From Balanoglossus misakiensis (taxonomy: Eukaryota; Animalia; Hemichordata): a stretch of DNA of 64,000 nt. Shown here in pieces: positions 1 to 64,000 of this stretch; the first letter of the stretch is position 1, and each line of letters opens with the position of its first letter. A program made the translations under genes and the position numbers. The notes under the pieces were generated by a model. That model saw only the letters and a list, made by a program, of their open reading frames with translations. It was not told the DNA's origin and made no database searches. Location: the NCBI GenBank assembly GCA_040954595.2, contig CM082579.2:15786550-15850549 (forward strand), in the 5' to 3' direction.

Positions 1-3000
1 GAAACCACGTTGATCTACTCACATTTCCTTCGGCCTGGCACGGCTGATGCCCCGGCAGTATATATAGGACACAGACTTGCGTAAGTTAACAACGGTAATC
101 ACGTCGGGTTTCCTACGGCCTGGCTCAGCTGAAGCCCCGGCACTCTAGAGCAGAAACAGGCGTACATTGACCACGTTGATCAAATCAGATTCCTACGGCG
201 TGACTCCGCTGGTGCACGGGCTCTATATGACACAGACTGGCGTAAGTTATCAACGGTGATTACGTCGGATTTCCTACGGCCTGGTTTAGCTCAAGCCCCG
301 GCACTTTAGAGCGGAAACACGCGTACATTGACCACGATGATCAAGTCAGATCTCCTACGGCTTGGCTCGACTAAAACCCCGGCACACTATGACAGACACT
401 AGCGTTCGTTAGCAACGTTGATCAATTCAGATTTCCTACGGCATGGCTTGGCTAAAGCCCTGGCATTCTAGAGCAGAAACACGCGTACAGAGACCACATT
501 GATCTACTCACATTTCCTTAGGCCTGGCACGGCTGATGCCCCGCACTATATATAGGACACAGACTGGCGTAAGTTAACAACGGTAATCACGTCGGGTTTC
601 CTACGGCCTGGCTCAGCTGAAGCCCCGGCACTCTAGAGCAGAAACAGGCGTACATTGACCACGTTGATCAAATTAGATTCCTACGGCGTGACTCGGCTGG
701 TGCACCGGCTCTATATGACACAGACTGGCGTAAGTTATCAACGGTGATTACGTCGGATTTCCTACGGCCTGGTTTAGCTGAAGCCCCGGCACTTTAGAGC
801 GGAAACACGCGTACATTGACCACGATGATCCAGTCAGATCTCCTACGGCCTGGCTCGACTAAAACCCCGGCACACCATGACAGACACTAGCGTTCGTTAG
901 CAACGGTGATCAAGTCGGATTTCCTTCGGCCTGGCTCTGCAAAACACCCGACACTCTAGTACAAAGACGTTGGCTAAGTCGGGCAAACCGAAGAGGGAAA
1001 GTCACAGCGGGTCAACACTCGACATTTGTTCCGGTAGGACTACATTATTGCCTGTCAATTTATAGAGAAAGCCCGAATTTAACCAGGGCGTTTCAAACAC
1101 CGACGTTAGTTGTGGGCACGGCCTGCAGTACTGACGGGTAAGCTGACATCGGCGTACCGCATTTAATGTAGGGGGGGGGGGAACAGAACGGTTCAATACT
1201 ATATTTATTAGATATCAGCTACTTTTGGACAATCATCTAAAATCTAAATAATTTTTTCATATTTGGATATCTGATGATGGATGAAATTTCCATTATATGT
1301 AAAAAAGGTGCTGATTATAAAAAATGCACTCTGAATGAGCTGATTTAATACAAAATTGCGTTTTATTCGTTTTTGCACCAAAAAGGTCATTTTTAGGGAA
1401 ACATTCTTTATTCTTTAAATTCGGTGACCTGATCATATATAAACAATTGCTTGTATGTTAAAAGTTTTAATGACTTTTAAAAGCAGTGACACTGGCGGCA
1501 TTCAACACGAAAATAACAATTTTAGCCACAATTCGGTCAAAATGGTAAATTTTTGAAAATTACAAAAAATACCTGTTTTCTACATTTTCGGAAATCTGAT
1601 GGAGTATAGAATGCTCTTCGTATACATATATCGATACAAATTCCACAAAAAACGGCCAATTTGGCTCACTGCAGACAAAATTGCGTTTTACCAAATTTTC
1701 CTTGAAAATGTCATTTTTAGAAAAAAAAATAAAAAAAACCTTTGTTCTTCGAATTTGGTGCCCTGATCATATATGACATGTTGATTGTATGTTAAAACTT
1801 TCGACCACTCCAAAAATGCAGAGATATTGACGGAATTCAAGAAAAAATAGCCATTTTGGCCATATTTTGACAAAAATGGTAAATTTTTAAAAAATCATAA
1901 AAAATTAACTCTTTTCTTCATTTTCGGAAATATTATGGAGCATGCAGTGTCGTTCTCTTGTAAAAAGTGCTGCAAATTCCAGAAAAGGCGGTATAATTTG
2001 AATCACCCATGACAAAATTACCATTTTCGACTTTTTTTCGAAAAATTGTGATTTTAACAAAATAAATAAGAATAAATTCTTTTCTTAGTTTCAAACGGGA
2101 AGAGATACTTTCCACACGGGTTTTCTAACATTGAATTCCAGTTCATCAACTCAGATTTCCTACAGCATAAGTCGGCTAAAACCCTGACACTCTAGAGCAG
2201 AAACAGTTGCACACTGGTAACGTTGAACAAGTCGATTTTTCTACGGCCTGGCTCGGCTAAATCTCCGTCACAATATGACAGACACTAGCGTACGTTAGCA
2301 ACGGTGATCAAGTCAGATTTTCTACGGCATGGCTTGGATAAAGCCCCGGCACTCCAGAGCAGAAACACGCGTACAGAGACCACGTTGATGAAGTCTGATC
2401 TCCTACGGCTTGGCTCGACTAAAACCCCGGCACACCATGACAGACACTAGCGTTCGTTAGCAACGGTGATCAAGTCGGATTTCCTTCGGCCTGGCTCTGC
2501 AAAAGACCCGACACATTAGTACAAAGACGTTGGCTAAGTCGGGCAAACCGAAGAGGGAAAGTCACAGCGGGTCAACACTCGACATTTGTTCGGGTAGGAC
2601 TGCATTATTGCCTGTCAATTTATAGAGAAAGCCCGAATTTAACCAGGGCGTTTCAAACACCGACGTTATTTGGGGGCACGGCCTGCAGTACTGCCGGGTA
2701 AGCTGACATCGGCGTACCGCATATAATGTAGGGGGGGGGGGGGGGACAGAACGGTTCAATACTACATTTATTAGATATCAGCTAATTTTGGACAATCATC
2801 TAAAATCTAAATCATTTTTTCATATTTGGATATCTGATGATGTATGAAATTTTCAATATATGTAAAAATGGTGCTGATTATAAAAAATGCACTCTGAATG
2901 AGCTGATTTAATACAAAATTGCGTTTTATTCGTTTTTGCACCAAAAAGGTCATTTTCAGGCAAAACATACTTTATTTTTTTTAATTCGGTGGCCTGATCA

Positions 3001-6000
3001 TATATAAGCAATTGCTTGCATGTTAAAAGTTTTTATGACTTTTAAAAGCAGTGACACTGGCGGCATTCAACACGAAAATAACAATTTTAACCACAATTTG
3101 GTCAAAATGGTAAATTTTTGAAAATTACAAAAAATACCTGTTTTCTACATTTTCGGAAATCTGATGGAGTATAGAATGCTCTTCGTATATATATATCGAT
3201 ACCAATTCCACAAAAGACCGTCTAATTTGGCTCACTGCAGACAAAATTGCGTTTTACCAAATTTTCCTTGAAAATGTCATTTTTAGAAAAATAAAATAAA
3301 AAAACCTTCGTTCTTCGAATTTGGTGCCCTGATCATATATGACATGTTGATTGTATGTTAAAACTTTCGACCACTCCAAAAATGCAGAGATATTGACGGA
3401 ATTCAAGAAAAAATAGCCATTTTGGCCATATTTTGACAAAATGGTACATTTTTAAAAAATCATAAAAAATAAACTCTTTTCTTCATTTTCGGAAATATTA
3501 TGGAGCATGAAGTGTCGTTCTCTTGTAAAAAGTGCTGCAAATTCCAGAAAATGTGGTATAATTTGAATCACCCAAGACAAAATTACCATTTTCGACTTTT
3601 TTTCGAAATATTGTTTTTTTTACAAAATAAATAAGAATAAATTCTTTTCTTAGTTCCAAACGGGTAGAGATACTTTCCACACGGATTTCTAACATTGAAT
3701 TCCCGTTCATCAACTCAGATTTCCTACAAGTCGGCTAAAACCCTGACACTCTAGAACAGAAACAGTTGCACACTGGTAACGTTGAACAAGTCGATTTTTC
3801 TACGGCCTGGCTCGGCTAAATCTCCGTCACAATATGACAGACACTAGCGTAGGTTAGCAACGGTGATCAAGTCAGATTTTCTACGGCATGGCTTGGATAA
3901 AGCCCCGGCACTCCAGAGCAGAAACACGCGTACAGAGACCACGCTGATCAAGTCTGATCTCCTACGGCTTGGTTCGACTAAAACCCCGGCACACTATGAC
4001 AGACACTAGCGTTCGTTAGCAACGTTGATCAAGTCAGATTTCCTACGGCATGGCTTGGCTAAAGCCCTGGCACTCTAGAGCAGAAACACGCGTACAGAAA
4101 CCACGTTGATCTACTCACATTTCCTTCGGCCTGGCACGGCTGATGCCCCGGCAGTATATATAGGACACAGACTTGCGTAAGTTAACAACGGTAATCACGT
4201 CGGGTTTCCTACGGCCTGGCTCAGCTGAAGCCCCGGCACTCTAGAGCAGAAACAGGCGTACATTGACCACGTTGATCAAATCAGATTCCTACGGCGTGAC
4301 TCCGCTGGTGCACCGGCTCTATATGACACAGACTGGCGTAAGTTATCAACGGTGATTACGTCGGATTTCCTACGGCCTGGTTTAGCTCAAGCCCCGGCAC
4401 TTTAGAGCGGAAACACGCGTACATTGACCACGATGATCAAGTCAGATCTCCTACGGCTTGGCTCGACTAAAACCCCGGCACACTATGACAGACACTAGCG
4501 TTCGTTAGCAACGTTGATCAATTCAGATTTCCTACGGCATGGCTTGGCTAAAGCCCTGGCATTCTAGAGCAGAAACACGCGTACAGAGACCACATTGATC
4601 TACTCACATTTCCTTAGGCCTGGCACGGCTGATGCCCCGCACTATATATAGGACACAGACTGGCGTAAGTTAACAACGGTAATCACGTCGGGTTTCCTTC
4701 GGCCTGACTCAGCTGAAGCCCCGGCACTCTAGAGCAGAAACAGGCGTACATTGACCACGTTGATCAAATTAGATTCCTACGGCGTGACTCGGCTGGTGCA
4801 CCGGCTCTATATGACACAGACTGGCGTAAGTTATCAACGGTGATTACGTCGGATTTCCTACGGCCTGGTTTAGCTGAAGCCCCGGCACTTTAGAGCGGAA
4901 ACACGCGTACATTGACCACGATGATCCAGTCAGATCTCCTACGGCCTGGCTCGACTAAAACCCCGGCACACCATGACAGACACTAGCGTTCGTTAGCAAC
5001 GGTGATCAAGTCGGATTTCCTTCGGCCTGGCTCTGCAAAACACCCGACACTCTAGTACAAAGACGTTGGCTAAGTCGGGCAAGCCGAAGAGGGAAAGTCA
5101 CAGCGGGTCAACACTCGACATTTGTTCCGGTAGGACTACATTATTGCCTGTCAATTTATAGAGAAAGCCCGAATTTAACCAGGGCGTTTCAAACACCGAC
5201 GTTAGTTGTGGGCACGGCCTGCAGTACTGACGGGTAAGCTGACATCGGCGTACCGCATTTAATGTAGGGGGGGGGGAACAGAACGGTTCAATACTATATT
5301 TATTAGATATCAGCTACTTTTGGACAATCATCTAAAATCTAAATAATTTTTTCATATTTGGATATCTGATGATGGATGAAATTTCCATTATATGTAAAAA
5401 TGGTGCTGATTATAAAAAATGCACTCTGAATGAGCTGATTTAATACAAAATTGCGTTTTATTCGTTTTTGCACCAAAAAGGTCATTTTTAGGGAAACATT
5501 CTTTATTCTTTAAATTCGGTGACCTGATCATATATAAACAATTGCTTGTATGTTAAAAGTTTTAATGACTTTTAAAAGCAGTGACACTGGCGGCATTCAA
5601 CACGAAAATAACAATTTTAGCCACAATTCGGTCAAAATGGTAAATTTTTGAAAATTACAAAAAATACCTGTTTTCTACATTTTCGGAAATCTGATGGAGT
5701 ATAGAATGCTCTTCGTATACATATATCGATACAAATTCCACAAAAAACGGCCAATTTGGCTCACTGCAGACAAAATTGCGTTTTACCAAATTTTCCTTGA
5801 AAATGTCATTTTTAGAAAAAAAAATAAAAAAAACCTTTGTTCTTCGAATTTGGTGCCCTGATCATATATGACATGTTGATTGTATGTTAAAACTTTCGAC
5901 CACTCCAAAAATGCAGAGATATTGACGGAATTCAAGAAAAAATAGCCATTTTGGCCATATTTTGACAAAAATGGTAAATTTTTAAAAAATCATAAAAAAT

Positions 6001-9000
6001 TAACTCTTTTCTTCATTTTCGGAAATATTATGGAGCATGCAGTGTCGTTCTCTTGTAAAAAGTGCTGCAAATTCCAGAAAAGGCGGTATAATTTGAATCA
6101 CCCATGACAAAATTACCATTTTCGACTTTTTTTCGAAAAATTGTGATTTTAACAAAATAAATAAGAATAAATTCTTTTCTTAGTTTCAAACGGGAAGAGA
6201 TACTTTCCACACGGGTTTTCTAACATTGAATTCCAGTTCATCAACTCAGATTTCCTACAGCATAAGTCGGCTAAAACCCTGACACTCTAGAGCAGAAACA
6301 GTTGCACACTGGTAACGTTGAACAAGTCGATTTTTCTACGGCCTGGCTCGGCTAAATCTCCGTCACAATATGACAGACACTAGCGTACGTTAGCAACGGT
6401 GATCAAGTCAGATTTTCTACGGCATGGCTTGGATAAAGCCCCGGCACTCCAGAGCAGAAATACGCGTACAGAGACCACGTTGATGAAGTCTGATCTCCTA
6501 CGGCTTGGCTCGACTAAAACCCCGGCACACCATGACAGACACTAGCGTTCGTTAGCAACGGTGATCAAGTCGGATTTCCTTCGGCCTGGCTCTGCAAAAG
6601 ACCCGACACATTAGTACAAAGACGTTGGCTAAGTCGGGCAAACCGAAGAGGGAAAGTCACAGCGGGTCAACACTCGACATTTGTTCGGGTAGGACTGCAT
6701 TATTGCCTGTCAATTTATAGAGAAAGCCCGAATTTAACCAGGGCGTTTCAAACACCGACGTTATTTGGGGGCACGGCCTGCAGTACTGCCGGGTAAGCTG
6801 ACATCGGCGTACCGCATATAATGTAGGGGGGGGGGGGACAGAACGGTTCAATACTACATTTATTAGATATCAGCTAATTTTGGACAATCATCTAAAATCT
6901 AAATCATTTTTTCATATTTGGATATCTGATGATGTATGAAATTTTCAATATATGTAAAAATGGTGCTGATTATAAAAAATGCACTCTGAATGAGCTGATT
7001 TAATACAAAATTGCGTTTTATTCGTTTTTGCACCAAAAAGGTCATTTTCAGGCAAAACATTCTTTATTTTTTTTAATTCGGTGGCCTGATCATATATAAG
7101 CAATTGCTTGCATGTTAAAAGTTTTTATGACTTTTAAAAGCAGTGACACTGGCGGCATTCAACACGAAAATAACAATTTTAACCACAATTTGGTCAAAAT
7201 GGTAAATTTTTGAAAATTACAAAAAATACCTGTTTTCTACATTTTCGGAAATCTGATGGAGTATAGAATGCTCTTCGTATATATATATCGATACCAATTC
7301 CACAAAAGACCGTCTAATTTGGCTCACTGCAGACAAAATTGCGTTTTACCAAATTTTCCTTGAAAATGTCATTTTTAGAAAAATAAAATAAAAAAACCTT
7401 CGTTCTTCGAATTTGGTGCCCTGATCATATATGACATGTTGATTGTATGTTAAAACTTTCGACCACTCCAAAAATGCAGAGATATTGACGGAATTCAAGA
7501 AAAAATAGCCATTTTGGCCATATTTTGACAAAATGGTACATTTTTAAAAAATCATAAAAAATAAACTCTTTTCTTCATTTTCGGAAATATTATGGAGCAT
7601 GAAGTGTCGTTCTCTTGTAAAAAGTGCTGCAAATTCCAGAAAATGTGGTATAATTTGAATCACCCAAGACAAAATTACCATTTTCGACTTTTTTTCGAAA
7701 TATTGTTTTTTTTACAAAATAAATAAGAATAAATTCTTTTCTTAGTTCCAAACGGGTAGAGATACTTTCCACACGGATTTCTAACATTGAATTCCCGTTC
7801 ATCAACTCAGATTTCCTACAAGTCGGCTAAAACCCTGACACTCTAGAACAGAAACAGTTGCACACTGGTAACGTTGAACAAGTCGATTTTTCTACGGCCT
7901 GGCTCGGCTAAATCTCCGTCACAATATGACAGACACTAGCGTAGGTTAGCAACGGTGATCAAGTCAGATTTTCTACGGCATGGCTTGGATAAAGCCCCGG
8001 CACTCCAGAGCAGAAACACGCGTACAGAGACCACGCTGATCAAGTCTGATCTCCTACGGCTTGGTTCGACTAAAACCCCGGCACACTATGACAGACACTA
8101 GCGTTCGTTAGCAACGTTGATCAAGTCAGATTTCCTACGGCATGGCTTGGCTAAAGCCCTGGCACTCTAGAGCAGAAACACGCGTACAGAAACCACGTTG
8201 ATCTACTCACATTTCCTTCGGCCTGGCACGGCTGATGCCCCGGCAGTATATATAGGACACAGACTTGCGTAAGTTAACAACGGTAATCACGTCGGGTTTC
8301 CTACGGCCTGGCTCAGCTGAAGCCCCGGCACTCTAGAGCAGAAACAGGCGTACATTGACCACGTTGATCAAATCAGATTCCTACGGCGTGACTCCGCTGG
8401 TGCACCGGCTCTATATGACACAGACTGGCGTAAGTTATCAACGGTGATTACGTCGGATTTCCTACGGCCTGGTTTAGCTCAAGCCCCGGCACTTTAGAGC
8501 GGAAACACGCGTACATTGACCACGATGATCAAGTCAGATCTCCTACGGCTTGGCTCGACTAAAACCCCGGCACACTATGACAGACACTAGCGTTCGTTAG
8601 CAACGTTGATCAATTCAGATTTCCTACGGCATGGCTTGGCTAAAGCCCTGGCATTCTAGAGCAGAAACACGCGTACAGAGACCACATTGATCTACTCACA
8701 TTTCCTTAGGCCTGGCACGGCTGATGCCCCGCACTATATATAGGACACAGACTGGCGTAAGTTAACAACGGTAATCACGTCGGGTTTCCTTCGGCCTGAC
8801 TCAGCTGAAGCCCCGGCACTCTAGAGCAGAAACAGGCGTACATTGACCACGTTGATCAAATTAGATTCCTACGGCGTGACTCGGCTGGTGCACCGGCTCT
8901 ATATGACACAGACTGGCGTAAGTTATCAACGGTGATTACGTCGGATTTCCTACGGCCTGGTTTAGCTGAAGCCCCGGCACTTTAGAGCGGAAACACGCGT

Positions 9001-11790
9001 ACATTGACCACGATGATCCAGTCAGATCTCCTACGGCCTGGCTCGACTAAAACCCCGGCACACCATGACAGACACTAGCGTTCGTTAGCAACGGTGATCA
9101 AGTCGGATTTCCTTCGGCCTGGCTCTGCAAAACACCCGACACTCTAGTACAAAGACGTTGGCTAAGTCGGGCAAGCCGAAGAGGGAAAGTCACAGCGGGT
9201 CAACACTCGACATTTGTTCCGGTAGGACTACATTATTGCCTGTCAATTTATAGAGAAAGCCCGAATTTAACCAGGGCGTTTCAAACACCGACGTTAGTTG
9301 TGGGCACGGCCTGCAGTACTGACGGGTAAGCTGACATCGGCGTACCGCATTTAATGTAGGGGGGGGGGGGAACAGAACGGTTCAATACTATATTTATTAG
9401 ATATCAGCTACTTTTGGACAATCATCTAAAATCTAAATAATTTTTTCATATTTGGATATCTGATGATGGATGAAATTTCCATTATATGTAAAAATGGTGC
9501 TGATTATAAAAAATGCACTCTGAATGAGCTGATTTAATACAAAATTGCGTTTTATTCGTTTTTGCACCAAAAAGGTCATTTTTAGGGAAACATTCTTTAT
9601 TCTTTAAATTCGGTGACCTGATCATATATAAACAATTGCTTGTATGTTAAAAGTTTTAATGACTTTTAAAAGCAGTGACACTGGCGGCATTCAACACGAA
9701 AATAACAATTTTAGCCACAATTCGGTCAAAATGGTAAATTTTTGAAAATTACAAAAAATACCTGTTTTCTACATTTTCGGAAATCTGATGGAGTATAGAA
9801 TGCTCTTCGTATACATATATCGATACAAATTCCACAAAAAACGGCCAATTTGGCTCACTGCAGACAAAATTGCGTTTTACCAAATTTTCCTTGAAAATGT
9901 CATTTTTAGAAAAAAAAATAAAAAAAACCTTTGTTCTTCGAATTTGGTGCCCTGATCATATATGACATGTTGATTGTATGTTAAAACTTTCGACCACTCC
10001 AAAAATGCAGAGATATTGACGGAATTCAAGAAAAAATAGCCATTTTGGCCATATTTTGACAAAAATGGTAAATTTTTAAAAAATCATAAAAAATTAACTC
10101 TTTTCTTCATTTTCGGAAATATTATGGAGCATGCAGTGTCGTTCTCTTGTAAAAAGTGCTGCAAATTCCAGAAAAGGCGGTATAATTTGAATCACCCATG
10201 ACAAAATTACCATTTTCGACTTTTTTTCGAAAAATTGTGATTTTAACAAAATAAATAAGAATAAATTCTTTTCTTAGTTTCAAACGGGAAGAGATACTTT
10301 CCACACGGGTTTTCTAACATTGAATTCCAGTTCATCAACACAGATTTCCTACAGCATAAGTCGGCTAAAACCCTGACACTCTAGAGCAGAAACAGTTGCA
10401 CACTGGTAACGTTGAACAAGTCGATTTTTCTACGGCCTGGCTCGGCTAAATCTCCGTCACAATATGACAGACACTAGCGTACGTTAGCAACGGTGATCAA
10501 GTCAGATTTTCTACGGCATGGCTTGGATAAAGCCCCGGCACTCCAGAGCAGAAATACGCGTACAGAGACCACGTTGATGAAGTCTGATCTCCTACGGCTT
10601 GGCTCGACTAAAACCCCGGCACACCATGACAGACACTAGCGTTCGTTAGCAACGGTGATCAAGTCGGATTTCCTTCGGCCTGGCTCTGCAAAAGACCCGA
10701 CACATTAGTACAAAGACGTTGGCTAAGTCGGGCAAACCGAAGAGGGAAAGTCACAGCGGGTCAACACTCGACATTTGTTCGGGTAGGACTGCATTATTGC
10801 CTGTCAATTTATAGAGAAAGCCCGAATTTAACCAGGGCGTTTCAAACACCGACGTTATTTGGGGGCACGGCCTGCAGTACTGCCGGGTAAGCTGACATCG
10901 GCGTACCGCATATAATGTAGGGGGGGGGGGACAGAACGGTTCAATACTACATTTATTAGATATCAGCTAATTTTGGACAATCATCTAAAATCTAAATCAT
11001 TTTTTCATATTTGGATATCTGATGATGTATGAAATTTTCAATATATGTAAAAATGGTGCTGATTATAAAAAATGCACTCTGAATGAGCTGATTTAATACA
11101 AAATTGCGTTTTATTCGTTTTTGCACCAAAAAGGTCATTTTCAGGCAAAACATTCTTTATTTTTTTTAATTCGGTGGCCTGATCATATATAAGCAATTGC
11201 TTGCATGTTAAAAGTTTTTATGACTTTTAAAAGCAGTGACACTGGCGGCATTCAACACGAAAATAACAATTTTAACCACAATTTGGTCAAAATGGTAAAT
11301 TTTTGAAAATTACAAAAAATACCTGTTTTCTACATTTTCGGAAATCTGATGGAGTATAGAATGCTCTTCGTATATATATATCGATACCAATTCCACAAAA
11401 GACCGTCTAATTTGGCTCACTGCAGACAAAATTGCGTTTTACCAAATTTTCCTTGAAAATGTCATTTTTAGAAAAATAAAATAAAAAAACCTTCGTTCTT
11501 CGAATTTGGTGCCCTGATCATATATGACATGTTGATTGTATGTTAAAACTTTCGACCACTCCAAAAATGCAGAGATATTGACGGAATTCAAGAAAAAATA
11601 GCCATTTTGGCCATATTTTGACAAAATGGTACATTTTTAAAAAATCATAAAAAATAAACTCTTTTCTTCATTTTCGGAAATATTATGGAGCATGAAGTGT
11701 CGTTCTCTTGTAAAAAGTGCTGCAAATTCCAGAAAATGTGGTATAATTTGAATCACCCAAGACAAAATTACCATTTTCGACTTTTTTTCG
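1..11790. repeat. Higher-order repeat, ~4093-4095 bp period (1560-bp unit + ~2535-bp unit), ~3 near-identical copies
   Basis: Poly-G spacings alternate 1560/2535/1560/2533/1561. Identical ORF-track translations recur at 1688/5783/9877 and 3254/7346/11439. The diagnostic TTCCTACAAGTCGG deletion variant is present at ~3725 and ~7817 but not at ~11912. Confidence 0.95.
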
Positions 11791-11899
11791 AAAAATTGTC
11801 TTGTTTTACAAAATAAATAAGAATAAATTCTTTTCTTAGTTTCAAACGGGTAGAGATACTTTACACACGGGTTTTCTAACATTGAATTCCCGTTCATCA

Positions 11900-12770
11900 A
11901 CTCAGATTTCCTACAGCACAAGTCGGCTAAAACCCTGACACTCTAGAGCAGAAACAGTTGCACACTGGTAACGTTGAACAAGTCGATTTTTCTACGGCCT
12001 GGCTCGGCTAAATCTCCGTCACAATATGACAGACACTAGCGTAAGTTAGCAACGGTGATCAAGTCAGATTTTCTACGGCATAGCTCGGATAAAGCCCCGG
12101 CACTCTAGAGCAGAAACACGCGTACAGAGACCACGTTGATCAAGTCTGATCTCCTACGGCTTGGCTCGACTAAAACCCCGGCACACTATGACAGACACTA
12201 TCGTACGTTAGCAACGGTGATCAAGTCAGATTTTCTACGGCATGGCTTGGATAAAGCCCCGGCACTCTAGAGCAGAAACACGCGTACAGAGACCACGTTG
12301 ATCTACTCACATTTCCTTCGGCCTGGCACGGCTGATGCCCCGGCACTATATATAGGACACAGACTGGCGTAAGTTAACAACGGTAATCACGTCGGGTTTC
12401 CTACGGCCTGGCTCAGCTGAAGCCCCGGCACTCTAGAGCAGAAACAGGCGTACATTGACCACGTTGATCAAGTCAGATTTCCTACGGCGTGATTCGGCTT
12501 GTGCACCGGCTCTATATGACACAGACTGGCGTAAGTTATCAACGGTGATTACCTCGGATTTCCTACGGCATGGTTTAGCTGAAGCCCCGGCACTTTAGAG
12601 CGGAAACACGCGTACATTGACCACGATGATCAAGTCAGATCTCCTACGGCCTGGCTCGACTAAAACCCCGGCACACCATGACAGACACTAGCGTTCGTTA
12701 GCAACGGTGATCAAGTCGGATTTCCTTCGGCCTGGCTCTGCAAAAGACCCGACACTCTAGTACAAAGACG
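11900..12770. repeat. Representative GC-rich block of the satellite: ~81-bp diverged monomers in two alternating types (~162-bp dimer)
   Basis: The core GATCAAGTCAGATTTCCTACGGC recurs every ~81 bp. Monomer tails alternate between CTCTAGAGCAGAAACACGCGTACA and ATGACAGACACTAGCGTTCGTTAGCAAC. The same block, with variable monomer number, occurs in every unit. Confidence 0.93.
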
Positions 12771-15700
12771 TTGGCTAAGTTGGGCAAACCGAAGAGGGAA
12801 AGTCGCAGCGGGTCAACACTCGACATTTGTTCCGGTAGGACTGCATTATTGCCTGTCGATTTATAGAGAGAGCCCGAATTTAACCAGGGCGTTTCAAACA
12901 CCGACGTTTGTTGGGGGCACGGCCTACAGTACTGCCGGGTAAGCTGACATCGGCGTACCGCATATAATGTAAGGGGGCGGGGGGGGGGGGACAGAACGGT
13001 TCAATACTACATTTATTAGATATCAGCTAATTTTGGACAATCATCTAAAATCTAAATCATTTTTTCATATTTTTATATCTGATGATGTATGAAATTTCCA
13101 TTATATGTAAAAATGGTGCTTATTATAAAACATGCACTCTGAATGAACTGATTTAATACAAGATTGCGTTTTATTCGTTTTTGCACCAAAAAGGTCATTT
13201 TTAGGCAAAACATTCTTTATATTTTTAATTCGGTGACCTGATCATATATAAACAATTGCTTGTGTGTTAAAAGTTTTTATGGCTTTTAAAAGCAGTGACA
13301 CTGGCGGCATTCATCACGAAAATAACAATTTTAGCCACAATTTGGTCAAAATGGTAAATTTTTGAAAATTACAAAAAATACCTGTTTTCTACATTTTCGG
13401 AAATCTGATGGAGTATAGAATGCTCTTCGTATGTATATATCGATACAAATTCCACAAAAGACCGTCTAATTTGGCTCACTGCAGACAAAATTGCGTTTTA
13501 CCAAATTTTCCTTGAAAATGTCATTTTTAGAAAAACAAATAAAAAAACCTTTATTCTTCGAATTTGGTGCCCTGATCATATATGACATGTTGATTGTATG
13601 TTAAAACTCTCGACCACTCCAAAAATGCAGAGATATTGACGGAATTCAAGTAAAATAGCCATTTTGGCCATATTTTGACAAAAATGGTAAATTTTTGAAA
13701 AATCATAAAAAATTAACTCTTTTCTTCATTTTCGGAAATATTATGGAGCATGAAGTGTCGTTCTCTTGTAAAAAGTGCTGCAAATTCCAGAAAAGGAGGT
13801 ATAATTTGAATCACCCAAGACAAAATTGCAATTTTTCGACTTTTTTTCGAAAAATTGTCTTTTTTACAAAATAAATAAGAATAAATTCTTTTCTTAGTTT
13901 CAAACGGGTAGAGATACTTTCCACACGGGTTTTCTAACATTGAATTCCCGTTCATCAACTCAGATTTCCTACAGCATAAGTCGGCTAAAACCCTGACACT
14001 CTAGAGCAGAAACAGTTGCACAATGGTAACGTTGAACAAGTCGATTTTTCTACGGCCTGGCTCGGCTAAATCTCCGTCACAATATGACAGACACTAGCGT
14101 ACGTTAGCAACGGTGATCAAGTCAGATTTTCTACGGCATGGGTTGGATAAAGCCCCGGCACTCTAGAGCAGAAACACGCGTACAGAGACCACGTTGATCA
14201 AGTCTGATCTCCTACGGCTTGGCTCGACTAAAACCCCGGCACACTATGACAGACATTAGCGTTCGTTAGCAACGTTGATCAAGTCAGATTTCCTACGGCA
14301 TGGCTTGGCTAAAGCCCTGGCACTCTAGAGCAGAAACACGCGTACAGAGACCACGTTGATCTACTCACATTTCCTTCGGCCTGGCACGGCTGATGCCCCG
14401 GCACTATATATAGGACACAAACTGGCGTAAGTTAACAACGGTAATCACGTCGGGTTTCCCACGGCCTGGCACAGCTGAAGCCCCGGCACTCTAGAGCAGA
14501 AACAGGCGTACATTGACCACGTTGATCAAGTAAGATTTCCTACGGCGTGACTCGGCTGGTGCACCGGCTCTATATGACACAGACTGGCGTAAGTTATCAA
14601 CGGTTATTACCTCGGATTTCCTACGGCATGGTTTAGCTGAAGCCCCGGCACTTTAGAGCGGAAACACGCGTACATTGACCACGATGATCAAGTCAGATCT
14701 CCTACGGCCTGGCTCGACTAAAACCCCGGCACACCATGACAGACACTAGCGTTCGTTAGCAACGGTGATCAAGTCGGATTTCCTTCGGCCTGGCTCTGCA
14801 AAAGACCCGACACATTAGTACAAAGACGTTGGCTAAGTCGGGCAAACCGAAGAGGGAAAGTCACAGCGGGTCAACACTCGACATTTGTTCGGGTAGGACT
14901 GCATTATTGCCTGTCAATTTATAGAGAAAGCCCGAATTTAACCAGGGCGTTTCGAACACCGACGTTATTTGGGGGCACGGCCTGCAGTACTGCCGGGTAA
15001 GCTGACATCGGCGTACCGCATATAATGTAGGGGGGGGGGGGGGACAGAACGGTTCAATACTACATTTATTAGATATCAGCTAATTTTGGACAATCATCTA
15101 AAATCTAAATCATTTTTTCATATTTGGATATCTGATGATGTATGAAATTTCCAATATATGTAAAAATGGTGCTGATTATAAAAAATGCACTCTGAATGAG
15201 CTGATTTAATACAAAATTGCGTTTTATTCGTTTTTGCACCAAAAAGGTCATTTTTAGGCAAAACATTCTTTATTTTTTTAATTCGGTGGCCTGATCATAT
15301 ATAAGCAATTGCTTGCATGTTAAAAGTTTTTATGACTTTTAAAAGCAGTGACACTGGCGGCATTCAACACGAAAATAACAATTTTAACCACAATTTGGTC
15401 AAAATGGTAAATTTTTGAAAATTACAAAAAATACCTGTTTTCTACATTTTCGGAAATCTGATGGAGTATAGAATGCTCTTCGTATATATATATCGATACA
15501 AATTCCACAAAAGACCGTCTAATTTGGCTCACTGCAGACAAAATTGCGTTTTACCAATTTTCTTGAAAATGTCATTTTTAGAAAAATAAAATAAAAAAAC
15601 CTTCGTTCTTCGAATTTGGTGCCCTGATCATATATGACATGTTGATTGTATGTTAAAACTTTCGACCACTCCAAAAATGCAGAGATATTGACGGAATTCA

Positions 15701-18700
15701 AGAAAAAATAGCCATTTTGGCCATATTTTGACAAAAATGGTAAAATTTTGAAAAATCATAAAAAAATAACTCTTTTCTTCATTTTCGGAAATATTATGGA
15801 GCATGAAGTGTCGTTCTCTTGTAAAAAGTGCTGCAAATTCCAGAAAAGGTGGTATAATTTGAATCACCCAAGACAAAATTACCATTTTCGCCTTTGTTTC
15901 GAAAAATTGTCTTTTTTACAAAATAAATAAGAATAAATTCTTTTCTTAGTTTCAAACGGGTAGAGATACTTTCCACACGGGTTTTCTAACATTGAATTCC
16001 CGTTCATCAACTCTGATTTCTTACAGCATAAATCGGCTAAAACCCTGACACTCTAGAGCAGAAACAGTTGCACACTGGTAACGTTGAACAAGTCGATTTT
16101 TTACGGCCTGGCTCGGCTAAATCTCCGTCACAATATGACAGACACTAGCGTACGTTAGCAACGGTGATCAAGTCAGATTTTCTACGGCATGGCTTGGATA
16201 AAGCCCCGGCACTCAAGAGCAGAAACACGCGTACAGAGACCACGTTGATCAAGTCTGATCTCCTACGGCTTGGCTCGACTAAAACCCCGGCACACTATGA
16301 CAGACACTAGCGTTCGCTAGCAACGTTGATCAAGTCAGATTTCCTACGGCATGGCTTTGCTAAAGCCCTGACACTCTAGAGCAGAAACACGCGTACAGAG
16401 ACCACGTTGATCTACTCACATTTCCTTCGGCCTGGCACGGCTGATGCCCCGGCACTATATATAGGACACAGACTGGCGTAAGTTAACAACTGTAATCACG
16501 TCGGGTTTCCTACGGCCTGGCTCAGCTGAAGCCCCGGCACTCTAGAGCAGAAACAGGCGTACATTGACCACGTTGATCAAGTCAGATTTCCTACGGCGTG
16601 ACTCGGCTGGTGCACCGGCTCTATATGACACAGACTGGCGTAAGTTATCAACGGTGATTACGTCGGATTTCCTACGGCCTGGTTTAGCTGAAGCCCCGGC
16701 ACTTTAGAGCGGAAACACGCGTACATTGACCACGATGATCAAGTCAGATCTCCTACGGCCTGGCTCGACTAAAACCCCGGCACACCATGACAGACACTAG
16801 CGTTCGTTAGCAACGGTGATCAAGTCGGATTTCCTTCGGCCTGGCTCTGCAAAAGACCCGACACTCTAGTACAAAGACGTCGGCTAAGTCGGGCAAACCG
16901 AAGAGGGAAAGTCACAGCGTGTCAACACTCGACATTTGTTCGGGTAGGACTGCATTATTGCCTGTCAATTTATAGAGAAAGCCCGAATTTAACCAGGGCG
17001 TTTCAAACACCGACGTTAGGTGGGGGCACGGCCTGCAGTACTGCCGGGTAAGCTGACATCGGCGTACCGCATATAATTTAGGGGAGGGGGGGGGGGAACA
17101 GAACGGTTCAATACTACATTTATTAGATATCAGCTAATTTTGGACAATCATCTAAAATCTAAATCATTTTTTCATATTTGGATATCTGGTGATGTATGAA
17201 AGTTCCATTATATGTAAAAATGGTGCTGATTATAAAAAAATGCACTCTGAATGAGGTTATTTAATACAAAATTGCGTTTTATTCGTTTTTGCGCCAAAAA
17301 GGTCATTTTTAGGCCAAACATTCTTTATTTTTTTTAATTCGGTGACCTGATCATATATAAACAATTGCTTGTATGTTAAAAGTTTTTATGACTTTTAAAA
17401 GCAGTGACACTGGCGGCATTCAACACGAAAATAACAATTTTAACCACAATTTGGTCAAAATGGTAAATTTTTGAAAATTACAAAAAATACCTGTTTTCTA
17501 CATTTTCGGAAATCTGATGGAGTATAGAATGCTCTTCGTATATATATATCGATACAAATTTCACAAAAGACCGTCTAATTTGGCTTACTGCAGACAAAAT
17601 TGCGTTTTACCAAATTTTCCTTGAAAATGTCATTTTTAGAAAAATAAAATAAAAAAACCTTCGTTCTTCGAATTTGGTGCCCTGATCATATATGACATGT
17701 TGATTGTATGTTAAAACTTTCCACCACTCCAAAAATGCAGAGATATTGACGGAATTCAAGAAAAAATAGCCATTTTGGCCATATTTTGACAAAATGGTAC
17801 ATTTTTAAAAATCATAAAAAATAAACTCTTTTCTTCATTTTCGGAAATATTATGGAGCATGAAGTGTCGTTCTCTTGTAAAAAGTGCTGCAAATTCCAGA
17901 AAATGTGGTATAATTTGAATCACCCAAGACAAAATTACCATTTTCGACTTGTTTTCGAAAAATTGTCTTTTTTACAAAATAAATAAGAATAAATTCTTTT
18001 CTTAGTTTCAAACGGGTAGAGATACTTTCCACACGGGTTTTCTAACATTGAATTCCCGTTCATCAACTCAGATTTCCTACAGCATAAGTCGGCTAAAACC
18101 CTGACACTCTAGAGCAGAAACAGTTGCACACTGATAACGTTGAACAAGTCGATTTTTCTACGGCCTGGCTCGGCTAAATCTCGTCACAATATGACAGACA
18201 CTAGCGTACGTTAGCAACGGTGATCAAGTCAGATTTTCAACGGCATGGGTTGGATAAAGCCCCGGCACTCTAGAGCAGAAACACGCGTACAGAGACCACG
18301 TTGATCAAGTCTGATCTCCTACGGCTTGGCTCGACTAAAACCCCGGCACACTATGACAGACACTAGCGTTCGTTAGCAACGTTGATCAAGTCAGATTTCC
18401 TACGGCATGGCTTTGCTAAAGCCCTGACACTCTAGAGCAGAAACACGCGTACAGAGACCACGTTGATCTACTCACATTTCCATCGGCCTGGCATGGCTGA
18501 TGCCCCGGCACTATATATAGGACACAGACTGGCGTAAGTTAACAACGGTGATTACGTCGGATTTCCTACGGCCTGGTTTAGCTGAAGCCCCGGCACTTTA
18601 GAGCGGAAACACGCGTACATTGACCACGTTGATCAAGTCAGATTTCCTTCGGCGTGACTCGGCTGGTGCACCGGCTCTATATGACACAGACTGGCGTAAG

Positions 18701-21700
18701 TTATCAACGGTGATTACGTCGGATTTCCTACGGCCTGGTTTAGCTGAAGCCCCGGCACTTTAGAGCGGAAACACGCGTACATTGACCACGATGATCAAGT
18801 CAGATCTCCTACGGCCTGGCTCGACTAAAACCCCGGCACACTATGACAGACACTAGCGTTCGTTAGCAACGGTGATCAAGTCGGATTTCCTTCGGCCTGG
18901 CTCTGCAAAAGACCCGACACTCTAGTAAAAAGACGTTGGCTAAGTCGGGCAAACCGAAGAGGGAAAGTCACAGCGGGTCAACACTCGACATTTGGTCGGG
19001 TAGGACTGCATTATTGCCTGTCAATTTATAGAGAAAGCCCGAATTTAACCAGGGCGTTCCAAACACCGACGTTAGTTGGGGGCACGGCCTGCAGTACTGC
19101 CGGGTAAGCTGACATCGGCGTACCTTATATAATGTAAGGGGGGGGGGGACAGAACGGTTCAATACTACATTTATTAGATATCAGCTAATTTTGGACAATC
19201 ATCTAAAATCTAAATCATTTTTTCATATTTGGATATCTGATGATGTATGAAATTTCCATTATATGTAAAAATGGTGCTTATTATAAAACATGCACTCTGA
19301 ATGAACTGATTTAATACAAGATTGCGTTTTATTCGTTTTTGCACCAAAAAGGTCATTTTTAGGCAAAACATTCTTTATATTTTTAATTCGGTGACCTGAT
19401 CATATATAAACAATTGCTTGTATGTTAAACGTTTTTATGACTTTTAAAAGCAGTGACACTGGCGGCATTCATCACGAAAATAACAATTTTAGCCACAATT
19501 TGGTCAAAATGGTAAATTTTTGAAAATTACAAAAAATACCTGTTTTCTACATTTTCGGAAATCTGATGGAGTATAGAATGCTCTTCGTATGTATATATCG
19601 ATACAAATTTCACAAAAGACCGTCTAATTTGGCTCACTGCAGACAAAATTGCGTTTTACCAAATTTTCCTTGAAAATGTCATTTTTAGAAAAAAAAATAA
19701 AAAAACCTTTGTTCTTCGAATTTGGTGCCCTGATCATGTATGACATGTTGATTGTATGTTAAAAATCTCGACCACTCCAAAAATGCAGAGATATTGACGG
19801 AATTCAAGAAAAATAGCCATTTTGGCCATATTTTGACAAAAATGGTAAATTTTTGAAAAATCATAAAAAATTAACTCTTTTCTTCATTTTCGGAAATATT
19901 ATGGAGCATGAAGTGTCGTTCTCTTGTAAAAAGTGCTGCAAATTCCAGAAAAGGCGGTATAATTTGAATCACCCAAGACAAAATTGCAATTTTTCGACTT
20001 TTTTTCGAAAAATTGTCTTTTTTACAAAATAAATAAGAATAAATTCTTTTCTTAGTTTCAAACGGGTAGAGATACTTTCCACACGGGTTTTCTAACATTG
20101 AATTCCCGTTCATCAACTCAGATTTCCTACAGCATAAGTCGGCTAAAACCCTGACACTCTAGAGCAGAAACAGTTGCACACTGGTAACGTTGAACAAGTC
20201 GATTTTTCTACGGCCTGGCTCGGCTAAATCTCCGTCACAATATGACAGACACTAGCGTACGTTAGCAACGGTGATCAAGTCAGATTTTCTACGGCATGGG
20301 TTGGATAAAGCCCCGGCACTCTAGAGCAGAAACACGCGTACAGAGACCACGTTGATCAAGTCTGATCTCCTACGGCTTGGCTCGACTAAAACCCCGGCAC
20401 ACTATGACAGACACTAGCGTTCGTTAGCAACGTTGATCAAGTCAGATTTCCTACGGCATGGCTTGGCTAAAGCCCTGGCACTCTAGAGCAGAAACACGCG
20501 TACAGAGACCGCGTTGATCTACTCACATTTCCTTCGGCCTGGCAAGGCTGATGCCCCGGCACTATATATAGGACACAAACTGGCGTAAGTTAACAACGGT
20601 AATCACGTCGTGTTTCCTACGGCCTGGCTCAGCTGAAGCCCCGGCACTCTAGAGCAGAAACAGGCGTACATTGACCACGTTGATCAAGTCAGATTTCCTA
20701 CGGCGTGACTCGGCTGGTGCACCGGCTCTATATGACACAGACTGGCGTAAGTTATCAATGGTTATTACGTCGGATTTCCTACGGCCTGGTTTAGCTGAAG
20801 CCCCGGCACTTTAGAGCGGAAACACGCGTACATTGACCACGATGATCAAGTCAGATCTCCTACGGCCTGGCTCGACTAAAACCCCGGCACACCATGACAG
20901 ACACTAGCGTTCGTTAGCAACGGTGATCAAGTCGGATTTCCTTCGGCCTGGCTCTGCAAAAGACCCGACACTCTAGTACAAAGACGTTGGCTAAGTTGGG
21001 CAAACCGAAGAGGGAAAGTCGCAGCGGGTCAACACTCGACATTTGTTCCGGTAGGACTGCATTATTGCCTGTCGATTTCTAGAGAGAGCCCGAATTTAAC
21101 CAGGGCGTTTCAAACACCGACGTTTGTGGGGGCACGGCCTACAGTACTGCCGGGTAAGCTGACATCGGCGTACCGCATATAATGTAAGGGGGGGGGGACA
21201 GAACGGTTCAATACTACATTTATTAGATATCAGCTAATTTTGGACAATCATCTAAAATCTAAATCATTTTTTCATATTTGGATATCTGATGATGTATGAA
21301 ATTTCCATTATATGTAAAAATGGTGCTTATTATAAAACATGCCCTCTGAATGAACTGATTTAATACAAGATTGCGTTTTATTCGTTTTTGCACCAAAAAG
21401 GTCATTTTTAGGCAAAACATTCTTTATATTTTTAATTCGGTGACCTGATCATATATAAACAATTGCTTGTATGTTAAAAGTTTTTATGACTTTTAAAAGC
21501 AGTGACACTGGCGGCATTCATCACGAAAATAACAATTTTAGCCACAATTTGGTCAAAATGGTAAATTTTTGAAAATTACAAAAAATACCTGTTTTCTACA
21601 TTTTCGGAAATCTGATGGAGTATAGAATGCTCTTCGTATGTATATATCGATACAAATTCCACAAAAGACCGTCTAATTTGGCTCACTGCAGACAAAATTG

Positions 21701-24198
21701 CGTTTTACCAAATTTTCCTTGAAAATGTCATTTTTAGAAAAAAAAATAAAAAAACCTTTGTTCTTCGAATTTGGTGCCCTGATTATATATGACATGTGGA
21801 TTGTATGTTAAAACTCTCGACCACTCCAAAAATGCAGAGATATTGACGGAATTCAAGAAAAATAGCCATTTTGGCCATATTTTGACAAAAATGGTAAATT
21901 TTTGAAAAATCATAAAAAATTAACTCTTTTCTTCATTTTCGTAAATATTATGGAGCATGAAGTGTCGTTCTCTTGTAAAAAGTGCTGCAAATTCCAGAAA
22001 AGGCGGTATAATTTGAATCACCCAAGACAAAATTGCAATTTTTCGACTTTTTTTCGAAAAATTGTCTTTTTTACAAAATAAATAAGAATAAATTCTTTTC
22101 TTAGTTTCAAACGGGTAGAGATACTTTCCACACGGGTTTTCTAACATTGAATTCCCGTTCATCAACTCAGATTTCCTACAGCATAAGTCGGCTAAAACCC
22201 TGACACTCTAGAGCAGAAACAGTTGCACACTGGTAACGTTGAACAAGTCGATTTTTCTACGGCCTGGCTCGGCTAAATCTCCGTCACAATATGACAGACA
22301 CTAGCGTACGTTAGCAACGGTGATCAAGTCAGATTTTCTACGGCATGGCTTGGATAAAGCCCCGGCACTCTAGAGCAGAAACACGCGTACAGAGACCACG
22401 TTGATCAAGTCTGATCTCCTACGGCTTGGCTCGACTAAAACCCCGGCACACTATGACAGACATTAGCGTTCGTTAGCAACGTTGATCAAGTCAGATTTCC
22501 TACGGCATGGCTTGGCTAAAGCCCTGGCACTCTAGAGCAGAAACACGCGTACAGAGACCACGTTGATCTACTCACATTTCCTTCGGCCTGGCACGGCTGA
22601 TGCCCCGGCACTATATATAGGACACAAACTGGCGTAAGTTAACAACGGTAATCACGTCGGGTTTCCCACGGCCTGGCTCAGCTGAAGCCCCGGCACTCTA
22701 GAGCAGAAACAGGCGTACATTGACCACGTTGATCAAGTCAGATTTCCTACGGCGTGACTCGGCTGATGCCCCGGCACTATATATAGGACACAGACTGGCG
22801 TAAGTTAACAACGGTAATCACGTCGGGTTTCCTACGGCCTGGCTCAGCTGAAGCCCCGGCACTCTAGAGCAGAAACAGGCGTACATTGACCACGTTGATC
22901 AAGTCAGATTTCCTACGGCGTGACTCGGCTGGTGAACCGGCTCTATATGACACAGACTGGCGTAAGTTATCAACGGTGATTACGTCGGATTTCCTACGGC
23001 CTGGTTTAGCTGAAGCCCCGGCACTTTAGAGCGGAAACACGCGTACATTGACCACGATGATCAAGGCAGATCTCCTACGGCTTGGCTCGACTAAAACCCC
23101 GGCACACCATGACAGACACTAGCGTTCGTTAGCAACGGTGATCAAGTCGGATTTCCTTCGGCCTGGCTCTGCAAAAGACCCGACACTCTAGTACAAAGAC
23201 GTTGGCTAAGTCGGGCAAACCGAAGAGGGAAAGTCACAGCGGGTCAACACTCGACATTTGTTCGGGTAGGACTGCATTATTGCCTGTCAATTTATAGAGA
23301 AAGCCCGAATTTAACCAGGGCGTTACAAACACCGACGTTAGTTGGGGGCACGGCCTGCAGTACTGACGGGTAAGCTGACATCGGCGTACCGCATATAATA
23401 TAGGGGGGGGGGGGGAAACAGAACGGTTCAATACTACATTTATTAGATATCAGCTAATTTTGGACAATCATCTAAAATCTAAATCATTTTTTCATATTTG
23501 GATATCTGATGATGTATGAAATTTCCATTATATGTAAAAATGGTGCTGATTATAAAAAATGCACTCTGAATGAACTGATTTAATACAAAATTACGTTTTA
23601 TTTGTTTTTGCACCTAAAAGGTCATTTTTAGGCAAAACATTCTTTATTTTTTTAATTCGGTGACCTGATCATATATAAAGAATGGCTTGTATGTTAAAGG
23701 TTTTTATGACTTTTAAAAGCAGTGACACTGGCGGCATTCAACACGAAAATAACAATTTTAGCCACAATTTGGTCAAAATGGAAAATTTTTCAAAATTACA
23801 AAAAATACCCTTTTCTACATTTTCGGAAATCTGATGGAGTATAGAATGCTCTTCGTATGTATATATCGATACAAATTCCACAAAAGACCGTCTAATTTGG
23901 CTCACTGCAGACAAAATTGCGTTTTACCAAATTTTCCTTGAAAATGTCATTTTTAGAAAAATAAATAAAAAAACCTTTGTTCTTCGAATTTGGTGCCCCG
24001 ATCATATATGACATGTTGATTGTATGTTAAAAGTTTCGACCACTCCAAAAATGCAGAGATATTGACGGAATTCAAGAAAAAATAGCCATTTTGGCCATAT
24101 TTTGACAAAAATGGTAAAATTTTAAAAAATCATAAAAAATTAACTCTTTTCTTCATTTTCGGAAATATTATGGAGCATGAAGTGTCGTTCTCTTGTAA

Positions 24199-24864
24199 CA
24201 ATGAAGCCACATATTGGACAGATCTGCCGCTCTGCCACTTTTCATTTACGTCGCATTGCGCTTATCCGCAAATATTTATCTCATTCAGCTACAGAGCAAT
24301 TAGTTCATGCATTCAATACGTCTCGAATTGATTCATGTAATTCACTTTTATTTGGGCTCCCGAAGTATTCAATCAACCGTATCCAACGCGTTCAGAATAT
24401 TGCTGCTAGAATTGTCGTTCTAAAATCACCTGTCACATCACTACAATTTTGTATCAGTTGCACTGGCTACCTGTTACAGAGCGTATTGTTTTTAAGATGT
24501 TAGTTCTCATTTTTAAATCCATTCATAAACTTGGTCCAATCTATCTTTCTAGCATGACTAATCTATATGTTCCATGTCGCAATTTAAGGTCAGCTGATCA
24601 GTTCAAACTCTGCCCTGTTCGATCACGAACCAAGAGTTATGGTGATCGTGCTTTTACTGTTGCTGCTCCAATTCTTTGGAATAATCTTCCACTCACCATT
24701 CGCCAGGCACCAGACTTATCTGTTTTTAAATCAAATGTTAAAACTTTACTTTTTAAATCTGTTTTTTAGCCATTTGTTGTATTGTACTTTTGCTTTAAGC
24801 GTCATTGATCAATTTTTTTTTTTGTGGATACTGACGCTATACAAATAAATTATATTATTATTAT
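24199..24864 (+). mobile_element. 5'-truncated L2/CR1-group non-LTR retrotransposon inserted in the satellite
   Basis: Interrupts the satellite sequence TCTTGTAA|AAAGTGCTG, with TAA on both sides (24196-24198, 24865-24867). Encodes the ORF2 C-terminal region, has a 3' stem AGCGTCA...TGACGCT (24798-24838) and ends in an (ATT)n tail. Confidence 0.93.
24201..24769 (+). pseudogene. L2-type ORF2 C-terminal fragment, frameshifted
   Basis: LVHAFNTSRIDSCNSLLFGLP...RVQNIAARIV in one frame, then LHWLPVTERIVFK...RNLRS...YGDRAFTVAAPILWNNLP...FKSNVKTLLF in another; the frameshift is near 24420-24435. These are typical post-RT motifs of L2-clade ORF2. Confidence 0.9.
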
Positions 24865-25052
24865 TAAAAAGTGCTGCAAATTCCAGAAAAGGTGGTATAA
24901 TTTGAATCACCCAAGACAAAATTACCATTTTCGCCTTTGTTTCGAAAAATTGTCTTTTTTACAAAATAAATAAGAATAAATTCTTTTCTTAGTTTCAAAC
25001 GGGTAGAGATACTTTCCACACGGGTTTTCTAACATTGAATTCCCGTTCATCA

Positions 25053-28000
25053 CCGGCTCTATATGACACAGACTGGCGTAAGTTATCAACGGTGATTACG
25101 TCGGATTTCCTACGGCCTGGTTTAGCTGAAGCCCCGGCACTTTAGAGCGGAAACACGCGTACATTGACCACAATGATCAAGTCAGATCTCCTACGGCCTG
25201 GCTCGACTAAAACCCCGGCACACCATGACAGACACTAGCGTTCGTTAGCAACGGTGATCAAGTCAGATTTCCTACGGCATGGCTTGGCTAAAGCCCTGGC
25301 ATTCTAGAGCAGAAACACGCGTACAGAGACCACATTGATCTACTCACATTTCCTTAGGCCTGGCACGGCTGATGCCCCGCACTATATATAGGACACAGAC
25401 TGGCGTAAGTTAACAACGGTAATCACGTCGGGTTTCCTACGGCCTGGATCAGCTGAAGCCCCTGCACTCTAGAGCAGAAACAGGCGTACATTGACCACGT
25501 TGATCAAGTCAGATTTCCTACGGCCTGGTTCGACTAAAACCCCGGCACACCATGACAGACACTAGCGTTCGCTAGCAACGGTGATCAAGTCTGATTTCCT
25601 TCGGCCTGGCTCGGCAAAAGACCCGACCCTCTAGTACAAAGACGTTGTCGTTGGCTAAGTCGGGCAAACCGAAGAGGGAAAGTCACAGCGGGTCAACACT
25701 CGACATTTGTTCGGGTAGGACTGCATTATTGCCTGTTAATTTATAGAGAAAGCCCGAATTTAACCAGGGCGCTTCAAACACCGACGTTAGTTGGGGGCAC
25801 GGCCTGCAGTACTGCCGGGTAAGGTGACATCGGCGTACCGCATATAATGTAGGGGGGGGGGGAGAAACAGAACGGTTCAATACTACATTTATCAGATATC
25901 AGCTAATTTTGGACAATCATCTAAAATCTAAATCATCTTTTCATATTTGGATATCTGATGATGTATGAAATTTCCATTATATGTAAAAATGGTGCTGATT
26001 ATAAAAATGCACTCTGAATGAGCTGATTTAATACAAAATTGCGTTTTATTCGTTTTTGCAGCAAAAAGGTCATTTTTAGGCAAAACATTCTTTATTTTTT
26101 TAATTCGGTGACCTGATCATATATAAACAATTGCTTGTATGTTAAAAGTTTTTATGACTTTTAAAAGCAGTGACACTGGCGGCATTCAACACGAAAATAA
26201 CAATTTTAGCCACAATTTGGTCAAAATGGTAAATTTTTGAAAATTACAAAAAATACCTGTTTTCTACATTTTCGGAAATCTGATGGAGTATAGAATGCTC
26301 TTCGTATGTATATATCGATACAAATTCCACAAAAGACCGTCTAATTTGGCTCACTGCAGACAAAATTGCGTTTTACCAAATTTTCCTTGAAAATGTCATT
26401 TTTAGAAGAAAAAAATAAAAAAAACCTTTGTTCTTCGAATTTGGTGCCCTGATCATATATGACATGTTGATTGTATGTTAAAACTTTCGACCACTCCAAA
26501 AATGCAGAGATATTGACGGAATTCAAGAAAAAATAGCCATTTTGGCCATATTTTAACAAAAATGGTAAATTTTTAAAAAATCATAAAAAATTAACTCTTT
26601 TCTTCATTTTCGGAAATATTATGGAGCATGAAGTGTCGTTCTCTTGTAAAAAGTGCTGCAAATTCCAGAAAAGGCGGTATAATTTGAATCACCCATGACA
26701 AAATTACCATTTTCGACTTTTTTTCGAAAAATTGTGATTTTTACAAAATAAATAAGAATAAATTCTTTTCTTAGTTTCAAACGGGTAGAGATACTTTCCA
26801 CACGGGTTTTCTAACATTGAATTCCCGGTCATCAACTCTGATTTCCTACAGCATAAATCGGCTAAAACCCTGACACTCTAGAGCAGAAACAGTTGCAAAC
26901 TGGTAACGTTGAACAAGTCGATTTTTTACGGCCTGGCTCGGCTAAATCTCCGTCACAATATGACAGACACTAGCGTACGTTAGCAACGGTGATCAAGTCA
27001 GATTTTCTACGGCATGGCTTGGATAAAGCCCCGGCACTCAAGAGCAGAAACACGCGTACAGAGACCACGTTGATCAAGTCTGATCTCCTACGGCTTGGCT
27101 CGACTAAAACCCCGGCACACTATGACAGACACTAGCGTTCGCTAGCAACGTTGATCAAGTCAGATTTCCTACGGCATGGCTTTGCTAAAGCCCTTACACT
27201 CTAGAGCAGAAACACGCGTACAGAGACCACGCTGATCTACTCACATTTCCTTCGGCCTGGCATGGCTGATGCCCCGGCACTATATATAGGACACAGACTG
27301 GCGTAAGTTAACAACTGTAATCACGTCGGGTTTCCTACGGCCTGGCTCAGCTGAAGCCCCGGCACTCTAGAGCAGAAACAGGCGTACATTGACCACGTTG
27401 ATCAAGTCAGATTTCCTACGGCGTGACTCGGCTGGTGCACCGGCTCTATATGACACAGACTGGCGTAAGTTATCAACGGTGATTACGTCGGATTTCCTAC
27501 GGCCTGGTTTAGCTGAAGCCCCGGCACTTTAGAGCGGAAACACGCGTACATTGACCACAATGATCAAGTCAGATCTCCTACGGCCTGGCTCGACTAAAAC
27601 CCCGGCACACCATGACAGACACTAGCGTTCGTTAGCAACGGTGATCAAGTCAGATTTCCTACGGCATGGCCTGGCTAAAGCCCTGGCATTCTAGAGCAGA
27701 AACACGCGTACAGAGACCACATTGATCTACTCACATTTCCTTAGGCCTGGCACGGCTGATGCCCCGCACTATATATAGGACACAGACTGGCGTAAGTTAA
27801 CAACGGTAATCACGTCGGGTTTCCTACGGCCTGGATCAGCTGAAGCCCCTGCACTCTAGAGCAGAAACAGGCGTACATTGACCACGTTGATCAAGTCAGA
27901 TTTCCTACGGCCTGGTTCGACTAAAACCCCGGCACACCATGACAGACACTAGCGTTCGCTAGCAACGGTGATCAAGTCTGATTTCCTTCGGCCTGGCTCG

Positions 28001-28730
28001 GCAAAAGACCCGACCCTCTAGTACAAAGACGTTGTCGTTGGCTAAGTCGGGCAAACCGAAGAGGGAAAGTCACAGCGGGTCAACACTCGACATTTGTTCG
28101 GGTAGGACTGCATTATTGCCTGTTAATTTATAGAGAAAGCCCGAATTTAACCAGGGCGCTTCAAACACCGACGTTAGTTGGGGGCACGGCCTGCAGTACT
28201 GCCGGGTAAGGTGACATCGGCGTACCGCATATAATGTAGGGGGGGGGGGGGAGAAACAGAACGGTTCAATACTACATTTATCAGATATCAGCTAATTTTG
28301 GACAATCATCTAAAATCTAAATCATCTTTTCATATTTGGATATCTGATGATGTATGAAATTTCCATTATATGTAAAAATGGTGCTGATTATAAAAATGCA
28401 CTCTGAATGAGCTGATTTAATACAAAATTGCGTTTTATTCGTTTTTGCACCAAAAAGGTCATTTTTAGGCAAAACATTCTTTATTTTTTTAATTCGGTGA
28501 CCTGATCATATATAAACAATTGCTTGTATGTTAAAAGTTTTTATGACTTTTAAAAGCAGTGACACTGGCGGCATTCAACACGAAAATAACAATTTTAGCC
28601 ACAATTTGGTCAAAATGGTAAATTTTTGAAAATTACAAAAAATACCTGTTTTCTACATTTTCGGAAATCTGATGGAGTATAGAATGCTCTTCGTATGTAT
28701 ATATCGATACAAATTCCACAAAAGACCGTC
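25053..28730. repeat. Local duplication of a variant satellite unit (~2386-bp offset)
   Basis: Private variants GACGTTGTCGTTGGCT (25641, 28028), GGATCAGCTGAAGCCCCTGC, GGGCGCTTCAAAC and AAGGTGACATC are seen only in these two adjacent units. The end coordinate is approximate. Confidence 0.85.
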
Positions 28731-30576
28731 TAATTTGGCTCACTGCAGACAAAATTGCGTTTTACCAAATTTTCCTTGAAAATGTCATTTTTAGAAAAAA
28801 AAATAAAAAAAACCTTTGTTCTTCGAATTTGGTGCCCTGATCATATATGACATGTTGATTGTATGTTAAAACTCTCGACCACTCCAAAAATGCAGAGATA
28901 TTGACGGAATTCAAGAAAAATAGCCATTTTGGCCATATTTTGACAAAAATGGTAAATTTTTGAAAAATCATAAAAAATTAACTCTTTTCTTCATTTTCGG
29001 AAATATTATGGAGCATGAAGTGTCGTTCTCTTGCAAAAAGTGCTGCAAATTGCAGAAAAGGCGGTATAATTTGAATCACCCAAGACAAAATTACCATTTT
29101 CAACTTTTTTTCGAAAAATTGTCTTTTTTTACAAAATAAATAAGAATAAATTCTTTTCATAGTTTCAAACGGGTAGAGATACATTCCACACGGGTTTTCT
29201 AACATTGAATTCCCGTTCATCAACTCAGATTTCCTACAGCATAAGTCGGCTAAAACCCTGACACTCTAGAGCAGAAACAGTTGCACACTGGTAACGTTGA
29301 ACAAGTCGATTTTTCTACGACCTGGCTCGGCTAAATCTCCGTCACAATATGACAGACACTAGCGTACGTTAGCAACGGTGATCAAGTCAGATTTTCTACG
29401 GCATGGCTTGGATAAAGCCCCGGCACTCTAGAGCAGAAACACGCGTACAGAGACCACGTTGATCAAGTCTGATCTCCTACGGCTTGGCTCGACTAAAACC
29501 CCGGCACACTATGACAGACACTAGCGTTCGTTAGCAACTTTGATCAAGTCATATTTCCTACGGCATGGCTTAGCTAAAGCCCTGGCACTCTAGAGCAGAA
29601 ACACGCGTACAGAGACCACGTTGATCTTCTCACATTTCCTTCGGCCTGGCACGGCTGATGCCCCGGCACTATATATAGGACACAGACTGGCGTAAGTTAA
29701 CAACGGTAATCACGTCGGGTTTCCTACGGCCTGGCTCAGCTGAAGCCCCGGCACTCTAGAGCAGAAACTGGCGTACATTGACCACGTTGATCAAGTCAGA
29801 TTTCCTACGGCGTGACTCGGCTGGTGCACCGGCTCTATACGACACAGACTGGCGTAAGTTATCAACGGTGATTACGTCGGATTTCCTACGGCCTGGTTTA
29901 GCTGAAGCCCCGGCACTTTAGAGCGGAAACACGCGTACATTGACCACGATGATCAAGTCAGATCTCCTACGGCCTGGCTCGACTAAAACCCCGGCACACC
30001 ATGACAGACACTAGCGTTCGTTAGCAACGGTGATCAAGTCGGATTTCCTTCGGCCTGGCTCTGCAAAAGACCCGTCACTCTAGTACAAAGACGTTGGCTA
30101 AGTCGGGCAAACCGAACAGGGAAAGTCACAGCGGTTCAACACTTGACATTTGTTCCGGTAGGACTGCATTATTGCCTGTCGATTTATAGAGAGAGCCCGA
30201 ATTTAACCAGGGCGTTTCAAACACCGACGTTTGTTGGGGGCACGGCCTACAGTACTGCCGGGTAAGCTGACATCGGCGTACCGCATATAATGTAAGGGGG
30301 GGGGGGACAGAACGGTTCAATACTACATTTATTAGATATCAGCTAATTTTGGACAATCATCTAAAATCTAAATCATTTTTTCATATTTGGATATCTGATG
30401 ATGTATGAAATTTCCATTATATGTAAAAATGGTGCTTATTATAAAACATGCACTCTGAATGAACTGATTTAATACAAGATTGCGTTTTATTCGTTTTTGC
30501 ACCAAAAAGGTCATTTTAGGCAAAACATTCTTTATTTTTTTAATTCGGTGACCTGATCATATATAAACAATTGCTT

Positions 30577-30882
30577 TTATATCCCTGCACCAGAATAGAC
30601 CTGAACTGGTCATTTTGCTCTGTTTGTGGGAGATACAAAAACACGACACAACCAGAATTGGCGAAAAATGGCCAAGAGATATTGACCCTTTATTGCAAAG
30701 TTAACAATGTGTAAAGATGATGAAAAATTCCTCGCCAGTTGCCTGCCTCAATAAAACAGCAAAAACCTCAACAAGGTAGGTATAGGTCAAAGGTCAACTG
30801 GCGAGGAAAATTAACATAACATTAAACACTGTAAAATAGGTACATAAAGAATCTCCCACAAAGGTGTGGGCCTAAAAACGCC
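30577..30882 (-). repeat. Split direct repeat B2 (306 bp, element 3' terminus)
   Basis: Matches 31274-31579 with one mismatch seen (TGTTTGTGGG vs TGTTTTTGGG). Confidence 0.95.
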
Positions 30883-31007
30883 TCTAACAACTACAATCCA
30901 ATGCGACAATGAAATAAGTAAAGATACAAAGTCCATGTAAGCTCTAAAATACATATACCTCCGTCCCATACGACCTATGTAGGGGAGGTAGATGGGGAGG
31001 CGGTGGG

Positions 31008-31273
31008 AGTGAAAATTCGAGGAGATGAACCAGCTCGTTGTCTTGAGGTCACGGCTGTAAAATGGAATAGGCTGTTCCTAGTATTGACTCCCCCCCTATA
31101 GGAAACTGCAAATATTGTCAAGGCGGGAAAATGAAGTTGCTCTTCCATGAAGTGTCTCCCCCCGGAGACTAAAGTGCTGTAAACCTCCCTGTCGGATAAT
31201 AGAAAACTGTAAAACTTGATCACTAAGAAGCATGTCTATAAATGCGATTATAATAGTGATTATAATCGTGCTT
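31008..31273 (-). repeat. Split direct repeat A2 (266 bp)
   Basis: Matches 36282-36547 with one mismatch seen (GGAATAGG vs GGAAAAGG) and directly abuts B1. Confidence 0.95.
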
Positions 31274-31579
31274 TTATATCCCTGCACCAGAATAGACCTG
31301 AACTGGTCATTTTGCTCTGTTTTTGGGAGATACAAAAACACGACACAACCAGAATTGGCGAAAAATGGCCAAGAGATATTGACCCTTTATTGCAAAGTTA
31401 ACAATGTGTAAAGATGATGAAAAATTCCTCGCCAGTTGCCTGCCTCAATAAAACAGCAAAAACCTCAACAAGGTAGGTATAGGTCAAAGGTCAACTGGCG
31501 AGGAAAATTAACATAACATTAAACACTGTAAAATAGGTACATAAAGAATCTCCCACAAAGGTGTGGGCCTAAAAACGCC
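31274..31579 (-). repeat. Split direct repeat B1 (306 bp)
   Basis: Copy of 30577-30882; joined to A2 at ...ATAATCGTGCTT|TTATATCCC (plus-strand view). Confidence 0.95.
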
Positions 31580-31689
31580 ATAAGCCACACCTTGGTGTGG
31601 CCGCCCCACCCAAAATGACCAGACCACCCCAGGGAAGGACCCTAAAAACACCATCCCCTGCTCTTGATAGCCATAAGCCTAAAAATTGG

Positions 31690-32613
31690 TTACCAAGATG
31701 CTGGTTGCCTAATGTACCCCTTAAAAGCATCTGACCTCCACCTGCCTAAGGCGCGTATCTGTGCATCAGACAATCCATCTTTAGCAGCTTGAGAGGCTGC
31801 TCCTATCCTAAAGCTATGTCCCTTGAACCTGTCTACCTCAAAGCCGCAAAAAGTGAGCGAACGCCTAAGCTGTGCCGTGAAATCTCCCCGTCCTATGCCT
31901 AACGGCCCTGGCATGCAGAAAAGAGGGCCAGGCTCACTCCCCCTCAAACGACTAAATTCCCACAATGCCTGAACCGGACACAAGTCAGACCTAAGAACCT
32001 TCTGAAATTTGATAACAAACACATCGCCTGGTTTACTGTGCTTAAAATTGAATAAGGACACAGTTGCTGACTGTGGCAAACCTGCGCTAACCTGAAACTC
32101 CAACTGGTGGAAAAGAATGGCTTTTCCAACGTCAAACCTATTCCGAACTGTGAATTCCCCAATCCTGAGGAACCCATAGAAGGCTGATAAGAACATAGCC
32201 TTAAAAAGAGAACGCTGATAAACAGATGTGACCACATTTGGAATGGCCTTAATCAGACGAAGTAGGATATCCCTAGTGATAGGGAGACGATCATCTCGTT
32301 GATGCACCAGCTTACGGTATGACTGGACCAATTTGTGAACCAAAAAGGACTTAGTAGGGTCCTGCAAGCCTGCAAGTTTATGAACGTAGCTAATGGCTGA
32401 CAAATAGGTAGAAACAGTGGATGGGGCAAGGTGTTGCCTAGAGAGGTGACCAATAAACAATGTGACCGAGGATTCTGACAGCGGCAGAGATGGACAATGC
32501 ACCCCTAACTGGCTACCCATGAACTGTGTAAGAACTCTCCAAGCACGCTGATAGGTTGACCTGGAAGAACTGTGAAGAGCCTGCTGCAGAAGTCTGCCTA
32601 CTTCCATGTCCAA
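31690..32613 (-). CDS. Tyrosine recombinase (YR) of the Ngaro element
   Basis: Open 307-aa ORF with an N-terminal SAM-like region (STYQRAW...STVSTYLSAISYVHK) and catalytic motifs FLRIGE (R), GHSFRIGAA (H-x-x-R), LGRWRS (W) and AFKGYIR (Y). Confidence 0.95.
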   Translation of the reverse strand: MDMEVGRLLQQALHSSSRSTYQRAWRVLTQFMGSQLGVHCPSLPLSESSVTLFIGHLSRQHLAPSTVSTYLSAISYVHKLAGLQDPTKSFLVHKLVQSYRKLVHQRDDRLPITRDILLRLIKAIPNVVTSVYQRSLFKAMFLSAFYGFLRIGEFTVRNRFDVGKAILFHQLEFQVSAGLPQSATVSLFNFKHSKPGDVFVIKFQKVLRSDLCPVQALWEFSRLRGSEPGPLFCMPGPLGIGRGDFTAQLRRSLTFCGFEVDRFKGHSFRIGAASQAAKDGLSDAQIRALGRWRSDAFKGYIRQPASW

Positions 32614-34307
32614 TGTATAGGTAGCAACTGAGACGGCACTGGAGTCGGATAGGTATCCATGCCCCGAGATGCAGACTTGAACTGGCCTACCTGCAAGCGG
32701 GAAAGACAGTCTGCCAAAATGTTATGCTTACCAGGAATATGTTTAGCTCGGAAAAGAATGTTGTACTGAAGGCTAGTGAGCACAATCCGTCGAACCAAAA
32801 TCATAAGGTCCCTGTCCTTCGCTGTTTGTTTATTCAAGACTGACACCAAGGCCTCATTATCAGTGTAGAACATCACACGTTTGTTACATAGCTTTTGTCC
32901 CCAAACCTCTAACGCCAGCATGATAGGGAATAACTCCAGGACTGCGATATTAATTGCATGCCAACTAGTAGGCCACTCTCCAAAGAACCAGTGAGAACCA
33001 AAAATGCCACCATACCCAAGAGACCCAGCTGCATCTGTGAACAAACGAAGTGAGTCGGATGAATGCCACCGATCCTCCATAAAAAACGACTTCCCGTTGT
33101 AATGGTCTAGGAACTGTTTCCACACTAGGAGGTCTGCTTTAACCTCTCTGGTCAGACGTAAAAAGAAGTGCGACTTCTTGACCCCTTTCGTTAAATCGAT
33201 CAACCTACGTAAAAATGCCCGTCCTGGGAGCACCACCAAACAAGCAAAATTTAAGGTCCCAACCAATGACTGAATTTCCTGTAGCCTAACCTTTCTTCTT
33301 GACAAAAAGGAATTGATCAAATTGCGGCACCGTAACAATTTATCCTCTGGGAGCCTAGATTCTCCTAATACAGTGTCTAATTCGATACCTGCGAAAACCA
33401 AAGTAGTACTGGGCCCCATGGTCTTATCCTGAGCAATAGGAACCCCCAGCTCTGCACAAAAACTTAGGAATGTCTGTAGATCCGCTGAACACCGTTCTTT
33501 GTTACTAGCCAGAAAAAGGAAATCGTCTAGAATGTGAATAACCGCCTCCACGCCTGCAACCTGATGAGAAATCCACTCTAATGCAGTACTAAACTGTTCA
33601 AAAATGCGACAGGACGACGAACACCCCATAGGCAGACATCTATCAAAGAAGAAACACCCATCCCATTTGAAACCCAACAAGCAATGATCCTGAGGTGCCA
33701 CTGGTATGATTCTAAATGCTGACTTGATGTCAGTCTTAGCCAAAAAACATCCTGGGCCCAACCTCAAAATGATCCGAACTGCATCATCAATGGTGGCATA
33801 CTGAACAGTTGCCAACTCAGGAGGAATACCGTCATTAACTGATGACCCCGGAGGAAAAGAAAGGTGATGAATAAACCGAAACTTACCGGCCTGTTTTTTG
33901 GGAACAAGACCCAATGGGGAAATGTGGAAGTTGGGAAAAGGTGGTGAACGAAAGGGCCCTGCGACCCTGCCTGCATGTACCTCAGAAGTAAGCATGGCCC
34001 TAACTGCTTCAGGATTGTCAAGTGCAGACTTCAAATTAGGGGATGACCCCCCGCCCCTATGACCACAGTAATTTATTGAAAAACCATGTGAAAAACCTGC
34101 CAACAAATAAGCCGCCTTGCCCTTGTCGTAGCCGTGTAGAAACTGCCTAAGAACTTGAACCTTTACTGGTGACACTATTATTGGCAACGGAGGGCTGTTT
34201 GGACACCACGGAAGCTCTGGGAGCGTGGTAGGGACCTCCTCCTTTTCCAGAGTGAAAGGGCTGATGGACTCCTTCCCCACTGCTGAGACTAGATGAGCTT
34301 TTGACAC
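32598..34307 (-). CDS. Reverse transcriptase / RNase H of the Ngaro element
   Basis: Open 569-aa frame with SPLGLVPKK, KTDIKSAFR, LPMGCSSS and HILDDFL (RT), then FTDAA, LELFPI, YTDN and NILADCLSR (RNase H). The track start is GTG, so the true start or a frameshift from gag is uncertain. Confidence 0.95.
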   Translation of the reverse strand: MSKAHLVSAVGKESISPFTLEKEEVPTTLPELPWCPNSPPLPIIVSPVKVQVLRQFLHGYDKGKAAYLLAGFSHGFSINYCGHRGGGSSPNLKSALDNPEAVRAMLTSEVHAGRVAGPFRSPPFPNFHISPLGLVPKKQAGKFRFIHHLSFPPGSSVNDGIPPELATVQYATIDDAVRIILRLGPGCFLAKTDIKSAFRIIPVAPQDHCLLGFKWDGCFFFDRCLPMGCSSSCRIFEQFSTALEWISHQVAGVEAVIHILDDFLFLASNKERCSADLQTFLSFCAELGVPIAQDKTMGPSTTLVFAGIELDTVLGESRLPEDKLLRCRNLINSFLSRRKVRLQEIQSLVGTLNFACLVVLPGRAFLRRLIDLTKGVKKSHFFLRLTREVKADLLVWKQFLDHYNGKSFFMEDRWHSSDSLRLFTDAAGSLGYGGIFGSHWFFGEWPTSWHAINIAVLELFPIMLALEVWGQKLCNKRVMFYTDNEALVSVLNKQTAKDRDLMILVRRIVLTSLQYNILFRAKHIPGKHNILADCLSRLQVGQFKSASRGMDTYPTPVPSQLLPIHWTWK

Positions 34308-35322
34308 TACACATGGAAATGGGATGGTTTGCCCCGCACTTAAAGCACTTGTGGTCGAAGCGACATCCAGGGCAGAACTTTCCCGAGTGAAAACGCCAAC
34401 AAACCCCTTTCGGAAAGGACGTACTGGAGAAACCCGAAAAGGAACTGTTACTGCTAGACATGGGGGCAGTCCGATCAGAAGACCAATTCTTAACCCTATG
34501 TATGGCCTGTAACCACAACTCCCAGTGAATCTGGTCCCAAGGAACAGGAGTCGACTGCTTCATAAAGCGAAACTGCTCATCGTAAAACTTCCAGCCCGCT
34601 TTTTTGGCAGCTAGATCCCGCACCACTTCCCCATACTTCAAAAGGCCTGCAATGTCTTCAGGCTTTCTCAATGTGTATACAGCTACAAAGATGTTAAAAG
34701 CTGAAATCCACTGCTCAATGTAAGTAATTTTCTTAGCACTAGCAACGGGCTCTAGACATAGCTGAGGCCTACCAACACTATCAGATAAAGCGACGGTGTA
34801 TTTACCATCACGCAGGGAGGGATTGATGAGCAAAGACGCGAAATCGATGTAATCACCTGCCCAGATTTTAGCCTTAACCTTATCCGACACCCTTGTAACC
34901 AAGGGCATGGATTGGCTTGCAAACAGTGTGGTAGGTTGACGCTCTGTCTCAGACCCCTGAATAGTAGGTGTTAGATTAACCTGACATGCAGGTTCATCCT
35001 GGACCTGACCTTGTGGTAACGAATCAACTTGCACCTCTGGACCAGTAATGTCATGGATGACTTGATTGGCGACTGATGAAGATGCGGTGGCTGTCGCTGT
35101 AGGTGGGCTTGCAGCGGGGAAAAGGCCGGCTTCTTTAAGACTCTTGACGACTGCCTGAGATATTGAGGTAGCTAACGCATCTGGGTCGATGGTTGAACTT
35201 GCGGCCGGCTGTTCTCCCTGTTGTGAACCTGCCTGGGTTGGTACCTCAGCACTTGATGACGTGGCCTTGCGCTTAGGCAAAATTGTCTTGCCCTTCGAAG
35301 TAGCGTTCCGCTTCGATGGCAT
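34147..35322 (-). CDS. Gag-like ORF1 of the Ngaro element with C-terminal Cys/His zinc finger
   Basis: First ATG at 35322 (MPSKR...). Motifs KIWAGDYIDFASLL, W..AF.IF..VY and WKFYDEQFR, plus CWRFHSGKFCPGCRFDHKCFKCGANHPISMC. Overlaps the RT frame. Confidence 0.9.
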   Translation of the reverse strand: MPSKRNATSKGKTILPKRKATSSSAEVPTQAGSQQGEQPAASSTIDPDALATSISQAVVKSLKEAGLFPAASPPTATATASSSVANQVIHDITGPEVQVDSLPQGQVQDEPACQVNLTPTIQGSETERQPTTLFASQSMPLVTRVSDKVKAKIWAGDYIDFASLLINPSLRDGKYTVALSDSVGRPQLCLEPVASAKKITYIEQWISAFNIFVAVYTLRKPEDIAGLLKYGEVVRDLAAKKAGWKFYDEQFRFMKQSTPVPWDQIHWELWLQAIHRVKNWSSDRTAPMSSSNSSFSGFSSTSFPKGVCWRFHSGKFCPGCRFDHKCFKCGANHPISMCSVKSSSSLSSGEGVHQPFHSGKGGGPYHAPRASVVSKQPSVANNSVTSKGSSS

Positions 35323-36281
35323 GCTGTTAATGAATTTAAATATTAAGTACAAGTAAAGTGTGCTAAAAATATATATGCCCCTATTGGCTAAAATAATCGA
35401 ACAACATAGCTAATGTAGGAGTGCCAATAAAATCTGTAAAATGTAAAATAAACTATCACTCAGCAATATACTCCTCAGAAAAACAACCCTTCTAATAAAG
35501 GGTATTGTGAGTTAATGAACGTGAAAAAGGAAAACACCTTATAAATGGCCACCATATGATATGGTTACCGATAAAAGTGATGTATAATACTTGTGACATG
35601 CATAGCAAAACCACCAATGGGTAACGATAAAATTGCCAGAATGTCACGACCCGAGGTAATGGTTCGGCGGGAAAAGTCAAACAAAGTAGCAAAATAAACC
35701 TGCTAAAATTGATCATGTGACCCGTCAGGCGGGAATTGCACCGTGAAAAGATGCAAGCACTGATTTATAAATGATCCCAACATTGAACAATAAATCTTGA
35801 CAGAGACAAATTAAAATAAAAAGTAAACGTCTTTTCTATGAAAAAGACTATCATTTGTATCGCCCGATAATTTCTGGCGAGTAAAGATACCTTCACTTGT
35901 ATCATGTTGCACTCGTACAATGAAAAGTCTAAATGTAATAACCAAGCCTCAAAATTTGAGATAAGAAAGTGCGTAATGTAATGTAAAATGAAAATAAACC
36001 ACGTAGATGAAAACCTTGGAAAAAGGTAAAAACGGACGCCGTAATATATCAATGTGTGGCTTGTAAAACTATACAAAAAATTGTAATTACAACTCGGGAT
36101 GCAAAACTGTGAAACGGCGTTAAATGAAAGCTACTATGAAATATTGAAAAACATATATACCGACAACTACTTCGTAAAAAAGAAAATAGCCTTAGCATTT
36201 ACTGCCAATGCTATATGCAATTCTCTACAAAAACCTTATGAATGGTAGGAAATTGGCACTTGCCTGAAAAATCGAAGAAAA

Positions 36282-36547
36282 AGTGAAAATTCGAGGAGAT
36301 GAACCAGCTCGTTGTCTTGAGGTCACGGCTGTAAAATGGAAAAGGCTGTTCCTAGTATTGACTCCCCCCCTATAGGAAACTGCAAATATTGTCAAGGCGG
36401 GAAAATGAAGTTGCTCTTCCATGAAGTGTCTCCCCCCGGAGACTAAAGTGCTGTAAACCTCCCTGTCGGATAATAGAAAACTGTAAAACTTGATCACTAA
36501 GAAGCATGTCTATAAATGCGATTATAATAGTGATTATAATCGTGCTT
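36282..36547 (-). repeat. Split direct repeat A1 (266 bp, element 5' terminus)
   Basis: Copy of 31008-31273; satellite resumes at 36548. Confidence 0.95.
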
Positions 36548-39500
36548 GTATGTTAAAAGTTTTTATGACTTTTAAAAGCAGTGACACTGGCGGCATTCAT
36601 CACGAAAATAACAATTTTAGCCACAATTTGGTCAAAATGGTAAATTTTTGAAAATTACAAAAAATACCTGTTTTCTACATTTTCGGAAATCTGATGGAGT
36701 ATAGAATGCTCTTCGCATGTATATATCGATACAAATTCCACAAAAGACCGTCTAATTTGGCTCACTGCAGACAAAATTGCGTTTTACCAAATTTTCCTTG
36801 AAAATGTCATTTTTAGAAAAAAAATTAAAAAACCTTTGTTCTTCGAATTTGGTGCCCTGATCATATATGACATGTTGATTGTATGTTAAGACTTTCGACC
36901 ACTCCAAAAATGCAGAGATATTGACGGAATTCAAGAAAAAATAGCCATTTTGGCCATATTTTGACAAAAATGGTAAATTTTTAAAAAATCATAAAAAATT
37001 AACTCTTTTCTTATTTTTTCGGAAATATTATGGAGCATGAAGTGTCGTTCTCTTGTAAAAAGTGCTGCAAATTCCAGAAAAGGCGGTATAATTTAAATCA
37101 CCCAAGACAAAATTACCATTTTCGACTTTTTTTCGAAAAATTGTCTTTTTTACAAAATAAATAAGAATAAATTCTTTTCTTAGTTTCAAACGGGTAGAGA
37201 TACTTTCCACATGGGTTTTCTAACATTGAATTCCCGTTCATCAACTCAGATTTCCTACAGCATAAGTCGGCTAAAACCCTGACACTCTAGAGCAGAAACA
37301 GTTGCACACTGGTAACGTTGAACAAGTCGATTTTTCTACGGCCTGGCTCCGCTAAATGTCCGTCACAATATGACAGACACTAGCGTACGTTAGCAACGGT
37401 GATCAAGTCAGATTTTCTACGGCATGGCTTGGATAAAGCCCCGGCACTCTAGAGCAGAAACACGCGTACAGAGACCACGTTTATTAAGTCTGATCTCCTA
37501 CAGCTTGGCTCGACTAAAACCCCGGCACACTATGACAGACACTAGCGTTCGTTAGCAACGTTGATCAAGTCAGATTTCCTACGGCATGGCTTGGCTAAAG
37601 CCCTGGCACTCTAGAGCAGAAACACGCGTACATTGACCACGTTGATCAAGTCAGATTTCCTTCGGCCTGGCACGGCTGATGCCCCGGCACTATATATAGG
37701 ACACAGACTGGCGTAAGTTAACAACGGTAATCACGTCGGGTTTCCTACGGCCTGGCTCAGCTGAAGCCCCGGCACTCTAGAGCAGAAACAGGCGTACATT
37801 GACCACGTTGATCAAGTCAGATTTCCTACGGCGTGACTCGGCTGGTGCACCGGCTCTATATGACACAGACTGGCGTAAGTTATCAACAGTGATTACGTCG
37901 GATTTCCTACGGCCTGGTTTAGCTGAAGCCCCGGCACTTTAGAGCGGAAACACGCGTACATTGACCACGATGATCAAGTCAGATCTCCTACGGCCTGGCT
38001 CGACTAAAACCCCGGCACACCATGACAGACACTAGCGTTCGTTAGCAACGGTGATCAAGTCGGATTTCCTTCGGCCTGGCTCTGCAAAAGACCCGACACT
38101 CTAGTACAAAGACGTTGGAAAGTCGGGCAAACCGAAGAGGGAAAGTCACAGCGGTTCAACACTTGACATTTGTTCGGGTAGGACTGCATTATTGCCTGTC
38201 AATTTATAGAGAAAGCCCGAAATTAACCAGGGCGTTTCAAACACCGACGTTAGTTGGGGGCACGGCCTGCAGTACTGCCGGGTAAGCTGACATCGGCGTA
38301 CCGCATATAATGTAGGGGGGGGGGGGGGAACAGAATGGTTCAATACTACATTTATTAGATATCAACTAATTTTGGACAATCATCTAAAATCTAAATCATT
38401 TTTTCATATTTGGATATCTGATGATGTATGAAATTTCCATTATATGTAAAAATGGTGCTGATTATAAAAAATGCATTCTGATTCAATACAAAATTGCGTT
38501 TTATTCGTTTTTGCACCAAAAAGGTCATTTTTAGGCAAAACATTCTTTATTTTTTTAATTCGGTGACCTGATCATATATAAACAATTGCTTGTATGTTAA
38601 AAGTTTTTATGACTTTTAAAAGCAGTGACACTGGCGGCATTCAACACGAAAATAACAATTTTAGCCACAATTTGGTCAAAATGGTAAATTTTTGAAAATT
38701 ACAAAAATACCTGTTTTCTACATTTTCGGAAATCTGATGGAGTATAGAATGCTCTTCGTATATATATATCGATACAAATTCCACAAAAAACGGCCAATTT
38801 GGCTCACTGCAGACAAAATTGCGTTTTACCAAATTTTCCTTGAAAATGTCATTTTTAGAAAAAAAAATAAAAAAACCTTTGTTCTTCGAATTTGGTGCCC
38901 TGATCATATATGACATGTTGATTATATGTTAAAACTTTAGACCACTCCAAAAATGCAGAGATATTGACGGAATTCAAGAAAAAATAGCCATTTTGGCCAT
39001 ATTTTGACAAAAATGGTAAATTTTTAAAATATCATAAAAAATTAACTCTTTTCTTCATTTTCGGAAATATAATGGAGCATGAAGTGTCGTTCTCTTGTAA
39101 AAAGTGCTGCAAATTCCAGAAAAGGCGGTATAATTTGAATCACCCAAGACAAAATTACCATTTTCGACTTTTTTTCGAAAAATTGTCTTTTTTACAAAAT
39201 AAATAAGAATAAATTCTTTTCTTAGTTTCAAACGGGTAGAGATACTTTCCACACGGGTTTTCTAACATTGAATTCCCATTCATCAACTCAGATTTCCTAC
39301 AGCATAAGTCGGCTAAAACCCTGACACTCTAGAGCAGAAACAGTTGCACACTGGTAACGTTGAACATGTCGATTTTTCTATGGCCTGGCTCGGCTAAATC
39401 TCCGTCACAATATGACAGACACTAGCGTACGTTAGCAACGGTGATCAAGTCAGATTTTCTACGGCATAGCTTGGCTAAAGCCCTGGCACTCAAGAGCAGA

Positions 39501-42500
39501 AACACGCGTACAGAGACCACGTTGATCTACTCACATTTCCTTCGGCCTGGCACGGCTGATGCCCCGGCACTCTAGAGCAGAAACAGGCGTACATTGACCA
39601 CGTTGATCAAGTCAGATTTCCTACGGCGTGACTCGGCTGGTGCACCGGCTCTATATGACACAGACTGGCGTAAGTTATCAACGGTGATTACGTCGGATTT
39701 CCTACGGCCTGGTTTAGCTGAAGCACCGGCACTTTAGAGCGGAAACACGCGTACATTGACCACGATGATCAAGTCAGATCTCCTACGGCCTGGCTCAACT
39801 AAAACCCCGGCACACCATGACAGACACTAGCGTTCGTTAGCAACGGTGATCAAGTCGGATTTCCTTCGGCCTGGCTCTGCAAAAGACCCGACACTCTAGT
39901 ACAAAGACGTTGGCTAAGTCGGGCAAACCGAAGAGGGAAAGTCACAGCGGGTCAACACTCGACATTTGTTCGGGTAGGACTGCATTATTGCCTGTCAATT
40001 TATAGAGAAAGCTCGAATTTAACCAGGGCGTTTCAAACACCGACGTTAGTTGGGGGCACGGCCTGCAGTACTGCCGGGTAAGCTGACATCGGCGTACCGC
40101 ATGTAATGTAGGGGGGGGGGGGAAACAGAACGGTTCAATACTACATTTATCAGATATCAGCTAATTTTGGACAATCATCTTAAATATATCTAATTCATTT
40201 TTTCATATTTGGATATCTGATGATGTATGAAATTTCCATTATATGTAAAAATGGTGCTGATTATAAAAAATGCACTCTGAATGAGCTGATTTAATACAAA
40301 ATTGCGTTTTATTCGTTTTTGCACCAAAAAGGTCATTTTTAGGGAAAACATTCTTTATTTTTTTAATTCGGTGACCTGATCATATATAAACAATTGCTTG
40401 TATGTTAAAAGTTTTTATGACTTTAAAAAGCAGTGACACTGGCGGCATTCAACACGAAAATAACAATTTTAGCCACAATTTGGTCAAAATGGTAAATTTT
40501 TGAAAATTACAAAAAATACCTGTTTTCTACATTTTCGGAAATCTGATGGAGTATAGAATGCTCTTCGTATATATATATCGATACAAATTCCACAAAAAAA
40601 ACGGCCAATTTGGCTCACTGCAGACAAAATTGCGTTTTACCAAATTTTCCTTGAAAATGTCATTTTTAGAAAAAAATAAAAAACCTTTGTTCTTCGAATT
40701 TGGTGCCCTGATCATATATGACATGTTGATTGTATGTTAAAACTTTCGACCTCTCCAAAAATGCAGAGATATTGACGGAATTCAAGAAAAAATAGCCATT
40801 TTGGCCATATTTTGACAAAAATGGTAATTTTTTAAAAAATCATAAAAAATTAACTCTTTTCTTCATTTTCGGAAATATTATGGAGCATGAAGTGTCGTTC
40901 TCTTGTAAAAAGTGCTGCAAATTCCAGAAAAGGTGGTATAATTTGAATCACCCAAGACAAAATTACCATTTTCGACTTTTTTTCGAAAAATTGTCTTTTT
41001 TACAAAATAAATAAGAATAAATTCTTTTCTTAGTTTCAAACGGGTAGAGATACTTTCCACACGGGTTTTCTAACATTGAATTCCCGTTCATCAACTCAGA
41101 TTTCCTACAGCATAAGTCGGCTAAAACCCTGACACTCTAGAGCAGAAACAGTTGCACACTGGTAACGTTGAACAAGTCGATTTTTCTACGGCCTGGCTCG
41201 GCTAAATCTCCGTCACAATATGACAGACACTAGCGTATGTTAGCAACGGTGATCAAGTCAGATTTCCTACGGCCTGGTTTAGCTGAAGCCCCGGCACTTT
41301 AGAGCGGAAACACGCGTACATTGACCACGATGATCAAGTCAGATCTCCTACGGCCTGTCTCGACTAAAACCCCGGCACACCATGACAGACACTAGCGTTC
41401 GTTAGCAACGTTGATCAAGTCAGATTTCCTACGGCATGGCTTGGCTAAAGCCCTGGCACTCTAGAGCAGAAACACGCCTACAGAGACCACGTTGATCTAC
41501 TCACATTTCCTTCGGCCTGGCACGGCTGATGCCCTGTTACTATATATAGGACACAGACTGGCGTAAGTTAACAACGGTAATCACGTTGGGTTTCCTACGG
41601 CCTGGCTCAGCTGAAGCCCCGGCACTCTAGAGCAGAAACAGGCGTACATTGACCACGTTGATCAAGTCAGATTTCCTACGGCGTGACTCGGCTGGTGCAC
41701 CGGCTCTATATGACACAGACTGGCGTAAGTTATCAACGGTGATTACGTCGGATTTCCTACGGCCTGGTTTAGCTGAAGCCCCGGCACTTTAGAGCGGAAA
41801 CACGCGTACATTGACCACGATGATCAAGTCAGATCTCCTACGGCCTGGCTCGACTAAAACCCCGGCACACCATGACAGACACTAGCGTTCGTTAGCAACG
41901 GTGATCAAGTCGGATTTCCGTCGGCCTGGCTCTGCAAAAGACCCGACACTCTAGTACAAAGACGTTGGCTAAGTCGGGCAAACCGAAGAGGGAAAGTCAC
42001 AGCTGGTCAATACTCGACATTTGTTCGGGTAGGACTGCATTATTGCCTGTCAATTTATTGAGAAAGCCCGAATTAAACCCGGGCGTTTCAAACACCGACG
42101 TTAGTTGGGGTCACGGCCTGCAGTACTGCCGGGTAAGCTGACATCGGCGTACCGCATATAATGTAGGGGGGGGGGGAACAGAACGGTTCAATACTACATT
42201 TATTAGATATCAGCTAATTTTCGACAATCATCTAAAATCTAAATCATTTTTTCATATTTGGATATCTGATGATGTATGAAATTTCCATTATATGTAAAAA
42301 TGGTGCTGATTATAAAAAATGCACTCTGAATGAGCTGATTTTTAGTCAAAACATTCTTTATTTTTTAATTCGGTGACCTGATCATATATAAACAATTGCT
42401 TGTATGTTAAAAGTTTTTATGACTTTTAAAAGCAGTGACACTGGCGGCATTCATCACGAAAATAACAATTTTAGCCACAATTTGGTCAAAATGGTAATTT

Positions 42501-45500
42501 TTGGAAAGTTACAAAAAATACCTGTTTTCTACATTTTCGGAAATCTGATGGAGTATAGAATGCTCTTCGTATGTATATATCGATACAAATTCCACAAAAG
42601 ACCGTCTAATTTGGCTCACTGCAGACAAAATTGCGTTTTACCAAATTTTCCTTGAAAATGTCATTTTTAGAAAAAAAAATAAAAAAACCTTTGTTTTTCG
42701 AATTTGGTGCCCTGATCATATATGACATGTTGATTGTATGTTCAAACTCTCGACCACTCCAAAAATGGTAAATTTTTGAAAAATCATAAAAAAATTAACT
42801 CTTTTCTTCATTTTCGGAAATATTATGGAGCATGAAGTGTCGTTCTCTTGTAAAAAGTGCTGCAAATTCCAGAAAAGGCGGTATAATTTGAATCACCCAA
42901 GACAAAATTGCAATTTTTGGACTTTTTTTCGAAAAATTGTCTTTTTTACAAAATAAATAAGAATAAATTCTTTTCTTAGTTTCAAACGGGTAGAGATACT
43001 TTCCACACTGGTTTTCTAACATTGAATTCGCGTTCATCAACTCAGATTTCCTACAGCATAAGTCGGCTAAAACCCTGACACTCTAGAGCAGAAACAGTTG
43101 CACACTGGTAACGTTGAACAAGTCGATTTTTCTACGGCCTGGCTCGGCTAAATCTCCGTCACAATATGACAGACACTAGCGTACGTTAGCAACGGTGATC
43201 AAGTCAGATTTTCTACGGCATGGCTTGGATAAAGCCCCGGCACTCTAGAGCAGAAACACGCGTACAGAGACCACGTTGATCAAGTCTGATCTCCTACGGC
43301 TTGGCTCGACTAAAACCCCGGCACACTATGACAGACACTAGCGTTCGTTAGCAACGTTGATCAAGTCAGATTTCCTACGGCATGGCTTGGCTAAAGCCCT
43401 GGCACTCTAGAGCAGAAACACGCGTACAGAGACCACGTTGATCTACTCACATTTCCTTCGGCCTGGCACGGCTGATGCCCCGGCACTATATATAGGACAC
43501 AGACTGGCGTAAGTTAACAACGGTAATCACGTCGGGTTTCCTACGGCCTGGCTCAGCTGAAGCCCCGGCACTCTAGAGCAGAAACAGGCGTACATTGACC
43601 ACGTTGATCAAGTCAGATTTCCTACGGCGTGACTCGGCTGGTGCACCGGCTCTATATGACACAGACAGGCGTAAGTTATCAACGGTGATTACGTCGGATT
43701 TCCTTCGGCCTGGTTTAGCTGAAGCCCCGGCACTTTAGAGCGGAAACACGCGTACATTGACCACGATGATCAAGTCAGATCTCCTACGGCCTGGCCCGAC
43801 TAAAACCCCGGCACACCATGACAGACACTAGCGTTCGTTAGCAACGGTGATCAAGTCGGATTTCCTTCGGCCTGGCTCTGCAAAAGACCCGACACTCTAG
43901 TACAAAGACGTTGGCTAAGTCGGGCAAACCGAACAGGGAAAGTCACAGCGGGTCAACACTCGACATTTGTTCCGGGAGGACTGCATTATTGCCTGTCAAT
44001 TTATAGAGAAAGCCCGAATTTAACCAGGGCGTTTCAAACACCGACGTTAGTTGGGGGCACGGCCTGCAGTACTGCCGGGTAAGCTGACATCAGCGTACCG
44101 CATATAATGTAGGGGGGGGGGAACAGAACGGTTAAATACTACATTTATCAGATATCAGCTAATTTTGGACAATCATCTAAAATGTAAATCATCTTTTCAT
44201 ATTTGGATATCTGATGATGATGTATGACATTTCCATTATATGTAAAAATGGTGCTGATTATAAAAATGCACTCTGAATGAGCTGATTTAATGCAAAATTG
44301 CGTTTTATTCGTTTTTGCACCAAAAAAGTCATTTTTAGGCAAAACATTCTTTATTTTTTTAATTCGGTGACCTGATCATATATAAACAATTGCTTGTATG
44401 TTAAAAGTTTTTATGACTTTTAAAAGCAGTGACACTGGCGGCATTCAACACGAAAATAACAATTTTAGCCACAATTTGGTCAAAATGGTAAATTTTTGAA
44501 AATTACAAAAAATACCTGTTTTCTACATTTTCGGAAATCTGATGGAGTATAGAATGCTCTTCGTATGTGTATATATCGATACAAATTCCACAAAAGACCG
44601 TCTAATTTGGCTCACTGCAGACAAAATTGCGTTTTACAAAATTTTCCTTGAAAATGTCATTTTTAGAAAAAAAAAATAAAAAAAACTTTTATCTTCGAAT
44701 TTGGTGCCCTGATCATATATGACATGTTGATTGTATGTTAAAACTTTCGACCACTCCAAAAATGCAGAGATATTGACGGAATTCAAGAAATAATAGCCAT
44801 TTTGGCCATATTTTGACAAAAATGGTAAATTTTTAAAAAAATCATAAAAAATTAACTCTTTTCTTCATTTTCGGAAATATTATGGAGCATGAAGTGTCGT
44901 TCTCTTGTAAAAAGTGCTGCAAATTCCAGAAAAGGCGGTATAATTTGAATCACCCAAGACAAAATTACCATTTTCGAATTTTTTTCGAAAAATTGTCTTT
45001 TTTACAAAATAAATAAGAATTAATTCTTTTCTTAGTTTCAAACGGGTAGAGATACTTTCCACACGGGTTTTCTAACATTGAATTCCCGTTCATCAACTCA
45101 GATTTCCTACAGCATAAGTCGGCTAAAACCCTGAGACTTTAGAGCAGAAACAGTTGCACACTGGTAACGTTGAACAAGTCGATTTTTCTACGGCCTGGCT
45201 CGGCTAAATCTCCGTCACAATATGACAGACACTATCGTACGTTAGCAACGGTGATCAAGTCAGATTTTCTACGGCATGGCTTGGATAAAGCCCCGGCACT
45301 CTAGAGCAGAAACACGCGTACAGAGACCACGTTGATCTACTCACATTTCCTTCGGCCTGACACGGCTGATGCCCCGGCACTATATATAGGACACAGACTG
45401 GCGTAAGTTAACAACGGTAATCACGTCGGGTTTCCTACGGCCTGGCTCAGCTGAAGCCCCGGCGCTCTAGAGCAGAAACAGGCGTACATTGACCACGTTG

Positions 45501-45926
45501 ATCAAGTCAGATTTCCTACGGCGTGACTCGGCTGGTGCACCGGCTCTATATGACACAGACTGGCGTAAGTTATCAACGGTGATTACGTCGGATTTCCTAC
45601 GGCCTGGTTTAGCTGAAGCCCCGGCACTTTAGAGCGGAAACACGCGTACATTGACCACGATGATCAAGTCAGATCTCCTACGGCCTGGCTCGACTAAAAC
45701 CCCGGCACACCATGACAGACTATGGAAAGCCGTTGGGGACCCCCGACAACTTCTCTCAATACATGGGTAAAGTCCATAGACAAATGATAGGAACGCATAT
45801 GCTGAAAATATGACGCACATTGGGTGCCGACGCCATAATCTAAAATGCCGGTAACAACCAAATTTTTGCCGACACCTTTACTCAATCTACCGGCGCCGAC
45901 AAAATCACAACCGGTGATTTGATGAG

Positions 45927-46308
45927 TTCTCGCATCGGCGTTTCTACAGAGTTGTCGCATCGGCGTTTCAGCTAGAGTTTTCTCGCATCGGCGTTTCTGG
46001 AGAGTTTTCTCGCACCGGCATTCTACACATGCGCATTGGCGTTTCAGCTAAAGAGTTTTCTCGCATCGGCGTTTCTGGAGAGTTTTGTCGCACCGGCATT
46101 CTACACATGCGCATTGGCGTTTCAGCTAAAGAGTTTTCTCGCATCGGCGTTTCTGGAGAGTTTTGTCGCGCCGGCATTCTACACATGCGCATTGGCGTTT
46201 CAGCTAAAGAGTTTTCTCGCATCGGCGTTTCTGGAGAGTTTTGTCGCGCCGGCATTCTACACATGCGCATTGGCGTTTCAGCTAAAGAGTTTTCCCGCAT
46301 CGGCGTTT
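45927..46308. repeat. CpG-rich subterminal tandem repeat, 78-bp period, ~4-5 copies, built on a CGCATCGGCGTTTC motif
   Basis: TTCTACACATGCGCATTGGCG recurs at 46021, 46099, 46177 and 46255; shorter motif copies precede it. Confidence 0.95.
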
Positions 46309-46333
46309 TCTCTGATTTTCTGAGCATGCGCAG

Positions 46334-48389
46334 TCACCACTGCAAACAGAACTTGTGGAGCGAAGTTGTAGTGAAGGTAAGAAAAGTTATGTTCGTTTGT
46401 CAAGTCTTTTCCGCTAGTTTCCTGCGAATTCACTGTCTCGTCTGTGTTATCTTTTTTTAAATAACTGTTTCCTAAACTCTTTTCGTGAAAAATTCTCTGG
46501 TTAGTTTACGTATTTCAGCCGATCATCCACAGAGAAGTTCTCAACTTGAAATGATTGCTGTTGATATGCTAATATGGCGCTCGCACGAAGTTAACTGAAT
46601 GTCCATTTTGGGTGAGGGTCAGAGTTCGCTGGCTGGCTGTGTGGAAATCTTACTGGTACTCCTTGGAAAAGTGGCTGCAATTTGTAAACGGACAAAAAAT
46701 TTTGTTCAGGAATTTAGTTTGGGAACAGAAAATAGTAAGTTCAGGGAGGTATAGGTCATTTTTTACTGTTCAAATGTTAACCCAAGTTGGGTTCCTGTTG
46801 GGAGTCCATAGCTGTTTGTTTTATGAGCCTACAGATAGTGAAACTGATAGTGACACAGCTGAAAAAACATGGGTTGATCACATTATTGGTTGGTTTCTAT
46901 GGACACCTGCATTTCAATTAGATGTGATGTTCTTGTTTTCATGTATAATGTTTGCCCCAATTTCGACTATGATATTTCACACTTGAATAAGGTATGATAA
47001 AATAAACAAATTTTGACAGTTAAGTTTACTACAGAAATTAAATTAAAAGAAACTTCATCAAGTCATAGAAGTCGCCAGATTTCATAACCGTTCATAGATT
47101 CCTGTCTGGGACAAATATAACCCAATTTGTTTCCATGTTTTTTGTTTTTCTAGTATTGATGCGATAAGCCTGTTGTATATGTAATACTTGTCTGTGCAAT
47201 TTTTGAGAACAATTCACCACTGCAAACAGAACTTGTGGAGCGAAGTTGTAGTGAAGGTAAGAACAGTTATGTTCGTTTGTCAAGTCTTTTCCGCTAGTTT
47301 CCTGCGAATCCACTGTCTCGTCTGTGTTATCTTTTTTAATTTACTGTTTCCTAAACTCTTTTCGTGAACAAATTCTCTGGTTAGTTTACGTATTTCAGCC
47401 GATCATCCACAGAGAAAGTTCTCAACTTGAAATGATTGCTATTGATATGCTAATATGGCGCTCGCACGAAGTTAACTGAATGTCCATTTTGGGTGAGGGT
47501 CAGAGTTCGCTGGCTGGCTGTGTGGAAATCTAACTGGTACTCCTTGGAAAAGTGGCTGCAATTTGTAAACGGACAAGAAATTTTGTTCAGGAATTTAGTT
47601 TGGGAACAGAAAATAGTCAGTTCAGGGAGGTATAGGTCATTTTTTACTGTTCAAATGTTAACCCAAGTTGGGTTCCTGTTGGGAGTCCATAGCTGTTTGT
47701 TTTATGAGCCTACAGATAGTGAAACTGATAGTGACACAGCTGAAAAAACATGGGTTGATTACATTATTGGTTGGTTTCTATGGACACCTGCATTTCAATT
47801 AGATGTGGTGTTCTTGTTTTCATGTATAATGTTTGCACCTAAAGTGGTAAATTTAGGAACAAGTCTGCAGACCTTTTTCAGCAACAGTCAAAACGCAACT
47901 GTGTCATAATAATGCACTGGAATATGTTGAAAAGCTGAAAAAAAGAGAGTTCAACATAATTTAGAAAAGAACAAAAAGAAATGTAACGGATGATATACAC
48001 TGTCATGGAATCTCCATGAATTTGATTGAACTCTTTATTTGAACTTTGACTTTTTTTTCTAATGACATTCATGTAAATTTACATGATTTATTCCGATTTA
48101 CCAACCAATTTATAAACTGTAATTTTTTTCACTATAATGCCCCAAGTTCGACTATGATATTTCACATTTGAATAAGGTATGATAAAATAAACAACTTTTG
48201 ACAGTTAAGTTTACTACAGAAATTAAAAGAAACTTCATCAAGAAGTCGCCAGATTTCATAACCGTTCATAGATTTCTGTCTGGGACAAATATAACCCAAT
48301 TTGTTTCCATGTTTATTTGTTTTTCTAGTTTTGATGCAATAAGCCTGTTGTATATGTAATACTTGTCTGTGCATTTTTTGAGAACAATT
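46334..48389. repeat. Diverged tandem duplication (46334-47213 and 47214-48389) containing a candidate non-coding first exon
   Basis: TCACCACTGCAAACAGAAC...GAGAACAATT occurs twice; copy 2 has ~300 extra bp (~47836-48138). Each copy has a strong donor GAAG|GTAAG (46377, 47257). Confidence 0.92.
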
Positions 48390-48559
48390 AGAATTTCCTA
48401 CCAAAATGGTAATAAACTGATAAAATGAACAATCTAACAATTCAGATATTTTCCAATATAATTAGGATACAGTTAGGCCCTGAGCTATTCAGTTTGTGTC
48501 GATATACAACTAAACTGATACAATACTGGTGTTATACCTTTGTTACACTTGCAGACATC

Positions 48560-49846
48560 ATGTTACTGGCCCAAAAATTGCAAACTTGATATAGAAACCA
48601 AGACACTGTAGCAAATGATGTCATCCTTCGCTTCAGAGATGGTCAGACGAGAAGGGCCCATTCATTGGTGTTGTGTCTTTTTTCGGATGTGTTTGCCGCC
48701 CGTTTGCATTCGGAATGATCCAACGACAAAACCATTGATTGTTCTGACTTTGATCCCTTACTCATGCAAAATGTCATTGATGATTTTTATTTTGAAAAGT
48801 TAAATATTACAAGTGAAAATGTTGAAGATTATGTGGAGATATGTAACTTTTACATGATAAATTCTTTAAAAGAGAAATGTGAATCATTTTTAATTTCCAA
48901 CATTGTAACTTCCCGCAGTATTAGAGACCTTGTATTTTGTCAGAAATACCAGTTAGATAGTACTTTTGAACACTGTCTGTCAATAATTGATCAGAATGGT
49001 GTTAAACTGTTTAATTCTGAGCAAGTTTTGGAAGATTTTCTTCAACTTCCTGAAAGCATAGTTGTAAAAATAATTCAGCGTCAGACGCTTTCGGTAAAGG
49101 AAGACACACTTTTGAATGCATTGTTTTTATGGGTGGAAAGGAAACTTCAGGGTGTCAATGGCAATGATATGGATGCCCCCTTTTGTTTTGAGCCATTTCT
49201 TCCCCACATCCGTTTCTTGTCGTTAAGTGAAGAAAGTATTCATCGACTAATTTCTGAACAAATTTTGTGTTATGAAGATGTCTTCCAGATATTAAAAGCA
49301 GTTCGACATCCTGGATGCAATTTTCCTGTTCCTGGTTATGTGGATGTAATCACAAGAAATGTGGTTCCAAATAATGCCATTGTGGCGCGGCGTTTCATCA
49401 ATGAAAAAAATCCAAACACATGGAAAGGAAACCAATTTGAGGGTGACAGGATTTCCTTTTCAGTGGATGTTCCTGTCTCACTGCTAGGTGTTTATGTGTT
49501 TGGAAATACAGATGAAAGTGTCCATGCTCATGTCACAATATTAAATCATCAACAAGCTGTTGTGTACAATACAGAAGCCTCAAACACTTCCCCCCAGATT
49601 ACCTTTCCTGTTGTCTTCAGTAAGCTGATTAAAATCCAACCCAATGTAGATTATTCAGTTGTCTGTCAAATCAGAGGAAATAAAGAAACATCATTCGGGT
49701 CATGTGGGATCTCTCGCCGAAGAATCACAACATTAAAAAGTACTGATTTCTGGGTGACATTTAAAAATTTCAGTATGCAAGGTCTGAGCAATGGCACAGA
49801 TGTCAGTCAGGGGCAAATCTCATCACTAATATTATTTGATATATAA
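48560..49846 (+). pseudogene. Intronless BTB-BACK-PHR domain gene (BTBD1/2/3/6-like Cullin3 adaptor architecture) with two in-frame TGA codons
   Basis: ATG 48560 is in frame with the 360-aa ORF at 48764. BTB start DVILRFRDG...AHSLVLCLFSDVFAARL; BACK FLQLP...LSVKEDTLLNALFLWVE...LPHIRF; PHR RRF...DRISFSVD...LLGVYVFG...SNGTDVSQGQI. TGA at 48587 and 48716. Acceptor TTGCAG 5 nt before the ATG; AATAAA at the stop. Confidence 0.85.
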
Positions 49847-49958
49847 ATAAAGGTGTTGTTTGGCAGGACATGGTGTATTGGTTTCTGGCACCCATCTTGA
49901 CTGAAAGAATTTTGATGAAATCAATTTGTAATTCTTGAGGGATGATATGTGTTTTACC

Positions 49959-50260
49959 AGGTCCCATTTGGTATATGCATATATACCATTGGAACCTTAT
50001 GGGATTGGTTGCGTCTGTAATAGTATTTATCAGAAATTTCATTTGAGGGTGTGCATCAGATGTAGTTTCCTTGATTTTGTTTTTCAAATCAAGGGGAAGA
50101 AATCAATTGTATATTTTTGGGATGATTTAGGACATTCTTGGTCAAAAAATATTTCTCAAAAGCCTCTACCCTGATTGCTTTGAAATTTGCAGACCCTTTA
50201 ATGAAAGTGTAGATTTCGTATTCTTGTGGCTGTTTTTTTCCATTTTTGGTACAAAAATCA
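49959..50260 (+). mobile_element. Decayed Helentron-associated (HINE/DINE-like) non-autonomous element fragment
   Basis: 5' hairpin AGGTCCCATTTGGTATA...TATACCATTGGAACCT followed by TATGGGATTGGTTG, homologous to the start of the 53486 element. The right boundary is approximate. Confidence 0.5.
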
Positions 50261-51664
50261 ATTTCTCTGAAACGGGTTGTCCATCCAATTGCTTTGCAAT
50301 TTACTAAATGTAGTTTCCTTTGGGGATTGTTATTATGATATATCAAAATTATAGTGAAAATGAAAATCTTGTATTTTTGTATTATGTTTTCTAGGTTTCC
50401 ATGTATTAGTTGATATCAGAAAGTTTTCAATTGATTTCTGTAAAATTTGAGTTGTGAGTCAACGGGATGTGCTCCTTTATAATTATAATGGGATCAAATC
50501 AAAGTAAAATTTGAATTGTTGTATTTTATGACATTTTGTCTTATACATTTACCACAATTTTTTTTATCTCAAGCAGAAAAATATCCTGAACATTGTTCTT
50601 TGCAAGTTAGATGAAATCCCCTAATGAGTTTTTTTACACAGAAAATGTCTACATGTTTATATAACTTAGCCCATCTGTCAAGAGACAGTTCTATTTGCTG
50701 TTCTATTTGGTGTGTGCACAGTACACATGCCATTGGCAGCTCACGAGTCAGTCAATGGCCAGTCAGTGTTTGCCTGTTGATCTGTGTGTGTGTATTCTGG
50801 TGAAAACCTTTCCTTCCGTAATCCTTAAACGGGACCACACTGTCCTTGACGGTATTTTTCTCTTTGATTCTGAAATTGTCATGATAATTCCAGGCCCTTA
50901 CACTATAGGCACTTTGCAAATGTTAGCAGCTGAGTTATCGAACCCTATCAAAATACCTAAACTGTTTCTTTTGCTACTTACAACATATGTCTGTGACAAA
51001 TACTGCTTCATCATTTTATTATATAAATGCTCAATTGCAACACTGATTTGAGAGAAATGTATCTTGGCTTATTTTATAGTTCTGTAAATAATTTCCAAGT
51101 ACATGTAGTACTGTTGACAAAATTTGATTAACTACTGCTTTATACTGTCATGGGCACCAACTCCGTCAATTATATGTGATTGAACTGCCAGTATGAACTC
51201 TCATAAACCGCCACATTTCCACTCCACTATGACCAATTGATCTGAGTGAAACGGCGTCGCAATGAAATTTGGACTGTCATAAGCCATATATCACATGTAA
51301 GCAATATGGATGATTTCAATGCTTCTTTATGCTTTGTATTGTGTAAAGCTCTGTTGTGTCAGCTAGTTTCTGGTTTGAGTCTAGTCATGGATTTCATTGT
51401 TAATACATGATGCGATTGCTGTTATCATAGAAAATAGAGTTCAAGTCAACAACAGCCTTTAAACATATGCATACTGTGTCTTCTAGCAGAATACTTGGTG
51501 TATAAAAGCACTTTTGACAACTTGTATGGCATTTATATTCTACTGGGTGTATCAACTAATAGTTTGTTCTATTGGCGGCAGCATGTAGAAATGTTCAGTG
51601 TTGCCAGTAGGAGATGAGGTACAACAGATAGTTATTTTATGTTATGCTTTTAATATCATTTCAG

Positions 51665-54600
51665 ATGTATAAGAGAAAAGAAGACCTGACCAAAGGTAAA
51701 TGTGAAATGTACTGTAAATGTAGGAAGATACTTTTTCCCTTGGAAATTTTGCACTCGTCAATTTGGATAATTCACAAAAATTGTTTTCTAGAATTCGTAT
51801 TTTTCAGCACAGTTGCTTTCTCACTTGATGCCTATGGAATATCCAACTCATTGAAAAAAGTGCAACTGTTCAAACAATTTAAGTAACACCTAATGTTTTT
51901 TATCCCTTGAAAGAGAGTCAAGAAGCATTGGGGCGACTAGCCGAACAGTTTCAGATGAAAGAGGCTGAAGTAAAATCAAAGAGACTGAAGCGATCTGTTC
52001 CAAAGCCACCAGAACAACAGGTAGGAATTGCAATCCAAATGATACATACATGAAGAAAGATAAGAACTGCCTTTCTTGAAGTATTTTGGGAAGTTTTTAG
52101 TCCCCCCCCACCACTAACCTTTTTGTATTTTGTCTACACTTTTGTTTTCTTTCCATTCTACACCCAATAGCATGATGAATTGCCCAGTACATGTATTTAA
52201 TTTCTCATCATCTAATTTACAGACAAGGTAAACATTCTAGACACTGGTAATTTCATCATGCTTTAGGGAATAGAATAGAAGTGTAGAGTATACATACACA
52301 GGAAAGTATAGACCAAGGTTATGTACAGTTCAGCCTTTAAGCATTATACGTAATTGCTAGGAGTTATAACACATGTTTTCTTCATATCCATGCAATGTAC
52401 AAGTCTTTTCCTTGTTAGTTATTTCCTGATTTTATGAAAATTTAAGTTTATATTCATGCCATTTTACATACATTTATTAAAATTTTGATGTTTACCCTAT
52501 TTTGTAACATTTTCATTCAGGTGTTAAATGTTACACCACTGATAAAAGACAGTAAAGGAGTTCTAAAGAAAATGGGGGCAGTACTACCATCAGCTGTCGG
52601 CAGAAAAAGTCAGGTGGCCATTACCGTGGACAGTGGCTCAAATGCCATGCACTGGGCCCAGAGTGTATCGGCACACTTCATCGACGTGGATTTTGTACCT
52701 TATGAGATGAATGACATAGGAGTGTTCATAAGGATGAAGGACCCAATGAATTTCCAATTAAAAGACCTGAAGGCAAAATACAAAAGTATGAAGGCGAAGA
52801 CAGACAAGTTGCCAGTCTTCATGTTTGCAGTTGGGCAGAGTGAGTAAATCATGTCTATTTACATTGTCACAAGTTGTGTCAAGTATTTAACTGGATAAAT
52901 TGAAAGGTTGTTTTTTTTCTTTGTGCCCGTTTTGTGTTGGATTATCCAGGTTAAAAAGTCATGGTAGTTTTTTATTATTCACTTGCTTCTTTTTAAACAA
53001 AAACAGACAAAAATAGAAGTGGCAGAACTTGTTTTGTTGGAAGAAAAGCGCCATTTCTGTCATTGTCACATGACTGGGCAGACCCCATTATCCAGTGGGT
53101 ATCATTGGCATGGTGGACTTTATGGTTGGTATATTCATGCTATCATGCAATTATGCAAAGCCTGGCATGAACATAACAAATTCAACAAATGCCATTTTAG
53201 ACATGTATTTGCAAAATTGCAGGATAGTGGTACCTGTCTGGTCATGTGACAATGGCCCAAGTATGGGCACTTTTATTCCAACAATGCTACCTCCAAGTTC
53301 CACCACTTTGATTGTGTAAGTGCACAGGTGCATTATACTTGATTAACTTGATTATCTGACTCAAAGGTTGCACTAAAAAAGTTTCAGCCTTGTCTATCAG
53401 TGACCCCTTAAGGCAAAGTCTCTCTCTGCTTCTTGCTGCTTTTTTACATTAATTATGTTTGATACAAGATATTGTTTGTGTTATTAGGTCCCATTGGTAT
53501 AGGCCTATATACCATGGGACCTTATGGGATGGGTTGTGTCTGTATGGATGTATGTATGTATGTCTGTATGTCCGTCCACATCAAAAACTTGAAAAACCGC
53601 TGCGCGTATCACCTTGATATTTGGTGTGCAGATGCAGGCAGGGCTGTAGATGGGAGTTTGTCCAAACGAAGTTGCCAGGCCCAAAAATATGCAAATTAGC
53701 CAGTAAAATTTGAAATTTATCAAAACTCTGAAAGTCAACAACTACTGCTCAGATTGCTTTAAAAATTGGTATGCATGTACCTTATGTCAACCTCACATCG
53801 ACCTGTAAGTGTTAAGTTAATATCATGGATGTTTTATTTTTTATGAATTTTTTAGTCTTTTTATTAAATTTATACCTTTACTTATACCTCTATGGTTAAG
53901 CTATGTCCACGTCTTATTGTGGAGTTCTGGTCTGTGCAATAGTCCTGTACAGTGACTGTCTATTGGTCAGTGAGCACAATGGGGCCAAAATAAAAGGCAA
54001 ATTTTTGGGCTCACCTGTAACACCTGCTTAACACATTAATTATGTGCATACCTAATTCCAGGCTAACCAATAAGGCTATAGGTTTGGTTTTTATTGAACA
54101 TGGACCAGTATAAGGTCAAAATTTCTTGCCCAAATTTTGCATGACCTCAGGTGACCTTTGACCTACTTTATCATATCTTGGCATCCAGAGCAGGTAGAGA
54201 CTTCGCGTTTGGAGGGTTGGGACTAAAATTGAAAAGCCAAAATTGGGGGTCACCTGTGACACTTGCATATCTCATTAATTATGTGCATACCTAATTCCAG
54301 GCTAGCCAATAGGGCTATAGGTTTGGTTTTTGTTGAACATGGACCAGTATAGGGTCAAAATTTTATGCCCAAATTTTGCATGACCTCAGGTGACCTTTGA
54401 CCTACTTTTCCATATCTTGGCATCCAGAGCAGATGTGCTTATTGCTATGTTGCTATGTTTTTACATGTAGACATACAGCGAATCAACATTCGACCACACA
54501 CAACTTCCATTTCACTTGTATGATGATATGAGAATAAAAACTCGCCCCAAATGAAAAAAATGGTAGAGGAATATTATTCATTTTGGCGATTTTTTTTCAC

Positions 54601-57282
54601 TCATGTCTTCAAGCCAAATGGAAGGTGTGTGTGGTTGAACGTTGATTCACTATATATCCACACATATAATAACATAAACGGTGTCTTGTATCAAACATAA
54701 TTAATGGAAAAGGGGCAGCAAGAGAGAGACATTGTCCCTTTAATGACCTATTTTCCAGAGTAAATCTGTCCTTTTGTTATGTGTAGTCCCAGGTTAGAAC
54801 TATGGTTTGTAGTTTTATTGCCAAAGGTTCAAGGATCCTCCTACGAGAACATCTGGTCTTTGTATAGTCAACATTGAGAAATGATTTTAGTATGGACTAA
54901 AACTCAGTAGTAAATAATTAACAGTTTCTTTATGCATATGTGAGCTATGCTGATGTGCTTATCAATTTTCAGGGCATTTCTGTATTCTGTATTTTTTTTT
55001 GTATTCCACAGCAAAACATTCTTTGAAAGCATCCTTTGTTCAAAAGAAGCTGCAACTGCAAGACAAAGAGTTCGAGCAGCAAGAGGAACCTGAACAAGAA
55101 CAAGAAATGGTCAAGGTATAATGGCATGAATATTTTAACATGTGAAATTTAGTCTGCCAGTGATGTCATGGTTTGTAATACAGTGTGGCATACAGTATCT
55201 ACTGGCGATGAATTGAAATCTTGACATTTCAACAAAATTTATGGGGAACAAAAAATATAGTTTAAGCACAAAACAGCAACATTTTACAAAATCATAATTA
55301 CAGCCAGATAGATATTTCATTTTTTTATTTTCTGTTATAGGGTACTGACAATGAAAAGTTAGTGTCCTGTGATCCTGTGTCCTGTGATCCTGTGTCCTGT
55401 GATCCTGTGTCCTGTGATGGTGTCAATGAAGATGTAGAAGTGATTGCGGTTGAAAATTCTGTTGACATAACAGTGGTGGAGGAGGTGGCAGCTTCATGTG
55501 AGGAATCCATGAAAGAATGTACTGCTGAACAGGCATTGAATTCAGAACAGGTTAGACATGATTAATTAACTACTATAAATGATGGAGCAGGTTCTCCGAA
55601 TAAATATTCGAATGATCAGGCACTTCTAGTCAATACCAATTGTATTTATTGGCAAAATGTCTATTCTGCTACAGTAAAACCTGTCGAAACTGAACACCAA
55701 AGTGACTGAAGAAATTATTCCATTTGCAAAGGTGTCTGGTTTATAGGGGTTCTTTTAACATGTGGTTCCATGTCAAAGGGACAGGAACATGTGTTCAATA
55801 TAGATAGGTTTCAAGATTAGACAGGTTTTACTGCTGCATGAGGAAATATGGGGACAGTCAGAGCAGATATGATGGAAAATAACTCTGACTGGTATTTGCA
55901 AAGGTGTTGAAAGATTATGGAATGACTCTTAAACAAATGGGGCTTTCACATGTGATGTTTAGGCCGCCCCTGGGGGATATTGATTAGTCTAAGGTATTAA
56001 ATGGTATCAATATTAACGTTACAGGAAAGAGAGAAACAAGCTCAAAGGAAATTGCAGAGGAAAGATGTAAGTTTAGTCGAATTTTGATTCTGAGTCATAC
56101 ATTTGACTGGATTGGTTATACTCCTACACCAAAGTGACAGTTTGGGCAATGATGTTAATACTGGATTGAAACGTGTTGATTGTCTTTGTAGTTTTTGATA
56201 AATTCTTCATTTTTACATTTATAGGATAGTTTTTGATAAATTGTTAATTTTTAGGTCCAATGTCTAAAAATTTAGAGCTCAGAGGTGCATTCTACTAAAT
56301 GTTTGTTTTGTACTTTCTCATCCACATACCTATTTCACGTTAGGCAAGGCAATCTCTTCCCTAGGAACCGGTTAGTCAGTGAATTGTCTGCTCAGGTTAT
56401 GACACTCAATGTGTTTATTTCTTTACAGGCAGCACAACCCAGAGCCGAAAATATAAGATTGCCCTTGATTAACGAAAGGAAAAGACAAATCTGCATCATG
56501 GTGAACGATGAGGTCCTGGAAAGGCCATTCAGAGACCTAGATACACTCAAAGTAAGTCAAGATATGGGCCATCAAGTGTAAATTGTGTGTTTCATGTTCA
56601 CTGTTCAAATACAGTCCGTTGCAGCCTTACAATGTAAGGCATTTCTGAGTGTAACTGCAGTCATACCAAAATAAAGAAACCAAGGTTTGGATTAATCATC
56701 ATATTCTAGCATTATAATTGTAAACATAAAAGAATCTATTTGCTTTGCAGGATGTCTTTGATTGGATTTGCGGTACAGTTGATTCAGAAGATCTTCCTTG
56801 CAGATTTTTTCTGCAATGTTTCGATCCTCCCAACTGTGTTGATTTTCAGTGTCAGCATGAATACCATGCCACAGCTGAGGCTGACTTCCTTTTAGTAGAA
56901 TATCTACCAGAAATGATGCTAGTGAAAGAGGTAATTTAATAATTTTAAAATTTTTTGATGATATTTGCATATTTCGGTGTTTGCCAATTTTGAGAGATTG
57001 ATCAACTGTCTTTTTTAGCAGTTTTATACTGAAAATCGAGTTGTCCAAAAATGCACAACATTCTTCAGTCTCGTGAAACAGAATCCAAATGTTCACATAG
57101 TACAGCTATTCTGATTACCAAGTTTTATTTCGCATCACAAAATGTCAGTACATACACATGAATATGATAAACAATGTTTTTTAATGCATGAAATCACTTT
57201 TTTATTTGTTCAACAGATTAGTGGTGACCTGGATGACACCCTAACAAACTATGATGATGTTCTTCTGTGTGGGCTGTTTTGA
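51665..57282 (+). CDS. Multi-exon gene: N-terminal globular domain, acidic/coiled-coil linker, C-terminal UBX-like domain
   Basis: Phase-consistent GT-AG exons: 51665-51695, 51914-52020, 52521-52839, 55012-55115, 55341-55550, 56025-56066, 56429-56551, 56751-56930 and terminal 57217-57282 (TGA), with no internal stop. RQICIMVNDEVLERPFRDLDTLK|DVFDWICG...RFFLQCFDPP resembles UBX (R.F...DTL.DV.DW...F.L...P). Upstream or extra exons are possible. Confidence 0.75.
53486..54432 (+). mobile_element. Helentron-associated (HINE/DINE-1-like) non-autonomous element in an intron
   Basis: Terminal hairpin AGGTCCCATTGGTATAG/CTATATACCATGGGACCT, then a (TGTA/TGTC)n microsatellite, then two ~239-bp tandem core repeats (~53990-54432). 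This is the characteristic HINE layout. Confidence 0.65.
54474..54654. mobile_element. Palindromic MITE-like element (~180 bp)
   Basis: TACAGCGAATCAACATTCGACCACACAC... pairs with ...GTGTGTGGTTGAACGTTGATTCACTATA, and imperfect pairing continues inward. Confidence 0.7.
55672..55833. mobile_element. Tc1/mariner (pogo/Tigger-like) MITE; duplicate at 58212-58373
   Basis: 14-bp TIR CAGTAAAACCTGTC...GACAGGTTTTACTG, with TA on the left side only. Confidence 0.7.
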
Positions 57283-57310
57283 ACTGTACTTGTGAACATT
57301 TTTTTTTACT

Positions 57311-57510
57311 AGGGGACCATTCAGTTTTTACGGCGGGAGGTAGGTAGGGGGAGTCGGCAAAATCAAGGGGGTGTCACTTAAATTTGGAAATTCAAAAGGG
57401 GGGTCATCATTTTTTGGTCCCGTGTAAAGGGAATGGGGGGGGGGGGTCTGCCTGTTTTTGAAAACAGATGACACAAACTTGCCCCAAGCCATGAAAACTG
57501 AACGGCCTCT
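57311..57510. mobile_element. G-rich MITE, probably PIF/Harbinger-like; duplicate at 59851-60049
   Basis: Imperfect TIR AGGGGACCATTCAGTTTT...AAAACTGAACGGCCTCT, with internal G-runs. Confidence 0.55.
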
Positions 57511-57551
57511 AAAGTATTAGCTGTTGTATTGTTCTCTTTAGTTGTGTACAG

Positions 57552-59822
57552 CAAAACATTCTTTGAAAGCATCCTTTGTTCAAAAGAAGCTGCAACTGCA
57601 AGACAAAGAGTTCGAGCAGCAAGAGGAACCTGAACAAGAACAAGAAATGGTCAAGGTATAATGGCATGAATATTTTAACATGTGAAATTTAGTCTGCCAG
57701 TGATGTCATGGTTTGTAATACAGTGTGGCATACAGTATCTACTGGCGATGAATTGAAATCTTGACATTTCAACAAAATTTATGGGGAACAAAAAATATAG
57801 TTTAAGCACAAAACAGCAACATTTTACAAAATCATAATTACAGCCAGATAGATATTTCATTTTTTTATTTTCTGTTATAGGGTACTGACAATGAAAAGTT
57901 AGTGTCCTGTGATCCTGTGTCCTGTGATCCTGTGTCCTGTGATCCTGTGTCCTGTGATGGTGTCAATGAAGATGTAGAAGTGATTGCGGTTGAAAATTCT
58001 GTTGACATAACAGTGGTGGAGGAGGTGGCAGCTTCATGTGAGGAATCCATGAAAGAATGTACTGCTGAACAGGCATTGAATTCAGAACAGGTTAGACATG
58101 ATTAATTAACTACTATAAATGATGGAGCAGGTTCTCCGAATAAATATTCGAATGATCAGGCACTTCTAGTCAATACCAATTGTATTTATTGGCAAAATGT
58201 CTATTCTGCTACAGTAAAACCTGTCGAAACTGAACACCAAAGTGACTGAAGAAATTATTCCATTTGCAAAGGTGTCTGGTTTATAGGGGTTCTTTTAACA
58301 TGTGGTTCCATGTCAAAGGGACAGGAACATGTGTTCAATATAGATAGGTTTCAAGATTAGACAGGTTTTACTGCTGCATGAGGAAATATGGGGACAGTCA
58401 GAGCAGATATGATGGAAAATAACTCTGACTGGTATTTGCAAAGGTGTTGAAAGATTATGGAATGACTCTTAAACAAATGGGGCTTTCACATGTGATGTTT
58501 AGGCCGCCCCTGGGGGATATTGATTAGTCTAAGGTATTAAATGGTATCAATATTAACGTTACAGGAAAGAGAGAAACAAGCTCAAAGGAAATTGCAGAGG
58601 AAAGATGTAAGTTTAGTCGAATTTTGATTCTGAGTCATACATTTGACTGGATTGGTTATACTCCTACACCAAAGTGACAGTTTGGGCAATGATGTTAATA
58701 CTGGATTGAAACGTGTTGATTGTCTTTGTAGTTTTTGATAAATTCTTCATTTTTACATTTATAGGATAGTTTTTGATAAATTGTTAATTTTTAGGTCCAA
58801 TGTCTAAAAATTTAGAGCTCAGAGGTGCATTCTACTAAATGTTTGTTTTGTACTTTCTCATCCACATACCTATTTCACGTTAGGCAAGGCAATCTCTTCC
58901 CTAGGAACCGGTTAGTCAGTGAATTGTCTGCTCAGGTTATGACACTCAATGTGTTTATTTCTTTACAGGCAGCACAACCCAGAGCCGAAAATATAAGATT
59001 GCCCTTGATTAACGAAAGGAAAAGACAAATCTGCATCATGGTGAACGATGAGGTCCTGGAAAGGCCATTCAGAGACCTAGATACACTCAAAGTAAGTCAA
59101 GATATGGGCCATCAAGTGTAAATTGTGTGTTTCATGTTCACTGTTCAAATACAGTCCGTTGCAGCCTTACAATGTAAGGCATTTCTGAGTGTAACTGCAG
59201 TCATACCAAAATAAAGAAACCAAGGTTTGGATTAATCATCATATTCTAGCATTATAATTGTAAACATAAAAGAATCTATTTGCTTTGCAGGATGTCTTTG
59301 ATTGGATTTGCGGTACAGTTGATTCAGAAGATCTTCCTTGCAGATTTTTTCTGCAATGTTTCGATCCTCCCAACTGTGTTGATTTTCAGTGTCAGCATGA
59401 ATACCATGCCACAGCTGAGGCTGACTTCCTTTTAGTAGAATATCTACCAGAAATGATGCTAGTGAAAGAGGTAATTTAATAATTTTAAAATTTTTTGATG
59501 ATATTTGCATATTTCGGTGTTTGCCAATTTTGAGAGATTGATCAACTGTCTTTTTTAGCAGTTTTATACTGAAAATCGAGTTGTCCAAAAATGCACAACA
59601 TTCTTCAGTCTCGTGAAACAGAATCCAAATGTTCACATAGTACAGCTATTCTGATTACCAAGTTTTATTTCGCATCACAAAATGTCAGTACATACACATG
59701 AATATGATAAACAATGTTTTTTAATGCATGAAATCACTTTTTTATTTGTTCAACAGATTAGTGGTGACCTGGATGACACCCTAACAAACTATGATGATGT
59801 TCTTCTGTGTGGGCTGTTTTGA
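57552..59822 (+). pseudogene. Duplicated 3' exons (six) of the UBX-like gene
   Basis: Copies of exons 55012-57282 shifted by 2540 bp, lying downstream of the first copy's stop codon. Confidence 0.75.
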
Positions 59823-60375
59823 ACTGTACTTGTGAACATTTTTTTTTACTAGGGGACCATTCAGTTTTTACGGCGGGAGGTAGGTAGGGGGAGTCGGCAA
59901 AATCAAGGGGGTGTCACTTAAATTTGGAAATTCAAAAGGGGGGTCATCATTTTTTGGTCCCGTGTAAAGGGAATGGGGGGGGGGGTCTGCCTGTTTTTGA
60001 AAACAGATGACACAAACTTGCCCCAAGCCATGAAAACTGAACGGCCTCTAAAGTATTAGCTGTTGTATTGTTCTCTTTAGTTGTGTAGTTTAGAAAAGTT
60101 CTTCAAGGCAAGGTGTCAAGTGCAAGTAGAGTTCTTTTGCTGCAAATGCTGTAGTGGGTTCATGATTCCATCCATTCATTTGGCATATGTTCCGTGCCAC
60201 AACTGCGAAATCTTCATTGCAACCATTATTAAAGTTACACTGTGACTTGCATAGCAAGAAAGTTTGAGAGCCAGCGTTGACTGAATGTATGTAGTTCCGA
60301 CAATTAGGGCGGTCTGAAATAACAAAATATGTTTGTTCAAATAAGAATTTATGTATGGGTTAAATACTATGAGGG

Positions 60376-60496
60376 TATTACGAAAATACTGCAAAGTATG
60401 CTCAAGGACATTAGCGCCACGTATCGCCTGATGCGTAGCGGAGGGCGATGCACTATGCTAATGTCCAAATATATACTTTGTGGTATTTTCATAATA
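60376..60496. repeat. Long imperfect hairpin / palindromic MITE-like element
   Basis: Nested arms TATTACGAAAATACTGCAAAGTAT/ATACTTTGTGGTATTTTCATAATA, GGACATTAGC/GCTAATGTCC and ATCGCC/GGCGAT around a GCGTAGC tip. Confidence 0.7.
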
Positions 60497-60974
60497 AAAT
60501 TATTATTGTACATCTTACATCTCAGTTAGTTCTTGTGTTGCATATTATTTGGCTTTCAAAACGCTGGTACGATCAACCATAACCGATCAGCTGAAACACA
60601 GTACACAGTGAGCAGCCATCTTTCTTTTTTGTTTATATTGGAGTATCTATTGTTCTTGGTGCCAGATGTATATTAAGTTATTTTATTTTATTTACCTTAA
60701 GCAATGAAGTGATTGAAATGTTATTTTTCTATCATTCTCTGCAGATGTTATGTAATCTTGAGATTTTTGTTGAGGAAACTTTCCAATGTTCATGATTTAT
60801 GCTTTAAACACTGCATGTCATTTACTTCATGGATAAGCCTTATGTTGACCTAATGAGTGAAATACCCACATGACTTGTGATCTACATTCAGTCACAGGGT
60901 CCAGATTAGGTAGCATTTCTGCAATTTTAATGAATCTTTGTTGGTTTCTTTATTTTGTTGCAATAAAAAAGTAC

Positions 60975-61894
60975 CTAGTAACTCAGGACAGGTATAGAGA
61001 ATTTCTGGAATGCCTGATACAGAATCTCCTTTATTTTGTCGCCTTATTCTGTGGTGGTTCCACCTCTCAACTACCTCATCCAGTTCCCTTTGCATGACAG
61101 AAAAATAACAAAACTGCATACTCATTCTGAAAGAAAAAATGCAAATTGATTTCAAGATGCTTGGGAATAATATGTGCATTTTATCATACTTAACAAATAG
61201 CATAATGTTACAAGTTTATGGAAATTCATCCAGTTAAAAATATGATTTCCAGCAGATCTACGGATTTCAAACGAACTGCAATATTTGATCTCCTGTCTAT
61301 GTCTCTACCATCCTGTCTGTGTCTGTTTCTTCTCTGCTCTGTGCAAACATTGACAGATTGAATAATGGAATTTCTTTCATTACTTGAAACAAAACATAAA
61401 GTGTATCAACTCACATGTTGACCGGGTCACCTAACTGCAAATGACCCATTGATACCAAATCCTAGGGGATAAAAAATTGATAGTGGTGAATTTCCTGTAA
61501 TGCTACAGTAAAATGTGTCAGTGAATGTGGTCTTGTACTTGTGTATAAACTGCCTGCAAGGCCATGGCCAAGAAAAAAAATGTTTGGAAAGCCTAGTCCT
61601 CATGTATAAAAACTCTGCAGGACAATTCAACATCATGATATGAACTGACTTGAGCTATACTGGTTATTTTTCTCATTCCTACACACAACTGCATCCACTA
61701 ATGACATTGCATCTTGGGCTGTGGCACATTCTATGAGAATACAAATTTTGTCACTTATACAACCATCTTTGTGTTTGAGTTGATTTTGTTTTGCAGAACA
61801 CATTTGTACAAGCCAAATGATACTTTACCTTAAAATGGTCAATCCACCAATCTGCACTTTTACTTCTTAACACACCCCACCATCGTTCAATACG
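60975..61894 (-). CDS. Spliced DDE integrase-core transposase, IS3EU-like (C-terminal catalytic exons; 5' exons not in window)
   Basis: Phase-consistent GT-AG exons 61894-61829 (RIERWWGVLRSKSADWWIDHFK), 61461-61415 (DLVSMGHLQLGDPVNI) and 61126-60975 (MSMQFCYFSVMQRELDEVVERWNHHRIRRQ...GIPEILYTCPELL). The RIERxW (catalytic E) and WNxHxIR motifs match eukaryotic IS3-like integrase cores. The 3' end is unresolved. Confidence 0.8.
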
Positions 61895-62575
61895 CTGTAA
61901 GAAGAGATCACAATGAAAACAATGGTCTGACACAATTACTGTCACCACTCTGAACAAACAAATGTGAAACACGATACCAAAAGTGTCTTTTTTGGATTAT
62001 ATTGTGAAACAAAAAACTGCACCAAATTTGAACAAAATTTGCTCAGGCATGCAGCAGCAATGGAATCGGTGACTGAAGTAGGGAAGATGGGGAGTCTATG
62101 AGGTTTGAGGATAGTCTCCTCAAGCATATAGTCATCTTAACAAGGTAGTGGAAAAATGGGTAGTATTAACAGTCTTTTTATCTCATGACACGGTACAGCG
62201 TAGGTATTCCTAAGAAAAATTGTGATGTCATTTGTCATATGTGGATAGAGGGCGCTGCGCATGGTCGACAAGTTCAGCAACATCGTCTCTTGGTACGAGC
62301 CAAAAATCACTCCTTAGTTGGAACTTTTTTTCATCACCGGTCAATGTGTCGATTTTTGAAGGCGTGGACTATTAGCTGGCAACGGATTTTTGCGGAAGAT
62401 TGCTGTAACTTTTTGTCAAAAGTGAGTTTTCATTTTTATCTATCAAGTCGAAGCCAGCACACAGAATCCTGCCATTAGTTCCAGTCGATCTCATTATGCA
62501 TGCAAAATAGTACTGGAATTCTGCTCCTTTGTTTAAAACCCACGTTGTGTAATCGAACACCTGTGCTCATTCACG

Positions 62576-63388
62576 ATGCCGAGAAGAAAAGACCAAACAC
62601 CATATGGATCATCAGACTCTTGCCAATCAACACCTCCAGCTGGCACACCACAATCAATAGAAAACCGGCTTGCTGAAATCTGTTCACATGTAAATCACAT
62701 ACCGGCACTATTGATCAGTATTGCTGAGCTCAAAGAAAGCCAAAGCACAATAAATTCGTCACTTTAGTTCTTCAACGGACTTGTAGAGGAAGTACGTGGA
62801 CGAGTTTCTACTTTGGAGCTTGAAAATAAAGAAGTCAAAGAAACGAATGCACAGCTTTTCACTCGCATCACAGAGCTCGAGAAATCTATGGAAAGTATGA
62901 ATCAGTACAATAGACGTGAAAACATTGAACTTCATGGAATTCCTGAAAGTGCAGATGATGGAGAAAATACAGATGCAATCGTAACAAGAGTGCTAAAAAA
63001 GATCGATCCAGGTATCAGTGACCACGACATTGTGATTACCCACAGATTAGGTCAAAAGCATACAGGTGACAATGCTGCACCTACTTTCCCAAGACCAATC
63101 ATTGTGCGATTCTTAAGCAGGAAGAAACGCGACTATATCCACCGGAACAAAAAGAAGCTAGCGACCATTACAACTGGAGATATTGGATATGCCAATCGGA
63201 ACAAAATCTACGTAAATGAAAATCTAACTCCAAAAGCACGCAAACTTTTTAAGATGACGAACGTGAAGCGCAAATCAGCACGCTATAAGTATGCGTGGAC
63301 GCGGAACGGTGAAGTTCTTGTGAAGAAAAGTGAGCAGTCACCTGTACTAGTGATAAGGAATGAGCTGGACCTTGCCAAGATTGTATAA
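62576..63388 (+). pseudogene. LINE ORF1 (coiled coil + RRM-like + C-terminal domain) with one premature stop
   Basis: ORFs 62576 and 62813 are in the same frame, split by TAG at 62765. Motifs QYNRRENIELHGIPE, HRLG, PRPIIVRF, IYVNENLT and YKYAWTRNGEVLVKK. Confidence 0.88.
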
Positions 63389-63430
63389 ACCATCTTGTAG
63401 ACATTTTCTTGGTTTCCCATATATTGCTTC

Positions 63431-64000
63431 ATGCCAAACTCAGTAAATGACATAGATGATGACATTTTCACAGTTACAAATCATATACTAGAACCGTCAA
63501 CATTTAATGATAAATTTAGCTCTAGATCCAGCCATTCTTTCTCAGTATCTCATATTAATGCAAGATCTCTCTGTAATAGTATAGACGATGTACGTCTCCT
63601 GTATAATGAATGTATCACCAGTCCTTTTCGCATTATTGGTGTTTCAGAAACCTGGCAAATCAATAATCCAACTTTTTTTAATTTGCCAAATTACTCTTTT
63701 GAGTTAAATAGCAGAAACATCGGTCGGGGTGGCGGGGTAGGGGCATATATTCATTGTTGTCTTAAATACAAACTGTTAAACTTTAATGTGGTTCATTCTG
63801 AATCACTATGGTTTGAAATATGCGGGTTAAAGAATCTCATAGTTGTCGGTGTGTTATATCGCAAACCAGGAACTAGTGTCACAGAGTTTGAAGACAGTCT
63901 TTTTAATGTTCTTTGTTCTTTGAAACTGGATAAAAAACATTGTATTCTTATGGGTGACTTTAATATTGATGTGTCAAGTCCAGATTCAAGTGCTCGGGAT
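63431..64000 (+). CDS. LINE ORF2 N-terminus, APE-type endonuclease (truncated by window end)
   Basis: Open for 190 codons from ATG 63431: HINARSL, IIGVSETW, GRGGGVGAYI, ESLWFEI, VGVLYRKP, ILMGDFNID. Absent from the supplied track because it has no stop in the window. Confidence 0.93.
   Translation, partial: MPNSVNDIDDDIFTVTNHILEPSTFNDKFSSRSSHSFSVSHINARSLCNSIDDVRLLYNECITSPFRIIGVSETWQINNPTFFNLPNYSFELNSRNIGRGGGVGAYIHCCLKYKLLNFNVVHSESLWFEICGLKNLIVVGVLYRKPGTSVTEFEDSLFNVLCSLKLDKKHCILMGDFNIDVSSPDSSARD

What the first reader, a model, noticed from the sequence alone, without database searches (positions are those of the whole stretch)
45721..64000. Candidate giant IS3EU-like transposon carrying ubiquitin-system cargo genes (BTB-BACK-PHR and UBX-like)
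Seen: the satellite is cut mid-monomer at 45720 by TATGGAAAGCCG; then come subterminal repeats, two plus-strand genes and a convergent spliced DDE transposase ~15 kb inside. Recalled knowledge: IS3EU elements have TAY...RTA ends, 6-bp TSDs and two genes; BTB-BACK proteins are Cullin3 substrate adaptors; UBX proteins are p97/VCP adaptors. Inference: this is a single element >18 kb whose two passengers both act in ubiquitin-dependent protein extraction or degradation, possibly to disassemble the transpososome or counter silencing proteins. A cargo-carrying animal IS3EU of this make-up is not something I recognise as described.
Basis: partly seen in the sequence, partly recalled or inferred. Interest (0 to 1): 0.85.

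Follow-up and report, generated by a model that had tools for sequence, protein, structure and literature searches.

The report
Transposon carrying BTB and UBX-like genes
This is a large cut-and-paste transposon of the known IS3EU type, inserted in a satellite array of what is likely an acorn worm; besides its transposase it carries a BTB-BACK-PHR gene (broken in this copy) and a second gene with a weak UBX-like domain, which likely let it borrow the host's ubiquitin machinery in place of the ligase domain that many relatives carry.

Summary
Observation confirmed. The satellite is cut cleanly at 45720/45721. A public contig carries the inverted end followed by ACAGAC and resumed satellite, giving the predicted TIR (≥108 bp) and 6-bp TSD. 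The TATGG end matches published IS3EU termini. Four convergent exons encode a transposase C-half 73% identical to a Ptychodera flava protein; a nested LINE hides the rest. The BTB-BACK-PHR gene is real but has two stops here; the majority contig lacks at least one. Gene 2 splices to an open 393-aa frame with a weak UBX-like domain, related to the usual convergent IS3EU partner (UBX-HECT in relatives) but without HECT. Its p97 motif is not conserved and its Cul3 motif not clearly met, so the ubiquitin mechanism is inferred. Depth is flat at about 18 times this copy's, with few distinct flanks: several copies share one satellite site (array co-amplification more likely than targeting). Much of the 18 kb is duplication and nested inserts. 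My searches found no paper on this cargo, but the scan noted it before on other DNA (an oyster note with the same gene set; many HECT-bearing IS3EU). Verdict: new variant of a known kind.

The parts
45166..45720 (+). Flanking 81/162-bp satellite block (part of a ~2-kb composite unit), cut mid-monomer
45715..45720 (+). 6-bp target-site duplication ACAGAC (second copy seen at the right junction in run X2)
   Evidence: table 7; comparison
45721..45828 (+). Left terminal inverted repeat starting TATGG; at least 108 bp, depth falls to one-end level near 45860
   Evidence: X2 contig 45721-45828 depth 6705; 45830-45945 depth 2898
45927..46330 (+). CpG-rich subterminal 78-bp repeats (CpG observed/expected 1.37 over 45721-46400) with five GCGCATG motifs; likely promoter and transposase-binding zone (inferred; NRF1 likeness recalled)
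46334..48389 (+). Duplicated 5' segment (627 bp at 97.8% and 263 bp at 92.8%), each copy with a putative non-coding first-exon donor (after 46376 and 47256)
   Evidence: sequence
48560..49846 (+). Single-coding-exon BTB-BACK-PHR gene (BTBD1/2/3/6-type architecture); acceptor at 48554; in-frame TGA at 48587-48589 and 48716-48718 in this copy
   Evidence: majority allele
51665..57282 (+). Gene 2 (ORF2), nine exons: 51665-51695, 51914-52020, 52521-52839, 55012-55115, 55341-55550, 56025-56066, 56429-56551, 56751-56930, 57217-57282; 393 aa; unassigned N-terminal domain, acidic linker, UBX-like C-terminal domain, no HECT
   Evidence: frames; UBX-like
53442..54740 (.). Nested very high-copy palindromic and tandem inserts in intron 3 of gene 2
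   Evidence: summed depth 10^5-10^6
55008..60087 (+). Tandem duplication of 2540 bp (99.96%) repeating exons 4-9 of gene 2; not doubled in depth, so likely private to this copy or an assembly artefact
60090..61894 (-). C-terminal 162 aa of an IS3EU DDE transposase in four exons: 61894-61829, 61461-61415, 61126-60975, 60313-60090; includes the RIERWW motif with the third catalytic residue; stop 267 bp from the gene-2 stop
62250..64000 (+). Nested LINE (start approximate) in a transposase intron: ORF1 62577-63388 with an in-frame stop at 62765-62767, ORF2 APE endonuclease from about 63401, running off the window
   Evidence: no upstream transposase exon in the window

Best explanation
This is an IS3EU/GingerRoot cut-and-paste transposon with inverted ends and a 6-bp target duplication that carries three genes, and its two non-transposase genes likely work as a kit for borrowing host ubiquitin machinery. 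Shown: ends, TSD, the transposase C-half, the BTB-BACK-PHR gene and the spliced open frame of gene 2. Inferred: gene 2 is the usual convergent IS3EU partner, which is UBX plus HECT ligase in relatives, here without HECT; the BTB-BACK-PHR protein, probably transcribed from the CpG-rich left end, would supply the missing ligase function by recruiting host Cul3 and marking a host chromatin or silencing protein, or the transposase itself, while the UBX-like domain would help hand the product on. The window copy is a decayed one of about 18. Several copies share one satellite site, most likely because an insertion was amplified along with the array.
For: Right junction with TSD (X1 consensus fits it at 18 of 30 letters with all 12 mismatches explained by a two-contig tie). 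TAYGG..CCRTA ends and 6-bp TSDs are published IS3EU features. Transposase 72.8% identical over 162 aa to P0001, which has Pfam rva_4 at E 9e-33; motifs match Repbase IS3EU rows by eye. X1 depth 683-745 is flat from 48.4 to 57.3 kb, against 37.5 for the window's own allele at 48055. In 11 metagenome IS3EU loci a HECT ORF lies convergent to the transposase (8 of 11 above the Pfam cut-off), and L048 has UBX above cut-off plus HECT. Gene 2 matches a profile of the L048 and L065 UBX regions: 10.5 bits with 0 of 300 shuffles as high; hhalign 26.1 with 0 of 100 shuffles. The majority contig lacks the second BTB stop and has Phe near the PHR C-terminus, where BTBD2 has Ile. BTB-BACK-PHR proteins are Cul3 adaptors (10.1101/575910, abstract).
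Against: The R...FPR p97 motif (PMC5389986, passages) is not conserved in gene 2, where the loop reads F-D-P. The phi-x-D/E Cul3 motif is not clearly met: the aligned acidic position is Asn against KBTBD2, and the loop is two residues shorter against A55. The UBX match is weak (hhalign probability 26%) and rests on a two-sequence profile. The N-terminal domain of gene 2 did not match relatives' N-terminal domains (38 of 100 shuffles as high). No BTB gene was found in 120 related loci, though most are short. Whether the first BTB stop is also absent from the majority was not visible. Depth over the transposase was not measured. The runs may be the window's own source, so they are not independent support.
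Confidence: 0.55

Rival explanations
1. Same element, but the BTB protein acts without Cul3: it would heterodimerise with host BTB-zinc-finger repressors or adaptors and sequester or export them, and gene 2 would be a scaffold that does not bind p97.
For: Cul3 and p97 motifs are not clearly kept. Btbd6 engages Plzf by BTB heterodimerisation (10.1101/575910, abstract).
Against: The BACK domain is retained above the Pfam cut-off. [quoted passage not shown] Relatives carry a ligase at this position.
Confidence: 0.2
2. The BTB gene is a passive hitchhiker, a captured or retroposed host BTBD6-like copy with no role for the element, and gene 2 is a truncated, decaying remnant of a UBX-HECT partner. 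Copy number reflects satellite amplification, which needs no gene function.
For: Two stops in this copy. Single coding exon. GingerRoot elements often carry gene fragments (PMC6839031, parts 2-3 of 7). Most depth may come from one satellite site. No BTB in 120 related loci.
Against: The BTB gene is full length and far from any database protein (none at E 1e-5 among 1742 candidates), yet keeps all three domains and a 375-codon open stretch. Gene 2 keeps nine in-phase exons, 8 of 9 with a single open frame. An unchecked note reports the same gene set in an oyster element (e1-8622937).
Confidence: 0.2
3. On copy number: the element repeatedly targets this one site of the satellite monomer rather than being amplified with the array. 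A third possibility is that most copies are dispersed and their flanks were lost from the contigs.
For: Both satellite junctions are deep (X2 7000 and about 1650 by subtraction, against 71 for the window's private allele); only two other flanks were seen. An IS3EU-like repeat accumulates at putative centromeres in Hydractinia (PMC11934779, passages). The X1 right-junction depth could be as low as about 130, roughly 3 copies of 18, which leaves room for dispersed copies.
Against: GingerRoot shows no nucleotide preference beyond GC-rich targets (PMC6839031). The two other flanks seen do not match this site; the pattern of one is absent from the window. The majority also carries the nested insert at 53442 (contig ends), as expected for descent from one copy.
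Confidence: 0.25
4. Not one element: a short TATGG-ended MITE or a chance neighbourhood of host genes and a transposase relic.
Against: Flat depth from the left end through gene 2; end depth about twice interior, not far higher; TSD closure; 267 bp between convergent stops.
Confidence: 0.05

Closest known systems
IS3EU/GingerRoot superfamily (Repbase; PMC10045372 passages and supplement part 12; PMC6839031 parts 2-3 of 7)
   Same: TA..TA ends, 6-bp TSD, TIR of about 100-150 bp, rva_4-type DDE transposase with the NQRIExWW motif, gene-poor insertion site
   Different: Larger than the published GingerRoot range of 3.9-12.9 kb (at least 13-14 kb up to the LINE even without the duplications); carries full-length genes rather than fragments; BTB-BACK-PHR and UBX-like cargo not mentioned in the passages read
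TET+ IS3EU families of rust fungi and Tuber (PMC12730594, passages)
   Same: TAYGG..CCRTA ends, 6-bp TSD, three-gene layout with an extra gene and a partner opposite to the transposase, proposed anti-silencing role
   Different: Fungal cargo is TET/JBP plus alpha-kinase; here it is BTB-BACK-PHR plus a UBX-like gene in an animal
Animal IS3EU loci with a convergent UBX-HECT or HECT partner (L048, L065 and others)
   Same: Convergent second gene with a UBX-like domain
   Different: Gene 2 ends after the UBX-like domain with no HECT; a separate BTB gene is present; N-terminal domain homology not shown
BTBD6-type Cul3 adaptors (10.1101/575910 abstract) and vaccinia A55 (10.1101/461806 passages)
   Same: BTB-BACK(-PHR) architecture; a parasite-encoded cullin adaptor has precedent in A55
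   Different: Transposon-borne, highly diverged, Cul3 loop motif unclear, binding untested
Zisupton with F-box (PMC12062965, passages citing Bohne et al. 2012)
   Same: DNA transposon encoding a cullin-ligase adaptor domain
   Different: Different superfamily; F-box is part of one element-protein isoform, whereas BTB here is a separate gene

Membership tests
IS3EU/GingerRoot | TA..TA (TAYGG..CCRTA) termini in inverted repeats | tested here: met
   TATGG at 45721; inverted end with a different flank in X1 and X2; literature
IS3EU/GingerRoot | 6-bp target-site duplication | tested here: met
   ACAGAC at both junctions; right junction comes from public contigs, not provably from this copy
IS3EU/GingerRoot | IS3-like DDE transposase of this lineage | tested here: met
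   72.8% identity to P0001 (rva_4, E 9e-33); motifs as in Repbase IS3EU rows; no tree with Repbase sequences was built
IS3EU/GingerRoot | Complete D-D-E triad in this copy | not testable with these tools
   Only the Glu-bearing exon onward is in the window; the N-half lies beyond the LINE; no genome held
IS3EU/GingerRoot | Insertions at independent sites | tested here: inconclusive
   Two other low-depth flanks with diverged ends (3 and 8 differences); much of the depth is at one satellite site
BTB-BACK-PHR Cul3 adaptors | BTB + BACK + PHR domain order | tested here: met
   Pfam above cut-offs; PDB hits BTBD2 PHR, A55, KBTBD2; Atlas BTBD6-like clusters 0.95-0.96
BTB-BACK-PHR Cul3 adaptors | phi-x-D/E Cul3-binding loop | tested here: inconclusive
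   Acidic residue not matched in pairwise alignments; loop alignment is gapped
BTB-BACK-PHR Cul3 adaptors | Intact reading frame | tested here: not met
   Two TGA stops in this copy; the majority lacks the second, the first is unresolved
UBX-domain p97 adaptors | UBX (beta-grasp) domain | tested here: inconclusive
   No Pfam hit on single exons; weak but above-shuffle match to IS3EU partner UBX regions, one of which passes the Pfam cut-off; fold model of that relative poor, FAF1-UBX at rank 7, Z 3.4, rmsd 2.6, 49 aligned
UBX-domain p97 adaptors | R...FPR p97-binding signature | tested here: not met
   Aligned loop reads F-D-P in gene 2, F-P-H in L048, F-P-R in FAF1
HECT-bearing IS3EU partner gene | C-terminal HECT domain | tested here: not met
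   Gene 2 stops 267 bp before the transposase stop; no HECT hit among the 17 window frames scanned

The most novel reading that the evidence does not exclude
A lineage of large animal IS3EU transposons has swapped ligases: it dropped the HECT domain from its partner gene and took on a stand-alone BTB-BACK-PHR adaptor that hijacks host Cul3 to destroy a silencing factor. It has kept this three-gene kit across phyla, and in this genome it homes to one site of a satellite monomer.
Probability: 0.25. Interest if true: 0.78.

Novelty: new variant of a known kind. Interest (0 to 1): 0.5.

Why it matters
Animal DNA transposons are not generally known to carry stand-alone cullin adaptors. If this kit is functional, it gives a testable route to how cut-and-paste elements counter silencing in animals: identify what the PHR and BTB domains bind. 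It would parallel poxvirus BTB adaptors and fungal TET-bearing IS3EU elements. It also suggests that some lineage-specific 'BTBD6-like' and 'UBX/HECT-like' gene expansions in invertebrate annotations are transposon genes. The shared satellite site bears on how transposons enter and spread within satellite arrays. The copy itself is decayed, and ubiquitin-system partners of IS3EU recur in other loci, which limits the surprise.

Tried and rejected
No whole genome is held, so no genome-wide BLAST was possible. Homologue searches for gene 2 found nothing: exon 3, 64 candidates, none at E 1; Atlas no usable hit; exon 8 no candidate; PDB sequence searches of exons 7 and 8 gave only chance-level hits. 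The BTB word search scored none of 1742 candidates at 1e-5. The single-sequence fold of exon 3 was poor (pLDDT 41) and its fold search gave only generic alpha/beta sandwiches at Z up to 6.6: no fold assigned. A ubiquitin-like identity for that domain was not supported. The fold of the L048 UBX region was poor (pLDDT 56). No RNA holder was listed, so splicing and expression are untested. Viral contigs gave nothing for the transposase or BTB. L121, a 15.6-kb contig with an intron-rich relative spread over 8.3 kb, showed no BTB or gene-2 match; small diverged exons would be missed. L122 was not examined. X3 gave no cover of the left end. No complex prediction was run, as no host Cul3 or p97 sequence was available. 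I rejected reading the BTB stops as recoding: the majority allele is a sense codon at the second stop. Literature searches with no relevant paper: 0 papers each; 20 of 31 listed, none on topic by title; 4 listed; 40 of 62 listed. Repbase Reports and the 2019 Kojima review were not readable here and may describe IS3EU partner genes.
Full report
Observation. The first 45.7 kb is a satellite of 81/162-bp monomers in a roughly 2-kb composite unit. Twenty-one monomers read CCATGACAGAC|ACTAGCG and the one at 45700 reads CCATGACAGAC|TATGGAAAG, so the break at 45720/45721 is clean. The end occurs once in the window. No genome is held, so I used public contigs. Three runs of one sample were listed, two holding 83-88% of the words, none on record as RNA. 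They may be the window's own source.

Ends. Laying 45698-45945 gave, in X2, one contig with 27 loose letters before 45721 that are the exact reverse complement of ACAGAC + ACTAGCGTTCGTTAGCAACGG. In X1 the consensus of two loose ends fits the same flank (18 of 30 letters; in all 12 mismatches the consensus letter sorts first, as a two-contig tie would give) and does not fit the left flank. One X2 contig spans 45721-45828 at depth 6705, and depth falls to 2898 beyond about 45860, so the TIR is at least 108 bp. Published IS3EU elements have TA..TA ends, TAYGG..CCRTA in rust fungi, and 6-bp TSDs (passages). GingerRoot TIRs are 100-150 bp and elements 3.9-12.9 kb.

Transposase. Four minus-strand exons with GT-AG introns join to 162 open codons, 72.8% identical to P0001 (Ptychodera flava XP_070548835.1) and 60.5% to P0008 (Glandiceps talaboti, three accessions). 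P0001 has Pfam rva_4 at E 9e-33, and its core motifs match Repbase IS3EU rows by eye. The host is therefore likely an acorn worm (inference). No upstream exon lies in the window. From about 62250 a plus-strand LINE follows (ORF1 with a stop, APE-bearing ORF2), so the N-terminal ~235 aa and the right end lie beyond it. In a 35-row tree (33 of 120 loci had enough coverage, 32 after removing a duplicate), the window groups with the two acorn-worm proteins (100/100). Seven HECT-linked rows fall on both sides of that group under a midpoint root, which I did not test.

BTB gene. 48560-49846 encodes BTB, BACK and PHR, all above Pfam cut-offs, with BTBD6-like Atlas neighbours. This copy has TGA at codons 10 and 53. 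The region across the first stop still aligns with the KBTBD2 N-terminal helix. The majority contig (X1, 48360-51317, depth 683, four differences and one gap) reads a sense codon at the second stop. Three of the four differences were listed, so the first stop is unresolved. The phi-x-D/E Cul3 loop (passages) is not clearly met.

Gene 2. Nine exons join to an open 393-aa frame; 8 of 9 have a single open frame, and it is the one the splice phase demands. I chose the exons by eye, so this is partly circular. Direct searches found no homologue. For context I fetched 120 metagenome loci with a transposase motif (scan cut at its limit, about 240 estimated); 118 of 120 were confirmed. Of 284 non-redundant neighbouring ORFs in loci of 2.5 kb or more, I scanned the 145 longest. 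Eleven loci have a HECT ORF, all convergent to the transposase, 8 above the cut-off. L048 has UBX above cut-off plus HECT, L021 has a USP-type ORF, and none has BTB. The only tblastn hit of gene 2 in the 120 loci overlapped the L048 UBX (E 0.054). A profile of the L048 and L065 UBX regions scores gene 2 at 10.5 bits, above all 300 shuffles (187 gave a score, maximum 5.6); hhalign scores 26.1 against a shuffle maximum of 14.9 in 100. So the C-terminal domain is UBX-like and akin to the usual IS3EU partner, but HECT is missing and the FPR motif is not kept. The N-terminal domain stayed unassigned.

Copy number and site. The tool warns that contig depth is no copy number, so these are rough ratios. 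X1 depth is 683-745 in the eight listed pieces from 48.4 to 57.3 kb. The window's own allele at 48055 has depth 37.5, and two diverged ends with other flanks have 38.3 and 49.5. That suggests about 18 near-identical copies, of which the window's is a decayed one. The 2.54-kb duplication is not doubled in depth. In X2, which looks like Hi-C from a GATCGATC join and so has biased depth, the left and right satellite junctions have depths 7000 and about 1650 (by subtraction), against 71 for the window's private allele. In X1 the right junction works out at 130-540. Only two other flanks were seen. At least several copies, and perhaps most, therefore share this exact site. Co-amplification with the array is the simpler reading, since GingerRoot shows no sequence preference. 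Targeting is not excluded, and an IS3EU-like repeat is enriched at putative Hydractinia centromeres.

Size. The 18,280 bp in the window include about 1.75 kb of LINE, the 2.54-kb duplication, a 0.88-kb 5' duplication and about 2.1 kb of palindromic inserts. This leaves 13.1-14.0 kb up to the LINE with the palindromic inserts still counted, plus the unseen part. It is large for the superfamily, but partly through introns and inserts; a relative's transposase alone spans 8.3 kb.

Mechanism. Shown: ends, TSD, genes and multicopy state. Inferred: a CpG-rich left-end promoter with a non-coding first exon feeds the BTB gene and perhaps gene 2; the BTB protein would recruit host Cul3 in place of the lost HECT domain and remove a host repressor or turn over the transposase. 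I put the element's identity at about 0.9, a functional role of both genes for the element at about 0.7, and the Cul3 route within that at about 0.6. Rivals are BTB sequestration without Cul3, and passive hitchhiking.

Comparison and novelty. It is a member of IS3EU/GingerRoot by ends, TSD and transposase. It works, by inference, like TET-bearing fungal IS3EU, Zisupton with its F-box and poxvirus A55. My searches found no paper on BTB, UBX or HECT cargo in IS3EU; Repbase Reports were out of reach. The scan's own unchecked notes report many large IS3EU elements with ubiquitin-system partners and one oyster element with a BTB-BACK-PHR gene and a two-ubiquitin-fold gene. I could not verify the oyster case, and I did not reproduce a ubiquitin-like N-terminal domain here. 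Verdict: a real, new variant of a known kind with an untested mechanism; interest 0.5.

Noticed in passing
window 30572-36551 (-): A YR-type retrotransposon inserted in the same satellite, with split direct repeats of 311 bp (30572-30882/31269-31579) and 270 bp (31008-31277/36282-36551), both over 99% identical, and three long open frames (gag-like, RT by Pfam, recombinase-like by eye); the layout is Ngaro-like (recalled)..
   Followed up: partly
window about 24200-24870: A 5'-truncated LINE 3' end with an (ATT)n tail inserted in the AT-rich part of the satellite unit (read from sequence).
   Followed up: no
window 1-45720: The satellite is a roughly 2.05-kb composite unit of an AT-rich spacer plus 81/162-bp GC-rich monomers, with 19 spacer copies in the window.
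   Followed up: partly
window 48718-48719 and 56437-56438: Two independent tandem double substitutions, both at a GG inside GGCC in the majority allele; cause unexplained.
   Followed up: no
window 55362-55418 and 57902-57958: A 15-bp coding repeat (3.8 copies) gives VSCDP repeats in the acidic linker of gene 2.
   Followed up: no
L021:7972-9648 (-) and 6981-7421 (+): A USP-type deubiquitinase ORF convergent to an intron-rich IS3EU transposase, with an ankyrin ORF between them; whether they lie inside the element was not tested.
   Followed up: no
L054:725-2854 (+): A 710-aa ORF convergent to an IS3EU transposase with no Pfam hit at 1e-3; it shares an N-terminal domain with L013, L029 and L045 and looks HECT-like by eye.
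   Followed up: partly
L121 (JBEVXV010000339.1): A contig filed in a bacterial MAG carries an intron-rich animal-type IS3EU transposase, so it is probably host contamination.
   Followed up: partly
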